Source of the DNA: Phaeosaccion multiseriatum
Taxonomy: Eukaryota > Protista > Ochrophyta, other classes
Assembly (NCBI GenBank): GCA_965112735.1
Contig: OZ218958.1
Span: forward strand, 1,240,001 to 1,304,000
DNA length: 64,000 nucleotides
Direction: 5' to 3'
Of the stretch, positions 1 through 64,000 are shown piece after piece. The notes beneath the pieces are model-generated. The model was given only the letters and a program-made list of their open reading frames with translations, was not told the DNA's origin and ran no database searches. The position numbers and the translations under genes were made by a program. How positions within the stretch are numbered: position 1 is the stretch's first letter; each line of letters opens with the position of its first letter.

Positions 1-1089
1 TTCATGACTCAGATGAGCTCAGCACAGCCATTTGCGTAGATGTCAAGCACAGATGTCTAGCACAGCTGTCTAGCACAGTGACAAGAAGTGACACACCAGT
101 AACACACCAGTGACACGGCAGTGCCTCAGGTCCATAGAGCACATGAGATACAATACAAGATCAGGGCCGTGTACGCATTCCTATCCGTGTACATATATAT
201 ATATACATATACAAACATGTTTGTATGTCCCCAACAATACAAGCGGGACCGAGCGACGAAACAAAGGGTCCCGTTCGGCTTCTATAGTAAATCGTACCGT
301 AACAGGGACCCAAACAGAGACGGAGTCATCCTACGTCATCCTACGTCATCATGTGTCATCATGTGTCCCCTCCAACCCCCCACCCCAAAACGAGGGCCAT
401 GAGCGACATCAGCAGCCTGCCTGTACATGCGTACAGTGCTTCCGTGCTCTCTCACTCTCTCACTCTCTCACTCCCCTGGGTATGGCTTGCATCACCTGTC
501 CCTCCCTGCTCTTCGAAACGAAGAGAGCGCGTCTCGAGAATATTCGAACATGTGTGCATGAGCTTTTGCTGCCTTCCTTTCCTTCCTCCCCCCCCCCCCT
601 TGCCCTGCTCTGCTGGCCCGTGCTAGTCCCTTCACAGGGCACCTCCACCTCCACACCTCCTCGAAAAACACCACCACCACCAACAGCACCACTACTACCA
701 TCAACACCAGCACCAGCACCAGCAGTAGCAGCAGCAGCAGTAGCAGCAGCAGCGAGAGAGCAGCAGCAGTAGCAGCAGTAGCAGCAGCAGTAGCAGCAGC
801 AGAGGGAGGAGGAGGACAGTAAACCCGCCGCCGGCCACGTGGGGAGTATCACAGCACAACACAACACAGCGCAGCAGGCAGTCCAGCATCGGAACCACCT
901 GATGTGGACTCTCTCTCTCTCGCACTCATCACCTCACATGGCTTCTCTCTCTCTCCACTCTCTCTATATGTCTCTCTCTCTTCTCTCTCTCTCTCTCCAT
1001 CTCTCATTCTCTCCCTCTCCCTCTCTCTCCCTCTCCCTCGTCTCTCTTTTGTCTCAGTCTCTTTCTGTCCCTTTCTATCTCGGCGCTCC

Positions 1090-2163
1090 TCACGTGTGCT
1101 CGTAGAAGCCTCCCTTGCCAAGCTGCGGAAGGATGCGTCACACACGAGAGGGAGAGGGCAGAGGAGGACAGGGGAGGGTAGGGGATGGCAGTGGATGGCA
1201 GAGGATGGCAGGGGATGGCAGGGGAGGGCAGGGGAGGGCAGGGGATGGCAGGGGATGGCAGGTGGAGGGCAGGGGATGGCAGGGGATGGCAGGGGGATGG
1301 CAGGGGATGGCAGGGGATGGCAGGGGGATGGGAGGGGAGGGCAGGGGGAGGGCAGGGGAAGGGCAGGGGAAGGGCAGGGGGTGGACTGTCAAGGTACACT
1401 TTCTACACACATACACATACACATACACGAACACATCGATCCATTGACATACTACACACACCCATTGACAAAGTCGTACTGCACACACTCGTTCACATGA
1501 CGCACCTTGAAGTCCTGGAGCTTCTTCATCATCTCGTCCTTCTCCCTCAGCACCTCCTTTGTCAGATCCTATTGCCAGGCGAGTAGCACACGGGGGGGGG
1601 GGGGGGGGGGTTGAGTTTCAGCTTCCGTTTGTTAGAGGGATAGATATTTGGTTAAGGTCTCATGGAGTGAGCTGAATGGAACTGTTAGACCCTACCTACA
1701 TACCACAATGCCAAGGATTTAGTCATGGACGCTCCGCTCATCCTTTCCTCTCTCCCCTCTCTCCTCCTCCCTCTCCCTCGCCCTCTCCCTCTCTAATCCT
1801 CCCTGCCTCCCTCTACCCTTCTCTCTCTCTTCCTTCTCCTTCTCCCTTCCGTTTCGCCCCTTCTGTTCCTCCTTCCCTCCCTCCCTCCCTCCTGTCCTGT
1901 CCTTCTCCTCTCTCACTTTGATGGACATCATTCCGACAACGTCACCGGACTCGTCATCCACCACTGGCACTGCAGCGCGACGGGGGGGGAGGGGCACACG
2001 CACACATACATACATACATACATGGATACAGAGAGGGGGGGGGGTGAGAGCGAGTGATAGAAGCGATATATATATACATATACATCTACATAGAGAAAGA
2101 GGGGGAGAAGAGGAGAGAGAGATAAAAATTTAGAGACAACGAGAGCGTGAGACAAGGAGAGAG

Positions 2164-2211
<48 letters not shown>

Positions 2212-3789
2212 ACTGATTGGTATGGTATGCTCCTCCCCAGGCCAGCGACAACGACTTAATGTACTACGAAGTAGTCTGTACTCACAGTGTCTGATGTCCC
2301 TGCCCAACATTTTCTGCATGCAAGTGTGGACGCTGTCAGTTCGTTTGGCCACGACCAGGTTTGTGCCCTGATGAAAGGAGGGAGGGAGGAAGGGAGGGAG
2401 CCAGGGGCATATAGGTTTAAAAGAAAGACATCGGGCAGAGAGAGAGAGAAACAGTGAGAAAGACAGATAGAAAGACAGAGAGAGGTAGAAGAGAGAGAGG
2501 GCGAGATAGAGGGAGAAGAGAGACAGGGAGGGAGAGAGAGGGGGAGAAGAGAGAGAGAGACGGGTATTGCAAAAGGCTATCCTGCAAACCCTCCTTCTGG
2601 TCTACAAACTGAAACTGAACCCCCCCCTAGTCAGTAAGCTAGATGGTGGCATCCATGTACCGGGCTATCTTCATCCTCTTCCCCCTATGTCCTTCTCCTT
2701 CTCCTCCTCCTCCTCCTCCTCCTCCTCCTCCTCCTCCTCCTCCCTCTCCTAATCCTCCCTCTGTTCCTCACCATTGTGGCAATCTCCTTGACTTTCGTGG
2801 TTTGGCTTTGTTTGCCGAGTAACGCCACCTTACACACGTAGTCTCTGTGCAGGGGGATGGCAGTGGGTGGGATGGGAAGCACAGTAGGGGGACGGCAGTG
2901 GAGGGGCGGAGGGTCCAGCTGAGGAGGAGAAGACAAGTACGGAATGCCATGCTGGAGACAGCAACACGACAAGAAGACACACATTGACAGCAGGGTAGGG
3001 CATGCGGCCCATGCATACCTTGCCCCTCTTCACTCCCTCCCTCCCCTCCCCTCCCTCCCCTCCCTCTCTCTGTATCACCAACACACCCACCTCTCGCTGA
3101 TAATGCCAATGAGATTCCCTGTGTTGTCTGTGACCATGAGGGCTCCAATGTTGAAGGCGGCGAAGCGCTGCACCGCCTCGAAGACGGTGGCGTCCTGGTC
3201 TACCTTGAAGTCAATCTAGTCGGACATACAGCAGTTGGTGATACAAGTAGAGTAAGCACCAGTGCTTGGTGATACAGCAGCAGTGGCACAATAGAGAAGA
3301 GAAAGCGGTGCAGGAAAGAGTGGTGTTCGTGCTCACTCCCGCAATCACGCACTCCCTCACTCACTCACCTCCTCCCCCAACCCCTCTCTCCCTCCCTCCC
3401 TCCCTCCCTCCCTCCCCCACCCCTCTGTATCACCAACACACTCACCTCGTAGTAGCACGACTTCTTCAGGGCATCCCTCGCCGTGGATGAAGACGCCAGG
3501 GACATCCCTGGGGTGGAGGCGCTCGTGCTGAGAGGACGGGTCCGGGCTGCGAGGCGTGCATGCAGGCAGTGCAGAGCGGGGAGGAGTGGGGGAGGAGGAG
3601 GAGGAGGAGGAGGAGGTAGTGATGTTGGAGAGTAGGAGAGGTGATGAGGGTTCCGCTTTCAGAGTAGAATGCGTCACGTACTTTACGTATGGACCACTTG
3701 TGCACAACATGTTGTATTCCTACCAGCCCCTTCTCACGTCACCTTCAAGAAAACATCCTACGGCTGCAGCTACCACTAGTTCTCTCCCT

Positions 3790-3822
<33 letters not shown>

Positions 3823-4143
3823 CTCCCTACATCAGCAGCGTATTGCACAGCAGTACCTGCGGCGCCAATGGCCTCTCCCTGTGTGGCTGCTGGTGCTGAT
3901 GCTGCTGCTGTTGGCCTTGCTGAGCGAAGACAACCATGCCTCGCCACCGTCGCACACGACCGCCTGTGCGTGTGGAGAGCGAGGGAGAGCAGCAGCAGGT
4001 GGTCGAGAGGGGAATGGAGGAAAGGGAGTAAGCATGGACGTGAGGTGGTGCGAGTGGAGTGGCAGTAGCAGAAAGGGGGGGGGGGGGGACCAAGAGATTG
4101 GCAAAGTGGAATTGAGAAGGACCAGACAAGCGAAGGAAAGCAT
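1090..4143 (-). CDS. CBS-domain (Bateman module) protein, CBSX3-like; 8+ exons; 5' start uncertain
   Basis: Hand-spliced exons 3857-3963, 3446-3527, 3091-3215, 2772-2844, 2286-2367, 1917-1969, 1506-1568, 1090-1122, all GT-AG and phase-compatible. They give ...IDFKVDQDATVFEAVQRFAAFNIGALMVTDNTGNLIGIISERDYVCKVALLGKQSQTTKVKEIATMGTNLVVAKRTDSVHTCMQKMLGRDIRHLPVVDDESGDVVGMMSIKDLTKEVL...LGKGGFYEHT*, i.e. two CBS motifs (GIISERDY; IRHLPVVD..GMMSIKD). Nearest in-frame ATGs upstream are 4035 and 4143. Confidence 0.85.
1180..1380. repeat. GGGGATGGCA / GGGGAGGGCA minisatellite in last intron of the CBS gene
   Basis: Tandem 10-11 nt units visible directly. Confidence 0.9.
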
Positions 4144-4859
4144 GCCAGCCCTTCCATGAGTGAGTTTTTACCTCCCTGGGAAGCGGGGGTGGGTGGGGAG
4201 GTAGGCTGTCGGGTTCTAGCGAGAGCGTGAAGATCTCATTTCAATGAACAAACCCCTCGACCCTTCATGGTTTCATCTCGAAAGGAATTGCCCCCTCGAT
4301 CTAGTCGCACCAGGGCTTCGGCTCAGACTGCTCTCAGTCATTCGCCAAGCTCTCCTAGGCCCCAATGATCCTCCCTGGCTACTGCTAATGCTCTGTTGAT
4401 CGCATTGCTCTGTTGATGAGGAGAGGTTTTATGATTGCATTCTCCCCTTCAAATTCCACGATACTCCCTTCAAACGGCCCAGCCCTTCGCTTCTGTCTCT
4501 CACCTCACGGTAGCGAACATCGTCCAAACGCGTTATAGTTTGTAGAGCGACGTCTTGCTGTCTCGGCGTCTTATACAAGGTTGAAAACAAGAATGGGGTG
4601 CATCAACTTAAAGTCATATTCACAGTCCACGTGTTGCCCTGATTGAAGGAGGGGGGTTTCTCCCTTCCCCTCTCTTCCTCTCTCTCTCTGTGTGTGTGTG
4701 TCTGTCTGCCTGTCTGGCTCTCTCTCTGTATGTGCATATTACTCTATTATAACTATGTTTGTGATCATTCCTCGCACGAGCCCAGCTCCCCAAAAGTGTA
4801 TAGGAAACAAGCGCTCACTCCAACAGCAGCACAGCAGCCCCCCGCCAGCCACGAGGCAG

Positions 4860-7811
4860 CTAAGAGTCATCTTGTTCGATCCACGGACTGAGCCGGAGCC
4901 GAAGCCCACCAGACGGCAGCACCGTAAATCCTGCCGCCATCTCCTTCTTCTGCCCCCCCCCTGCCCCTCCCTCCCCATCGCCCTCACCATCCCCATCACC
5001 ATCACCGTCGTTGTCGTCACAGAGCCGCACATCGAAGCTGCGAATCAGTCGTGCCAGGAGTACACGTAGGGAGACAGCCGCAAAGGGCTGGCCCAGGCAG
5101 CTGCGGGGCCCCAAAGCGAAGGGGAGGAAAGCCCCACCTCGTATCCCTGCGTCCTCCTCCTCCTCCTCCTCCTCCTCCTCCTCCTCCTCCTCCTCCTCCT
5201 CCTCCTCCTGCTGCTGCTGCTGCTGCTTCTCCTCCACCACCACTCTTGCTCCCTCATGAGGACTCTCCTTGAGACCGACTGCGGCGCTGCTCCCACTCAC
5301 CCTCCAGCTGCTACTACTACTGCTGCGACTGCTGCTACCACCACCACCGCTGCTCGAATCCCTCTGCCTTCGATTGGCATTGGCCGTCATCCATCGCTCC
5401 GGTCGGAAGGCTTCCGGGTCCTTCCAGTAGCGCGGGTGGTGGTGCAGGGCATAAATCCACACACAAGCGAACGCCCCCTTGGGCAGCAGCACTGGCGGTA
5501 GTAGCTCCGGCTGCGGAGAGGATGATGATGAGGAGGAGGAGGAGGAGGGGCAGTCGCCACCCTCGCCCCCCCTCCCACTGTTCTCACCCTTGCCGCCTCC
5601 TTCCTGCCCCCCGCTGCTGAAGTCGCGATGACCCCCGCCAGCAGCTCCCCTGCCACCCCTCTTGACGAAAACGTCCTTCTCGAGCTTGCGCACCACAAAG
5701 GGGGCAACAGGGAAGAGCCGCTGTGCCTCCTTAATCACGGCATCCACCAGAGGCATGTCCGACAAATGCCTCTGCAGCACAGGGCCATACTTCCTGCACC
5801 CTCCTTCCCCTCCTCCTCCTCCTCCTCCTCCTCCTCCTCCTCCTCCTCTTCCTCCTCCTCCTCCTCCTCCTCCTCCTCCTCCTCCTCCTCCTCCTCCTCC
5901 TTCTCCTCCTCCTCCCTCCGCCTCGACGGTGACACGCCCAATCTCGCTCCTCAGCGCCAGCAGGACCCCCCGATGGCGCTTCTGCCCCAGCAGGTAGAGC
6001 GTCCAGCTAAGAGTCGCCGCAGAGGTGTCCTGCCCGGCAAAGAGCAAGGTCACGCTCTCATCCAGCATGGCAGTATTCCCCCGTTGTTGGTGGGGGCAGG
6101 AGGAGGAGGAGGAGGAGGAGGAGGAGGAGGAGGAGGAGGAGGAGGAGGAGGAGGCCACACCCTCACCCCCACTACTCCTACTCGTGTGACTCTCCCTCCT
6201 CAGCAGCTCTGCAAAGGGTGTCGACGGCTGCCGCTGGCCCTCGTCTCCCCCTTGCCGCAGCTTCGTCGCACTTCCACTGCCTCCTCTCTCCTCGCCCCCC
6301 TCGGTATCCTCAAGGTCATTCTCGCCTCTTCCACATGTACTTGCCCGCGTCGCTCTCGCGGTCTTCATCGTCCCCCGATGTCCTCCCCAAGGGGTGGAGG
6401 GCAGAGGAGCAGGTGCGTACTCTCTGGTGGCCTCAATGGTGAGCTGCGCAAACCTCCGAATGGGCTTCATGGCATCCTGCTCCTTGCTGGATAGACTCGA
6501 AAGGCCTCTGTACAGCCAGCCCCAAAGGAACATCCATACGCTGCGTGACTTGGCAAGCACCACCATTCGAATGTCCGTAACGGCGGACAGATAGGAGGGC
6601 ATGAGCGCCGCTTGCTCCTCGGATTCGCGCACCTGCGCACCCGTGAGGAAGCGGTGCACAATCTCCAGCGTATGGCACTGCAATAGCCGCACGGCGTCCA
6701 CGTCTACTCCTCCCTCCCCCTCCACTCTCTCTTGCTCCTCTCTCCTCTCGCCCCCTCGCTGCTGCTCCTCCCACTGATACAGGCCCTCCTCACCACCTTC
6801 CTCCTTCGCCGCCGACTCCTGCCGTCTTCTTCGCCTCCTCCCCGCTCGCGGACTCCTTTGTGTGCTCTCATTCACTCCTCCTCCTCCTGCTCCTGCTCCT
6901 GTTTCCCCCGTTCCGCGCCTCGCCGCCCTTGCCCGCCTCGCCACCTCCTCCTCCAGACGGTCCGCCTCGTCGTTCACAAGTCGGTCTAGCCCTTCCAGGC
7001 GACCGCCCTTGAACAGCGCGTGATTCACGGACTTCCTCTTCCGTTGCCACTCAACGCCATCCGCGGTAAACACGCCGTGCCCGCAGAACTCCCGAAAGTG
7101 GTTGTAGGCCGGGCTCTTGGTGGACACGCCCAAGACAGCGGCCGCGGCAGCAGGGTCGGCTACATGCAACACAGGCTGTGACCCGTACACGGTACCGTAC
7201 ATGCCCCGCGGCCCTCCCAGCTTGTGCATGCGAGGCAACACGCGTCGCAGGCTCCCTCCTCGCTGCTTGGTGGGGTCGAGGGCCGAGAACTTAGGCCGCC
7301 AGAGCACGACGGGTACTCCTGCCCTCCAGCGGAGAATGTACCATGCCCTCACGGCTTGCCCCACAAAGAGGAGGACCAAGAGGCCAAGCAAGACAAGGCC
7401 GAGCACGAGGCTGGTCTTGGCCACTGCCCACCCCTGTTGCCCCTGCCCTTGCGCATCGCGGCTGCAGGCACGGGCGAGGGTCGAGAGAAGACCTCCTTGC
7501 ACCGCACAGCCTCCTCCTGCTCCTCCTCCTCCTGCTGTTCCTGCTGCTGCTGCTGTCATGCCGTCTACAAGGCTCACATTGCCTCCAAAGAGGAGCGTTT
7601 TGGGTGTGGATTCATGGTCTGCACATGCGCCCGCAGAGTCCCCAAGCGGCGACAGCGCATCTGCCACCCACTCCAACACACCACGGTAGCAACCATTCAT
7701 AGAGCGACCCCTTGTGCGAGCTGTGGTTGCCGTGACTCGAGAGCATGTGAAAATTAAAGTCATCGAGTCCTGACACCACCCAGTGCAACCACGATTTTCT
7801 TTCTCTTTCAT
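4860..7811 (-). CDS. Cytochrome P450 (membrane-anchored), single long ORF with low-complexity insertions
   Basis: TM segment LVLGLVLLGLLVLLFVG, C-helix WQRKR, I-helix LLFAGQDTSA, K-helix EAQR (ExxR), PERW, heme motif FALGPRSCLG (FxxGxRxCxG). The true start may be a downstream ATG (7700 or 7560). Confidence 0.93.
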   Translation of the reverse strand: MKEKENRGCTGWCQDSMTLIFTCSRVTATTARTRGRSMNGCYRGVLEWVADALSPLGDSAGACADHESTPKTLLFGGNVSLVDGMTAAAAGTAGGGGAGGGCAVQGGLLSTLARACSRDAQGQGQQGWAVAKTSLVLGLVLLGLLVLLFVGQAVRAWYILRWRAGVPVVLWRPKFSALDPTKQRGGSLRRVLPRMHKLGGPRGMYGTVYGSQPVLHVADPAAAAAVLGVSTKSPAYNHFREFCGHGVFTADGVEWQRKRKSVNHALFKGGRLEGLDRLVNDEADRLEEEVARRARAARRGTGETGAGAGGGGVNESTQRSPRAGRRRRRRQESAAKEEGGEEGLYQWEEQQRGGERREEQERVEGEGGVDVDAVRLLQCHTLEIVHRFLTGAQVRESEEQAALMPSYLSAVTDIRMVVLAKSRSVWMFLWGWLYRGLSSLSSKEQDAMKPIRRFAQLTIEATREYAPAPLPSTPWGGHRGTMKTARATRASTCGRGENDLEDTEGGEERGGSGSATKLRQGGDEGQRQPSTPFAELLRRESHTSRSSGGEGVASSSSSSSSSSSSSSSSSSCPHQQRGNTAMLDESVTLLFAGQDTSAATLSWTLYLLGQKRHRGVLLALRSEIGRVTVEAEGGGGEGGGGGGGGGGGGGGGGGRGGGGGGGGGGGGGEGGCRKYGPVLQRHLSDMPLVDAVIKEAQRLFPVAPFVVRKLEKDVFVKRGGRGAAGGGHRDFSSGGQEGGGKGENSGRGGEGGDCPSSSSSSSSSSPQPELLPPVLLPKGAFACVWIYALHHHPRYWKDPEAFRPERWMTANANRRQRDSSSGGGGSSSRSSSSSSWRVSGSSAAVGLKESPHEGARVVVEEKQQQQQQEEEEEEEEEEEEEEEEEEDAGIRGGAFLPFALGPRSCLGQPFAAVSLRVLLARLIRSFDVRLCDDNDGDGDGDGEGDGEGGAGGGQKKEMAAGFTVLPSGGLRLRLSPWIEQDDS

Positions 7812-8813
7812 CGGCCAACTTTCAGCACTCCCCTTTTTCCTAGAGTAGTTTTACCCGATGTAAGATTACGTGGTGTGACCTTGATGGCCTTGCCCATCCA
7901 TCCAGCCCATCCACCCACTGCGAGACACTGTTCAACAAAGGAAGGGATGGGTGGACCTCTGGGATGGATGAAGGATGAGGGGATTCGATGCAAAAAGAAG
8001 GAGGAGGTTCAGAGGAGTCGAGGGATCGTGTGCCACCCAAGTCAAGAGGGGAAGGACAGCGAGGGGACGGACAGCGAGGGGACGGACAGGTTGTGGGGCG
8101 GCCAATTGTCTCGGGGGCTCATTGGCTCGAGCTCAGCAGAGAGGCACTGATTGATTCCAACCCTCACTCTTTCATCAAGAGGCAGAAGCAAGCCACGTAG
8201 GGGCAAGATCAGGACGAAGAACCCTGGTACTCTGGAAGAATTACTGTTTTGACATTCTTGAAGAGTTTTGTGGCCGGGCCCCACCACTCCCCTCTCGGCC
8301 GTGATGATAACATTATGTCTGCGTGTATGCCTGGAGGCGTACGTCGCCCTTCATGTACAAGTCAGAATCACTCGCTCGCTCCCTCGCTAGACCAAGCCAA
8401 CAGCAAGGGTCCCTCTCTCGTTTGCCTCAACTGGTCACACGGTGTGTGTCAAGGAGAGACGCAGCAGTTCAGAGGGGCAGGTATTCCCACGGATCCGGGT
8501 GCGCTGCGCACAGTCGTTTGTCTAAGCTACGCCCTTTCGCACTTCCCCAACAGTAGTACATAAACGACACTCCGCGCGCTTATTGTTCTGCCCGAACCAA
8601 TCAGCCTGGAAGGGGTGGCAGGGGGGCTGTGGGGTGTTCACGTCGGCCCCACAGACGGTCATCAGTCTATGGGGAGAGCCCATTCATCCACCTGGCCATA
8701 AGTCGCCTCGCCCGCCGTGCTGCACCTCTTCCTCCTCAACACGCCCACCCTGCACACCCTGCTGCCCGTGCTCCACGCTGGCAAGAGAATGAAATACACA
8801 ACGCTTCCCCAGC

Positions 8814-9356
8814 TCATTTGAAGAACACCCAGTCCCTCCTTCTGCTATTCTTCTTCTGCTTGCGTAGCTTGTCTTGGTACCTTCCAGACAGGTCCTTGGT
8901 CTCCTTCCCCTCCTTGAACAGACCATTGTTGAGAAACACGTCGTGGGACCCGGGCTTGGAGGCTGGTGCTGCGCCATCCACCTCCATCTCCTCCTCCTCC
9001 CCCTGCTTCTCCTCCTCGCTCTCCTCCCCCTCCTCCTCCTCCTCCTCCTCCTCAGACTCCTCCTCCGCTGGTTGCTGCACCAGAATCTGCTTCCTGAACT
9101 CGTTCTCGCCCACTTCGTTGGGGTTCGCGAACGCGAACTTCCACTTGGGGGCCTCCTTCACCACCGGGTTGGTCCGGCGCGACCGCCGCAGAAGCTTCTG
9201 GAGTTTCTCTGCCTGCGGTCCCGAGCGGAACTTGGCCGATTTGGACATAACGGCCAGCGCCTTGGCCTCCAGCTTGCGGGCGTGCGGGGCGCCCACCGTC
9301 TTTCGCAGCTCAGTCCTCGCTCGCTTCTTGCACTTGGCTCTAATACTCTTGGCCAT
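8814..9356 (-). CDS. LLP-homolog (LLPH/LAPS18-like) small basic nucleolar protein
   Basis: N-terminus MAKSIRAKCKKRARTELRK resembles the family start MAKSxRSKxKRxxRxxxR. Acidic middle and Lys/Arg-rich C-terminus. Single-exon 180-aa ORF. Confidence 0.7.
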   Translation of the reverse strand: MAKSIRAKCKKRARTELRKTVGAPHARKLEAKALAVMSKSAKFRSGPQAEKLQKLLRRSRRTNPVVKEAPKWKFAFANPNEVGENEFRKQILVQQPAEEESEEEEEEEEGEESEEEKQGEEEEMEVDGAAPASKPGSHDVFLNNGLFKEGKETKDLSGRYQDKLRKQKKNSRRRDWVFFK

Positions 9357-10257
9357 GTTTGCCGCGAGGAACCCTCTGCCCTGGTCCCGGTGTCCCTGCG
9401 TTCACTCTTCTCTCTGCCCGTTCCTCACGTTGCAACAGTAGCAGCAAGAAGAGCACAGCACAGCACTTTGACCAGGAGAAGAAATGTGGGTAAAAAATCG
9501 AGGCCGCAGAAAAATGGACTTCCGAGCCGGGATTCTTGTGTATTTTCCTCTTTTCTTACCACCCCCCTCCTCCCCGCCCTCCTCTTCCTGTTTCCCAATA
9601 GCCTCACTTTTCCAACTTTCTAGTAAGCGCCACCTTCTTCATTAAATTAATTAATTCAGTAGGACCCGCAAGAAACTTCCATCTAAATAAAATAAAACGC
9701 CCGCCTGCCCGCCTCCTCCCTCTCATCTGTGTATCCCCCCCACAGATCGCAAGGTAGCGCCCCCCTACTCCTCCTCTTCCACCTCTCTATCTTCCACCCC
9801 TCTTCTTGCTGTCTCTCTTCCACCCCTCTTCTTGCTCTCTCTCTCTCCCGCCCCTCTTCCTGCCCTCTCTCTTCCACCCCTCTTCATGCTCTCTCTCTCT
9901 CTCTTCCACCCCTCTTCTTGCTCTCTCTCTCTCCCGCCCCTCTTCCCCTCCAGGACTCAAATCTGCTCCGGTGGTCCGATGCAGAAAAAAAAGTCCTCCC
10001 TCTCAGCGCCGGTCATGATGGACAGAGCACTGACTGACTCACTCGCTCACTCACCACTCTTCACTCCCTCACTCACTCACTCTTGCATGAAAGCAAAAGC
10101 AAGGCAGTCAACGCCTCAATATCTCCTTTGCCACTTCGTTCCGCTCGCCAGAGGCCCGAAAGCCCGCCCGCGAGCCCACCCCTCCACCTCCTCCTCCTCC
10201 TCTTCCTCCTCCTCCTCCTCCTCCTCCTCCACGTCTTCCTGCCCCCGCTCCTGCTCC

Positions 10258-12372
10258 TCACAGCAGCAAAGTGGCGCACTGATTCTCCATCAAATCCGCA
10301 AGGTCCTTGAGGAACATTGCAGCATCGGCTCCGTAAATGTGCCGATGGTCACTGGTGATGGTCACCGTCATCTCCTTCACCACGCCAAACGACCCGTCCT
10401 CCTTCACCGCCACCGTAGGCAAAGAGCCGCCAATGGCCAGGATGGTGCCCTGGCCGGGGGGCAAGATGGCAGCAAACTCCGACACCCCAAACATACCCAA
10501 GTTGGTGATGGTAAAGGTCCCGCTCTGGAACTCGTCAGCCGTCAGAGTCTTGGCCTTGGCCTTCCCGACAAGCTCTCTCCAGCGGGCACTGAGGCTGAGG
10601 AGACTGAGCTCGTTGGCGTTCTTGAGGGTGGGAGTGATGAGTCCTCCCTCAATAGCCACCGCCATGGCCACGTTGATGTCCTTTTGATAGATGGTCTGCC
10701 CCGGGGCGTACTTGGCATTCATGATGGGGTGGGCTTCAAGCACAAGCGCGCAGGCCTTGGCAAGCATCGCCGAAACCGTCACTCCCTTGGGCTTGAGCTG
10801 GCGGTACAAGTCATCGAAAGAGTCGGTGCGGATCTTGCGACTGACTCGGAAGATGGGTACATCAAGCGTAGCCTCCATGTTCTTTGCCACCGCCTTCTTC
10901 ATGCCGTCCATCGCCTCGGGCCCGTCCGGCAGCACCGGAATCTCTCTCCCGGTACCGGTGGCCTCCGCGGTTGACGCACCAGCTGCTGATCCAGCCGGAG
11001 GAGCCATACCCAGGTGGGCTTTGACGTCATCCTCCGTCACCCTGCCAAAGTTACCCGTTCCCGTAACCGTCTTGAGGTCAACCTTCTTGGACTTGGCGAG
11101 GGCTCGAGCACGAGGGGTGGCAGCAATCACACCCGGAGCGGGAGTCCACACAGGAGCCGAGCGAGGGGCACCACCGCTGGCAGCGGCTTCCACGTCCCTC
11201 GCACTGATACGTCCCCCCTCGTCGGTACCAGTGATGGTGCGGAGGTCGATGCCGAGTTGTTCGGAGAGTGATTTGGCGTATCCGGAGGCGACGATTCGAC
11301 CCGTGTTGACGATCGCGGGCGGGGCTGGCGCGGCGGCAGCGGGAGGGGCAGCAGGAGCAGCCGCGGGAGGGGCCACAGCAGCAGCAGGGGCAGCAGCGGC
11401 AGGGGCAGCAGGCGCAGCGGCACCTCCTCCTCCTCCTCCTCCTCCTCCTAAGGTGCTTGCGTACTCCTCAATGGCAGGGATGTCCGCCTCTGTCGTGGCA
11501 AGGAGACCGATGGGTGCTCCTACTGCGCACGAATCTCCGGCCTCGGTAACAATGGCGGCCAGGAAACCTTCCTCAAAAGACTCCACATCCATGTCCGCCT
11601 TGTCGGACTCCACCACCAGCACGGCGTCCCCTGCCTCCACCTTGTCTCCCTTCTCCTTGAGCCACTCCACCACCTTGCCTTCCGTCATGGTAGACGAGAG
11701 CGCGGGCATGGAAATTTCCTTAATCTCGCAGTCAGGCTTGGCCGCTGCTGCGCCTCCTCCTCCTCCTCCGGTGGCGGCGGCGGCCGGCGCGTCTGCTGCA
11801 GCAGCAGCAATGGTTTTGAGATGGTGGTGATGTTTTTTGAAAAGGATGGAGCGCGCATGCAGGAAGGGGACAGGAGGCATATGGGGGTCATTCATGTAAG
11901 GAGCTGAAATGGAGCTATTCGTAGTCTTGAGCGTGTGTGTTTTCTCTCTCTCTCCCTGTGCTTCTTCTCTTCTCGCCTCCACCCTTCGACCCCCTTCCCC
12001 TCTACTGAGCAGCACTTCCCCCCCCTCCCTCCCTCCCTCCCTTAACTCTCTCTCTCTCTCCCCCTTCACTTACTCACCCACAGGTGCAGGCGCGGCTACT
12101 GCTCCTCCTCCGCCCGCATCGTCTCCGACGTTAGCGATGTCCGCCTCCTCCTTGACGAGGAGGGCACAGGCACTGCCCACGGAGGTCGTCTCTCCCTCCT
12201 CCACCAAGATCTTGGCCAAGTAGCCCTCCTCAAAGATCTCCACGTCCATGTCAGCCTTGTCGGACTCTACCACCATCACGGCCTCTCCCGCCTCCACCTT
12301 GTCTCCCACCTGTTAGCAGTTGGTGATACAACGGCAGTAGCAGTGGTAGTTTGCAGTAGCAGCAGCAGTTGC

Positions 12373-12416
<44 letters not shown>

Positions 12417-12962
12417 CAGCAGCAGAGAGGAAAGGAGTGAGTAGTGGCGGCGAGGGGAGGGGGGAAGGGGGGGCCTTCTTTTCCCCGTCTCATGTGACGG
12501 AGAGCTCAAGGCGAGCCAGGGGCATTTGGCAGGCAAGCAACGACAACGACAACAGCAAGAGCAGCAACAGCCTCATCTCTCTCGAGCTCTGAGCTCTGTG
12601 ATGCAAAGTCTCTTCCGTCGCACTTCACTGTTTCCTACCTGCTTGAGCCACTCCACGATCTTTCCCTCCGTCATGGTGGAGGACAGGGCGGGCATGGCCA
12701 CAGGCATAGTGTCTACGGCCATCATGCAAGGCGCCACTCCACCTCGCTTCCCGCGGCTCCTACTGCTGGTACTTCTACTGGCAGAGGCGTGGCCCCTACT
12801 GCCACAAACTCTACTGCTGCTGCTGCTGCTGCTGCTGCTTGCCACCCTGAGAGCCGCATGGGTGTGGGGAGAGACAAAGGCGCTCACTCCGTGCTCGGAG
12901 GCCAGCTGCTGCAGGAGCAACACGCAGCCTGCCGTCAGCACATGCGACGAGAATCCCGTCAT
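10258..12962 (-). CDS. Plastid pyruvate dehydrogenase E2 (dihydrolipoamide acetyltransferase), 3 exons, two lipoyl domains
   Basis: Exons 12639-12962, 12078-12309, 10258-11795 are phase-compatible. Signal peptide + VSAF plastid motif, two MPALSSTMTEGK...VESDKADMDVE lipoyl domains, two E3-binding-like segments (ASGYAK..GTDEGGRI; ATPRAR..GTGNFGRV), catalytic DHRHIYGAD of cyanobacterial/plastid type. Confidence 0.95.
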
Positions 12963-13685
12963 TCTTGACGCCGCTAACTGCTCCTAGAAAGAGGAAAGTG
13001 CCCTTCCTTCCCAACTTGCTGCTGCTGCTGCTAGGACGAGGGAAGGATTTGGCGAAGGATTGGTGGAGAAAAGATCAGAGGTCAACCGTGAAGCATCCTG
13101 CGAGTGTCATCACAGGTGGCAAATGCAACTGAGGTTCGAGCCATCGTCCCCTCGACACACCGCCCTACTACGCTTGCTTGCTCGCCTTGCCCCCCCCCCG
13201 GTTCCCTTTGATTCATTTGCGCCCCCCCCTCTTCCAGCCGCCTTCATCCACCCGCAATCCAGTACGATACTTGAGCTCTTTTGGAGCGTCAGTGCAGAGG
13301 AGACGCATCAGATGTCGCAGTAGCAAGAGAGAAGGAAAAAAGAGAGCAACGCAACCTGTTCCTGCTCATCCCCAAAATCCTTTTACTCTCCCTCCCCAAC
13401 ACGATAACAAAGAGAACAGCACCGGCACAAGCGAAAAGTCATTCATCTTACCGGCAGGAGCAGTTGTTGCTTCCCCTTCTTGTCCCGTCTGTAGGCTGTA
13501 ATATAACAAAACAAAGGGAAAAAGGAATGAGTCGCTGCATGAGCAACCATTCGACTTTGTTTATCGATCAGCTCCAGAGGAAAAGTCGCGATCGGATTGG
13601 AAGGCGGGCTCTCTCCGGAAAATGAAGGGCACTCTGTGCCTGGCTTCCCTCGACCCCCTATCTCTCTCTGTCTATCAGCTCCAAG

Positions 13686-14498
13686 ATGGGTGAGGAGGTG
13701 ACAGCAAAGATGATCGAGGATATTGTGTCGTTCCTCAAGGACTCTCGCCTCCAAATGAGAGCGTAAGTGCCCAAGATGAGGGGGAATTTAATCCTCCTCC
13801 TCCTCCACTTCCACTCACATTGCTACTATCTCTCCCTCCTGCCCTCTTTCTCTGGACCCACAGCGCTGCTGCGAACGCCACTTTGGCCGCGAGCGCCACC
13901 CCCGGCGGTGCGCAAGTGCTCCACGAGAATGGCGCTACACCGTGGCTATGCCGCCTCATAGGAGGTGAGGGAGGTACCCTTTGTTTGGTTTGTTTGGCCT
14001 TCCGACGAGCCGGTGCGCGTCCTTCGCCTCCCCAGCCACCACCTGGCTCTGCGAATCCTTACATTCCTCGCCTCCGAGAAGTGCCGTCCTTTTCCTGCCC
14101 ACTGCTTGTCCCCTCCCCCTTGTCGTCCCTCCGCACCCACCTGCTGCCTTCCTGTTCTCCTTCCCACCCACCCCCCCTCCCGACCCCACCCTATCTCCTC
14201 CCGCCCCGTCCCTCTTCTGTCCGACCAACCCCGATACCCAGACGACCCCTCCGCGGCAAAGGACGCCGTCACCACCCTCATCAATATGGGTGCCGATCTC
14301 CCGCCTTGCATGGAGGCCATGGCAGAGAGGGGCGTCGTGACCCGAGTCATGGAGTGCATTGATGACCCAACGCTCCCTGGAGAGCTCAAAAACCTCTACT
14401 TTCTGCTGCTTGCCAATCTCACCACCACGGAAGCTGGACTGCACAAGCTTCTCCAGCTACCGGAAGAGGAGGACGATGACAGTGGAAGTAGCACAAAG

Positions 14499-14535
<37 letters not shown>

Positions 14536-16048
14536 GACAGTACCTCCAGCGCCTTGTTCGCGCTTTCGTCCGAAATCCCCCTCCCGCCCCTCTCTCTCTC
14601 AACCTTGGGGGCAGCAGCGCGGAGGGGCAGGAGGGAGAACAACAAGAAGGAGAAGGAGAAGAGGAAGGAGAAGAGGGAGGCGGGGCCGCTCCTCCGCTGG
14701 ACCCTTTTCAGCATTTGGCGAGTGTGATTTGCAACGCAACGGCATCGGTGGAGGCGAGACAGCTGATCAAGCAGGCGGACAAGCGTATACTGGAGCAGTT
14801 ACTGCCGGAGTTGCTAAGTCCGAGCCTGGTGCGGCGACGAGGCGTGTCCGGAGCGGTGCGCAATTGCTGCTTTGATCAGGACGACTTGGCACGATTGCTG
14901 AGCAAGAGCGTCAATCTTGTGACTGCGGTGCTCTTGCCGCTCACAGATGACAGTTACACCTTCGAGTTTGATGAGAAGGTGAGGTGGGAGAAGGAGAAGG
15001 GGGCTTGTGGGAATGGAGGCGGGATGGGCCATCGAGGGAAAGCACACGCACTCCCTCTTGCCCTTACCTTGTGTCATTAAGCCATTAAGGCCTCAAGCCA
15101 CCCCCAAAGCCGACGTCGACCCACATCCCCTCAGGGACGATGTGATGTCTGAGGGATGCTTGCCCCCGCCGGCCGAGCCTCTCTTCTTCGAACTTGTCTC
15201 CATCCTACGACATATATACCAGTTGTTCTCTCTCGCCCTTACTCACCGCTCACGGAAGCCTTACGTAAGTCTTACATACATGCCCCCTACCGCCCGTCTC
15301 CCCTCCCTCCTTCCCTCTGTATGCCCTCACGCTGTACACATACAGGTCAAGATGGATCCGCTTCTGTGGAAGAAGGGGAAGGCCGTCCGTCTGGGATACG
15401 CAGGGCAGCCCAAAAGACCACGGAAGCGAGAACCAGACCCGCAGGTAAGAGAGGGGCAGAGGCGTGATATCGGAAGCTTTTATCACTCTATGTTTAGATT
15501 TACGCTTTACCAGGAAAGGGGGCATACAAGGCGGCGCCATAGGCATTGATGAGGCAACTCCGCACCTTCTCCTTACGTAGAACGTACTTTAAGTACCAAC
15601 CCACTAACCTGCTTGCTCGCGCATCTTTTTTCTTGTCTTCTTAATTGTGTACCCACTCCACTCCCATCCCAAATCCCTTTTGTCTGTCCTGTGTCTCTTG
15701 TCCCTTGTCTGCCTCTGCAACACACGCACGCACGCACGCACGCACGCGAACAAAAAGGTTCGGACCAACTTGATGGAAACCATTCTGCGAATCTGCGCCA
15801 CAAACAAGGCCTGTCGAGAGGTGCTGAGGGCACAGGGTGTTTACTACGTGGTGAGAGAGACGGACCAGAGGGAGCTTGATGAAGATGTGGGGCTCGTCAA
15901 TTATAATGTAGTGAACTTCTTGCAGCGGGACGAGGAGGCGGAGAAGAAGGAGCGGATAAAGATGCTCACGGAGATTAATGAGGAGGAAGGGGTGGGGGTG
16001 GGTGGGGAGCATAAAGTTACGGTTACGCAAGAAGGGGTTAGAGCAGCG

Positions 16049-16079
<31 letters not shown>

Positions 16080-16438
16080 GAGGAGGAGGAGGAGGGGGGG
16101 GGGGATCAGCAGCACCACCACCACCAGCAGTTGGTGATACAGCAGCACTAGCATCGGGGACGGCAGCAGCAGCAGCAACAACCACCACCACCACCACAAC
16201 CACCTCACCACCACCACCACCAGCAGCAACAGCAGCAGCATCAGCACCGGTACCAGCACCAGCCGGAGGAGAGGATAGGGAGGAACCAAGGAAGGAGGTC
16301 AAGGACATCACTGACGTGGAGCTCGTTTCACTGCTGGACGATGAAGACACCAAAGAGGAGGAGGTGGGGGAGATGACCAAGTCAGAGAGAATCAGCAAGC
16401 AGCAGCAGGAAGGAAAAGGTCTTACCAGCAGCAAGTAA
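13686..16438 (+). CDS. HGH1: HGH1 homolog (eEF2 chaperone, FAM203/Brp16 family), 5 exons
   Basis: Exons 13686-13762, 13864-13964, 14242-14978, 15346-15444, 15758-16438 are phase-compatible. Family motifs LLANLT, RRRGVSGAVRNCCF, KREPDPQVRTNLMETILRICAT..CREVLRAQGVYYVVRE. Confidence 0.88.
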
Positions 16439-16944
16439 TACGAAGACCGATGGATGACAAAAGTACAAAAGGTTTTATTCCTATTTCTTAGTCCAGTACA
16501 CGAACGACGAACGACGAAGAGGTGGCACGGCGCCTCTGTATCCACACACCCACACTCCTTCTATCCCTCCCTCCTCCCAGCGACAAAAAAGTAACGCTGA
16601 GGTCCAGGTGCATACGTATGCGGAAAAAACAAAAAGAAAAAAGTCCCGTACGCTTGCGTGATGGTACACAGTAAAAGACAAGAGGAGGAAGGAAGAAGAG
16701 GAGAGATAGATAGAGAGAGAGACAGAGAGAGAGAGACAGAGAGAGAGAGAGGGAGGGAGAGAGAGAGAAAGTGAGAGATGAGCGTATCCACCGTCCCTCC
16801 CGCCACACTACATGTCGTGCATGAGGAGCGGCGCCATCAAGGCGGTGGCTCTTGCCTCACAGGTTGGTCGTACTGCCTCACAGGTTGCCCAATTCACGGA
16901 CGCGCCTAACAAACTGCACTGACTCAGAGGTTGGTTGTACCGCC

Positions 16945-19900
16945 TCACAGGTTGGCTTTGGATGACACCGCATACGTCTTGGGGATGGTTCGGGGAGGGT
17001 TGAGGGGTGCGGGAGGAGAGGCCTTCTTGCCTCCTCCGCCTCTGCTGCTCTTCTTCTTGATGGCCGCCAGCTTGGAGGCAATCTTCCTGCCGTAGTCTGC
17101 ATCCGCAGCGGCAAAGTTGGCGACGGCTCGCTGTTGGAGGAACTCTTGTGCTCCGGACAGGTGGCCTGGGGAGGGGAGAGGAGGAGGAGGAGAAGAAGAA
17201 GAAGGAGGAGGAGGAGAGGAGGAGGAGGAGGAGGAGAGGAGGAGCAGGAGGAGGAGGAGGAGGAGGAGTAGAAGGAGCAGGAGAAGGAGGAGGAGGAGGA
17301 GGAGGAGGAGGAGGAGGAGGAGGAGGACGAGGAGTAGAAGGAGCAGCAGGAGGAGGAGGAGGACGAGGAGTAGAAGGAGCAGGAGGAGGAGGAAGAAGAA
17401 GAAGAAGAAGAAGAAGAAGAAGAAGAAGAAGAAGAAGAAGGAGGAGGAGGAGCGGGGGGGGGGAGGAGGGGGAGGGGGAGGAGGAGGAGTGGGAGAATGA
17501 ATGAATGCAACACTTGGGTAGGAGAGCGCACAGTGCAGTGACATGAGATACAACCCACACGCACTCACGCACACACGCGCGCACGCACGCACGCACGTCA
17601 CTCACGGCACGCACGCAGTCACCCATTCATTCACTTTGTGTGGAAAGAGTCGGACCGACAGTGCTCCGCACTCCCGTCCCCTCCCCTCTCGGTTTCCTCC
17701 CCTCCCCTTCCCTCCTCCCCTGCCCTTCACCCCTCCCCTCCCACTCCCACTCCCACTCCCTTGCTCCAACGCCTCACCAGCAATGTTATCCGTCAGCCTC
17801 TCTCTCGCTCCCTGGTCCATCACCGACCGATACAGATCGCCTGCCTGCTTGAAGTTCTCCTCATCTGCTGAGTTGTAACGGGCCACATCTGCCGTCCCGG
17901 CCACACCCTTCGAGTAAGAGTCAGTGTGCCAGGCCTGCTTGGTGTCAGGCTGCGGGCCGCTGAAGGAGTTAGGGAAATAGTTGGGGGCGTCTCCTTGGTT
18001 GGAGTCGACTCGCATGGGCCCATCTCGTTGGTAGTTGGCCACATCGGAGTTGAAAGCCCTGTTGTGTTTAGGGAGGGGGGGGGGGGCGTTGTGGTAAGAG
18101 GGGTTGTTGGACAAGGAGGTGAAAAGGAGCGGGCATAAGCTGTCTGTATGTATGACACCTCATTCACCTCACTACCTTTCTCACTCCCTTCCTCACTCCC
18201 TCCCTCCCTCCGTTACTGACTCACTCACAGAGTCACTCCCTCCGTCACTGACTCACTCACAGAGTCACTCACTCAGTCACTCACTCACTCACTCACTCAC
18301 TCACTCACTCACTCACAGAGTCACTCACTCACAGAGTCACTCACTCACTCACTCACTCACTCACTCACTCACTCACTCACGCATTCATTGACTCACTGAC
18401 CCACTGACTCACTCACTCACTCACTCACTCCCTCCCTCCCTCCCTCCCTCCCTCCATCACAAACCCGCTCACTCACTCACTCAGTCACTCAGTCACTCAG
18501 TCGCTCACTCACTCACTCAGTCGCTCACTCACTCACTCCCACACTCTCTCACTCACTCAATCACTCACTCACTCACTCACTCACCTGTTGACAGGGATCT
18601 GCTCATAGTTGGCCCCTAGCCTGTGCCTGTGCGTGTCATTGTAGCTGAAGAGCCTGCCCTGCAGCATCTTGTCTGGCGAGGGCTCAATGCCAGGTACCAT
18701 CTGAGAGGGGGCAAAAGCGATCTGCTCGACCTCTGCGAAGTAGTTCTGTGAGAGGAGGAGGACGACGACGCCGAGGAGGGGAAGGAGGGAGGAAGAGGAG
18801 GAGGAGGAGGAGGAGGAGGAGAGGGAGGAGGGGAGGAGGAGGACAAGGAGGAGGAGTAGAAGGCGGAGGAGGGATAAGACAGCTATAAATCACTATCCAG
18901 CATGCATCCTTTTCCAAGGCGCGCAGGGAGGAGGGTGGCGGCAGTCACACACACACACGCACGCACGCACGCATGGGCAAGACTGACGCACCTCCGGGTT
19001 TCTGTTGAGCACCATACGGCCGACCTCGGCGAGAGGGAAGTCCTTGTGCGGCCACACCTTGGTCAGATCGAAAGGGTTGAAGGGGGCCCTCTCAGCCTGG
19101 GCATACGTCATCACCTGCGGGGGAGGGGCGGAGGAGGGACGGAGACGAGGAGAGAGTGGAGGAGGAGAGGAGGGGAGGAGGGAGGGAGGAGGAGAGAGAG
19201 TCACTAAGTGAGTGAGTGGGTGAGTGGGTGGCTGGGTAAGTAAATGAGTGAACATTCCTTCCTTCCTTCGTTCTTTCCTTCCCTCTTAAGTGAGTAAGTG
19301 AATGAGGGAGGGAGAGAGTGAGGAGTGCCTAAGTGATTGTCTGGGTGAGTAAGTGAGCGTGAGTGTGTGCGTGAGTGAGACAATGACAGTGAGTAAACTA
19401 TTATACCTGCATGTACATGGTCCAGCTTGGAAAGTCTCCCTCTCCGATGGCGTTGTACAAGTCGCGCTGGGCGTAGTTGGGGTCCGAGCCGCACAGCTTG
19501 CCTGCGGTACCCAAACAGCAACAGGAGGAGGAGGAGGAGGAGGAGGAGGAGGAGGAGGGGATAGACATGAGGCATTGGCGTAAAGGTAGAATGGAAGAGA
19601 GGAAGGAGCGAGAGAATGATAAGCGAGGAGCAAAGAAAAGGAGGGAGAGGAGCGACACGAACCGCACCAACACACATCATCACGTACGTACATACGTACA
19701 TACAAACATCCGTAAGTACGTACGTACATACAACACAGTCATACATAACGATACGTACCAGCCTCGTCCGCGGAGAGACACCGAATACCCTGATCCGTCT
19801 TGAGATGGTACTTGACGTACACCGCCTCTCCCTTGGCATTCACGTTCTTGAAGGTGTGTCCTCCGTAACCGTTCATGTGTCTGTAACCGTCGGGCGTCCC

Positions 19901-21731
19901 TCGGTCGCTAAACAGGATGGTCACCATGTGAGTGGTCTCGGGTCTGAGAGAAATGAAGTCCCAGAAGGCATCTGGGTCGGGAAGGTGGGTGCGAGGATTC
20001 CGCTTCTGGGTGTGGATGAAGCTGGGGAAGAGGATGGGATCCCGAACTGGGGTGGAGTAGGAGAAGTGAGGGGGAGGGGGGACGGGGCGGGGAAGGGGAA
20101 GGGGAAGGGGAAGGGGAAAGGGTTTCGTTTCGGTAAGTTTAGGGAGAGAAGACATGTGTGCGTGAGTGGGGTTGGTGGGTACATGTGCAAGACGAGAGGA
20201 TGACGACGACGCTTCCCAGCCAAAAACAAAATCATTCATGATTCACTCACTGAAGAAGACGGGCACGTTGTTAGCCACTAGGTCCCAGTTCCCCTCCTCG
20301 GTGTAGAACTTCACAGCGTAGCCGCGAGGGTCTCGGGCAGTGTCAGCGCTGCCGCTCTCGCCTCCCACGGTGCTGAAGCGGGCACCCACAGGGGTCCTCT
20401 TACCCACACTGCTGAACATCTTTGCCCTTGTGAACTGTTGGGCGAAGGGGGTGGTGACTTCGAAGTAGCCAAACGCGCCTGCATTAGGGGACGGGATTGG
20501 ATGGATGGCAGCGGATGGCACCGGGAGGGGGTGGCAGGAGAGGGGAGGCAGATGGTTAGAGGGGGGTAGAGGATGGCAGGGGAGGGTCTACTGTGGGTGG
20601 GAGCGAAGGGAGGGAGAGGGTGATGAGGGTGTACTTTGTGGCAAGACGAAAGAGCAGTGTGTTTGTGTGTGTGTGTGTGTGTGTGCGTGCGTGTGTGTAT
20701 GCGCGTTTGCTTCAGCCATTTTGTCATCCTGACCGCTGAGAGAGAGAAAAGATGGAGCGAGAGAGAGCGTGCGCGCAAAGGGGTGGACTCCGTACTATGC
20801 AACCCAGTCAGAGGCAAGACGGGCCGAAGACACATGGCGTGGAGCCTGCGCATAAAAAGATTCGAAACCGCGACACACCACTGCACTACACCGAACACTA
20901 ACCTGAGCCTTTGGCATGCACCACTCGCTCAGGGATCCTCTCCCTGTCGAAGTGAGCAAGGTGGTCGATCAGGGTAAAGTCCTGCAGCAGAATGGGTCCA
21001 CGGGGGCCCACAGTCTGCGACTCTGTGATGCTCTCAATGGGGCGTCCGCCGCTGGTGGTCAGGGTCTGTGGGAGAAGAGGAGGAGAGGGGGAGAGGAAGG
21101 GTGGTGGGGAGGGGAAGGAGTCAAAGGCAATGTCGGTAGTGAATGTATTGATATTGACCAATCAAAGGGGGGGGGGTCATCGAAGTGGGACCCCCATTGA
21201 AGCGTCAACAGCAGCTGGGATTGGCCCCAACGCAGTAAGATACCCTGGAGTTTCGTGCCCCAGAGGCACTTTGCGACACAGCGCCACTTGTCTCCTTCCC
21301 CCCGTTCTCGACAGAGACGGTATCGAGTACTCAACAAACACCAGCCCAGCACACCTCTCTGCCTTACTCTTCTCCCCTCCAAGCGCACTTCCATGCGTGT
21401 GGGGAAGTCAGCTCAGCAATTGGGCATGAGCTTTCACAGGCGCGGCGCAGTATCAGAATTGACTCCGTCCCAAGCCCCTTCTACCCCTCCATCTCTTCGC
21501 GTCTACTTTGCCCCTCTGACGTAGGCTCCTCTTTCGCCTGTCTCCCTCCGCTTTCTCTCTCAACCTCTTGGCGCCTCTTGCGTCTTGTTGAAGTGCTTCA
21601 TGGAAAACAGTCCGCTGGTCATGAGTCATCAACAAGTCAAAAGCTCTTCGTCCATACATACTCACCCGCTTGCCCGAGGCCCCGGAGGCAAAGGCCTGCA
21701 GCTGATTATCAGCCTTATCCCTTCCAGACAT
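16945..21731 (-). CDS. CAT: Monofunctional heme catalase (clade 3 type), 9 exons, C-terminal KANL
   Basis: Exons 21666-21731, 20903-21065, 20251-20478, 19760-20046, 19407-19501, 18992-19114, 18585-18745, 17778-18058, 16945-17165. Active site [36 protein letters not shown], heme ligand [14 protein letters not shown]. Confidence 0.97.
18170..18584. repeat. (CACT)n tetranucleotide microsatellite in a catalase intron
   Basis: Direct observation. A similar tract lies at 31482-31655. Confidence 0.9.
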
Positions 21732-21864
21732 GGTGGGTTAATGAGTGCTCCGCAGAGAGAAGGGAGAGAAGGGAAGGGGGGAAGTCGGGGAGCAGATATT
21801 GGATTGTGGGTGAAAAGCCCATATGCCTTTTCGGAGAAAAGCCCATATGCCTTTTGGAGGAGGA

Positions 21865-22019
21865 GGGTGGGCGGCGACCCAGGCCTGGAACCTGGCCCGC
21901 TGGCGAGGCTTGGCAGAGCAGCCTTGGCCCTCATCATTGCCTTATCACATGGCTTTACCCCGCCGGCCAGAACCTGGAACCTGAGTCGCCTCTAAACCTT
22001 AACCTTTTCAGGGGCCGAC
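21865..22019. repeat. Dispersed repeat copy related to the elements at 50630-51096
   Basis: Shares GGCCCTCATCATTGCCTTAT(C/T)ACATGGCTTT, CCAGAACCTGGAACCTG and the GTCGCCTC...TCAGGGGCCGA right end with 50940-51096. Confidence 0.8.
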
Positions 22020-22158
22020 TACTGTAATTGAAGAGAGAAAAGAGATTATATCGGCCATTTTGTACACATGTTTGTGTGCATTAACATTATCCGGTGTATA
22101 CACTCCGCCATACCTGTCCAGCTCCTGAGCTCCTACTGAGCTCCTGACCACTCAGCAG

Positions 22159-22241
22159 CTAAGTCTTGAGCATCCTCTTGATGCGCTTCTTGAGGCTCAA
22201 TTTGGCACCGCCTGTGCTGTCCCTGCCCCCATTGGCTACTC

Positions 22242-22276
<35 letters not shown>

Positions 22277-25200
22277 CCTCCTCCTGCTCCATCCCCTCTT
22301 TCTCCTCCTCCCCCCCCCCCCCCCCCTCCTCCAGCTCCATCCCCTCCTCCTCCTCCTCCTCCTCCTCCTCCTCCTCCTCCTCCTCCTCCTCCTCCTCCTC
22401 CTCCTCCTCCTCCTCCTGCTGCTGCTGCTGCTGCTGGCGAAGCAATCGGCTTGAGCGCGACGCCTCTAGGCCCTTCCGGATTCAGAATCAGCTTCGTGCC
22501 ATTGCCTTGAGTGGACGTGTGCCCGGCGTTCGTCTGCGGGTGGATGGCCATAGGTGGCGAGTGAGTGAGGGGTTGAGTGCGTGTGTGCGTGAGTGAGTGA
22601 GTGGGTGGGGGGAAGTTAGGGGGTGGGTGGACGGATGAATGGATGGGTGGGTGAGTGAGAGTGTAGTCGGGTGGGGTGCGGGCAGGCGCAGGGAACAAAC
22701 AGAGAAATAACAAAAGAGAGAAAGAACGATGGAGCAGAGGGAGAGAGAAGGAAGAAAGAGAGAGAGCGCGAAGGGAGAAAGAGAGAGAGAGAAAGAGAGA
22801 GATAATAGAAGCGCTGAGCTGCGAAAGCAAAACCAAACGTGAAACAGCCCAACAAGAGGCCTCGCGCGTTGTTGAGCTGCTTGTCCAATCATTCTCCACC
22901 TAAGCCAATCTTTCGCCCCCTCCCTTGTCCATCTTCCTTTCCTCTCCTGTCCATCTTCCTTCCGTCCCTTCCCTTCCCTCCCTCTCTGCCTTCCTTTCCC
23001 TTCCCTTCCCGACACGGACCTGAAGAATGCTTGCAGCTCCATTCTGTGGTACTGGCTCCTTCCCGAGCTGCCCATTCCACTCCGCAAACTTAGCCATCAG
23101 CGCCTCAGTATCGACCTGAAGGGAGGGAGAGAGAGAGGGAGAGAGGGAGGGAGGGAGGGGAGGGAGCAAGAATGGGAGAGAGGGAGGGAGGAAGGAAGGA
23201 AGGGGTAGGAAGGAAGGAAGGAAGGAAGGAAGAAAGGAAGCAAGCAAGCAAGGAAAGAAGGAAGGAAGGAAGGAAAGGAGAAAGAAGGTGTAAATACGTA
23301 ATAATCAGCCAGGTGCCCACCGCACCCCGCCCTCCTCTCTCACCTGCTGCGCCGGAGTCGTCGAGGCCTTGATAGCTCGAGACGGCCCCACACCTGCTCC
23401 AGCCCCTCCGGCCCAACCATCGGGAGCTCCTTCCTCGAGCTTCAAAGTCGGCGACAAAGGGCCCACGGGGTTTGTGTGTGTGTACCGTGCCGACTTTGAG
23501 TTGCCGAGGCTGCTGCGAGAGCTGCTGCCAACACCTTTAAGCAGAGCCTTTGGTCCTCGTGGAGACGTATCAAAAATCTTGCTTGTCTTGCGATTGCTGC
23601 CTGGCCGCTCCACAAGCACCACGTCTCCGTTCCCCCACCCCGGGGTTCCTCCTCCTCCTCCTCCTCCTCCCCCTCCTCCCCCTCCTCCCCCTCCCCCTCC
23701 TCCTCCCCCTTCTCCTCCTCCTCCTCCTCCTCCTCCTCCTCCTCCTCCTCCTCCTCCTCCTCCTCCTCCTCTCCCTCCTCCACCTACTGGTGTTAATAGG
23801 TTCCCACTCCCGGTGCTCGAGTGCGGAGTCAGTCGCAGGCGGCTGGGAAGGCCTGCGTCGGCAATAGTACTGCCAAAGGCACTACTAAAGGCACTCCCGG
23901 GTCCTCCTACTGCTCCTGCCCCTCCTGCTGCCCCTGCCCCTCCTCCTGCTGCTGCTGCCCCTCCTCCTGCTGCTGCTGCCGCCCCTCCTGCTCCTTCTTC
24001 CCCTCCTCCTGCTCCTTCCCCTCCTCCTGCTGCTGCTGCCCCTCCTCCTACTCCTCCCTCTCCTCCTGCTCCTGCCCCTCCTACTGCTCCTTCCCCACCA
24101 GCTGCTCCTTCCCCTCCTCCTGCTGCTGCTGCTGCCCCTCCCTCTCTTGCTGCCCCTGCGTCTCCTACTGCTCCAGTCCCTCCTGCTGCTCCTGCTGTGG
24201 CGAGGCATGGAGAGGTGTCACCTCTACCGCTGGTGCTATTCCTTTGGCCGTGCGCGCTCCCGCTCACACTCACATGGTTGCCACAACCCTTTCGGTGGCT
24301 GTGATCACTCATGTGGATGCTGATGCGCTCTCCCGAGGACAGGCTCTCTGACAAGGAGTGAGGACGGAAGGAAGGAAGGAAGGAAGGAAGGAAGGAAGGA
24401 AGGAAGGAAGGGGGGAGGGAGGGAAGTAGCAAGGAAGGAAGGGAGGGAGAGAGTAAGTAAGCAAGCAAGGAAGGAAGCAAGGCAGAGTCAACTCCACCTC
24501 CCTATCTTCTCTCTCTCTTCTTCACCTCTGAGAGATCACCTCTTTTCCCTCTTCTCTCTTCTCTCTCCCTCTGCCCCTGCCCTTCCTCCTTCCCTCTATA
24601 CCACCAACTCCCTCACCTCTGACGGATATGACCTCCACCTCGTACACCACATGCGAGTTCTTCGGCACCAAGTCACCGTGGCCTTCCTCGCCGTACGCAA
24701 GGGGCGGGGTGACGCATATCCACGCCCTCTGTCCAGGGGCGAGGCGCTTCAGCCCAGCTTCAAGGCCCTTGGTGACTTGACCTGATGGAATGGGATGGAA
24801 GTGGATGGCAGCGGATGGCAACGGATGGGATTGGAGTGGATGGCAGTGGATGGGATGGGAGTGGGTGGCAGTGGATGGCAACGGATGGGATTGGAGTGGA
24901 TGGCAGTGGATGGCAACGGATGGGATTGGAGTGGATGGGATGGGATTGGAGGGGATGGCAACGGATGGGATTGGAGCGGATGGGATGGGATTGGTGGGGA
25001 TGGCAGTGGATGACAACGGGTGGGATTGGAGGGGATGGCAGTGGATGGCAACGGATGTGGATGGGATGAGATGGGATGGGGATGGCAACGGATGCGATTG
25101 GAGTGGATGGGATGGGTATGGAGGGGATGGCAACGGATGGGATTGGAGGGGATGGCAACGGATGGGATTGGAGTGGATGGGATGGGATTGGCGGGGATGG

Positions 25201-25455
25201 CAGTGGATGGCAACGGATGGGATTGGAGTGGATGGGATGGGATGGGATGGATGCAATCAGAGTTGATTAAGTGAGTGAGTGAGTGAGTAGAGTAGGAGGA
25301 GAGAAGGAAGGGGGGATCGCATCATGACCACGACCACAAGATAGAGATAGACAACTAGAGACAGAAGTACTCTTACGCATAGCGTAACATGACTAAACAC
25401 GTTCCAATCTTCTCTTTTCGTCTCTACCTCTCTCTCCCTCTCTCCTTTTCTACCG

Positions 25456-25487
<32 letters not shown>

Positions 25488-28400
25488 TTCTTTCTCTCTC
25501 TCTTTCCCTCTCACCTTTTCCCAGGGTAAATCTCAGGTTGTGCTCTTTCTCTTCACTCGTGCTTGCCCAAACCTTCACCTGCGTAACGGACAAAGCACAG
25601 CACACACGTTAGTGTTCAAGTTTGGCAAAGACTGATTTTACAAAACATCAGAAGGAAGCTGAAACTGAAACTGGAAAGGTACAACTGACCTGTGTGCTGC
25701 TTCCGTCCCACGAGTAAGCCGTGCAATAAAGAGTTACGGTCACACCATCCCCGATGACGGTGCTGGCACCTGGCTCGCCCTCCCGAGGAGGAGCGATAAC
25801 GTCCTCCTCCTCCTCATCCTCCTCCTCATCCTCCTCCTCCTCATTCCCCTCCTCCTCCTCCTCCTTCTCCTCCTCCGCCTCCTTCTGGTCGATCCCCTCC
25901 CACCCCCCTTCCTCCTCCTGCTCGCGGGGAATGACCCTTTCCACCGCCACCCCCAGGTCTATTAAATCATCAAAGGCCTCCAGCGTCTTCAAAGCAAATT
26001 TCCTCACCAACCCTTTCTCAACCACCTTGCTCCAACGGTCTCTTCCTCCTGCATTGACAATGGAGCTGCTCACACTGGAGCAGCGAGAGCTCAGTCGAGA
26101 GTTGAGGCGCGAGCTGAGCCGATTGGAGGAGGAAAATAGCACCATCTCCTCCATGTCCTTTGCAGCGGCACGCAACTCATCGATCTCCTGCGTAACGGAA
26201 AGCGCAGCAGCTGTGGGTGATTCATCAGCGGCTGTTGGTGATACATCCGCACCAATAGCTGGCAGCACAACTGTTGGCAGTGGTAGCCCCGACTGGGCAC
26301 TGCTCTGATGCACCAACTTGTCTACCTTGTCGCCCTCAACCAGCTCGCCCCTCCTTGCCTCACTCTGCCCAACCATCACCCCTACCCCTTTGCTTGCCTC
26401 GCCCCCCTTCCCCGCTGAAGACCAATCCCTTGCCCCTTCTCCCACGATAGAAGATGCTGGAGACGGCTCCAGTAGCCGTGCCGCAGCGGCACCACTGTCA
26501 TGTACTGGTCTTCCGTCTCTGCCTGTTGTCGTACTTGACGTCAGACTTCGCTTCCCCCCCACTCCTCCACCTATTTCTTCATTCGCTCCTGCGGTGGTAG
26601 CGCATGACCCGGTCCGATCTGACTGTGCTGAAGTCAAGTCAGACACATCAGACCACCTCTCTGCTACTGCTGCTTCTCTTCCTCCTCCTCCTCCTCCTCC
26701 TTCTCCGCCTCCTACTCCTCCTCCTCCTCCTCCTCCTCCTCCTGCTGCTGCTGGTGCTGGTGCTGGTGCTGGTGCTGCTGCTGCTGCTTCTTCTCCTCCT
26801 TCTCCGCTGACGGCTCCGTCCCGATGAAGGACCGTGGTGCGGTGCGACTGACGAGGAGGAGGGGGCGGCCTCACAGCCCATTGGACATAATTCCTACGCG
26901 CATTGGTGATACGGTAGCAGCAGCAGTTGGCGATACATTAGCAGTTGGAGACACAGCAGCAACAGGCAACTCCCCCTCCTCCTCCTCCTCCTCCTCCTCC
27001 TCCTCCCTCCTGTCTCCTACTCCTCCCTCTCTCCTATTCCTCCTCCTTCTCCTCCCTCTCTCTCTTACTCCTCTCCCTTACCTCGGAAAGTAGCCCTCGC
27101 CTCCTTTTGAATTCCTGCCGTACCACCAACCGTCTGGGTGTGTTTCCAAGACCTGTACCTTCTCCCCCGGCTCCAACTGAATGTCGCCTTCTACATCAGC
27201 AGCCCACGAATACACAACCACATACTCTCCTAACGCGCTACTACCTTGCTTCTGGTGCTCCCCTCCCCCTACTTCCCCTGTCCCCGCTGCTGCTGCCACT
27301 CCGTTTTGTGCCCCTCTCTTCGTCTCAGCAAGCTGCCCCCCTCCTCCTCCTCCTCCTCGTCCTCCTGCTGCTGCTGCTCTGGGCGATACGGCAGGCGAGG
27401 TGGCGGGTGATGGGGCTGGAGACAAGCATAAGGGGCTCAATCCACCACTAAAGAGCACCTCTCCATCCTTCTTGACCGGACCTGCACCAGAACAGTAAGG
27501 AGAGAGAGGAGGGAGAGACAGACAGAGACAGAGAGGAAGAGAGGGAAGAGAATGACACGCGCAGATGGATGGCAGTGGATGGAGGTGGAAGGGAGTGGGC
27601 CGGTCGAGCAGTCAGTCGCCTTGCCGTCGAGGGAGAGAGTGCGTGAGGCGGATCACACACACGTCGAGAGAAAAGAGACGTACGCTGCCGATGCCGTGCA
27701 TGCCACTGTGGCTTTCTTCCCCCCCTCTCCCCCTTCTCCCCTCTCTTCTCCCCTCTCTTCTCCCCTCCCCCCTGACACACACACCTTCACCACTGAAGAG
27801 CCACGCTCTGAGCAGCGCAGCGAGATCCGTCTGTCCCAGGAGTGCATCAAGATAGTCTCCCAGGGCCTGTCCTGACACCACGTAGGCGTCCTTTCGGAGC
27901 AGCTTGCGGATGGAGTTCGTTTGTTGGGCGAGCTCCACAGACACCTCCTCCAGGGCAGCCGGGTCCAGCTAGTGGGTGGGTGGGTGGGTGGGGTGGATGG
28001 CAATGGATGAGTGGGGGTGGGTGGATGGTAGAGGGTGCAGCGGCGGATGGGTGAGGTGGATGGCAATGGATGGATACAGCATGAGCGGGTTTTTTGTTTT
28101 GTTTTGTTTGTTGAGTCTTGCAGTTTTCTGTCGGTTGTTGGATTTGTTTGAGTGTATTGGTTGCTCACGCACGCATGCACACACACACACACACGCACAC
28201 ACACACGCACACACACACGCACACACACACACATACCTCTTTGAACACGCTGTTGTGCAGCTCTGCAGCAAGGGCCCGGAAGTCAGACAGCCTCTTCTGC
28301 TTGCTGCAAACCTTGCCCCCAGGCTGTCCCACTATAACCTCATAGGACAGGCCGTTTTTCAGCACAGCGTCACGATCGATCACCTCCACCTGGTTGGGGT

Positions 28401-29900
28401 CCAGTAGGACAGGTTGGGCGGCGGTGGGGGAGGGAGGGAGGGAGGGAGGGAGAATGGGAGTGAGTGAGTGAGTGAATGAGTGAGTGAGGGAGGGAGGGTG
28501 GAGGGAGGGAGGGAGGGAGGGAGGGAGGGGGGGAGGGAGGTAGGTGGGCGAGTGGGTAGGTGGGGATGAATGGGCGGGGATGCCATCGGATGGGCAGCAT
28601 TCAGCTGGAGGACACTTCTGCAGGGTTGGGCAAGATGCTACCGCCTGGCGGAAACCACAGGGAGAAAGAATCTTGTCCTTGTTCCTCTCAGCCTTACCCA
28701 GTCGGTCTCCATCTCTCCAAATAGTTCTCCCCTCTGCTTTCTCTCAGTCTTTCCCTCTCTTCTCCCTCCACGTGTCCTCTCCTCATCATTCCTCCCCTCA
28801 CTCTTCCCCATACCACCACACCACACGCACCAGAACGTAATCAATGCCTATCTGTGCAGGGTACGGCATGTAACCGCCTTTGGCCTGGGATAAGAGGGGG
28901 CTCTCCAGAGGCATGATAGCCGGTGGTGGGCCCACAGGCTGGCGAGTGACATAGGTGATGGGCAACACACCCACTTTACCAGACACCACGCTTCGCCCCT
29001 TTGGGAAGAGAAACAGCAGCAGCAGCAGCAGCAGGAGGTAGGGGAGGAGGAGGAGGAGGAGGAGGAGGTGGAGGAGGAGGAGGAGGAGGAGGAGGAGGAG
29101 GAGGAGGAGGAGGAGGAGGAGGAGGAGGAGGAGGAGGAGGAGGAGGAGGAGGAGGAGGAGGAGGCTGAGGAAGACGAAGTTTCGAAAGTCACTGGCACAA
29201 TCATCCCTATGCCCCCCTAATGCTCCCAGCACCTCCCTCCCTCCCTAACTCAATACCCCCCCCCCCCCTCCCGCCTCCCTCCCCTCCCCTGCTCCCCTCT
29301 CCCGTACCTCCCACCAGCCCTGTCCTGCATGCGCCACTCCGGTGACTTCGAGGATGTCTCCACACCGAAAAGACAAATTCGTTCTCTCCGTGGCTGTGGC
29401 ATTAAACATGGGTATAGCAAGAGAGAGAGGGAGGGGGGGAGGGGCAGGGAACGTGGGCAAGGGAGGGAAGAAAGGAAGAGGTCGAAGGAGGGGTGACAAG
29501 GAGGTGGAGAGAAGGAAGGAGGGGGAGAAAAAATAGAGAATGAGAGAGAGGAGGGGCGAGGGGGGGGGGGTTGAAGAGAAAAGAGAGGGAGGAGGAGAGA
29601 GAGGTGAGATGGACAAAAGGATACATTGGAGGCAGAGAGGCCGGAAAGGGGGGAAGAAAGAGAACGAAGGACAGAGAGCGAGAAAGGAAGAATATAGAAA
29701 GACACGGAGAGGAGTAGAGACCGTGTTGGTCGGTCTCCATCACCCCCCCTCCCTTTCGTCATTGGCCTTGGCACCCAACCCACAGACCTACCTGCATAGT
29801 CCCATAGCGCCAGCACATAGAATGGCACGCTGTCTCCATTCTCTCCAGCCGCTCCCGCTGCTACAGCCTCGTTCAGCTGTAGAGCCGTACTTCCTCTCAT
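22159..29900 (-). CDS. Multidomain protein: SH3 - PX-like - SH3 - low complexity - FKBP-type PPIase domain - Gly-rich tail; 12 exons
   Basis: Exons 29792-29900, 29308-29393, 28831-28998, 28237-28389, 27785-27968, 27082-27481, 25690-26893, 25515-25578, 24617-24781, 23344-24347, 23020-23115, 22159-22533. SH3 motifs ALWDY..LSFRCGDILEV..GWWEG..GVLPITYV and YSW..IQLEPGEKVQV..DGWWYG..GYFPRNYV. PX-like KRLSDFRALAAEL. FKBP FTLGKGQVTKGLEAGL..PPLAYG..VPKNSHVVYEVEV. Confidence 0.85.
24785..25252. repeat. GGATGG(CA/GA)-based minisatellite immediately upstream of a splice acceptor
   Basis: Units GGATGGCAGT / GGATGGCAAC / GGATGGGATT. Related tracts at 1180, 2855, 20494, 27566 and 27990. Confidence 0.9.
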
Positions 29901-30170
29901 GGCCTTCACCCTGTCTCGTAAGTCGGCGAGAGCAACCTAATCAAGTGTGCAGCAGGACCGCTCCAGCTAGGGACTGCCACCACAGTAGCAGCATCCCACC
30001 TTCATCTCCTCCTTTCCCAGGAGCTGGTGACTGCCTCAGCATCGCTTGTTTCGCTATTGTACCGCTCCTTTCATTGTGTGTCTTTCAGCTTGGTTTTCAA
30101 CAACAATGGAAACGGAAACCCGCCCGCCGGATCCCCTCTCTTTCGTATAGCATTCCTCCGACAGAAAACT

Positions 30171-30695
30171 ATGCGGCTCCTTGTGGTCCTCCTCCCCCTC
30201 CTCCTCCAAGCCTCCTCTGCCTTCCTGCTGGTGGTTCCCTCTTGCAAGGCAGGAGGTCTGGGAAGGAGCAGCAGGAGCAGCAGCAGATCACATATGCGGC
30301 TGGGGAGAGGAGAGAGAAATGGGGGGGAAGAGATTGCAGCGAAAGGGGATTCGAGAGCGCCTCTGATTAGGGAAATGAGGATGTCGGCCCTCTCCCTCTT
30401 GGTTCTGATTGGGGCGTCCACAGCAGCGGCAGCGCTGGAGGTGAACACAGCAGAGCTCCTGGACAGCGTCTTCGCGGATACAAGTGCCAGTGCCCCTGTC
30501 GTGGAGCGCCAGCTCAACCAACAACAACAGGGAAGCAAGGGACCCTCAGAGCAGCCACATCAGGCTCAGGGTCAGCAGCAAACGCAGCAGCAGCAGCAGC
30601 TGCTGGGTGACGACGCGGCCCCTCCCGAATCAGACTTCGCTCGGGCGCTTCGCAATGGAAAGAGGCAGCCCGGCCCGCTCACTCACGGGATGTAG
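30171..30695 (+). CDS. Small putative plastid (possibly thylakoid-lumen) protein of unknown function, single exon
   Basis: MRLLVVLLPLLLQASSAF = signal peptide + ASAF-type motif, then a Ser/Arg-rich transit region and a second hydrophobic stretch LSLLVLIGASTAAAA. Ends PGPLTHGM*. Confidence 0.65.
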   Translation: MRLLVVLLPLLLQASSAFLLVVPSCKAGGLGRSSRSSSRSHMRLGRGERNGGEEIAAKGDSRAPLIREMRMSALSLLVLIGASTAAAALEVNTAELLDSVFADTSASAPVVERQLNQQQQGSKGPSEQPHQAQGQQQTQQQQQLLGDDAAPPESDFARALRNGKRQPGPLTHGM

Positions 30696-31926
30696 AGAAG
30701 GGTGGAGGGGGGGATCGATATCCTTCTTCTCGCCGAACCCGTCGCCGGGAGAGGAGGCACGATCGAACAGAGTCGCATATCCGTATGAAGTCCTGGTGCT
30801 CCTGCGGCATCTCCTGCTTCAGAGGCCTCACACCCTCTCCACAGAAGATCCACGGCCGTGGCAGAGGTGCCTGATGCATGACTCAGGGACGTAAACGACT
30901 CATCGGCCAATCGCCATTGGGGTCTTCTCCACTCGATCGGGCTCGAAGCGTCCCGGGGAGAGGGGGGGAGGGCGAGGGCCGACAGTCTCACAGGATGTCG
31001 TGTGGAAGGAGTTCCCTCTCTTGAAACCTTCGGTATGCGCGTTTGCCGGGAGAGGCGGCGGGGGACGGGGCTGAGGGTCTTCGGCTGTGGAGACAGATGA
31101 CACACCAGTCACAGCCGACCACTCGGGGCAGAACCTTTTGGTCAGACGCGAGTGGAGTGAGTCCTTTGGGCAATAGACGATTCAGCGCACTGCAGGAGTG
31201 AGTCCGTTGGCCAAAAGGCGACTCTGGAGGCCTCTTGGCTTTGGGCGGAGACAACATACACTTGTACATACAGGCATGTCAAACCCCGACCGCACAGCAC
31301 GAAGAGGGTGTGGGGAAGAAAGCACGTACTGAGTGCATCGATCGCTCGCTTTGATGTGTATGTGTGAAGATGGGAAAGTGGCGGAGATGCCAAGCCTTGG
31401 GAATAAGATGGAGGCGCCAACGACGAAGAGGAGGGTGCCAATTGTGATGGTAGGGGCGATAGAACGCGGAGGACTTCGACCCTCACTCACTCACCACTCA
31501 CTCACTCACTCACTCACTCACTCACTCACTCACTCACTCACTCACTCACTCACTCACTCACTCACTCGCTCACTCACTCCCTCACCCAACCACTCACTTG
31601 CTCACTCCCTCACTCACTCACTCCATCACTCACTCACTCCCTCACTCACTCACTCAATCAAACCAAGTCAAGGCTGGTCTTTTCACCTCTTTATTGTATA
31701 TGGATGACCATAATAGATCGATAGAAATAAAGACCGACAAAGCAAGACATGGCGTGTTTATTTGAAAAAAACTCCGCAGAAAACACCCCTCCCCCCGTTT
31801 GGGTCGCTGCTGCCTATTGTACGTTTCCGTTGATGGGCTTGGTGGGAAGTCATGACCAGGGGGGGCGAAGAACTTCGAAACTCGAACCAGGATGTCGAGG
31901 AGGTCGACTTTGATTCACGCCCCTAC

Positions 31927-32750
31927 CTATGCGTGCCACGCATGGCGCAGCATGGCCTCGAACATATCGTCATCCTCAATGCCCGAAGAGAGATCATGAT
32001 CTGACAGGGAGGGAGGGAAGGAGAGAGGGGAGGGGGGGAGGGAGCGCGGGGAGGGGAGGGGAGGAGGGGAGGGAGAGCGGGAGGAAGAGAGGGAGAGGAA
32101 CGGGGGGAGGGAGGGAGGATGGGGAGGGAGGGGAGGGGAGGGGAGGGGAGGGAGGGAGGGAGAGAGGGAGAGGAACGGGGGGAGGGAGGGAGGATGGGGA
32201 GGGAGGGGAGGGGAGGGGAGGGGAGGGGAGGGAGGGAGGGAGGGAGGGGAGGGAGGGGAGGGGAGGAGGGAGGGAGGGAGGGAGGGAGAGGGAGGGAGGG
32301 AGGGAGGGAGGGGAGGGGAGGGGAGGAGGGAGGGAGGGAGGGAGAGGGAGGGAGGGGAGGAAGGAGGGAGGGAGAGGGAGGGAGGGAGGGGAGGAAGGAG
32401 GGAGGGAGGGAGGGAGGGTGCAGCACGTTCCACTGTCAGAGTCACGTACACACAACCAAATCCACGCGCACATTCTCACACGTACCCACTGGCCCATTGA
32501 CATACTACACCCACCCTTTGACTTACAATAAGCCATGAACTCTTGTCTGGTGATATGGCCGTCGGCATCTGTGTCCCACAGAGAGATGAAGTCGCGAAGG
32601 GCGTCCTCCTTGCTCACGGCACCGCTCCTCACACCCGCGCAGCTCTCCGCCTTGTACGCCTACGCACCAGGGTCAGGGGGTTTTAGCCCCGAGGGCAAGG
32701 GCAGAGGGGTGAGGGTGAGGGTGAGGGTTAGGGTTAGGGTTAGGATTAGG

Positions 32751-32783
<33 letters not shown>

Positions 32784-32793
32784 AGGTTGAGGG

Positions 32794-32838
<45 letters not shown>

Positions 32839-33389
32839 AGGTCGAGGGTGAGGGGGAGGGTGTGGGCAGAGGGCAGGGTCAGGGTGAGGATGAGGGTGAG
32901 GGTGAGAGTGAGAGTGAGGGTGAGCGTGAGGATGAGGGTCAGGGTCAAGGCAGCTGCTGTACGTACCTGCATGAAGTTCTCCATTTCAATGACGTCACGC
33001 CCTTCCTCCCCCCCTCCCTCCTCTCCAGCCTCGCTCTTGCCCTTCTTGATCGCTTCGAAGGTCTGAGTCACCAGGGTCTCCCGTCGCGCTGACAGGGGGG
33101 GTCGCAGCCCTCGCAAGAACTCCTTCACGCTGATCAAGCCTGTCCGTGATTGATTGATAAGAATGATGTAAGTCGGTGATAGGTAAGTCAGTGAGACGAT
33201 AAGAAGTAAAAAACTGAGATGCTAGTGTGCGGTCCGCTTGGATCAGATTGGATCGGAGGCCCATCCACCCAACCACCCACCCAACCACCCACCCAACCAC
33301 CCATCCCCCCCCCCCCCCCCCGCACCTACTCACCCAGCCACCCATCATTCCACCAATCCCCCTTCCCCCCTGCCTGCCTGCCTGCCTGA

Positions 33390-33420
<31 letters not shown>

Positions 33421-36400
33421 ACCGTCTCTGTTGGCGTCAAAGTGGGAGAGCATGAGGGTAAACTGCTCGTCATCCAAATCCACACCAAAGCGCCTGAGCC
33501 CGGCCAACAGGTCCTCTCGGTCGAGCATGCCATCCCCAGCTTCATCCATGGCCTTGAAGCACCGCCTGAGGCCGCGGATGGAGTAGGTACTGTGCTTGTT
33601 GATCATGTCCATCACGCTTTGGACAACGGCTTCTGCCGTCATCACGGGGGGGAGATCTTCCGTGGTTGTTTGGGGCCCCACGGAGCCCTCCTCGGCGGAC
33701 TGGGGGGTGGGGTGACGTGTGTGTGTGTGTGTGTACGCATGTGTGTGTATGTATGTGTGTAGGAGAGGGAGGGACGAAGGGGGGGAGGGGCGGAGGGAGG
33801 GAGAGCAACGAGAGAGAGAGTGTGTGAGTGTGTGTGTTGCGGCGGCATTGTTAGCCCAACTCAAGACGTGTGTGATGCTGTGGGACTATTCTTGGGACGA
33901 GAGGGGAACAACACAAACCACCCTCCCTCCCTCCCTCCCTCCCTCCCTCCCTCTGTATCACCAACACGCTCACCTTAGCCCCCACAATGACCCAGCGGTT
34001 TCCGAGTCGCTCTGCCTTGGCGGCTGATGAAGCCGTCTTGAGGCCCGTGGCCTCTGCCAGCAGCTGCAGCGACTTGCCTGAGCTCCAGAGGGGAGGGAGG
34101 AAGGAGAGGAGGGAGGGAGGGAGGGAGGGAGGGAGGGAAGGAAGGAAGGAAGCTTCAGCAACGCGCGCACACCCAACTACGCACCCACCCACCCACCTAC
34201 ACACACACACACACTCCCCCCACACACTCCCCCACACCCACCCACCCACCCACCCACCCACCCACACACACACCCACACACCTGTAGCAGCGAGGGAGTG
34301 GCAAGACACCTCGTACTCGGCGCCGAAGTCCGTGGTCTCCACGAAGCGCTTCTCGCAGCACAAGTTGCCCATTGTTGAACGGTGCGTGATGACCACGTCA
34401 GTGAAGGTCGGGACGGCGTGTCCTGGTTGGGCGGGTGGGAGGCATTCAGGAGGCATCAGGAGGCATCGGGAGGCATTGGGAGGCGTTTAGGAACGGTTAC
34501 AGGGTCGTGGTCAATGTGAGGAGGGAAGGAGGGACAGAAGGAGGGAGGGAGGGAGGGAGGGAGGGAGGGAAGGAAGGAAGGAAGGAAGTGATTTTGCTCT
34601 AAAGGCTCGGCTGAGGGCGAAGGGAACAGCAGAGCCGGCATCAATATCCTTCCTCTTCCTCATCTCCCTCCCTCCCTCCCTCCCTCCTTCTTTCCCTCCC
34701 TCCCTCTCTCCCTGCCTCCCTCCCTCCCTCCCTCCCTCTCTACATACCCTCGCACACTGACTGACTGACAGACTCCCTTTCTCCCTCTCTCCCTCCCTCT
34801 CTCTCTCCCTCCCTCCCTCCCTCCCCCCCTCCCTCCCTCCCTCCCTCCCTCCCTCCCTCCCTCCCTCCCTCCCTCCCCCCCCCTCCCTCCCTCCCTCCCT
34901 CCCTCCCTCCCTCCCTCCCTCCCTCCCTCCCTCCCTCCCTCCCTCCCTCCCTCCCTCCCTGCCTCCCTCCCTGCCTGCCTCCCTGCCTGCCTCCCTTCCT
35001 GCCTCCCTGCCTGCCTCACCTTCCGCGAGCACTCTCTGCGTGGCGCCTTCCTTCCCCACCACCACCTGCTCGAACTTCCACACCGTGTCGTTCGTGGCTC
35101 CTGCGAGATGGACAGTAAGAGGAAACCGTGTGTGTGTGTGTGAGAGTGAGTGTGTGTGTATGAGAGAGAGAGTGTGTGTGTTTGTGTGTGTGTGCGTAAG
35201 TGCCCCAGTACGAATTTCTTGATTGCTATGGAAACACTGTTAGATAAAGGCAACAAGTGGGTGGAATTGAAGTGGTGTGGTGTGCGTTATCCACTCATTT
35301 CCGCTTCAGGCCTATCCTCCTATCTCTCGACCTCTACTTTCTCCCCCCTGTCTTCGTCTCCTACTCCCCTCGCTCACTCCGTTCCCTCTCACTCAGTTCG
35401 TTCGGCGAGATTTCATGTTCGCCCTCTCTCCCTCTCTCAATCTCTCTCCCCTCCTTTCTCTTCCTTCACCTCCCTCTCTATGTCTCCCCTCAGTCTGTAT
35501 CTACTACACCCGCCCCTCCCCTCTCTTCCTCCCTCTTCCTCCCTCTCTTTCTCTCCCACACACCCCTGCTCGCCCACTCCGTCCCCCTCCTCACCCTTGT
35601 TGAGGAAAACCATCTGCCTGTTGCTGACTTTGCTCGTCTTCCGCTCATTCTTGAGCGTGGAAGCGAGGTACATGCTCTTACGCCGCATCTGAAGCTTCTC
35701 ATCCACCATGAGGCGAGGATGGCACTCTAGATGCACACCCTGCACCACAAGAGAGAGACAGAGAGCGAGGGAAGGAGATACAGGTATATCATATATGATA
35801 TAGAAGAGAGAGAGAGAGGGAGAGAGCGAAAAGGGAGAGAGGGAGGGAGGGAGAGAAGGGGCGAGAGAAGGGGCGAGAGGGAGCAGGACAGAAGAGGGGT
35901 GGGAGAGAATGAGTGAGGTGGAGAGGACACATGGTCGAGTCCGGACTAGATTGGCGATGCACCCAGAATGAGCTGAAAAAAGTGTTTATTGCCATACAGA
36001 GACCTGCAGACGGACAGATCAGACTTCTATGCAAGTCGAATGAACTCCTATCACCAGACGAAGGACACGAATCGAGAGGTAGAGCCCACAGCGCATGCAC
36101 TCACACATGCACGCACACACACACGCACGCACGCACACACACACGCACGCACACACACACAGACATACACAGGAACGTACACACACGCACACACACGCAC
36201 ACACACGCACACGCACATACCTTTCCGTAGGTAACGTAGTCACCCATCTGCTCCGGGTGTTCGTTGTACAGCGTTTGCCGTGCGGCTGCGTCCGTGTCAA
36301 TCAGACTCGGAGCAGTAACTGGTGTCACCACGAAGCACATGCGGGCAGAGGGGGCGACGCTGCGGGACTGCGGCGTGGCTGACACCAGGTACTGAGAGAA

Positions 36401-36985
36401 GAAGGGGAAGCGAAAGGAGAGGCAGGGAGGGAGGGAGGGAGGGAGGGAGGGAGGGAGGGAGGGAGGGAGGGAGGGAGGGAGGGAGGGAGGGAGGGAGGGG
36501 CAGAGGCAAAGGTGGAGCACGATGGAGGGGGAGAGGGATGTAAGCATCATTGCCTGCGGCTGAAGAGAGTCACATGCTTTCGCCTCCCATCACGAAAAAG
36601 TCAGGTACATAGACAGTCAAGTAGGAAAGGCATATAAAAATAGTCAGGTCCGAAGTCGGAGCGGAGTCTGAGCCAGAGGAGGGGGGGAGACGGCCCGATG
36701 TCCATCAGTCAGTCCGTCCGTCCGTCCGTCGGTGGTGGTCACTCCACGCAAACAATCGCGTGACCTCTCCTGCCCCCCAGGAGAGACGCACCTCACTCTC
36801 GCCGGGCAGAATCTCCTCGAAGGGGTCGCACGCCAGACGGGAGTCCGCCTCCACGCTCACAAGCTGAATCACGTCTCCGTAGCGGAGGAAGGAGTCCTCC
36901 GAATAGGACAGCGACACTCTCTGCATACCGGGGGGGATGCAAGGGAATGCGTGTGTGTGTGAGTGAGGGAGAGAAAGGTGTACTA

Positions 36986-37030
<45 letters not shown>

Positions 37031-37492
37031 CAGCACTGAGTCACGCCCTCCTTCCTTCTGCAGCCTCGACCAGCCTGACCTGGAGGCACTTGTCGGCTTT
37101 GGCCTTTCTGGAGTCTGCACAGAGCTCGTTGCAGTTCTTCTTGTGCTTGAAGCTCTGCATCTTGCTCTCCTCCATGCAGCTGTCCTCGAACCAGTTGCCG
37201 ACCTGAGAGAGGCCGCGGGGTGGGAGCGGGAGAAGGAGGCAGGCTCTGTTCAGCGCGTAGATAGGGAGCATACTGCTCAGTCGATACTGCTAGTACAAGT
37301 ACTACTCTACTGCTGCCGGCGGCTGCTGCTACAGGAAGCAGAGGGAGGGGGGGGATTTAAATTGATTCTAATTGCATATGCTAGATTAGCATGCAGCAGC
37401 AGCAGCTGCTGCTACTGCTGCTCTGCGAGAAATACCTTAGTCTTGACTCCATAGCGCTGTGCCCCAGCAAGCTGCTGCGGTGTGAACTGCAT
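31927..37492 (-). CDS. CFAP161-like ciliary domain fused to a calcyphosin-like EF-hand domain; 12 exons
   Basis: Exons (approx.) 37436-37492, 37080-37202, 36792-36920, 36221-36391, 35595-35739, 35020-35100, 34282-34422, 33974-34077, 33423-33699, 32967-33139, 32527-32659, 31927-32000. N-terminal [39 protein letters not shown] (CFAP161-like). C-terminal [76 protein letters not shown] (calcyphosin-like). Confidence 0.85.
32706..32946 (+). repeat. (TGAGGG)n hexamer tract containing a few TTAGGG telomere-type units, intronic
   Basis: Direct observation: GGGTTAGGGTTAGGGTTAGGATTAGGG at about 32725-32751 inside a TGAGGG array. Confidence 0.85.
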
Positions 37493-38308
37493 TGTGGCCC
37501 TCCCTTCTCCCCCTCACCGCCTTCCTCTCCCCCTCCTCTTCTCCCTCTCCTTGGACCTTCTTCTCCACCAAGCTCCCCTTCTGCTCCTTCTCCTCCTCCT
37601 CCCTCACTCCTCAGCTCTGTAGGTAGTTACCCCCGTCTACCACCGCGATTGCTACTGTTGCTGTTGCTATTTTTTCTATTGTGTCGGCGCAAGACTCGAA
37701 ACGGCATGGACAAACTGAAAGGCAAATTAAATTGGGTACCCATTTCTCTCGGAGCGTTACATTTTTAGCGCACGATCTTTCCCCCACCATATCCATTGCA
37801 TGTCTCGATCCACACGTTCGCACTCCTCAAGGTCTCTGCCCCCTGTCAAGGTGCTCTGTCCACGGTAAGCTACGACACCAACACAGAGAGTGCAGGTTTG
37901 AGTGCCGCGCCGGGCCAGAGAGAGAGAGAGAGAGCATTCGCAGGCGTTAGAGTCATTTGATTGAATTGAAGGGCGCGTGCTTTCCTGTGATGGGTTTACA
38001 CGTGGCCGTGCCCCTCCTCTCGTCTAGAGGCTCAGTGTAGATGGCGGTGAATATATGACTACTCTCTCCCCGCGCTTACCTGGGCCGGCCGTGAGGAGGG
38101 CACTTCCATTTACGTCGAAAGCGCTAGTGCACCTTCGTCGGGGGAAGGGATCTGTGGCTTCAAGCCCCCTTCCCCTGGCAGCTCTCCGACCCTCGGGCCT
38201 CGTCTTGCTGACATTTACCTCTCCCCATCCTCTCACCTCTCTTCCTTCCACCCAACCTCTCCGCTTTCAGAAAGGCAGGACTCAGGACTCGAAGCGATTC
38301 CATTCGGT

Positions 38309-40678
38309 ATGGAGCGATCTTCCAGCAGTGTAGCGCCTCCGATCATGGAACGAGGCCTCACCATTGAGATACCTGAACCACCCGACGACAGCAGCAGCTC
38401 GGCGGCGGCTCCGATCATGGAGCAGGGACTTGCGCTTGCAGCGCCTCCGACCTGGGAGGAGGGACTGACTATCGAGGTACAGCATACATGAAGAGGCGAG
38501 AGAGAGAGTAGCAGATCAGGCAGTGGTGGTGCGTGCGTTGGTCTAAAAGAGACGGACGGGCCTCTTCGTGTGCTTGCTTTCTCCCATTATGCTGGCTTGT
38601 CCCTTTCCCCGCTGCTCGCCAAAGTACAATTCCTCTCTCCCTCCCATCTCCCTCCCTCTACCCCCCTCTCCCCTCACCTCCCTCGCGCCCCCTCTCCTCC
38701 TCTCGCTCACTCACCCCCCCCCCTCTCGCAGGCGAAGCGCCTCTGCCAGGCCATACGATATGGGGTGAAGACAGCAAAGATCAAGACCATCATAAGACAG
38801 CTGCTTGCCGAGCGCGGAAGAGCCAGTTTGGAGCAACCCATACACGACGATGGAACCACAGCCATAGTCCTAAGTGCCGAGTATGGTCGCGCAGACGTCG
38901 TGGAGCTTCTACTGGAGGAAGGGGCGTATATCACCACTGGAGGAGGACCGGGGGGAAGGACGCCCTTGGTGGCAGCGAGTCAGCACCAAAAGCTCAGCGT
39001 GGTGAAAGTGTTGTTGAGCGCAGGAGCCCCGGTGGACCAAGTGGACGACGCTTGCATGACGCCCCTGATGTGGTCCGCGCAACTCGGACATGGTACAGTG
39101 GTGGCCATGCTCGTCTCAGCAGGCGCACGCGTAGACAAGCAGAGGCCTGATGGCTTCTCGGCCCTCATTATGGCATCGGACAGTGGGAAAACGTCTGTTG
39201 TGGAGCAGCTCATCAGGGCGAAGGCGAATGTAGATCTGGAGACGAGCAATGGATGCACTGCCCTGGGGCTTGCGGCCGATCAAGGGCGCGTGGCAGTTGT
39301 GTCTGTGCTACTGGCTGCCCAGGCTTCGGTGGATCATACCGATGAGAATGGGGAGACTCCTTTGATGTTTGCCAGTGAGAATGACCACCCCAAAGTGGTC
39401 TCCAAGCTCCTGTCTGCCCAGGCTGACGTGGAGCATACCAATCCGAATGGTGAGAATGCCTTAATGGCGGCTGCGCTAGCGGGCAACGCCGCGGTGGTGA
39501 GGACGCTACTGTCTGCAAACGCCAAAGTGAATCATACACAGGCAAACGGATGCACGGCGCTCATGTTCGCCAGCCACAGCGGACACACTGCTGTAGTGGC
39601 ACGGCTCATCAAGGCAAAGGCATTGGTAGACACAGCGAATGAAAGTGGATCGACCGCCCTCATCACGGCCGCAAAGAATGGGAGTGTGGCAGTGGTGGAG
39701 CTGCTACTCTCTGCCAATGCAAGCGCAGACATGACTAACCACGGCGGGTGGACTGCGCTCATGGCATCTTCGTCTGACGGTCATGTGGGAGTCGTCAAGG
39801 CTCTTCTGCGATCGCGTCGGGGCCTGGACGTAAATCTTGGGATGGAGAATGGAGAGACAGCGCTGTCAATGGCCTGTGAGAATGGGCACGAGGCGTGTGT
39901 GGTGCTGCTCATTCACGCGAAGGCAAACTTGAATGCCACCGACCATCAAGGATGGACACCGCTGATGGTGGCCGCGCAGAGGGGGCACACGAAGGTGGTG
40001 GAGCAGCTCGTCGCCGCGAAAGCAAGCTTGAATGTCGCCGATCACCAAGGATGGACGCCGCTGATGGCGGCCGCGCAGAGGGGGCACACGAAGGTGGTGG
40101 AGCAGCTCGTCGCCGCGAAGGCAAGCTTGGATGAAACAGACAATGTGGGATGGACGGCTCTGAAACTGGCCTGTCAGAACGGGCACGAGGCAGTGGTGGT
40201 GCAGCTGCTCTCTGGCCACGTCAGTCTGGATCATGGGATGGAGGGAGGCATCACCGCTCTGATGTTAGCGTCCCAAAACGGGCACTTGGGAGTTGTGACG
40301 CTGCTACTCTCTGCCCAACTCAGTGACGTGAATATCGAGAGAGACGAGAGGGAGAACGGCGAGGTCCGAGGCACGATTGAGGAGGACGAGTATGAAGTGG
40401 CCAACAATGATACCGGAGATGACGCGTGGGTGAGGAGTGCCTCTCTGGAAACGCAAGCAGGGGTGCGGCAGAAGAGGGGCTGGTCTTGGGGATGGGGCAT
40501 GCGACAGAACATCGGGAGGAGGGAGGAGAATGGACAGAGCCATGGTGTGGGCCCATATCCGCAAACGCAAACTGGACGGCTGCAGAAGCTGTGGCATAGA
40601 TTGCGGGCGCGACAGCGGTGGAGAAGGTCATCTCGGCAAACGCATCCTCGATTCCGACCCAAGTCAAGTGCAGCCTAA
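38309..40678 (+). CDS. Ankyrin-repeat protein (roughly 15 repeats), 2 exons
   Basis: Exon 38309-38476 (GT donor, phase 0) joins exon 38732-40678 (CAG acceptor) in frame. Repeated 33-aa GxTALMxAxxxGHxxVVxxLLxAxAxVD units. Confidence 0.9.
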
Positions 40679-41345
40679 CCAATTGGCTGTTATCGACCTT
40701 GGTTACTGCAATGGACAAGGCATGCACGCGTATAGAGAGATGGACAGATAGACAGATAGACAGGTAGGCAGGTGGATAGATAGACAAATCTCGTTTTGAA
40801 ATTAAATGATCACCCGCTGCCAATGCCACTCTCCCTTCCACCCACCCACCCACCCACCCACCTCCTAGCTACTCCCCCGCCCGCAGCCCTCCCCCCCCCG
40901 ACCCCCCATCCGACCCTCCTCCTCCACCCCCCCTTCCTCCCTCCACGGCCAACCACATTCTCACTAAAGCAAGACTATCCCACATTTCCACCACCCGCTC
41001 CCACACCTGTAGTGTCTTTCCCCCTTCCCCTCCTCTCCCGTCCCTTCATCAGCCTGTCTCCGCCCCCCCCCAACCGGCGACGGCGCCTCACCAACCCGCG
41101 TGTGGGTGCCCTCACCCCCCCCCCTCCCCCCCGTCCGTCCGTCTGTGCCGCTTGGTGGACTCCTATCCCTCACGTGCAGCATCTGTCACTCTGTTATGTA
41201 TGGGCCAGGCCCAGGCACTTAAAAGAGAGACACAAGCCAGCCATAGAGCCCTTTCTTTCCCTTCAGCCACGGACACACACCCAGCAAACGATATTGTGTA
41301 TCACCACCTGCTGCTGCTGTACCACCAACTGGTGCTACTGCCGCC

Positions 41346-41689
41346 TCAGTACTCGCACGCGGATCCGTACGACCTTGGAAAGGGGATGGTGTCCTTGATG
41401 TTGTCGAGACCGGTGACAAACATCACCAGGCGTTCGAATCCGAGACCAAAGCCGGCGTGCTTCATCGTGCCTGGAGGGGGGGGGAGGGAGGGGCGAGGAG
41501 GGAGAGAGGTAGGGACAGGAGGCAAGGGTGAGAGGGCGAAGAGGGGAGAGAGAGAGACGGACGGAGAAGGGTAGGACGAGAAGAAAGAATGGGATAATGA
41601 GATGCATGTTCCCTTTTCTCATTTCTCTCAGTCTCTCCCTCCCTCGCGCGCTCTCTCTTTCCCCGTGTATGGATCCGCCCTCGTGTGTG

Positions 41690-41737
<48 letters not shown>

Positions 41738-42373
41738 CACTCACCATATCTCCGTAGGTCGAGGTACCAGGAGATGGCGTCTACCCCGAGCCCTGTCTCC
41801 TTCGCACGCTGCTCCAACACGTCGAGCTGCTCCTCACGCTGCGAGCCGCCAATGATCTGCATCACCACACATACAGCAGTTGGTGATACAACCACACCGC
41901 ACCACACGATAACGCCACAGCACAGTAAAGCACAGCCACATTAGACGAGACCGATGGGGAGTCCCAACAAATGACCAACACAGGATGACCAACACGGGCA
42001 TCCATCCATCGGGGAAGAAGGCAGACAGACGCAGAAAGAGGGACACAGGGAGAGAGGCACGAACAAACGTAACAGGAAGGATTAGAGGCATATGGAGGGG
42101 GGCTTGCGGGGCTTGCGTGCAAGGGTAGGTAATCCCCAACCCGCCCCCCCCGTGGTGTTTAATACGGGCACTCTTACGTACGCTTCTATAAACCATACGT
42201 ACGCTACACATACGCTAGTATAGAAGAGTTTTATGTTCTTTCGTACCTCTCCAATCCTGGGCACGAGAATATCCATGGCAGCGACGGTCTTCCCATCGGG
42301 GTTGAGCTTCATGTAAAACGCCTTGATGTCCTTGGGGTAGTCGATCACGATCACAGGCTGCTTGTATACCTGT

Positions 42374-42420
<47 letters not shown>

Positions 42421-43248
42421 TAGGAGGAGGAGGAGTAGGAGGAGGAGGAGGCGAAGGAAGGGGAGGGGTTGAGGGGGAGGATGATGATGAGGAGGAGGAG
42501 GAGGAAGAGGAGGAGGAGGAGGAGGAGGAGGAGGAGGAGGAGGACGAGGAGGAGGGGGAGGAGGAGGAGGAGGAGGAGGAGGAGGAGGAGGAGGAGGAGG
42601 AGGAGGAAGAGAGGGGTCGAGGGAGGGGTCGAGGGGGGGGGTGAGGTGGAGGCGGAGAGTTCAGAGGGAGAATGTTCTCGCATGTAATCTTACCCGACCC
42701 GCTACCCACGTGGAGAAGCCTTCCAGCAAATCCTCACGCAGGAAGGCATAAAGGCATGCGCGAATCCTAACGTGGCAATACGTAACACTTACGGACCTTT
42801 TCTGTGATGTACCTCTCGTGCTCGGAGCCCAAGTCGTCCCCCCAATTCGGGTACGATTCGAACTTCACCTGAGAGGAGGAGGAGGAGGAGGAGGAGGAGG
42901 AAGAGGACCGGAAGGGGGGGAGGAGAAGGAGGAGGAGGAGGAGGAGGAGGATGATGAGGAGGAGGAGGAGGAGCAGGACCAGGGAAAGTGTGAGCATCAC
43001 TGTTCAATGCCATGGATGGGAAGAGATTATTTCGTACGTAACCTTGGTATGTACGCACCTTCTTCTTGGCGATGTGGTCCTGCAGCACCTCCACAGCCTT
43101 GGTGTAGGGAAGGCGGATGAAGTCACTGAATGGCGAGTGTCAGGACAGGGCAGACAATAGGGAGTGTCAGGACGGTGGGTGGACGGATGAAGTCACCATG
43201 TCAAAGGCATCGGGGGGTGTCAGGACAGAGGATCGGTGCATTTGTGTG

Positions 43249-43294
<46 letters not shown>

Positions 43295-44846
43295 AACAAA
43301 AGAGCCTCCCTCCCCCCCGTCATGTCTCCAAAACACCCATCCATACAAGCCTCTCTCTACCCTCTTCAGGAAGCTCCGTCTCCCCCCAGGGCCACCCCAC
43401 CCCACCCCACCCCCCACCCCCCCCCTCCACTCCCTCCCCTGCTCCACCCTCTCTCTCTCACCTCTCCAACACGTTCACGAGCCTCTTCCGGAGTTCCTTC
43501 TCCCCCGAAGGGATGCCCTCAAAGAGCCTGAGGTCGTCGTCGCAGTGCTCAAGAGCGTAGGCGGTGAGGTATTTGATGTAATCCTCGGCAAGGCACATGT
43601 CGTCCTCGAGCTCTGCAAATGCGATCTTTGGGGGTAAGACAAGTAAGGGGACAGGGGGACAGGGGGGCAATGGAAACTTCAACTTCAAGTAGCGTAAGGA
43701 GAGGTGGGGAGGTGGAGTGGAGTGGCGAAAGGGATGTCTTCTCTCCCTCTTGCCTCTCTCTTTGTCTCTCGCTCCTCCCTGCCCTGCGCCCCTTCGCACC
43801 TCGCTGCCCACCCCCGTGGGTATAAGCACCCCCTTCTCCCTCCCTCCCTCCCTCCCTCCCTCCATGTGGCGTACCTCTGGCTCAATCATCCAGAACTCTG
43901 CCAAGTGGCGTGCGGTGTTGCTGTGTTCGGCGCGGAAAGTGGGGCCGAAGGTGTACACGTCACTCAAAGCGCAGCAATGGGTTTCTACGTTGAGCTGTCC
44001 TGAAACTGTCAGGCATGTTCGCTTGCCGAAGAAGTCCTATTTGTGACAGGAGGTTTGCGGGGGGAGGGAGGGGAGGAAGGAGCGGACGGGAGGGAGGAAG
44101 GAAGGCAGAGAGGGAGAGACGGAGGGGGTTCAAAGGCAGCGAACGTCTATCTGTCAGAAACCCAGTGTCAGAGACCCACTGTCAGAGAGAAACCCAAAGT
44201 GAGATACCCAAGTCCGGGTAGGACAGAGCGGCTCAGCTCTCTCAACTCAAGACAGGCACACATATAACATGCACCCACACGAGAGGAGGGAGACAACGAC
44301 TCTGTCTCACAGTTGGCGAGCCGCCGCTGGGTATCACAAACCCACCTGCTTTACCTACACTGTGAAAACTCCCTGTGAATCACCAACCCACCTACCTACC
44401 CCCTGTGCCCACCTGTGCATAGTCGATGTTCCCCTCCTTGGTCTTGGCCTTGGCCTGCACCTGTCCGTCCTCGCCGAGCACTGTGGTGACCACAAACTGC
44501 TCCCCCGCTCCTTCGCAATCCGCGCCCGTGATGAGTGGAGTGTGCACGTACAAAAACCCTGTGCATCAAAAACAAAAACACAAAAACACAAAATGGTCAG
44601 GGTAAAAGCAAAAAAAAGATCAAGCAAAGGTTAAGGTTAAGCGCCCGTGACCAGAGCGAATTGTGTACGCACAAGAAAGCCTCGTATTCGTACCAAAAAG
44701 GTCAAGCAAGCGATTAAGCAAAGATGGAAGCCAAGAGGGAGAGGAAGGGTAGTGTTGAAGCGGCGTTACGTTTGCTGCGTGCGTAAGGGGTGCGTATGTG
44801 TACGTCACGTGGGCTCTCTCCGTCTCCCACCCCTACGTCAAGGGGA

Positions 44847-44895
<49 letters not shown>

Positions 44896-47800
44896 TCTCT
44901 CTCTGTCTCTTGTCTCTGTCTCTCTCTGTCTCCATCTCTCTCTGTCTCTCTCTCTGTCTCCATCTCTCTCTCTCACTCCATCTCACCCCTATCGTTGAAG
45001 AATTTGTTGGTGGCGTAGGCCATGGCGTGTCTGATGCGACTCACTGCGCTGCCGAGACGGCTCCGGGGCCTCAAGTGACCGATGGAGCGGAGGTGCTCGC
45101 GAGTGTGGTGCTTCTTTGCCAGAGGGTAGAACTGGTTGGGTGGGGTGGGGTGGGGTGGGGTTGAGTTGGGTTGGGTCGGGTTGGGTTGGGTTGGGTTGGG
45201 TTGGGTTGGGTTGGGTGGGGTGGGGTTGAGTTGGGTTGGGTTGGGTTGGGTTGGGTTGGGTTGGGTTGGGTTGGGTTGGGTTGGGTTGGGTTGGGTTGGG
45301 TTGGGTTGGGTTGGGTTGGGTTGGGTTGGGTTGGGTGGGGTGGGGTGGGGTTGAGTTGGGTTGGGTTGAGTTGGGTTGGGTTGGGTTGAGTTGGGTTGAG
45401 TTGGGTTGGGTTGGGTTGGGTTGGGTTGGGTGGGGTTGAGTTGGGTTGGGTTGGGTTGGGTTGGGTTGAGTTGGGTTGGGTTGGGTTGGGTTGGGTGTGG
45501 ATGTTGCAGAGAGAGGGGGGGGGGTGGGGGGGGATGACAATGCGTGTGCGGGTGGTTTGCTTAGGTTGGTGGAGGAGAGTGGGAAGGAAAAGGGGGGGGT
45601 GAGGGGTGGGAGCGCGTCTCTTCACACCACACCACACCACACTACACCCCGCCACACTACGCCACATCACAATACACCACACCACACCCGTTGGTGATAC
45701 ACCATACCACACCACACCAGTTGGTGATACAACAAACAATGTACCACACAGACCCTGACTCACCTTGCCCCCTACCTCCCCGTCCTCCCCAGCGTGCACA
45801 GCCCCCAGCACCTCGACCACGTCAGCCTTGACTTCAATCTCCTGCCCCTTGGCAGGCGACTCCACCACTGTGCCCTGTGGGAGGTAGATGGGTGGGTGGG
45901 TGGGGGGCGTGCACGACACACACGAGTTTGAGTTTGAATTTGAGGGTGAGTCTGGGTTTGGGGTTTAGGTTTGAGTTTGAGCTGACTGACTGCCTTGACT
46001 GACTCAATGAGTTACTGACTGACTGTCTTTCTGTTTCATTGACTCACTGGCTCGTTTCACTTCACTGTCCGAACAGTCCCACCCACGCACCCACCCACAA
46101 ACCCACATTCACAAAACCCACCTGAATCTTCAGGCTGGCCCCCGCACCCCCCGTGCGAGTGGCTTCCTCAAAGCCTTGTGCGTGTCCCTTGCTAGCGAGA
46201 CACTGCAACACCTCATCGCAGCTGCCGTCCTGGAGGGCAAGGAAGAGGAGCGCCCCCTTCTCCGCTTCTCTAACGCTGCGCAGCCAACCCATCACCACCA
46301 CCTTCTGCCCTACCATGACCTTGCCCTATGTGTGTGTGCAGATGGCGGTGGATGGATGAGATGGAAGAGATAGATGGCAGATAAAAAATAGGCCACGAGA
46401 AAGGGAGGGAGGGAGGGAGTGAGTGGGGGAGGGAGTGAGAGTGGGAGACGAGGGAGTGAGTGAGAGGAGTAAGCGACTGACTGACTGACTGACTGACTGA
46501 CTACGACGCCAAGACACACAGACCAAGACTGTCCTGTTCGTTCCTTCGTTCCTCCTTTGCTTCTTTCCTCCCTCCCTTCCTCCCTTCCTTCCTTCCTTCC
46601 CTCCCTCCCTCCCTCCCTCCCTCCCTCCTACTTTACACTTTGAGCCCCTCACCTTGCCGAGCAGCTCCTTGACTCGGATCCTCTTCCGTCGGAACTTAGC
46701 CGGCGGCAGCTGAGGCGGCTCGGCGTACTGCTTGATGAAGGAAGAGGAGACGAAGGTGCCTGCCTCTGCCGACCCGGAGACCTCAAACGCGTTCCCAGGG
46801 AGAGAGACCCCGGTGGTCCTGGACTTTGTTTCGGCTGTAGAGGACGTGCAGGGCTGCCGAAAGTAACAGACATGACAAGGTGTGTGTGTGTGATCAAAGT
46901 TTTAAGTGTTTTTGAGAAGACAACGGGAGGGAGGGGAGCAGGGGAGCAGGGGGGGGGGGGGGGGTGGTTGGGAGGGTTGTGAAACCGCGGTGGAGAGCAA
47001 AGGTCTCAGGGCTTAGATCTCAGGACGGCAAACATAAGGGAGTGGTAGCTCAGCTAAACAGGAAACAGATATTCTCTACATCGCCCGTGCCTGCATTTTG
47101 CCGAAGGACTCGTAGTGAGCTGTCTGGATCATGCTGTCGTCATCGCTTCCTCTCTCTCCTCCTCTCTCTCTTTCTCTATCCCTCTCTCCCCCTCTCTTTC
47201 GCACCCTCCCTCTCGCTTCTCTTCCCTCTCTCTCTCTCTCTCTTCTCTCCCTTCATTCCCCTCATCATCCACATTTCTCTCTCCCTCTCCCTCCTTCCCT
47301 TCTTTCTATCGATATGACACAGACAAGGCCACGAGAAACTGCCTATTGCTCCTTCTCCTTCTTTCCTTTCATTTCAACATCACCTCACCTCCTCACACAC
47401 TCACTCACCTTTGCGCCCTTCGCCGACTTCTTTCCTCCTCCCTTTCCTGCTGCTGCTCCCGCTGCAGCTCCCTTCGCTTTCGCCACCCCCGCCCCTGCTG
47501 CCTTGCCCTTGCCCTTGCTCTTGCTCTTGCTGCCCTTGGCCTGTCCATGTCCATTGGTGCTGAGGAACTGCGCAGTCACAGTCTTGTGCCAGCGCATCAC
47601 GTGGGGAATGGCCGCCAAGTCTCCACCGCTCAGCCATTGCTGCTCCGGGGCAAGGGGGGGGGTGGGAGGAGGAGGAGGAGGAGGGGGGAGGGAGGGAGGG
47701 GGGTACAAAGAGACACAGCACCAACAGCGACAACGACAGAGAAGAGACAAGAGAGACAAAAGAGAGAGACAAGAGAGAGACCAGAGAGGGATGAGCGCAA

Positions 47801-49406
47801 AAGGAGGGGAAAGGCGAGAGAGACAGATAAAGAGGCGGTGGGGACAAAGCGCAAGAGGAAAACGGTTGCAAGCGGCTGGAAGAAAAGCGACGAAAGAGCT
47901 CCGTCAAAAGAGTTTCATCTTGTTTGCTTGCGCTTGCCACCAGATCATCGGGTAATCCGAGTACTACGTAAGAGTTATGTGGAGAGCCGACCCCACGCCG
48001 CCAACAAAGCGGTAACAACCCTTCCTCCCCTCCCTTCAGCAACCCCTTCCTCTCTCCCTCTCTCCCTCCCTCTCTCCCTCCCTTCCTCCCTCCCTTCTTC
48101 CTCACCTTCCCCTTCCCGCTGCCGCCTGTATCCCCGAGGCAAGGTCCATGCGAAGCACAGAGGGCGATGTCTGCGATGGTGACGCGGTGACCATCCCCCA
48201 CCAGGAAGGTGCGGCTCGCGAGTACCGCATCCAGCGCGGCCAGCCAGCTGTGAAATGAGTTGAGTTGAGTGAGTGAGTGGATGAGTGACACACAGAAGAG
48301 CCATTGGCAGCAGCAGCAGCAGCAGCAGTGCGGTTGCAAGATGGAGAAGGGGCTGACGATAAGTCGAGTAGGAGCAGCTCCTCCCTCCGAGCCCCTTGTC
48401 CCTCCCTCTCACTCTTTACGACTCACTCCTTAATGTGTTTCTTGGCCCTTGCCACCACTTGGCCGTTCTTGGCATCCTGCACCATAGCTCCGAAGGGCGT
48501 CTCGTACTCGTGCCAGTTGCCCTCCAGCCATTGGTCTACCTCTGCTTCGTTGAAGGCAGTGCGGCCGTACAGACACGCCGCTGGGGCCAGCTCTGCTAGG
48601 TAGCGGACGATGGCGTTGGCCTGAAGATGGTGGTGGTGGTGGTGGCGGTGGTGGCGGTGGTGTTGGGGTGAGAGGGGATGTTGTAGGGTGAGGGGTGGAG
48701 ATGAGGAAGAAGAGAGGGGAGAGAGAGGAGGAAGAGAGAGAGGAGAAAAGGGAAGCGGAAGAAAGAGGAAGAAGAGTTGAGGCTTGTGCAGTTTCCGGGC
48801 AACAAAAATGACCCTCAGGCAGCACTCCTACTTTGATCACCATCGCCATAGAGCGTCGCACAGGCCTCACTGTCTCACCTGCACAATACACACGGGATCC
48901 TTGGTCGGGAATGTGATGCGGAGAACCAGCTGCCGCTCGAGAGGTGACGCCGCCTGCAGCTCCTCGTCGCTGGATGGCGTTTGGGTCAGCTCCACGCCAG
49001 CCAGCCTGGAAGGAGAGAAACAGCAAGGGAAGGTCAGGCGTGCTTGTAAAGAGAGAAGCGGGTAGCCTCTGCTGCAGCTGCAGCTGTTCCTGTTCCTCTG
49101 TTCATGGGAGAAAAGGCTGAGGAGAGACACGCACAGGATGGGTCTTGCTCTCCTCCTGCCCCGCCCTCCTACACCCACTTCTTCCTTTCCACTCACGCAA
49201 ACCCCTGACCCCTCTCCTTCACACCCCGGCACGGCTTGGTACTGCATCTTGCGAAGGAAGGGCCCATGCAATAAATGTTTCCCCTTCTTCGGCGCTTGGC
49301 CTCACCTGGCCACGGCCTGTATCTTGAGCAGCTTGTACCCCCCGACCTCGCTCTTCCCTACCAGCAGCTCATGGCTAATGCCTGCTCCTATGAGAGGTAC
49401 GTCCAT
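41346..49406 (-). CDS. asnS: Asparaginyl-tRNA synthetase (bacterial/organellar-like core) with N-terminal GST-like domain; about 17 exons
   Basis: Start MDVPLIGAG at 49406. GST-like [62 protein letters not shown]-fold [15 protein letters not shown]. Catalytic [107 protein letters not shown]. Stop at 41346. Confidence 0.95.
45134..45496. repeat. (GGGTT)n pentanucleotide microsatellite in an AsnRS intron
   Basis: Direct observation. Abuts the splice acceptor, reading (CCCAA)n in the pre-mRNA. Confidence 0.92.
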
Positions 49407-49831
49407 CCTTCGCAAGAGCCGTTAGAGGTGTGGGCTCTCTTCAGTAAAGCTATTGAGGAGGGGGAAAAGAATAGGAAAGAAAATGTCAATGAATTTACGT
49501 AAACTTACGTATCTTTGGCTATTTCCCCCCTTGCTGCGCCTTACTGCTACGGTTTAGTGGGGTAGTGTTGCCCTTTATATACTTTGGCATCACGCCCTCC
49601 CCCCCCCCCCTCCTCCTTTCTTCTTCAAGACAGTAATCTGACAAGACTTTTACATACACTTGGGTGTATGCGAAAAGTCGGGATTTCGGATTTAGTAGGA
49701 GTTATTTGGGGAAGGAGCGCCCCAGCAAATGGCTGTAACACACTTAATCACGGGATCCACGGGCATCACCCGCTAACTTTCAAGATTGCTGATCTGACGT
49801 TACATCCAAAGAAGCGCACCAGCTGCGTGAA

Positions 49832-50625
49832 TCGGCTCCAGACTGGCCTAGAAGCCTAGCTAGCTATGCTCTAGGCCCTAGGCCGAGCGGCCTACGCCCG
49901 CTCTAGGCCTAGGCCGGTCGGCGGCCGTTGGCCGCTCTAGGCCGGCAATTTTTTCTCCCTAGGCCGGCGGTTCTAGGCCTAGGCCTCGACCTATCTGATT
50001 AGTAATTACGGCCGGCGCAGCCGGCCTGATTACTGATTATGACCGGCGCCAGCCGGCCTGAGTACTGATTAGCTTTCCGCCATTCGGGGGGTGGTTACTG
50101 ATTACGGCCGGCGCACACCGTAATCTTGTCCAGGGTCGAAGGGAGGGAGGGAGGGAGGGAGGGAGGGAGGGAGGGAGGGAGGGAGGGAGGGAGGGAGGGA
50201 GGGAGGGAGCGAGGGAGGGAGGGAGGGAGGGAGGGAGGGAGGGAGGGAGGGAGGGAGGGAGGGAGGGAGGGAGGGAGGGAGGGAGGGAGGGAGGGAGGGA
50301 GGGAGTCGACCCTGGACAAGATCATCTGATTCTGATTACGGCCGGCGCAGCCGGCCTGATTACTGATTATGACCCCAGCCGGTCTGGTTGCTTACAGCCG
50401 GTGACCAGCCGGCCTGATTACTGATTTTGCGCCGGCCGGGGGCTGATTACTGGTTACGGCCGGGGCGCACACCATAATCTTGTCCTAGGCCGGGGGGCTG
50501 CGCCAAAAATAGGCCTAGGCCGGGGACCTGCGGCCCCCTCTAGGCCTAGGCCGGGGGCCTGCGGCCCCCCTAGGCCGGCCGAATTTCGTCTCTAGGCCTA
50601 GGCTTCTAGGCCAGTCTGGAGCCGA
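49832..50625. mobile_element. Non-autonomous TIR element (MITE/foldback-like), 794 bp
   Basis: Perfect 28-bp terminal inverted repeat TCGGCTCCAGACTGGCCTAGAAGCCTAG (49832-49859 / 50598-50625). Subterminal CTAGGC and GCCGGCCTGATTACTGATT repeats, central (GGGA)n. No target-site duplication found. Confidence 0.75.
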
Positions 50626-50871
50626 AGAGTAAGGCCCTTTTTCCAGAACCTGGAACCTGGCCGGCTGGCGCCGGCCAACACCTGGAACCTGGGTCGCCTC
50701 AGAACCTTGTCAGGGTCCGACCTCATCCTCCTCCTCCGCCGAGTCTTTCCACATCCTGCACTCGCCATTTGTCAGTCCCTCCTACTTTGCTCCTCCTCCC
50801 TCTCCTCCCCCCCTTCTTCACCTTCCTCTCCTCCACTCTCCCTTCTTCTCCCACTTCTTGCCGATCCCAAC

Positions 50872-51096
50872 CTCGGCCCCTGACATGCTTCTGAGACAGG
50901 CCAGCCCAGAAGCAGGAAGCAGGCCGGCTGGCGCCGGTCAGAAGCATGGCCCTCATCATTGCCTTATTACATGGCTTTCCCCCAGAACCTGGAACCTGCT
51001 TGGCCGGCTGGCGCCGGCCAGAAGCAGGAAGCAGGCCGGTTGGCGCCGGCCAGAAGCAGGAAGCAGGGTCGCCTCAGAAGCATGTCAGGGGCCGAG
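50872..51096. mobile_element. Small TIR element (MITE-like), 225 bp
   Basis: 24-bp inverted repeat CTCGGCCCCTGACATGCTTCTGAG (50872-50895) / CTCAGAAGCATGTCAGGGGCCGAG (51073-51096). Internal CCAGAAGCAGGAAGCAGG repeats. Partial relatives at 50630-50720 and 21865-22019. Confidence 0.7.
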
Positions 51097-51283
51097 TAAT
51101 CCTCTTCTCTCCTCCTCCTCCTCGCGGCCGGCCGAGGGCGCAGCCAGCCCGAAGGGCCACCTTGTATAGCTAGCTAATTATACAATTTATAGCAGACTTG
51201 AGACTTGACGGAACCTCGCCTCCGCACAGCTTCCAAACAACGTCAGAAGGGCTCCTCAAAAGTTTTTTTTCGAAGCTTCTTCT

Positions 51284-51498
51284 TACTCAGCGGCCAGGGG
51301 CGGAAGTCACAGATGCACACCGTATCACCATCGTTTTTGTCACTGTAGAATTGCGTACCCCTGGGTGAAGGGTCGGGACTCAGCGGGCAGGCCCGAAAAT
51401 GTGCGGAGCCCAAAAAAACATGGCCCGTACTCTCGAGCAGTACTCAGCGGCCAGGGGCGGAGGTCACAGATGCACACCGTATCACCACCGTTTTGTCC
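51284..51498. repeat. About 58-bp imperfect direct repeat, two copies
   Basis: TACTCAGCGGCCAGGGG(G)CGGA(A/G)GTCACAGATGCACACCGTATCACCA(T/C)CGTTTT at about 51284 and 51441. Confidence 0.8.
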
Positions 51499-52134
51499 AT
51501 GTTGCAAGAAGTTCAAATTTTATTGCGATCTGGATTTTTTTGACCCCCCCCCCGCCCCCCCCCCTTCCCTGCCACACCTGCGGCAGAGGAGAGGAAGGCA
51601 GGAGATAACAGCGTCAGGAAAGAGGACGAAGAAGAAACAAAATGGTACGAAGATGTGGAAAGGAAAGGTTGGGTGAGTCGTGGTGGTGCAACAAGTCAAG
51701 CAAGAATGGAAAATGCGGGGAGACGTCATGAGAAGGAGCCGAGGCCCGCGCATTTGCGATTTCCGGACGGTCTTTTCTGGGCAATTGATAGGAGCTGTCT
51801 GTGCTGACAGCAAGAGCTGTTTCATGACTCCTTGTTATACAAGCAGCCAACGCGCCCTCTTCTCATTCCGTCCCTCTCCTTGTAGCCACTCCCCTGCTTC
51901 CTTCTAGGGGGGAGGCCACCGCGTTCAAGTTGTCCGTGGCCTCTGGCACTGACCTGACCTAGCCACGCTCTCACCACCGTTACTAGTACCATGCATGGCA
52001 AGGCCCTTTCGAGGTCCTGAAGGTTCTTCTCTGTCTGGCGAGTCTACTGACCTTCTTGAATCCCTCTCCCTTTCCCTGCTGTTCCTGCCCCGCCCACTCC
52101 CTTCATCTACCACGTCTCCGGCCCTTTGAACAAT

Positions 52135-55100
52135 ATGAAGCCATCTTGTTGGCGGGGGGGGCTGCCGCTGGCGCTGTTGGCACTCATCGGAGAGCACTTT
52201 CTTCACGTCCGAGGCCAAACAGGTTAGTAGAAGGTTTGCTCGACATGCTCCTTCCTCAACCCAAGTGAGCGAATAGGCAAGTGGACGCTATGACTGTAGT
52301 CGTCGCTTGCCCGAGTTTCCTTCTGGGCTGGTGTTCGTGATTCCTTACCACACCCTCCCCACTTTTGCTTGTCCATCTGGCGCGCAACTAGACTTGAGCA
52401 CTGCGTGTACGGGGTCATACGACTCCAACACGAAGACATGCACGTGCGCCTCTCCTTCTGACCAAGTGACCTGTGCCGGCGATACTTGCCAGGTGCGTGC
52501 ACAGGCCCATACCCCCCTTCTCACTAGCGATCCCTGGGCCCTGCTGACCGCTCCTTGTTGACTCGCTGTGTCCTCCATCCCGACTCTTGACTTGTTGTCT
52601 GCTGATGCATTCTAAGTGCTGGTGCTCAGTGAGTCTTCGCAAACAGCTGTACGTGAGTTAAGTGAAGCCCTCTGACGCCCGTCTCCTTGCCTCTTGCTGG
52701 TGCTACCTCTGCCTTGCCGTTGGCACCTGCTGCGCCTTTCTACACTGTCCGGCCGGGCTCTTCGCTGCTCTTGTTGGGTATCGCGCATGGGGGTCGGACC
52801 ATTTCCTCCACGCGTACCCGCGTGTCTCTTCCTCGCCTCCACAGGGCATCACCTTCATTGTAAGTGCTTGACTTGCATCATCTTTGTTGTGGCAAGCACT
52901 CTCCTTGGCATTTGTTGGGTGTTAGCCTGCCCGAAAAGACCCACCAAAATCCTAACACCCTACTGCTGCCCTTTGCTTGTTGTCTTGCTGTGCTCATCTC
53001 TATCATCGTATGCGGCTGCTGGCTCCCACGCCTTCGACCCATCTCGCTCGCTTCTGCTCACCTGTCATGAAGGATTGCGCCGTGACGTGTGCCGGCTTTG
53101 AAGTCTGCCAAGTGAGTAACGAAGTGTATTGGAGCAGCTGCTGCCCGCTCATCAGTTTGTCCAGCTCCAGCCAGCTCTCTCGCTGCCTGTCCGATTGGAT
53201 TGTGTGTCGTACCCTCCTGTGGCGCAGGTGCAGGGCAGGGCCCACACGTTAAGCCCTCCCCCCCTCTCCTAATGTCCCCCCTGAGCCCCTCTGCTGCCCT
53301 GCCGTATGCCCTCTTTTCACGCCTGTACTCACCACGCTCTCCTACTAAAACCATGCTCTCCCCCCTGCTCCCCTCAAACCATAGGAGGCCACGTTCGAAG
53401 GCGAATCGAGCGCAGCATGCTCTTCGCAGGAATCATGTCGTGTGAGTGTTCAGCCAATCCATAGGCTACCCGCTCTCCCACCCTGGCCGACTCCTTAAGC
53501 CTTGCCGTACTCATGACTGTCGTTGCACGCGTGGCGACGCACACCTCAAGCCTCCCCCCCCCCGCTGACCTCCTCTCTTGGCCCTCTGCTGCTTCCTGCT
53601 CTCTCCTCTCGTCCACACCCACCCTGCTCCCCTCGAACTATAGAGGGCCATGTTCGGAGGCGAATCGAGAGCAGCATGCTCCGGATTTAACTCATGTGTT
53701 GTGAGTGATCAGCTGACCAATATCCGCTCCTGCTGGCTGCCTGGCCGGCTCCTTAAGCCTTGCCTTGCTTACTCTGACCTTCCGCTGCACGCATGACGGC
53801 GCACGCCTCGAGCCTTCACCCTCTGCTGACCTTTCCTCTGTGCCCTTCTGCTGTGGTTCCTGCTCTGTTCTCTCGTCCACACCCCACCCTGCTCTCCCCT
53901 CGAACTATAGAGGGCCACGTTCGAAGGCGAATCGAGCGCAGTATGCTCTGGAGATATACTATCATGTCAGGTCTGTACGCAGTCACAGCCCAAGTCCGCG
54001 GTGCACGGCTGAGCGAATGTGTGTCTTACTCCTCTTACCGGACCGCTGCACGGCCCATTTCTCTCACTCTGCTTGGCTCCTCGGCTGACCTCCCTCCCCC
54101 CTGTGCCTCTCTTCTTGGCTTCCTGCTCTCTCAATTCAAAACACAGCTTGCCGCGTTTAAGGGAAAGTCTGTCGCTATGTGCAACGTGGACAGAAGCTGC
54201 CTTAATATCCAGGTGTGTGTGTCTGACGAGCGGCCAGCAAAGGCACTGGGACTGGGCCAGCCCATGCAAGGGGACGGTAGAGGAGACAGTGCGTGTACAT
54301 ACTGTGATGTACCACGTGGTGAGATGACGAATGACAACCCGCACCTCTCTCGCACGCTCTCTCACTGTGACCAACAGACACCAGATGGTGTTGACGATGA
54401 TGGTACACCATACACGTCATGCTGCACTGGCGACTTTTGGTGAGTGGTAATGGATGGCAAAGCGCACTTGAGGGGTGCATTTTCTCCCCGGCCCAGCCAA
54501 GGCGTTGAGGAGCTCTACGCAGGGCATTTCGCTTTTGCTCCGCCGCACACAATCCCACTTCTTCCTCCCCCCCCTTACCCCTGTCTTTGTGCGTTGATAC
54601 TCTCGCGAGGCCGTACGGTTGTGAACTTCCCTTTCACGGTGAACACCGCCCATGCGACTTATCTTCAAAACCGATAGCCCCACCACGGACGGGGTAGAGG
54701 TCAGAGTATGTGAAGGTAAGAGCGAATTGAAGTGAACCTCGTCGCTCCCACACTTTGCTGCTTTTCAAGTAGCGCTCGGATTCTTTACTCGTTACCGTCC
54801 ACTCTTTGGCCTCCAGTCTGACAGAAATATTTCTCTCGTACGCTTGTCTTGCGTGTACCACTCGGTCGGTCGCCCCCCGCCCTCCTGCCATTGCGTGCGC
54901 TTCGTGCGGCGGTGAAGGCCCTCCTGATGCAGACACGGACGGGGACGGCGTTTTTGACAATCTCGACAAGTGAGTGCTTCCAGTCCTATGCATGTTGGAC
55001 CGTCGCGTGCGTGTGGATGTGCTGCATGGCCTGGGTGTGGCCTGCCCCGCAGCAGCGCCATGTCTCTTTGGCCTGCATCAGTCCCTGCTTGTTATGTTCG

Positions 55101-58100
55101 CCTCCGTCGTGCGTGAGTGCTTGCGTATGCACCCCACGGGCGCGCTTCTCTCTGTCTGGTGTTAAGTTTTGGCGTACCTGGTCAATCCCCCCACTGCTTC
55201 ACTTCAAAGAATTCCTGATTGCCGTGTCACTTTTCGGTATTAGTAGGAGACCGGGCCATGCTCACATACTCCTTCCCTCTCCACCCTCTCCACGCTTTCC
55301 TGGGCACAGCTGCCCTGAGCAAAGTAACACTGGCCAGGAGGATGCCGATAATGACGGAGTAGGAGACGCCTGCGACATGTAAGGAGTCGGGCTTTATAAA
55401 AGTGTGTGTATGGCATGTGCGTAATTTTCCGGGTTTACTCTTTCTTGTCACTGGTGTTGGCTGAATGCCTCCCACTGCTCCACTTGAAATGCAAGTGCTG
55501 GACCGCTGCTGATTGCCGTATCACTGCGTTGGTATTAGTAGGAGACCGACCGGCCCATGCTCACAGACTTGTGTCCTTGCCCCATCCCTACCCCCCCATT
55601 CCTCCCTCTCCACGCTTTTCTCGGCACAGCTGCCCTCAGATAGCCAACCCCCTGCAGATTGAAGTTGAAGGGTGGGACGCGTGTTCAGGTGAGAGAGGGG
55701 CTGACCTGTGATTACGCGGCTGGAAGGGAAACTTGCAAGGAGGGGTAGGCCACCTCCGGAGGCGCTTTGCCATTTGCTGAGCTCGGCCTTGCGGGTGGGC
55801 AAGCTAAGCTTCTCCACCTCGTTGCGTGTGACACTCCGTGGTCTGATGATACTCTTTGCTGCTCTGCTGAGTTTCCTTCTGGGCTGGTGTTCGTGATTCC
55901 TCACCACGCACCCTCCCCACTTTTGCGTGTCCATCTGGCGCGCAACTAGACTTGAGCACTGCGTGTACGGGGTCATACGACGCCAGCACGAAGACATGCA
56001 CGTGCGCCTCTCCTTCTGACCAAGTGACCTGTGCCGGCGATACTTGCCAGGTGCGTGTGCAGGCCGATGTCCCCCGACTTCTCTCCAGCGATCCGTGGGC
56101 CCTGCAGACCACCTCCTTGTTGACGCGCTGCGTCCTCCATCCCGACTCTTGACTTGTTGTCTGCTGATGCGTTCTAACTGCTGGTGCTCAGTGAGTCTTC
56201 GCAAACAGCTGTACGTGAGTTAAGTGAAGCCCTCTGACGCCCGTCTCCTTGCCTCTTGCTGGTGCTACCTCTGCCTTGCCGTTGGCACATGCTGCGCCTT
56301 TCTACACTGTCCGGCCGGGCTCTTTGCTGCTCTTGTTGGGTATCGCGCATGGGGGTCGGACCATGTCCTCCACGCGTACCCGCGTGTCTCTTCCTCGCCT
56401 CCACAGGGCATCACCTTCATTGTAAGTGCTTGAATTGCATCATCTTTGTTGTGGCAAGCACTCTCCTTGGCATTTGTTGGGTGTTAGCCTGCCCGAAAAG
56501 ACCCAGCCACCAAAATCCTAACACCCTACTGCTGCCCTTTGTTTGTTGTCTTGCTGTGCTCATCTCTATCATCGTATGCGGCTGCTGGCTCCCACGCCTT
56601 CGACCCATCTCGCTCGCTTCTGCTCACCTGTCATGAAGGGTTGCGCCGTGAATTGTCCCAACGACTACTTCTGCAGAGTGAGTAGGAAAGTGCCTTGGAG
56701 CAGCTGCTGCCCGCTCATCAGTCGGTCCAGCTCCAGCCAGCTCTCTCGCTGCCTGTCCGATTGGATTGTGTTTCGTAGCCTCCTGTGGCGCAGGTGCAGG
56801 GCAGGGCCCACACGTTAAGCCATCGCCCCCTCTCCTAATGTCCCCCCTGAGCCCCTCTGCTGCCCTGCCGTATGCCCTCTTTTCACGCCTGGACTCACCA
56901 CGCTCTCCTACTAAAATCATGCTCTCCCCCCCCCTGCTCCTCTCAAACCACAGGACGTCACGTTCGAAGGCAAATCGAGCGCAGCATGCTCTGCAGCTAA
57001 CTCATGTCGTGTGAGTGATCAGCTGACCAATATCCGCTCCTGCTGCCTGGCCGGCTCCTTAAGCCTTGCCTTGCTTACTCTGACCTTCCGCTGCACGCAT
57101 GACGGCGCACACCTCGAGCCTTCACCCTCTGCTGACCTCTTCTCTGTGCCCTTCTGCTGTGGTTCCTGCTCTGTTCTCTCGTCCACACCCCACCCTGCTC
57201 TCCCCTCAAACCACAGGACGCTACGTTCAAAGGCGAATCGACCACAGCATGCTCTGCAGCTAACTCATGTCGTGTGAGTGATCAGCTGACCAATATCCGC
57301 TCCTGCTGCCTGGCCGGCTCCTTAAGCCTTGCCTTGCTCACTTGTGACTTTCCGCTGCCCGCGTGGCGACGCACACCTCAAGCCCCCCCCCCCCCCGCTG
57401 ACTTCCTCTCTTGGTCCTCTACTGCTTCCTGCTCTCTTCTCTCGTCCACACCCACCCTGCTCCCCTCGAACCATAGGCCACGTTTGAAAGCAAATCGAGC
57501 GCAGCATGCTATGGGTCTTTCTCATGCGAGGCGAGTGTTCAGCCAATTCATACCCGCTCTCCTACCCTGGCCGGTTTCTTGAGCGAGTCTTGCCGTACTC
57601 GTGACTTCCGTTGCACGCGTGACGACGCACACCTCAAGCCTACTCCCCCCCCGCTGACCTCCTCTCTTGGCCCTCTACTGCTTCCTGCTCTCTTCTCTCG
57701 TCCATACCCCCCCTGCTCCCCTCAAACCACAGGAGGCCACGTTCGAAGGCGAATCGAGAGCAGCATGCTCCGGATTTAACTCATGTCTTGTGAGTGATCA
57801 GCTGACCACTATCCGCTCCTGCTGCCTGGCCGGCTCCTTAAGCCTTGCCTTGCTTACTCGTGACCTTCCGCTGCACGCATGACGGCGCACGCCTCGAGCC
57901 TTCACCCTCTGCTGACCTCTTCTCTGTGCCCTGCTGTTGTGGTTCCTGCTCTGTTCTCTCGTCCACACCCCACCCTGCTCCCCTCGAACTATAGTATGCC
58001 ACGTTCGAAGGCGAATCGAGCGCAGTATGCTCTGGAGATATATCATGTCAGGTCTGTACGCAGTCACAGCCCAAGTCCGCGGTGCACGGCTGAGCGAATG

Positions 58101-59714
58101 TGTGTCTTACTCCTCTTACCGGACCGCTGCACGGCCCATTTCTCTCACTCTGCTTGGCTCCTCGGCTGACCTCGCTCCCCCCTGTGCCTCTCTTCTTGGC
58201 TTCCTGCTCTCTCAATTCAAAACCAGCTTGCCGCGTTTAAGGAAAAGTCTGTCGCTACGTGCAACGTGGACAGAAGCTGCCTTAATATCCAGGTGTGTGT
58301 GTCTGACGAGCGGCCAGCAAAGGCACTGGGACTGGGCCAGCCCATGCAAGGGGACGGTAGAGGAGACAGTGCGTGTACATACTGTGATGTACCACGTGGT
58401 GAGATGACGAATGACAACCCGCACCTCTCTCGCACGCTCTCTCACTGTGGCCAACAGACACCAGATGCTGTTGACGATGATGGTACACCATACACGTCAT
58501 GCTGCACTGGCGACTTTTGGTGAGTGGTAATGGCAGGCAAAGCGCACTTGGGGGGTGCATTTTCTCCCCGGCCCAGCCAAGGCGTTGAGGAGCTCTACGC
58601 AGGGCATTTCGCTTTTGCTCCGCCGCACACAATCCCACTTCTTCCTCCCCCCCCTTACCCCTGTCTTTGTGCGTTGATACTCCCGCGATGCCGTACGGTT
58701 GTGAACTTCCCTTTCACGGTGAACACCGCCCATGCGACTTATCTTCAAAACCGATAGCCCCACCACGGACCTTAACGGGGTAGAGGTCAGAGTATGTGAA
58801 GGTAAGAGCGAATTGAAGTGTAGGAAGGACCTCGTCGCTCCCACACTTTGCTGCTTTTCAAGTAGCGCTCGGATTCTTCACTCGTTACCGTCCACTCTTT
58901 GGCCTCCAGTCTGACAGAAATATTTCTCTCGTACGCTTGTCTTGCGTGTACCACTCGGTCGGTCCCCACCCCCTCCTGCCGTGGCGTGCGCTTCGTGCGG
59001 CGGTGACGGCCCTCCTGATGCAGACAACGACAATGACGGCGTTGCTGACCGTTTCGACAAGTGAGTGATTTCATACCCATGCATGTTGGACCGTCGTGTG
59101 CGTGTGGATGTGTTGCGTGGCCTGGGTGTGGCCTGCCCCCCAGCAGCGCATCTCTCTCTCAATGGCCTGCATCAGTCCCTGCTTGTTGCTTTTGCCCTTG
59201 TCGTGCATGTGCGCGTATGCACCCCAAGGGCGCGCTTCTCTCTGTCTCTGGTGTTTGGTTTTGGCGGGGCTAGTCAATCTCCTCACTGCTTCACTTGAAG
59301 TACAGGTGCTGGACCGCTCGCTGATTGCCGTGTCACCTTGAGGAGACTGGCTGGGCCATGCTCACAGACTTGTGTCCTTGCCTTATCCCTACCCCTTCAT
59401 CCCTTACTCTCCACGCTTTACTCTGCACAGCTGCCCTCAGATAGCCAACCCCTCCAGGAGGATGTCGATGACGACGGAGTAGGAGACGGCTGTGACAAGT
59501 AAGAAGTCAGGCTTTACAAAGAGTGTGTATGACATGTGTGTACTTCCCCCTGGGTTTACTCTGTCTGGTCATTTGTGTTGTTGGCTCAAAACCCCCCCAC
59601 TACTTCACTTCAAATGAAAGCCCTGCATCGTTCGCTTATCGCCGTGTCACTTTGTTGGCATTGGGAGACCGGGCCATGCTCACAGACGTGGGAGGGCACC
59701 TGCCTGTGTGTGTG

Positions 59715-59760
<46 letters not shown>

Positions 59761-62700
59761 TGTAAGCTGCGTGCGTGCCCCCTTCCATGCGCTGCCTCTC
59801 TTTGTACGGCAGCCTGCGGTAGCCTGTGCTTGTCGAGGTTGCCTGTTTATGCAGGCGTGCGATTTGGCTCCCTCCTGTGTGCAGCCAAGTGGCACCTCAG
59901 GCGTGTACCTTCCTTCCTTCTGCGGAGGAGGCCCCCCTCACCACACATGTGCTCCCTTCTCTTCTCTCCGGCTTCCTTGCAGCTGTCCCTCTGTGCCCAA
60001 CGCGGATCAAACTGACTTGAACGGCTGTGAAGGTGAGGAAAGGGGGGGGGCAGGGAAGGAGGGGGTGCAGACCGAAAGAGCAACAAGCAAGCCGGAGGGG
60101 AGGAGGGTTGGGGGAGACGCGAAACAGGGGGTGCTTCCAATAGAACATGCGAGTCCTTTTGGTGATCTGGACCTATGGCATGACTGTGGGGCAAAGGTGT
60201 GTTTCTTGCTCGGTCCTGGTCCATCCACTTGTAGCTCGCTGGCACATTGACTCCACACCCTCCCTGTTCCTATGCTTGTGGCCTCTCTTTTTTGTGTTCT
60301 GCTCTCTCTTACTGCTTGTCGCCCATTCGGCGCGCCGCCAGCATTGAGCTCTGCGTGCACGGAGTCATACGTTGTTTCAACCACGGACGAAGGTTCGACA
60401 AGAACGTGCACGTGCGCCTCTACTTCTGACCAAGTGACCTGTGCCGGCGATACTTGCAAGGTGCGTGTGCAGGCCGATGTCCCCCGACTTCTCACCAGCG
60501 ATGGATGGGCCCTGCAGACCACCTCCTTGTTGACTCGCTGCGTCCTCCATCCCGGCTCTTGACTTGTTGTCTGCTGATGCATTCTAAGTGCTGGTGCTCA
60601 GTGAGTCTTCGCAAACAGCTGTACGTGAGTTAAGTGAAGCCCTCTGACGCCCGTCTTCTTGCCTCTTGCTGGTGCTACCTCTGCCTTGCCGTTGGCACCT
60701 GCTGCGCCTTTCTACACTGTCCGGCCGGGCTCTTCGCTGCTCTTGTTGGGTATCGCGCATGGGGGTCGGACCATTTCCTCCACGCGTACCCGCGTGTCTC
60801 TTCCTCGCCTCCACAGGGCATCACCTTCATTGTAAGTGCTTGAATTGCATCATCTTTGTTGTGGCAAGCACTCTCCTTGGCATTTGTTGGGTGTTAACCT
60901 GCTCGTACAGACCCACCAAAATCCTAACACCCTACTGCTGGCCTTTGCTTGTTTTCGTGCTGTGCTCGTATCTGCCATCGCGTGCGGCTGCTGGCTTCCA
61001 CGCCTTCAACCCACCTCGCTCGGTTCTGCTCACCTGTCATGAAGAGTTGCGCCGTGGAGTGCGCCGACCCACAAGTCTGCAGAGTGAGTAGGGGAGTGCC
61101 TTGGAGCAGCTGCTGCCCGCTCATCAGTCGGTCCAGCTCCCACTCTCTCGCCGCCTGTCCGGTGGGATTTTGTGTCACACCCTCCTGTGGCACAGGTGCA
61201 GGGCAGGGTCCACGCGTTAAGCCCTCCCCCCTCCCTCCTGATGTCCCCCCTGTGCCCCTCTGCTGTTCTGTCTCCTGCCCTCTTTTCACGCCTGTACTCG
61301 CCCTGCTCTCCTACGGACCTACGGAAACCATAGGGTGCCAAGTTTGGTGGCACCTCAACTGCCACCTGCTCTGCCAGGCGATCTTGTGTGGTGAGTGACC
61401 ATCATCCCAAGTCGCCTCTCGCTACCTGGGCGTTCCCACACGTTTGGCAGCCAGGCCTTCCCCCCTTCTCCTGACCCTTCCCTTGGCTGTGCCCGTCTGC
61501 TGCCCTGCCCCGTGTTTTCTTCCTCTCGTTGATACCCACCCTGTTGCACACAGTTGGCCAAGTTCGAAAGCGATTCCAGGGCTGTCTGCTCCAGGCCGTA
61601 CTCATGTCAGGTGAGGTCTCACCTGGCCCAAGTCCGATCGGCCTCTGTGCCTAGCCACTCTGTGTCTTTCTCTTGTTGATCGCTACGCGACTCACACCGC
61701 ACGACCCCTAAGTCCTGCCTCACTCCTGACCTCCCACCTGTGCTCCTCTGCTGACCTCCTCCCCTCTTCTCTCTGTACCACCCCTCGAACCAGAATACCG
61801 AGTTTTTCGGCACTTCGATCGCAGACTGCTCCGAGACGAATTCCTGTCGCGTGAGTCTCAAGTCCGCTCACGTTGCCTGGCTGATGCTGTCGCTTGCTCC
61901 TGTCGCACCGCCGCCGAACGGCCGATACCTCAAGCCTTGCTCCTCTCCTGAACTTCCCTCCGTGCCCCCCGGCCTCCTTCTTTGTGTCGTCGACACCCGT
62001 CCTGCTCCACACAGGGTGCTGATCTATTTGACGCTTCCACCGCCACTTGCGACATTTTTGATAGCTGCGAGCTGCTCAAGGTGCGTTTGGCGGACAAGAG
62101 ACCAGCGAAGGCACAGGACCAGCTTATGCAAGGGGAAGTAGAGGAGACACGCTTGTCCCCTTCGGTGATGTGATAGCTAAGATGTACACTTGGGGATGTG
62201 GTGACTTACCATCCGCACCTCGCTCTCTCGCACGCTCTCTCACTGTGGCCAACAGACACCAGCTGCTGACGGGGATGGTACACCATACACGTCATGCTGC
62301 ACTGGCGACTTTTGGTGAGTGGTAATGGCAAGCAAAGCGCACTTGGGGGGTGCATTTTCTCCCCGGCCCAGCCAAGGCGTTGAGGAGCTCTACGCAGGGC
62401 AATTCGCTTTTGCTCCGCCGCACACAATCCCACTCCTTCCTCCCCGCCCCTTGCCCCTCTCTTTGTGCGTTGATACTCCCGTGTTGCCGTACGGTTGTGA
62501 ACTCCCCTTTCACGGTGAACACCGGCCATGCAACCATCTTCAAAACCGATAGCCCCCCCACCACCAACGGGGTGGAAGTCAGAGTATGTGAAGGTAAGAG
62601 CGAATTGAAGTGAACCTCGTCGCTCCCACACTCTGCTGCTTTTCAAGTAGCGCTCGGATTCTTTACTCGTTACCGTCCACTCTTTGGCCTCCAGTCTGAC

Positions 62701-63767
62701 AGAAATATTTCTCTCGTACGCTTGTCTTGCGTGTACCACTCGGTCGGTCCCCACCCCCTCCTGCCGTGGCGTGCGCTTCGTGCGGCGGTGACGGCCCTCC
62801 TGATGCAGACACGGACGGGGACGGCGTTGTTGACCATCTCGACAAGTGAGTGCTTCCAGTCCTATGCATGTTGGACCGTCGTGTGCGTGTGGATGTGCTG
62901 CGTGGCCTGGGTGTGGCCTGCCCCCCAGCAGCGCATCTCTCTCTCAATGGCCTGCATCAGTCCCTGCTTGTTGCTTTTGTCCTTGTCGTGCATGTGTGCG
63001 TATGCACCCTGTGTGTGTGTGTGTGTGTGCGTGTGTGTGTGTGTGTTTGTGCGTGTGTGTGCGTGTGTGTATGTGTGTCTGCGTGTGCGTGTGTGTGCGT
63101 GTGTGTATGTGTGTGTGAGAAGTCAGGTTTCACAGCTGTGTATGTCCGCCCCCCCGTGTTTTTCTCTGTCTTGTCACTGGTGTTGGCTGAATGCCTCCCA
63201 CTGCTCCACTTGAAATGCAAGTGCTGGACCGTTCGCTGATTGCCGTGTCACCTTGTCGGTATTAGTAGGAGACCGGGTCATGCTCACAGACTTGTGTCCT
63301 TCCCGCTTCCCTTCCCCTTCATCCCTCCCTCTTCACGCTTTGCTGCACAGCTGCCCTCAGATAGCCAACCCCCTGCAGATTGAAGTTGAAGGGGGGGACG
63401 CGTGTCAAGGTGAGAGAGGGGCTGACCTGTGATTACGCGGCTGGAAGGGAAACTTGCAAGGAGGGGTAGGCCACCTCCGGAGGCGCTTTGCCATTTGCTG
63501 AGCTCGGCCCTGCGGGTGGGCAAGCTAAGCTTCTCCACCTTATTGCGTGTGACACTCCGTGGTCTGATCATGATACTCTTTGCTGCTCTGCTGGTCGGCG
63601 GCGCGATGTGCTTCTCACCCCCATAACTTGCCATCATGGTCATGCCGCTGGGTCGTGTGCTGCCTTCTCATTCAGACACCGACGGAGACGGGATTGTGGA
63701 CACGGAGGACAAGTGAGTGGACGTGGGAGGGCACCTGTATATAGATGTATATGAGTATGTGTGTGTA

Positions 63768-63810
<43 letters not shown>

Positions 63811-64000
63811 GTGTGTATGTGTGTGTATTGGTGTGTGTGTGTATGTGTGTCTGCGTGTGCGTGTGTGTGTATGTGTGTATGCGTGTTTGAGAAGTCAGGT
63901 TTCACAGCTGTGTATGTCCGCCCCTCCGTGTTTTTCTCTGTGTTGTCACTGGTGTTGGCTGAATGCCTCCCACTGCTCCACTTGAAATGCAAGTGCTGGA
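52135..64000 (+). CDS. Secreted Cys-rich modular repeat protein with thrombospondin type-3 repeats, encoded by about 40 micro-exons; runs off the window
   Basis: Signal exon 52135-52222 ([29 protein letters not shown]). Module 1 exons 52392-52492, [52647-52652], 52845-52859, 53073-53111, 53385-53441, 53644-53700, 53911-53970, 54147-54212, 54378-54439, 54678-54715, 54933-54969, 55310-55378, 55630-55688 splice in one frame, including [35 protein letters not shown] (TSP type-3 consensus). Modules 2 and 3 start at 55950 and 60342. Last exon seen is 63676-63712. One apparent frameshift at about 59450. Confidence 0.85.
52310..63600 (+). repeat. Three tandem segmental duplications (about 3.6, 4.4 and 3.3 kb) with nested ~260-bp sub-repeats
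   Basis: Near-identical blocks, e.g. 52560-53070 / 56120-56635 / 60530-61040 and 54350-55030 / 58430-59130 / 62230-62910. Exon-plus-intron units of about 260 bp repeat at 53340-53970 and 56900-58050. Confidence 0.95.

What the first reader, a model, noticed from the sequence alone, without database searches (positions are those of the whole stretch)
52135..64000. Micro-exon cassette gene: a secreted Cys-rich solenoid/TSP3 protein with one repeat per symmetric exon and variable cassette number
Seen in sequence: about 40 exons of 6-119 nt with canonical splice sites chain into one frame after a signal-peptide exon (apart from one 1-nt break, reported separately). Each module contains an array of phase 0-0 exons of 54-66 nt, each encoding one xxxFxxxSxxxCxxxxSCx repeat. 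Module 1: [58 protein letters not shown]. Module 2 has five: [94 protein letters not shown]. Module 3: [57 protein letters not shown]. Acidic TSP type-3 Ca-binding repeats follow each array. Established: one-repeat-per-exon shuffling is described for brown-algal ROCO-LRR and NB-ARC-TPR genes, and symmetric micro-exon genes generate variants in schistosomes. Inference: this is an extracellular, disulfide-pinned solenoid whose rungs can be added, lost or skipped without frameshift, a candidate surface-diversification system (adhesion, recognition or cell covering). I do not recognise the 19-aa repeat as a named family.
Basis: partly seen in the sequence, partly recalled or inferred. Interest (0 to 1): 0.9.

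Follow-up and report, generated by a model that had tools for sequence, protein, structure and literature searches.

The report
Micro-exon gene for secreted Cys-repeat/TSP3 protein
A real-looking but transcript-unverified algal gene is built from 42 tiny exons and encodes a secreted, calcium-binding repeat protein in which each 19-residue cysteine repeat is one exon, repeat number differs between modules, and a few loop codons are hypervariable on a nearly unchanging DNA framework.

Summary
From the ATG at 52135, 42 exons of 6-119 nt on the + strand chain into one frame and run off the window end. Forty introns are GT-AG and one is GC-AG. The only break is a missing C in exon 59431-59498.

The window holds three tandem modules. 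Each has an N-cap, one repeat split over 6+15+39-nt exons, 3, 5 or 3 single-exon 19-20-aa repeats, a 22-aa terminal repeat, a C-cap, then TSP3 repeats. Pfam confirms TSP_3 across predicted junctions (42.4 bits). The Cys repeat matches nothing in Pfam or PDB, and my length-limited database searches found nothing.

Added here: repeat codons 1, 14-16 and 19 are hypervariable (pairwise difference 0.54). Framework codons are nearly fixed even at third positions (0.115), and introns lie between (0.30). Skipping the broken exon restores the frame.

Not shown: splicing (the only runs found behave as DNA), the solenoid fold (AlphaFold inconclusive), and any isoform or strain variation.

Best reading: a secreted modular Ca-binding matrix or adhesion protein that evolves by intron-mediated cassette gain and loss. 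A dedicated diversification system is possible but unproven. First-stage notes flag similar genes elsewhere in this genome.

The parts
52135..52222 (+). Exon 1: start codon and signal-peptide-like N-terminus (88 nt, phase 0 to 1)
   Evidence: ATG with A at -3 and no upstream in-frame ATG. Basic n-region, a 10-residue Leu/Ala core, and V-R-G before the likely cleavage site. Donor CAG|GTTAGT. Judged by eye; no signal-peptide predictor was available.
52392..52492 (+). Module 1 N-cap exon (101 nt, phase 1 to 0, six Cys)
   Evidence: 98% identical to the module 2 copy and 89% to the module 3 copy. No Pfam family.
52647..52652 (+). Module 1 candidate 6-nt micro-exon (Leu-Tyr)
   Evidence: CAG|CTGTAC|GTGAGT, identical in all three modules. 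Inclusion is unproven.
52845..52859 (+). Module 1 15-nt micro-exon (GITFI)
   Evidence: Perfect splice sites, identical in all three modules.
53073..53111 (+). Module 1 39-nt exon. Together with the 6-nt and 15-nt exons it encodes one 20-aa repeat unit.
   Evidence: The spliced 20-aa unit aligns with the single-exon repeats. The loop between its Cys residues is hypervariable: 69-78% exon identity against 92-99% in the upstream intron and 87-95% in the downstream intron.
53385..53970 (+). Module 1 array: three single-exon repeats (53385-53441, 53644-53700, 53911-53970), phase 0-0, 57/57/60 nt
   Evidence: TRF period 259 nt.
54147..54212 (+). Module 1 terminal 22-aa repeat exon (66 nt, phase 0-0)
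   Evidence: Keeps the F, S, C and SC framework.
54378..54715 (+). Module 1 C-cap, two exons (54378-54439 with phase 0 to 2; 54678-54715 with phase 2 to 1), four Cys
   Evidence: 98-100% identical to module 2.
54933..55688 (+). Module 1 TSP type-3 repeats, three exons (54933-54969 with phase 1 to 2; 55310-55378 with phase 2-2; 55630-55688 with phase 2 to 1)
   Evidence: Spliced 55 aa: Pfam TSP_3 42.4 bits, E 5.4e-11, with the match running across the first junction. The middle exon alone scores 19.4 bits.
55950..56677 (+). Module 2 head: N-cap 55950-56050, 6-nt exon 56209-56214, 15-nt exon 56407-56421, 39-nt exon 56639-56677
56954..58051 (+). Module 2 array: five single-exon repeats (56954-57010, 57217-57273, 57477-57530, 57733-57789, 57995-58051)
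   Evidence: TRF period 263 nt, 4.3 copies. Flanking introns are mosaics of the module 1 intron types.
57477..57530 (+). The odd cassette: 54 nt, lacks the first codon, followed by the only GC-AG intron
   Evidence: Donor GAG|GCGAGT. The nearest GT would shift the frame.
58227..59060 (+). Module 2 tail: terminal repeat 58227-58292, C-cap 58458-58519 and 58758-58801, first TSP3 exon 59024-59060
   Evidence: The first TSP3 exon differs from module 1 at 10 of 37 nt, while the intron before it has 7 mismatches and 9 gapped bases in about 220 nt.
59431..59498 (+). Module 2 second TSP3 exon carrying the 1-nt break (68 nt where the M1 counterpart is 69)
   Evidence: A C run ending at about 59453 is one base shorter than in a paralogous contig. 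Contigs of X1, X2 and X3 agree with the window. Inclusion gives a stop at residue 486; skipping gives none.
59983..60032 (+). Module 2 last exon (50 nt, phase 2 to 1), a short Cys-Pro-rich linker of a type different from module 1's last exon
   Evidence: Preceded by a (TG)n tract at 59705-59763.
60342..61083 (+). Module 3 head: N-cap 60342-60460 (119 nt, six extra residues), 6-nt exon 60619-60624, 15-nt exon 60817-60831, 39-nt exon 61045-61083
61334..62080 (+). Module 3 array: three single-exon repeats (61334-61390, 61554-61610, 61794-61850) and terminal repeat 62015-62080
   Evidence: Exons are 64-76% identical to modules 1 and 2, against 80-83% in the array introns.
62256..63409 (+). Module 3 tail: C-cap 62256-62314 and 62553-62593, TSP3 exons 62809-62845 and 63351-63409. 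The middle TSP3 cassette is absent, and a (TG)n tract lies in the 505-nt intron.
63676..63712 (+). Further TSP3 exon (37 nt, phase 1 to 2); the gene continues beyond the window
   Evidence: DxDxDGxxDxxD motif with good splice sites. The window then ends inside the next intron.

Best explanation
This is the 5' part of a large, intron-rich gene in a photosynthetic eukaryote. It encodes a secreted, cysteine- and aspartate-rich modular protein. Each module is a capped rod of disulfide-bonded 19-aa repeats followed by calcium-binding thrombospondin type-3 repeats. I read it as an extracellular Ca-dependent matrix or adhesion protein whose repeat rods display a row of short variable loops between the two cysteines of each repeat.

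The gene grows, shrinks and reshuffles through homologous recombination in its near-identical introns. The nested symmetric phases keep every such event in frame: 0-0 for repeats, 2-2 for the TSP3 cassette, 1-1 for whole modules.

Shown: the exon chain, the module anatomy, TSP_3 membership, the different cassette counts, and the hypervariable-codon pattern. Inferred: splicing, secretion, disulfides, the rod or solenoid fold, and the matrix or adhesion role.
For: - The exon chain has consensus splice sites and no stop other than the one break.
- A Pfam domain is reconstituted only after splicing: TSP_3 scores 42.4 bits against 19.4 for a single exon.
- The product is 10% Cys and 10% Asp.
- S8, C12, S17 and C18 are invariant, and F4 and A10 nearly so, in 14 repeats.
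- Cassette number is 3, 5 and 3, and the module 2 units have mosaic flanking introns.
- Heads and tails of all three modules are 92-99% identical including their introns. The arrays, the 39-nt exon and the first TSP3 exon differ in patches.
- Pairwise difference is 0.54 at codons 1, 14-16 and 19, 0.11 at framework codons (0.115 at their third positions), and 0.30 in introns.
- pN/pS is 0.62-0.69 against module 3, so the protein is under constraint overall.
- The strong T-over-A skew of the + strand is confined to this stretch, which fits transcription of that strand.
Against: - No spliced read or contig was seen. The four runs that hold the stretch cover introns and exons alike and show no splice joints.
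- The 1-nt break would truncate the protein unless that exon is skipped.
- No homologue was found in any library, so function rests on composition and on the TSP3 repeats alone.
- The C-terminus lies outside the window, so an anchor or a further domain could change the reading.
- The fold is unknown.
Confidence: 0.6

Rival explanations
1. A dedicated diversification system. Cassettes are skipped or chosen at the RNA level, or reshuffled at the DNA level, so that cells or strains display different loop arrays for recognition, adhesion specificity or evasion.
For: All array exons are phase 0-0, so any subset splices in frame. One cassette is broken, and only its skipping gives a full-length product. 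Hypervariable loop and junction codons sit on a near-invariant DNA framework. Whole codons are replaced between copies whose flanking introns differ by 2 in 143 nt. M1 against M2 gives pN/pS of about 3, bootstrap 1.6-7.6.
Against: There are no RNA, isoform or between-strain data. Part of the M1-M2 excess comes from recombination between neighbouring cassettes rather than new substitutions: the first module 2 unit has an a-type 5' flank, but its loop codons and 3' flank match the neighbouring units. Ungapped intron columns may underestimate the neutral rate, so 0.54 may reflect lack of constraint rather than positive selection. No signalling or anchoring domain is in view.
Confidence: 0.2
2. 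A decaying gene: a recently amplified tandem array that is no longer needed and is drifting toward a pseudogene.
For: There is a frameshift in exon 59431-59498, supported by contigs of three runs. There is one non-canonical GC donor and a shortened cassette. pN/pS is at or above 1 between the two youngest modules.
Against: Forty-one other exons keep open frames and good splice sites. All framework Cys, Ser and Phe codons and the Ca-binding Asp codons are intact. pN/pS is below 1 against module 3, upper bounds 0.93-0.99. The broken exon belongs to a symmetric class whose loss is harmless, and module 3 lacks it altogether.
Confidence: 0.12
3. A non-coding tandem repeat whose apparent exons are chance open frames.
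For: The region is a 260-nt tandem repeat nested in a 3.6-4.1-kb repeat, and there is no transcript evidence.
Against: A curated domain model passes its threshold only on the spliced product. The pattern of variation is codon-periodic and position-specific. Exon base composition differs from introns, 23% against 15% A. Phases are consistent through 42 exons.
Confidence: 0.02

Closest known systems
Thrombospondin/COMP type-3 calcium-binding repeats (Pfam PF02412)
   Same: DxDxDGxxDxxD motifs alternate with Cys-Pro segments. The spliced segment scores above the Pfam gathering threshold, and six such motifs lie in the window.
   Different: No EGF repeats or thrombospondin C-terminal domain are in view. 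Here the repeats are short linkers between Cys-repeat modules, each coded by 37-69-nt exons of phases 1-2, 2-2 and 2-1.
Ectocarpus ROCO-LRR and NB-ARC-TPR genes with one repeat per exon (Zambounis et al. 2012, PMC3341825)
   Same: Each repeat is one phase-0 exon of fixed length, repeat number varies between copies, and variation is concentrated at a few positions.
   Different: Those are cytosolic LRR/TPR receptors with 72-nt exons, and inactivated or antisense repeat copies lie in their introns. Here the protein is secreted and Cys-rich with 57-nt exons, and no hidden or antisense copies were found. That paper found very few non-LRR, non-TPR candidates in Ectocarpus.
Schistosome micro-exon genes (MEGs; summarised in PMC5825161)
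   Same: Secreted products, symmetric micro-exons down to 6 nt, and frame-neutral exon skipping possible.
   Different: In MEGs about 80% of the coding region is 6-36-bp symmetric exons that are not tandem homologues, and splice variants are proven by cDNA and proteomics. Here about 55% of a module lies in symmetric exons (my count from the exon lengths). The exons are homologous repeats, and no variant has been shown.
Highly internally conserved repeats with hypervariable sites in fungal NLRs (WD40/ANK/TPR; from my own knowledge of Paoletti, Saupe and Dyrka's work, not checked here)
   Same: Near-identical repeat DNA, a few hypervariable codons, and repeat-number change by unequal recombination.
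   Different: Those are intracellular, intron-free repeat arrays of known folds. Here the repeats are extracellular, each in its own exon, and of unknown fold.
Cys-laddered beta-solenoids such as the Tenebrio antifreeze protein, and capped LRR rods such as lamprey VLRs (structural analogies only, from my own knowledge)
   Same: Short Ser/Ala/Thr/Cys-rich repeats with regularly spaced Cys, and Cys-rich N- and C-caps around the array.
   Different: No sequence similarity. The best PDB matches have E of 0.5 or worse, and the fold is not established.

Membership tests
TSP_3 (thrombospondin type-3 repeat, PF02412) | Score at or above the Pfam gathering threshold (25 bits) | tested here: met
   42.4 bits, E 5.4e-11 on the spliced 55-aa segment of module 1. 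A single exon gives 19.4 bits.
TSP_3 (thrombospondin type-3 repeat, PF02412) | Acidic DxDxDGxxDxxD calcium-binding motif with flanking Cys | tested here: met
   Six motif matches on the + strand between 54932 and 63710. The Asp codons are invariant between copies.
TSP_3 (thrombospondin type-3 repeat, PF02412) | Calcium binding | not testable with these tools
   Needs recombinant protein.
Micro-exon genes in the schistosome sense | Most of the coding region (~80%) in symmetric exons of 6-36 bp | tested here: not met
   Symmetric exons make up about 55% of module 1 and are mostly 57-69 nt. Only the 6-nt and 15-nt exons fall in the 6-36-bp range.
Micro-exon genes in the schistosome sense | Secreted product with a signal peptide | tested here: inconclusive
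   The N-terminus looks like a signal peptide by eye. No predictor was run.
Micro-exon genes in the schistosome sense | Protein variants made by alternative splicing | not testable with these tools
   No RNA-like run was found.
One-repeat-per-exon shuffling arrays (Ectocarpus ROCO/TPR type) | Each repeat is one phase-0 exon of constant length | tested here: met
   Nine of 11 array exons are 57 nt, and all are phase 0-0.
One-repeat-per-exon shuffling arrays (Ectocarpus ROCO/TPR type) | Repeat number differs between paralogous copies | tested here: met
   3, 5 and 3 cassettes in the three modules.
One-repeat-per-exon shuffling arrays (Ectocarpus ROCO/TPR type) | Inactivated or antisense repeat copies inside introns | tested here: not met
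   nhmmer with the exon profile finds only the 11 annotated exons.
One-repeat-per-exon shuffling arrays (Ectocarpus ROCO/TPR type) | Positive selection at defined repeat positions | tested here: inconclusive
   Codons 1, 14-16 and 19 vary more than introns (0.54 against 0.30), and M1-M2 pN/pS is about 3. Recombination between cassettes and the small sample prevent a clean test.
LRR or TPR repeat families | Match to the repeat profile | tested here: not met
   No Pfam family at E up to 10 for three consecutive repeats.
Disulfide-laddered beta-solenoid | Confident predicted or solved solenoid fold | tested here: inconclusive
   AlphaFold2 without an alignment on three repeats gave pLDDT 56, pTM 0.36 and helical segments, which is uninformative.

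The most novel reading that the evidence does not exclude
The gene, with its relatives elsewhere in this genome, is a germline cassette system for surface recognition. A scaffold that is invariant at the DNA level presents one short disulfide-bounded loop per exon. Loop repertoires would be reshuffled by recombination in conserved introns, and possibly selected at the RNA level by cassette skipping. This would be an extracellular, exon-based counterpart of LRR- or WD-repeat diversification in a protist alga, built on a repeat fold not yet described.
Probability: 0.17. Interest if true: 0.85.

Novelty: new variant of a known kind. Interest (0 to 1): 0.6.

Why it matters
If the model is right, ordinary gene callers would probably miss a whole class of secreted proteins in this genome, because no exon is long enough to stand out. 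First-stage notes list several similar genes here, some reportedly fused to lectins or carbohydrate-binding modules.

The locus shows exon shuffling by nested symmetric phases in an unusually clean form outside animals.

The hypervariable loops on a fixed framework give a concrete, testable candidate for how an alga might vary an extracellular binding surface.

The broken, skippable cassette offers a built-in test: full-length protein can exist only if that exon is skipped.

The 19-aa repeat itself appears to be an undescribed domain.

Tried and rejected
- **RNA evidence.** Both run searches returned only four runs of one sample, plus one low-share run. Laid on 54101-60100, they cover introns evenly and give no splice joints, so they behave as DNA.
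- **Two odd joints.** One is a 255-nt skip at 57462/57718 at depth 4. The other is a back-join between 59007 and 54917. I read both as contigs of paralogous modules, not as alleles, because the loose ends there carry paralogue-like sequence.
- **Homology searches.**
  - The 39-aa N-cap against 1.84 billion representatives gave 0 hits.
  - Three repeats (58 aa) against the 5.8-billion library gave none, but only proteins of 32-101 aa were eligible.
  - A stop-free 221-aa frame containing two exons gave none.
  - The Atlas feature search gave a best score of 0.69, which is no lead.
  - PDB by sequence and by repeat profile gave only chance hits.
  - The metagenome scan with the N-cap alignment returned two bacterial contigs whose match lies outside the listed ORFs (≥60 aa) and is interrupted by stop codons nearby, so they are chance hits.
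- **Structure.** The single-sequence model of three repeats was uninformative. I did not send it elsewhere, so no fold search was run.
- **Literature.** No paper links TSP3 repeats with Ectocarpus, or micro-exon genes with algae.
- **A correction to my own reading.** I first read the M1-M2 pN/pS of 3 as plain positive selection. I then saw that much of it reflects recombinant cassettes.
- **Organism.** It was not identified beyond carrying a cyanobacterial-type, presumably plastid, pyruvate dehydrogenase E2, whose nearest eukaryotic cluster is from diatoms.
Full report
**What is in the sequence**

The stretch from 52135 to the window end has about 58% G+C and a strong excess of T over A on the + strand. 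That skew is stronger and more sustained here than anywhere else in the window.

This gave 42 exons of 6-119 nt (median 57) separated by introns of 154-505 nt (median 210). Only 18.8% of the span is coding.

- Donors are GTGAGT in 19 of 41 introns and GT in 40.
- The exception is GAG|GCGAGT after exon 57477-57530. The next GT there would break the frame.
- Acceptors are CAG or TAG in 38 of 41, behind pyrimidine-rich tracts.
- Exons hold 23% A and introns 15%.

The chain reads without a stop, apart from one place.

**Anatomy**

Exon 1 (52135-52222) encodes a signal-peptide-like start: basic residues, a ten-residue Leu/Ala core, and small residues before a likely cleavage site. I judged this by eye only.

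Three tandem modules follow: 52392-55688, 55950-60032 and 60342-63409. Each holds, in order:

- a six-Cys N-cap exon;
- one repeat unit split over 6-nt, 15-nt and 39-nt exons;
- an array of single-exon repeats, 3, 5 and 3 in the three modules;
- a 22-aa terminal repeat;
- a four-Cys C-cap in two exons;
- thrombospondin type-3 exons.

A further TSP3 exon lies at 63676-63712, and the window ends inside the next intron, so the gene continues.

The phases are nested. Repeats are 0-0, the middle TSP3 cassette is 2-2, and whole modules are 1-1. Gain or loss of any of these units therefore keeps the frame.

An nhmmer profile of the array exons finds exactly the 11 annotated copies. There are none in introns, none on the other strand, and none elsewhere in the window. 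Tandem Repeats Finder reports the exon-plus-intron unit as a 259-nt period in module 1 and a 263-nt period in module 2.

**Is it coding?**

The best internal evidence is that a curated domain appears only after splicing. One TSP3 exon alone scores 19.4 bits against Pfam TSP_3. The spliced 55-residue segment scores 42.4 bits (E 5.4e-11, threshold 25), with the match running across a predicted junction.

The variation between copies is also codon-periodic and position-specific. A non-coding repeat would not show that.

**The break**

Exon 59431-59498 is 68 nt where its module 1 counterpart (55310-55378) is 69, because a run of C is one base shorter.

Contigs of runs X1, X2 and X3 agree with the window. 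The X4 contig carries the extra C, but it differs at seven other positions and probably comes from a paralogous module. All four runs are from one sample, probably the one that was assembled. They exclude a consensus slip but not much more.

With the exon included, the frame stops at residue 486. Without it, the 701 in-window residues are stop-free. Module 3 lacks this cassette altogether.

**No transcript evidence**

Splicing, the 6-nt exons, and any exon skipping therefore remain predictions.

**What the repeat is**

Fourteen repeats align to a 19-residue unit. Ser8, Cys12, Ser17 and Cys18 are invariant, and Phe4 and Ala10 are nearly so.

- Three consecutive repeats hit no Pfam family, even at E of 10.
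- Neither the sequence nor the repeat profile hits the PDB below E of 0.5.
- Searches of the large protein libraries found nothing.

Those library searches were restricted: the spliced protein has no reference, and candidate length is tied to query length. This is therefore weak evidence of novelty.

AlphaFold2 on three repeats without an alignment gave pLDDT 56 and is uninformative.

The composition and the capped architecture fit an extended disulfide-stabilised rod. The product has about 10% each of Cys, Ser, Thr, Asp and Ala. Whether that rod is a true beta-solenoid is open.

**How it evolves**

Heads and tails of all three modules, introns included, are 92-99% identical. Three elements differ in patches:

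- The 39-nt exon is 69-78% identical, while the introns beside it are 87-99% identical.
- Module 2's first TSP3 exon differs at 10 of 37 nt from module 1, next to a 97% identical intron.
- Module 3's array exons are 64-76% identical, within introns that are 80-83% identical.

Among the eight array exons of modules 1 and 2, framework codons are almost fixed even where synonymous change is free. Ser8 is TCG eight times, Ser17 is TCA eight times, and Cys12 is TGC eight times.

Codon 1, codons 14-16 (the loop between the two Cys) and codon 19 differ at 0.54 of sites per pair. The comparison values are 0.11 for framework codons, 0.115 for their third positions, and 0.30 for ungapped intron columns.

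Between module 1 and module 2, pN/pS is about 3 (bootstrap 1.6-7.6). Against module 3 it is 0.62-0.69.

I do not take the value of 3 at face value. The flanking-intron patterns show that the module 2 units are recombinants of the module 1 unit types. At least some loop differences were therefore moved in from neighbouring cassettes.

The safe statement is this. Diversity is concentrated in two small patches per repeat. It is reshuffled between cassettes and modules by recombination in the conserved introns. The framework is held constant at the nucleotide level, either by concerted evolution or by splicing signals that such short exons may need. Whether the patches evolve faster than neutral cannot be settled with 11 copies.

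**Function**

I commit to a secreted, Ca-binding extracellular matrix or adhesion protein made of alternating Cys-repeat rods and TSP3 linkers (confidence about 0.6).

It lacks any RNA or population evidence (about 0.2). A decaying gene is less likely, because 41 exons and all framework residues are intact (about 0.12).

**Context and novelty**

The window's other genes have long uninterrupted exons, which makes this gene's structure stand out. Examples are a plastid-type pyruvate dehydrogenase E2 at 10258-12069 on the minus strand and a 702-aa ankyrin-repeat ORF.

The E2 protein points to a photosynthetic eukaryote. Its nearest eukaryotic cluster is from diatoms.

One repeat per symmetric exon with variable number is described for Ectocarpus LRR and TPR genes (PMC3341825). 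Symmetric micro-exons in secreted proteins are described for schistosomes (PMC5825161). TSP3 repeats are a known family.

What is new is the combination and the unnamed Cys repeat. I therefore file this as a new variant of a known kind.

First-stage notes of this scan report the same locus again (s1-334065, s1-334229, s1-336331). They also report similar micro-exon Cys-repeat/TSP3 genes on other pieces of the genome (s1-331570, s1-342148, s1-336288, s1-336349). I could not check those.

Noticed in passing
window 10258-12069 (-): A 603-aa uninterrupted ORF for a cyanobacterial-type, presumably plastid, dihydrolipoamide acetyltransferase (pyruvate dehydrogenase E2). Its nearest eukaryotic Atlas cluster is from diatoms. 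It suggests the organism is a photosynthetic eukaryote.
   Followed up: partly
window 4860-7811 (-), 38570-40678 (+), 17602-18114 and 19739-20239 (-), 43458-43967 (-): Long ORFs that look, by eye, like a cytochrome P450, an ankyrin-repeat protein, catalase fragments and an aminoacyl-tRNA synthetase fragment. Many carry long homopolymer runs of Gly, Ser, Glu or Gln. Housekeeping genes here seem intron-poor, in contrast to the 42-exon gene.
   Followed up: no
window 59705-59763, 63010-63117, 63758-63886: (TG)n microsatellites lie in the introns where the TSP3 cassette content differs between modules: the broken cassette in module 2, and the missing cassette in module 3. This matches a first-stage note about microsatellites at cassette gain and loss points.
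   Followed up: partly
window 57531: The only GC-AG intron of the gene follows the only 54-nt cassette, which also lacks the first codon.
   Followed up: partly
window 57462/57718 and 59007/54917: A depth-4 contig skips exactly one cassette unit (255 nt), and another contig joins module 2 tail sequence to module 1 tail sequence. These are probably contigs of off-window paralogous modules rather than alleles.
   Followed up: partly
L001 6001-6075 and L002 349-423: The metagenome hits to the N-cap pattern lie in bacterial contigs, outside the listed ORFs and in a frame broken by stop codons nearby. They are chance matches and are irrelevant to the finding.
   Followed up: yes

What the first reader, a model, noticed from the sequence alone, without database searches (positions are those of the whole stretch)
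53073..61083. Exons diverge while flanking introns stay nearly identical between modules
The paralogous 39-nt exon reads [13 protein letters not shown] (53073-53111), [13 protein letters not shown] (56639-56677) and [13 protein letters not shown] (61045-61083). Only C-A-V-x-C...C is kept, yet the roughly 500 bp upstream and the TTGGAGCAGCTGCTGCCCGCTCATCAGT intron downstream are almost identical. The same pattern holds for the TSP3 exon ([12 protein letters not shown] / [12 protein letters not shown] / [12 protein letters not shown]). This is the reverse of the normal exon/intron conservation pattern. It suggests diversifying selection on exposed residues and/or intron homogenisation by gene conversion (inference).
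Basis: partly seen in the sequence, partly recalled or inferred. Interest (0 to 1): 0.8.

Follow-up and report, generated by a model that had tools for sequence, protein, structure and literature searches.

The report
Fast-evolving exons between near-identical introns
In an alga's gene for a secreted, cysteine-rich repeat protein built of tandem modules, a few tiny exons differ several-fold more between modules than the introns around them, most likely through selection for protein diversity plus gene conversion, as already known from venom and parasite surface genes.

Summary
The three 39-nt exons read as stated. They differ at 12-14 of 39 bases, against 3-6% in the ~530 nt upstream and 5-13% downstream (Fisher p 2e-9 to 6e-5). 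The 28-nt intron motif is identical in all seven modules of the locus. The TSP3-like exon shows the pattern only in pairs that include module B.

Other exons behave normally. The 15-nt microexon is invariant. In nine 750-bp sub-repeats the exons show 0 of 3456 pairwise differences while their introns differ by 5.9%.

Across exons, synonymous divergence equals intron divergence, and nonsynonymous divergence exceeds both (pairwise ML omega 5.8, 3.2, 2.7; p 0.002-0.04). Paralogues on three other contigs repeat the pattern.

A Sawyer-type test shows gene conversion (P=0.0002). A 300-bp intron core is homogenised locally but is not slower in the distant paralogues, so this is homogenisation rather than constraint. 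No donor copies of the variable segments exist in the genome.

The exons are predicted only, because no RNA data exist. An earlier follow-up in this scan reported the same pattern about 14 kb downstream in the same gene. This is a new member of a known kind (venom-gene accelerated evolution, ASSET).

The parts
52135..52222 (+). Predicted first coding exon: ATG plus a hydrophobic signal-peptide-like stretch. It ends one base into a codon, which the next exon completes.
   Evidence: Read from the alignment of the 5' ends of the two tandem genes. The phase fits exon E1. The signal peptide was judged by eye only.
52313..55869 (+). Module A (type 1). It has 12 predicted exons totalling 660 nt, which is 220 codons, and the reading frame closes over the module.
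   Evidence: Self-comparison. Exon coordinates and GT-AG sites.
55869..59750 (+). Module B (type 1). It carries two extra 260-bp repeat units.
59751..64000 (+). Module C (type 2). It runs to about 64505, beyond the window. Modules D, E and F follow, and then a second tandem gene that starts with module G.
53073..53111 (+). 39-nt hypervariable exon, copy A.
56639..56677 (+). 39-nt hypervariable exon, copy B.
   Evidence: Its variable 27 nt occur only here in the genome.
61045..61083 (+). 39-nt hypervariable exon, copy C. Copies D and E are identical to it, and copy F differs by one base.
52845..52859 (+). 15-nt microexon, invariant in all 7 modules (other copies at 56407-56421 and 60817-60831). 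Together with the 39-nt exon it encodes one repeat unit.
   Evidence: AG/GT and the 15-nt length are kept in 5 paralogues on other contigs, where the sequence differs.
52629..52935 (+). Locally homogenised intron core around the microexon. The equivalents are about 56191-56501 in B and 60601-60907 in C.
   Evidence: 1-3% divergence against 6-14% in other intron sequence. Not slower in the distant paralogues. Unitig depth is about 6-7 times the single-copy depth.
53129..53156 (+). 28-nt intron motif downstream of the 39-nt exon, identical in all 7 modules (also at 56695 and 61101).
53385..53970 (+). Three 57-60-nt exons of module A (53385-53441, 53644-53700, 53911-53970). Each encodes one 19-20-residue cysteine repeat and is variable. 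Module B has five such exons between 56954 and 58051, and module C has three between 61334 and 61850.
54933..54969 (+). 37-nt exon encoding a D-x-D-x-D-G calcium-site-like motif, copy A (B copy at 59024-59060, C copy at 62809-62845). It is variable at the non-aspartate positions and mosaic between modules.
55310..55378 (+). 69-nt exon with the clearest thrombospondin type 3 signature.
   Evidence: Pfam TSP_3, E=8.7e-4, 19.4 bits, below the 25-bit cut-off.
63351..63712 (+). One of nine 750-bp sub-repeats, holding exons 63351-63409 and 63676-63712. These exons are identical in all copies and serve as the internal control.
   Evidence: 0/3456 pairwise exon differences against 1232/20768 (5.9%) in the introns.

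Best explanation
The stretch is the 5' part of a long gene of a photosynthetic protist. The gene encodes a secreted protein made of 19-residue cysteine-stapled repeats and thrombospondin-type-3-like calcium-site repeats. Roughly one repeat is encoded per very short exon, and the exons are arranged in 3.5-7 kb tandem modules.

The modules are young duplicates. They keep exchanging sequence by gene conversion or unequal crossing-over, so their introns differ by only about 2-12%. A 300-bp core around the 15-nt microexon has been homogenised to 1-3%.

On this background, the codons for the variable face and for the loop between the two cysteines of each repeat accumulate amino-acid changes faster than synonymous or intronic sites change. 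So do the non-ligand positions of the aspartate-rich repeats. This is diversifying (positive) selection on a fixed scaffold.

Shown here: the exon-specific excess, omega above 1, the mosaic tracts, the local homogenisation, and the lack of donor copies. Inferred: that the variable residues are exposed, that the protein is secreted, and that the agent of selection is some recognition partner (a pathogen, a grazer, a mate or the cell's own kind).
For: Exon-specific excess:
- 39-nt exon 31-36% against flanks 3-13%.
- Scan peak on that exon reached by none of 2000 permutations.
- A-G head: exons 16.4% against introns 5.7%, p=4e-9. C-F: 8.8% against 3.7%, p=1.5e-6.

Selection:
- pN exceeds intron divergence (p 1e-2 to 1e-6), while pS does not differ from intron divergence (p 0.15-0.66).
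- ML omega 5.8, 3.2 and 2.7 with LRT p 0.0016, 0.012 and 0.036.
- The same excess of pN over intron divergence appears in nine of the ten pairs of five paralogues on contigs C5, C7 and C14 (the tenth is borderline, p=0.09).
- Variation is confined to alternate positions and the inter-cysteine loop.

Internal control:
- Nine sub-repeats have identical exons but 5.9% intron divergence. Exons of this gene are therefore not generally mutable, and its introns are not generally frozen.

Conversion:
- Sawyer SSCF P=0.0002 for both the head and the tail alignment.
- Four-gamete configuration inside the 37-nt exon.
- Intron core 2-3% against 11-14% between module types.

Exon model:
- Every projected exon keeps AG and GT or GC.
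- 17 of 17 exon indels are multiples of three, against 25 of 98 in introns.
- The reading frame closes over each module.
Against: - No RNA evidence exists, so every exon is a prediction.
- The pairwise tests share sequences and are not independent, and there are few synonymous sites (28-126 per comparison).
- Five of the eight changed codons in the A-B 39-nt exon differ at two or three bases. Multi-nucleotide events or short segment replacement would inflate omega without selection.
- Between module types, synonymous divergence (about 0.2) exceeds intron divergence (about 0.085). Part of the contrast may therefore come from homogenised introns rather than from fast exons.
- C-F omega of 1.9 is not significant.
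- There are no population data.
Confidence: 0.68

Rival explanations
1. Segment switching without selection. A mutational process (multi-nucleotide events, error-prone repair or very short templated patches) rewrites 15-20 nt in these exons. The excess of replacement changes would then be a by-product.
For: The loop of the 39-nt exon is almost unrelated between A and B: about 10 of 15 bases differ, and codons differ at 2-3 bases, while the flanks differ by 1-5%. The picture is the same as that described as ASSET in snake toxin genes (PMC2474615, PMC2711939).
Against: - No donor within 3 mismatches anywhere in the genome for the A or the B segment.
- Only 14 exons of this type exist in the genome.
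- Changes avoid the scaffold codons and keep the frame and the length, which requires selection at least as a filter.
- Other exons of the same gene are invariant.
Confidence: 0.14
2. The introns are unusually conserved because they carry splicing signals needed to recognise 15-60-nt exons. On this view the exons evolve at an ordinary rate.
For: - Introns can be aligned even with paralogues on other contigs, and several 15-30-nt blocks are identical.
- The splice zones are 3-5 times less diverged than the intron interiors.
- A predicted hairpin upstream of the microexon keeps its stems, while its loop differs in length by about 10 nt.
Against: - Between the two paralogue groups the introns differ by 26-41% and carry many indels, so they are not under strong constraint.
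- Intron divergence equals synonymous divergence within module types.
- The near-identical core is not slower than other intron sequence in the distant paralogues.
- RNAalifold finds almost no covariation: a term of -2.0 kcal/mol, and 4 of 68 pairs with changes on both sides.
- No Rfam family matches.
Confidence: 0.1
3. Artefact: a wrong exon model, misassembly of a repeat array, or chance.
For: There is no transcript evidence. The array is repetitive. One exon (59431-59498) carries a 1-nt frameshift that could be a homopolymer error.
Against: - Short-read unitigs of four runs match module-specific stretches without any difference, and their depth over the shared core fits about 7 copies. They come from a single sample, which may be the one the assembly was made from.
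- Splice sites, the three-fold periodicity of exon indels and frame closure all support the exons.
- Permutation and Fisher tests exclude chance.
Confidence: 0.04

Closest known systems
[quoted passage not shown]
   Same: - Tandem or multigene family of secreted, disulfide-scaffolded proteins.
- Introns highly similar between copies.
- Short exon segments radically different while the cysteines and the fold-forming residues are kept.
- Replacement changes exceed silent ones.
   Different: - This is an alga, not an animal venom gland.
- The copies compared are modules inside one gene (and its tandem twin), not separate small genes.
- Each variable segment sits in its own 39-60-nt exon.
- No function or target is known.
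Schistosome micro-exon genes (MEGs) (PMC4350168; bioRxiv 10.1101/2023.06.21.545858)
   Same: - Secreted proteins encoded mostly by very short exons that can be removed without breaking the frame.
- High dN/dS in the mature part.
- Tandem duplication.
   Different: - No sequence relationship was tested or is expected.
- MEG variation is produced by alternative splicing, which cannot be examined here.
- Here only some exons (15, 39, 57, 60 and 66 nt) are individually symmetric. The others close the frame only as a module.
Intron homogenisation beside diversified exons, as described for MHC class I loci (from my own knowledge: Cereb, Hughes and Yang 1997; not fetched here)
   Same: Recombination or conversion homogenises the introns, while selection keeps the neighbouring exons diverse.
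   Different: That case concerns alleles in a population under balancing selection. Here the copies are paralogous modules in one haploid assembly, and no polymorphism data exist.
Thrombospondin type 3 calcium-binding repeats (Pfam PF02412)
   Same: Aspartate-rich D-x-D-x-D-G-x-x-D motifs, with a C-P ... C-D frame in the 69-nt exon.
   Different: Only one exon gives a Pfam match, and it is below the cut-off. The repeats are split one per exon and interleaved with an unnamed 19-residue cysteine repeat.

Membership tests
Thrombospondin type 3 repeat (PF02412) | Profile match at or above Pfam's gathering score | tested here: not met
Exon 55311-55376 scores 19.4 bits, E=8.7e-4, against a 25-bit cut-off. 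A six-frame search of the whole genome found nothing at E<=0.001, but that search also found nothing in its control genomes.
Thrombospondin type 3 repeat (PF02412) | Aspartate-rich calcium-site motif D-x-D-x-D-G-x-x-D with flanking cysteines | tested here: met
   Read directly in the translations of the 37-nt and 69-nt exons of every module.
Gene family under accelerated (diversifying) evolution, venom-toxin type | Exons more diverged than the introns between recent paralogues | tested here: met
   Met for the 39-nt, 57-nt and 37-nt exons. Not met for the microexon, the E13-type exons and E9/E10.
Gene family under accelerated (diversifying) evolution, venom-toxin type | Nonsynonymous rate above the synonymous rate | tested here: met
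   NG86 omega 1.4-2.8. Pairwise ML omega 2.7-5.8 with LRT p 0.0016-0.036 in three of four comparisons. Models allowing multi-nucleotide changes were not available.
Gene family under accelerated (diversifying) evolution, venom-toxin type | Conserved cysteine scaffold and a secreted product | tested here: inconclusive
   The cysteines and the alternate scaffold residues are invariant in 16 repeat exons. A signal-peptide-like first exon was read by eye only, and there are no protein data.
Micro-exon gene architecture (MEG-like) | Most of the coding sequence in very short, phase-symmetric exons | tested here: inconclusive
   Exons are 15-119 nt. The 15, 39, 57, 60 and 66-nt exons start and end between codons. 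The others close the frame only in combination.
Micro-exon gene architecture (MEG-like) | Protein variants made by alternative splicing of the micro-exons | not testable with these tools
   No RNA run holds the stretch, and the four runs laid on it are DNA unitigs without any joints.
Concerted evolution by gene conversion | Mosaic identical tracts between otherwise diverged copies, beyond what permutation gives | tested here: met
   Sawyer SSCF P=0.0002 in the head and tail alignments. Between-type tracts run 20-210 bp. The intron core is homogenised in this locus only.
Cassette or donor-templated diversification (silent donor copies) | Donor copies of the variable segments elsewhere in the genome | tested here: not met
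   The 27-nt variable segments of copies A and B occur once each at up to 3 mismatches. There are 14 exons of this type in the whole genome.

The most novel reading that the evidence does not exclude
The loop-coding 15-20 nt of these exons are rewritten by a dedicated or at least targeted process: exon-limited segment replacement or local hypermutation that needs no genomic donor. This would give a photosynthetic protist a germ-line diversification system for a secreted repeat protein. Its micro-exon layout would then exist so that each variable loop can be changed, gained or skipped on its own.
Probability: 0.07. Interest if true: 0.8.

Novelty: new member of a known kind. Interest (0 to 1): 0.45.

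Why it matters
Signatures of diversifying selection point to molecules that face a changing partner. In algae very few such molecules are known. This locus offers a secreted scaffold with defined hypervariable loops, a built-in neutral reference (its own introns) and built-in conserved controls (the invariant sub-repeat exons). It is therefore a clean system for asking what drives recognition-type evolution in a free-living phototroph. It also lets one ask how gene conversion and selection divide the work inside one gene. The layout of one repeat per exon is relevant to how repeat proteins grow by exon duplication.

Tried and rejected
- RNA evidence. The run search found no RNA holder. The four runs are DNA unitigs of one sample, with no spliced joints and no usable allelic signal. 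Most of their 'other letters' are paralogous copies.
- Intron constraint as the main cause. I favoured this after seeing intron blocks conserved in paralogues on other contigs. I dropped it because those introns differ by 26-41% between groups, and the near-identical core is not slower there.
- Conserved intron RNA. Rfam gave nothing apart from a chance-level miRNA hit. RNAalifold gave little covariation.
- Coding on either strand of the intron. Long ORFs exist, as expected at 58% GC, but intron indels are mostly not multiples of three.
- Donor cassettes. None found.
- The 6-nt microexon proposed in another note. Its acceptor AG is absent in the distant paralogues, so it is not supported.
- My first acceptor for the 37-nt exon (AG at 54916-54917) was wrong. 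It exists only in module A. The conserved acceptor lies 15 nt downstream.
- A-B comparison of the 69-nt exons. I set it aside because the two are different subtypes, both of which are present in the second gene.
Exons were searched singly by reference. This leaves the 19-residue repeat without a family name and the protein without a structure model.
Full report
WHAT IS THERE

The window is part of contig C9 of a 67-Mb, 22-contig eukaryotic genome. The genome carries at least 54 matches to the light-harvesting chlorophyll-binding family, so the organism is photosynthetic.

From about 52000 to about 97000 in window coordinates lies an array of related modules. I fetched the 38 kb beyond the window.
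- Type-1 modules: A (52313-55869), B (55869-59750) and G (about 92265-97000).
- Type-2 modules: C (59751-64505), D, E and F.

The sequence upstream of A aligns with the sequence upstream of G. It contains an ATG followed by a hydrophobic, signal-peptide-like stretch (52135-52222), whose phase fits the next exon. A and G therefore open two tandem paralogous genes, and B to F are internal modules of the first gene.

EXON MODEL

No RNA run holds the stretch. The four runs that do hold it are DNA unitigs of one sample and show no spliced joints. The exons are therefore predictions, but three lines of evidence support them.
- Module A can be read as 12 exons with canonical sites, totalling 660 nt, and the frame closes over the module.
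- Every exon projected onto the other modules keeps AG and GT. Two use GC donors.
- All 17 indel events inside predicted exons are multiples of three, against 25 of 98 in introns.

Most exons encode one repeat each. There are two repeat kinds.
- A 19-residue unit with the pattern x-A-x-F-x-G-x-S-x-A-x-C-S-x-x-x-S-C-x.
- Aspartate-rich units of thrombospondin type 3 style.

One 69-nt exon gives a sub-threshold Pfam TSP_3 match. The 15-nt microexon plus the 39-nt exon of the finding together make one unit of the first kind.

THE OBSERVATION

- They differ at 14, 12 and 12 of 39 bases.
- The ~530 nt upstream differ by 3.4-5.9%, and the 224 nt downstream by 5-13%.
- Fisher p runs from 1.8e-9 to 6.3e-5.
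- A scan that ignores annotation places a significant peak on the exon in the A-B alignment.
- The 28-nt intron motif is identical in all seven modules.

For the 37-nt aspartate-rich exon the claim holds for A-B (10/37) and B-C (8/37), but not for A-C (2/37).

The pattern is not a property of exons in general.
- The microexon is invariant in the seven modules.
- C and D differ by 1.3% in exons and 2.2% in introns.
- The nine 750-bp sub-repeats have 0 of 3456 pairwise exon differences against 5.9% in their introns.
- Whole-module contrasts range from none (A-B tail, A-G tail, C-D) to threefold (A-G head 16.4% against 5.7%, p=4e-9; C-F 8.8% against 3.7%, p=1.5e-6).

SELECTION

Pooled Nei-Gojobori counts show that synonymous divergence is statistically the same as intron divergence, while nonsynonymous divergence exceeds both. 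For A-B the values are pS 0.045, pN 0.120 and introns 0.079.

A pairwise codon-model likelihood that I wrote gives the following:

| Pair | omega | LRT p |
|---|---|---|
| A-B | 5.8 | 0.0016 |
| A-G | 3.2 | 0.012 |
| B-G | 2.7 | 0.036 |
| C-F | 1.9 | 0.13 |

Further points:
- In 16 repeat exons the even positions and the two cysteines are invariant. Position 1, the three loop residues and the last position each take 6-9 different residues.
- The same excess appears in five paralogues on contigs C5, C7 and C14. There pN is 0.10-0.24, against intron divergence of 0.06-0.10.

Caveats: the pairs overlap, silent sites are few, and many changed codons differ at two or three bases. Such codons can inflate omega.

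GENE CONVERSION VERSUS INTRON CONSTRAINT

A Sawyer-type permutation test on the polymorphic sites is significant in both the head and the tail alignments (P=0.0002). Tracts of 20-210 bp are shared between module types. The 37-nt exon shows all four combinations of two variable sites among A, B, F and G.

A 300-bp intron core around the microexon (52629-52935) differs by 2-3% between module types whose other introns differ by 11-14%. Within type 1 it differs by about 1-2%, against about 6%.

I first suspected constraint, because intron blocks are conserved in the paralogues on other contigs. Three results argue against it.
- In those paralogues the core is no slower than the rest, and between the groups the introns differ by 26-41% with many indels.
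- No Rfam family matches.
- RNAalifold finds almost no covariation.

The near-identity of the core is therefore local homogenisation. Between module types, silent divergence (about 0.2) exceeds intron divergence (about 0.085). This fits introns that are partly younger than the exons they flank.

NO DONORS

The variable 27 nt of copies A and B occur once each in the genome at up to three mismatches. Only 14 exons of this type exist. A cassette-style templated system is not supported.

COMPARISON WITH WHAT IS KNOWN

The picture matches the accelerated evolution of venom gene families, in which introns are similar and short exon segments are switched (ASSET; PMC2474615, PMC2711939, PMC6062510). 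In layout it recalls the schistosome micro-exon genes with high dN/dS (PMC4350168). The division of labour between intron homogenisation and exon diversity recalls MHC class I loci; this last comparison rests on my own knowledge.

An earlier follow-up in this scan reported the same pattern for four repeat exons of module F, about 14 kb past the window. My C-F figures for those exons are 26 of 237 against 3.7% in introns. They agree in direction and give a smaller ratio than that report's.

VERDICT

This is a real, exon-specific reversal of the usual pattern. The best explanation is diversifying selection on a fixed scaffold, inside a module array that undergoes gene conversion. It is a new member of a known kind.

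As a result the 19-residue repeat remains unnamed, and surface exposure remains an inference.

Noticed in passing
L002:5146-5186 (79146-79186 in extended window coordinates, module F): The module F copy of the 41-nt exon carries an in-frame TAA. This is either the stop codon of the first gene or a dead exon. Homology to the next module type continues for about 600 bp after it.
   Followed up: partly
window 59431-59498: The module B copy of the 69-nt TSP3-like exon is 68 nt long. It lacks one base in a C-run, which shifts the frame into a stop. Skipping this exon would keep the frame. It could also be a homopolymer assembly error.
   Followed up: partly
window 57531-57532 and L003:9721-9722: Two repeat exons (57477-57530, and 93664-93720 in extended coordinates) are followed by GC instead of GT, so these are probably GC-AG introns.
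   Followed up: no
window 52770-52830 (and the same place in every module and paralogue): A predicted hairpin of about 15 bp lies 30-70 nt upstream of the 15-nt microexon. Its stems are invariant in 8 sequences. Its loop is about 10 nt longer in the paralogues on other contigs. There are no compensatory changes, so this is neither support nor refutation.
   Followed up: partly
window 52613-52618: The 6-nt candidate microexon noted by another reader has AG and GT here. Its acceptor AG is missing in the five paralogues on other contigs.
   Followed up: partly
G000 C5 (about 220 kb, 507 kb, 1.14 Mb, 1.157 Mb), C7 (about 1.533 and 1.537 Mb), C14 (about 0.743 Mb): Seven further genes or modules of the same family. 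Their introns can be aligned with those of this locus, and their exons likewise change faster than their introns.
   Followed up: partly
window 51570-52134 versus L003 (about 91740-92400 in extended coordinates): The putative promoter and 5' leader of the two tandem genes are about 93-95% identical over 560 bp, apart from two insertions in the second gene.
   Followed up: no
window 63010-63115: A long imperfect (TG)n tract sits in the intron at the junction between the module body and the 750-bp sub-repeats. Similar tracts lie at other sub-repeat junctions.
   Followed up: no
window 39916-40206: A 99-bp tandem repeat of 2.9 copies, which looks like 33-residue ankyrin-type repeats of a neighbouring gene.
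   Followed up: no
G000 C9:474910-521083 and C15:1683723-1700707: Tandem arrays of apparently intron-less light-harvesting protein genes, 11 and 5 copies, at a spacing of 4.5 kb and 3.5-7 kb respectively.
   Followed up: no
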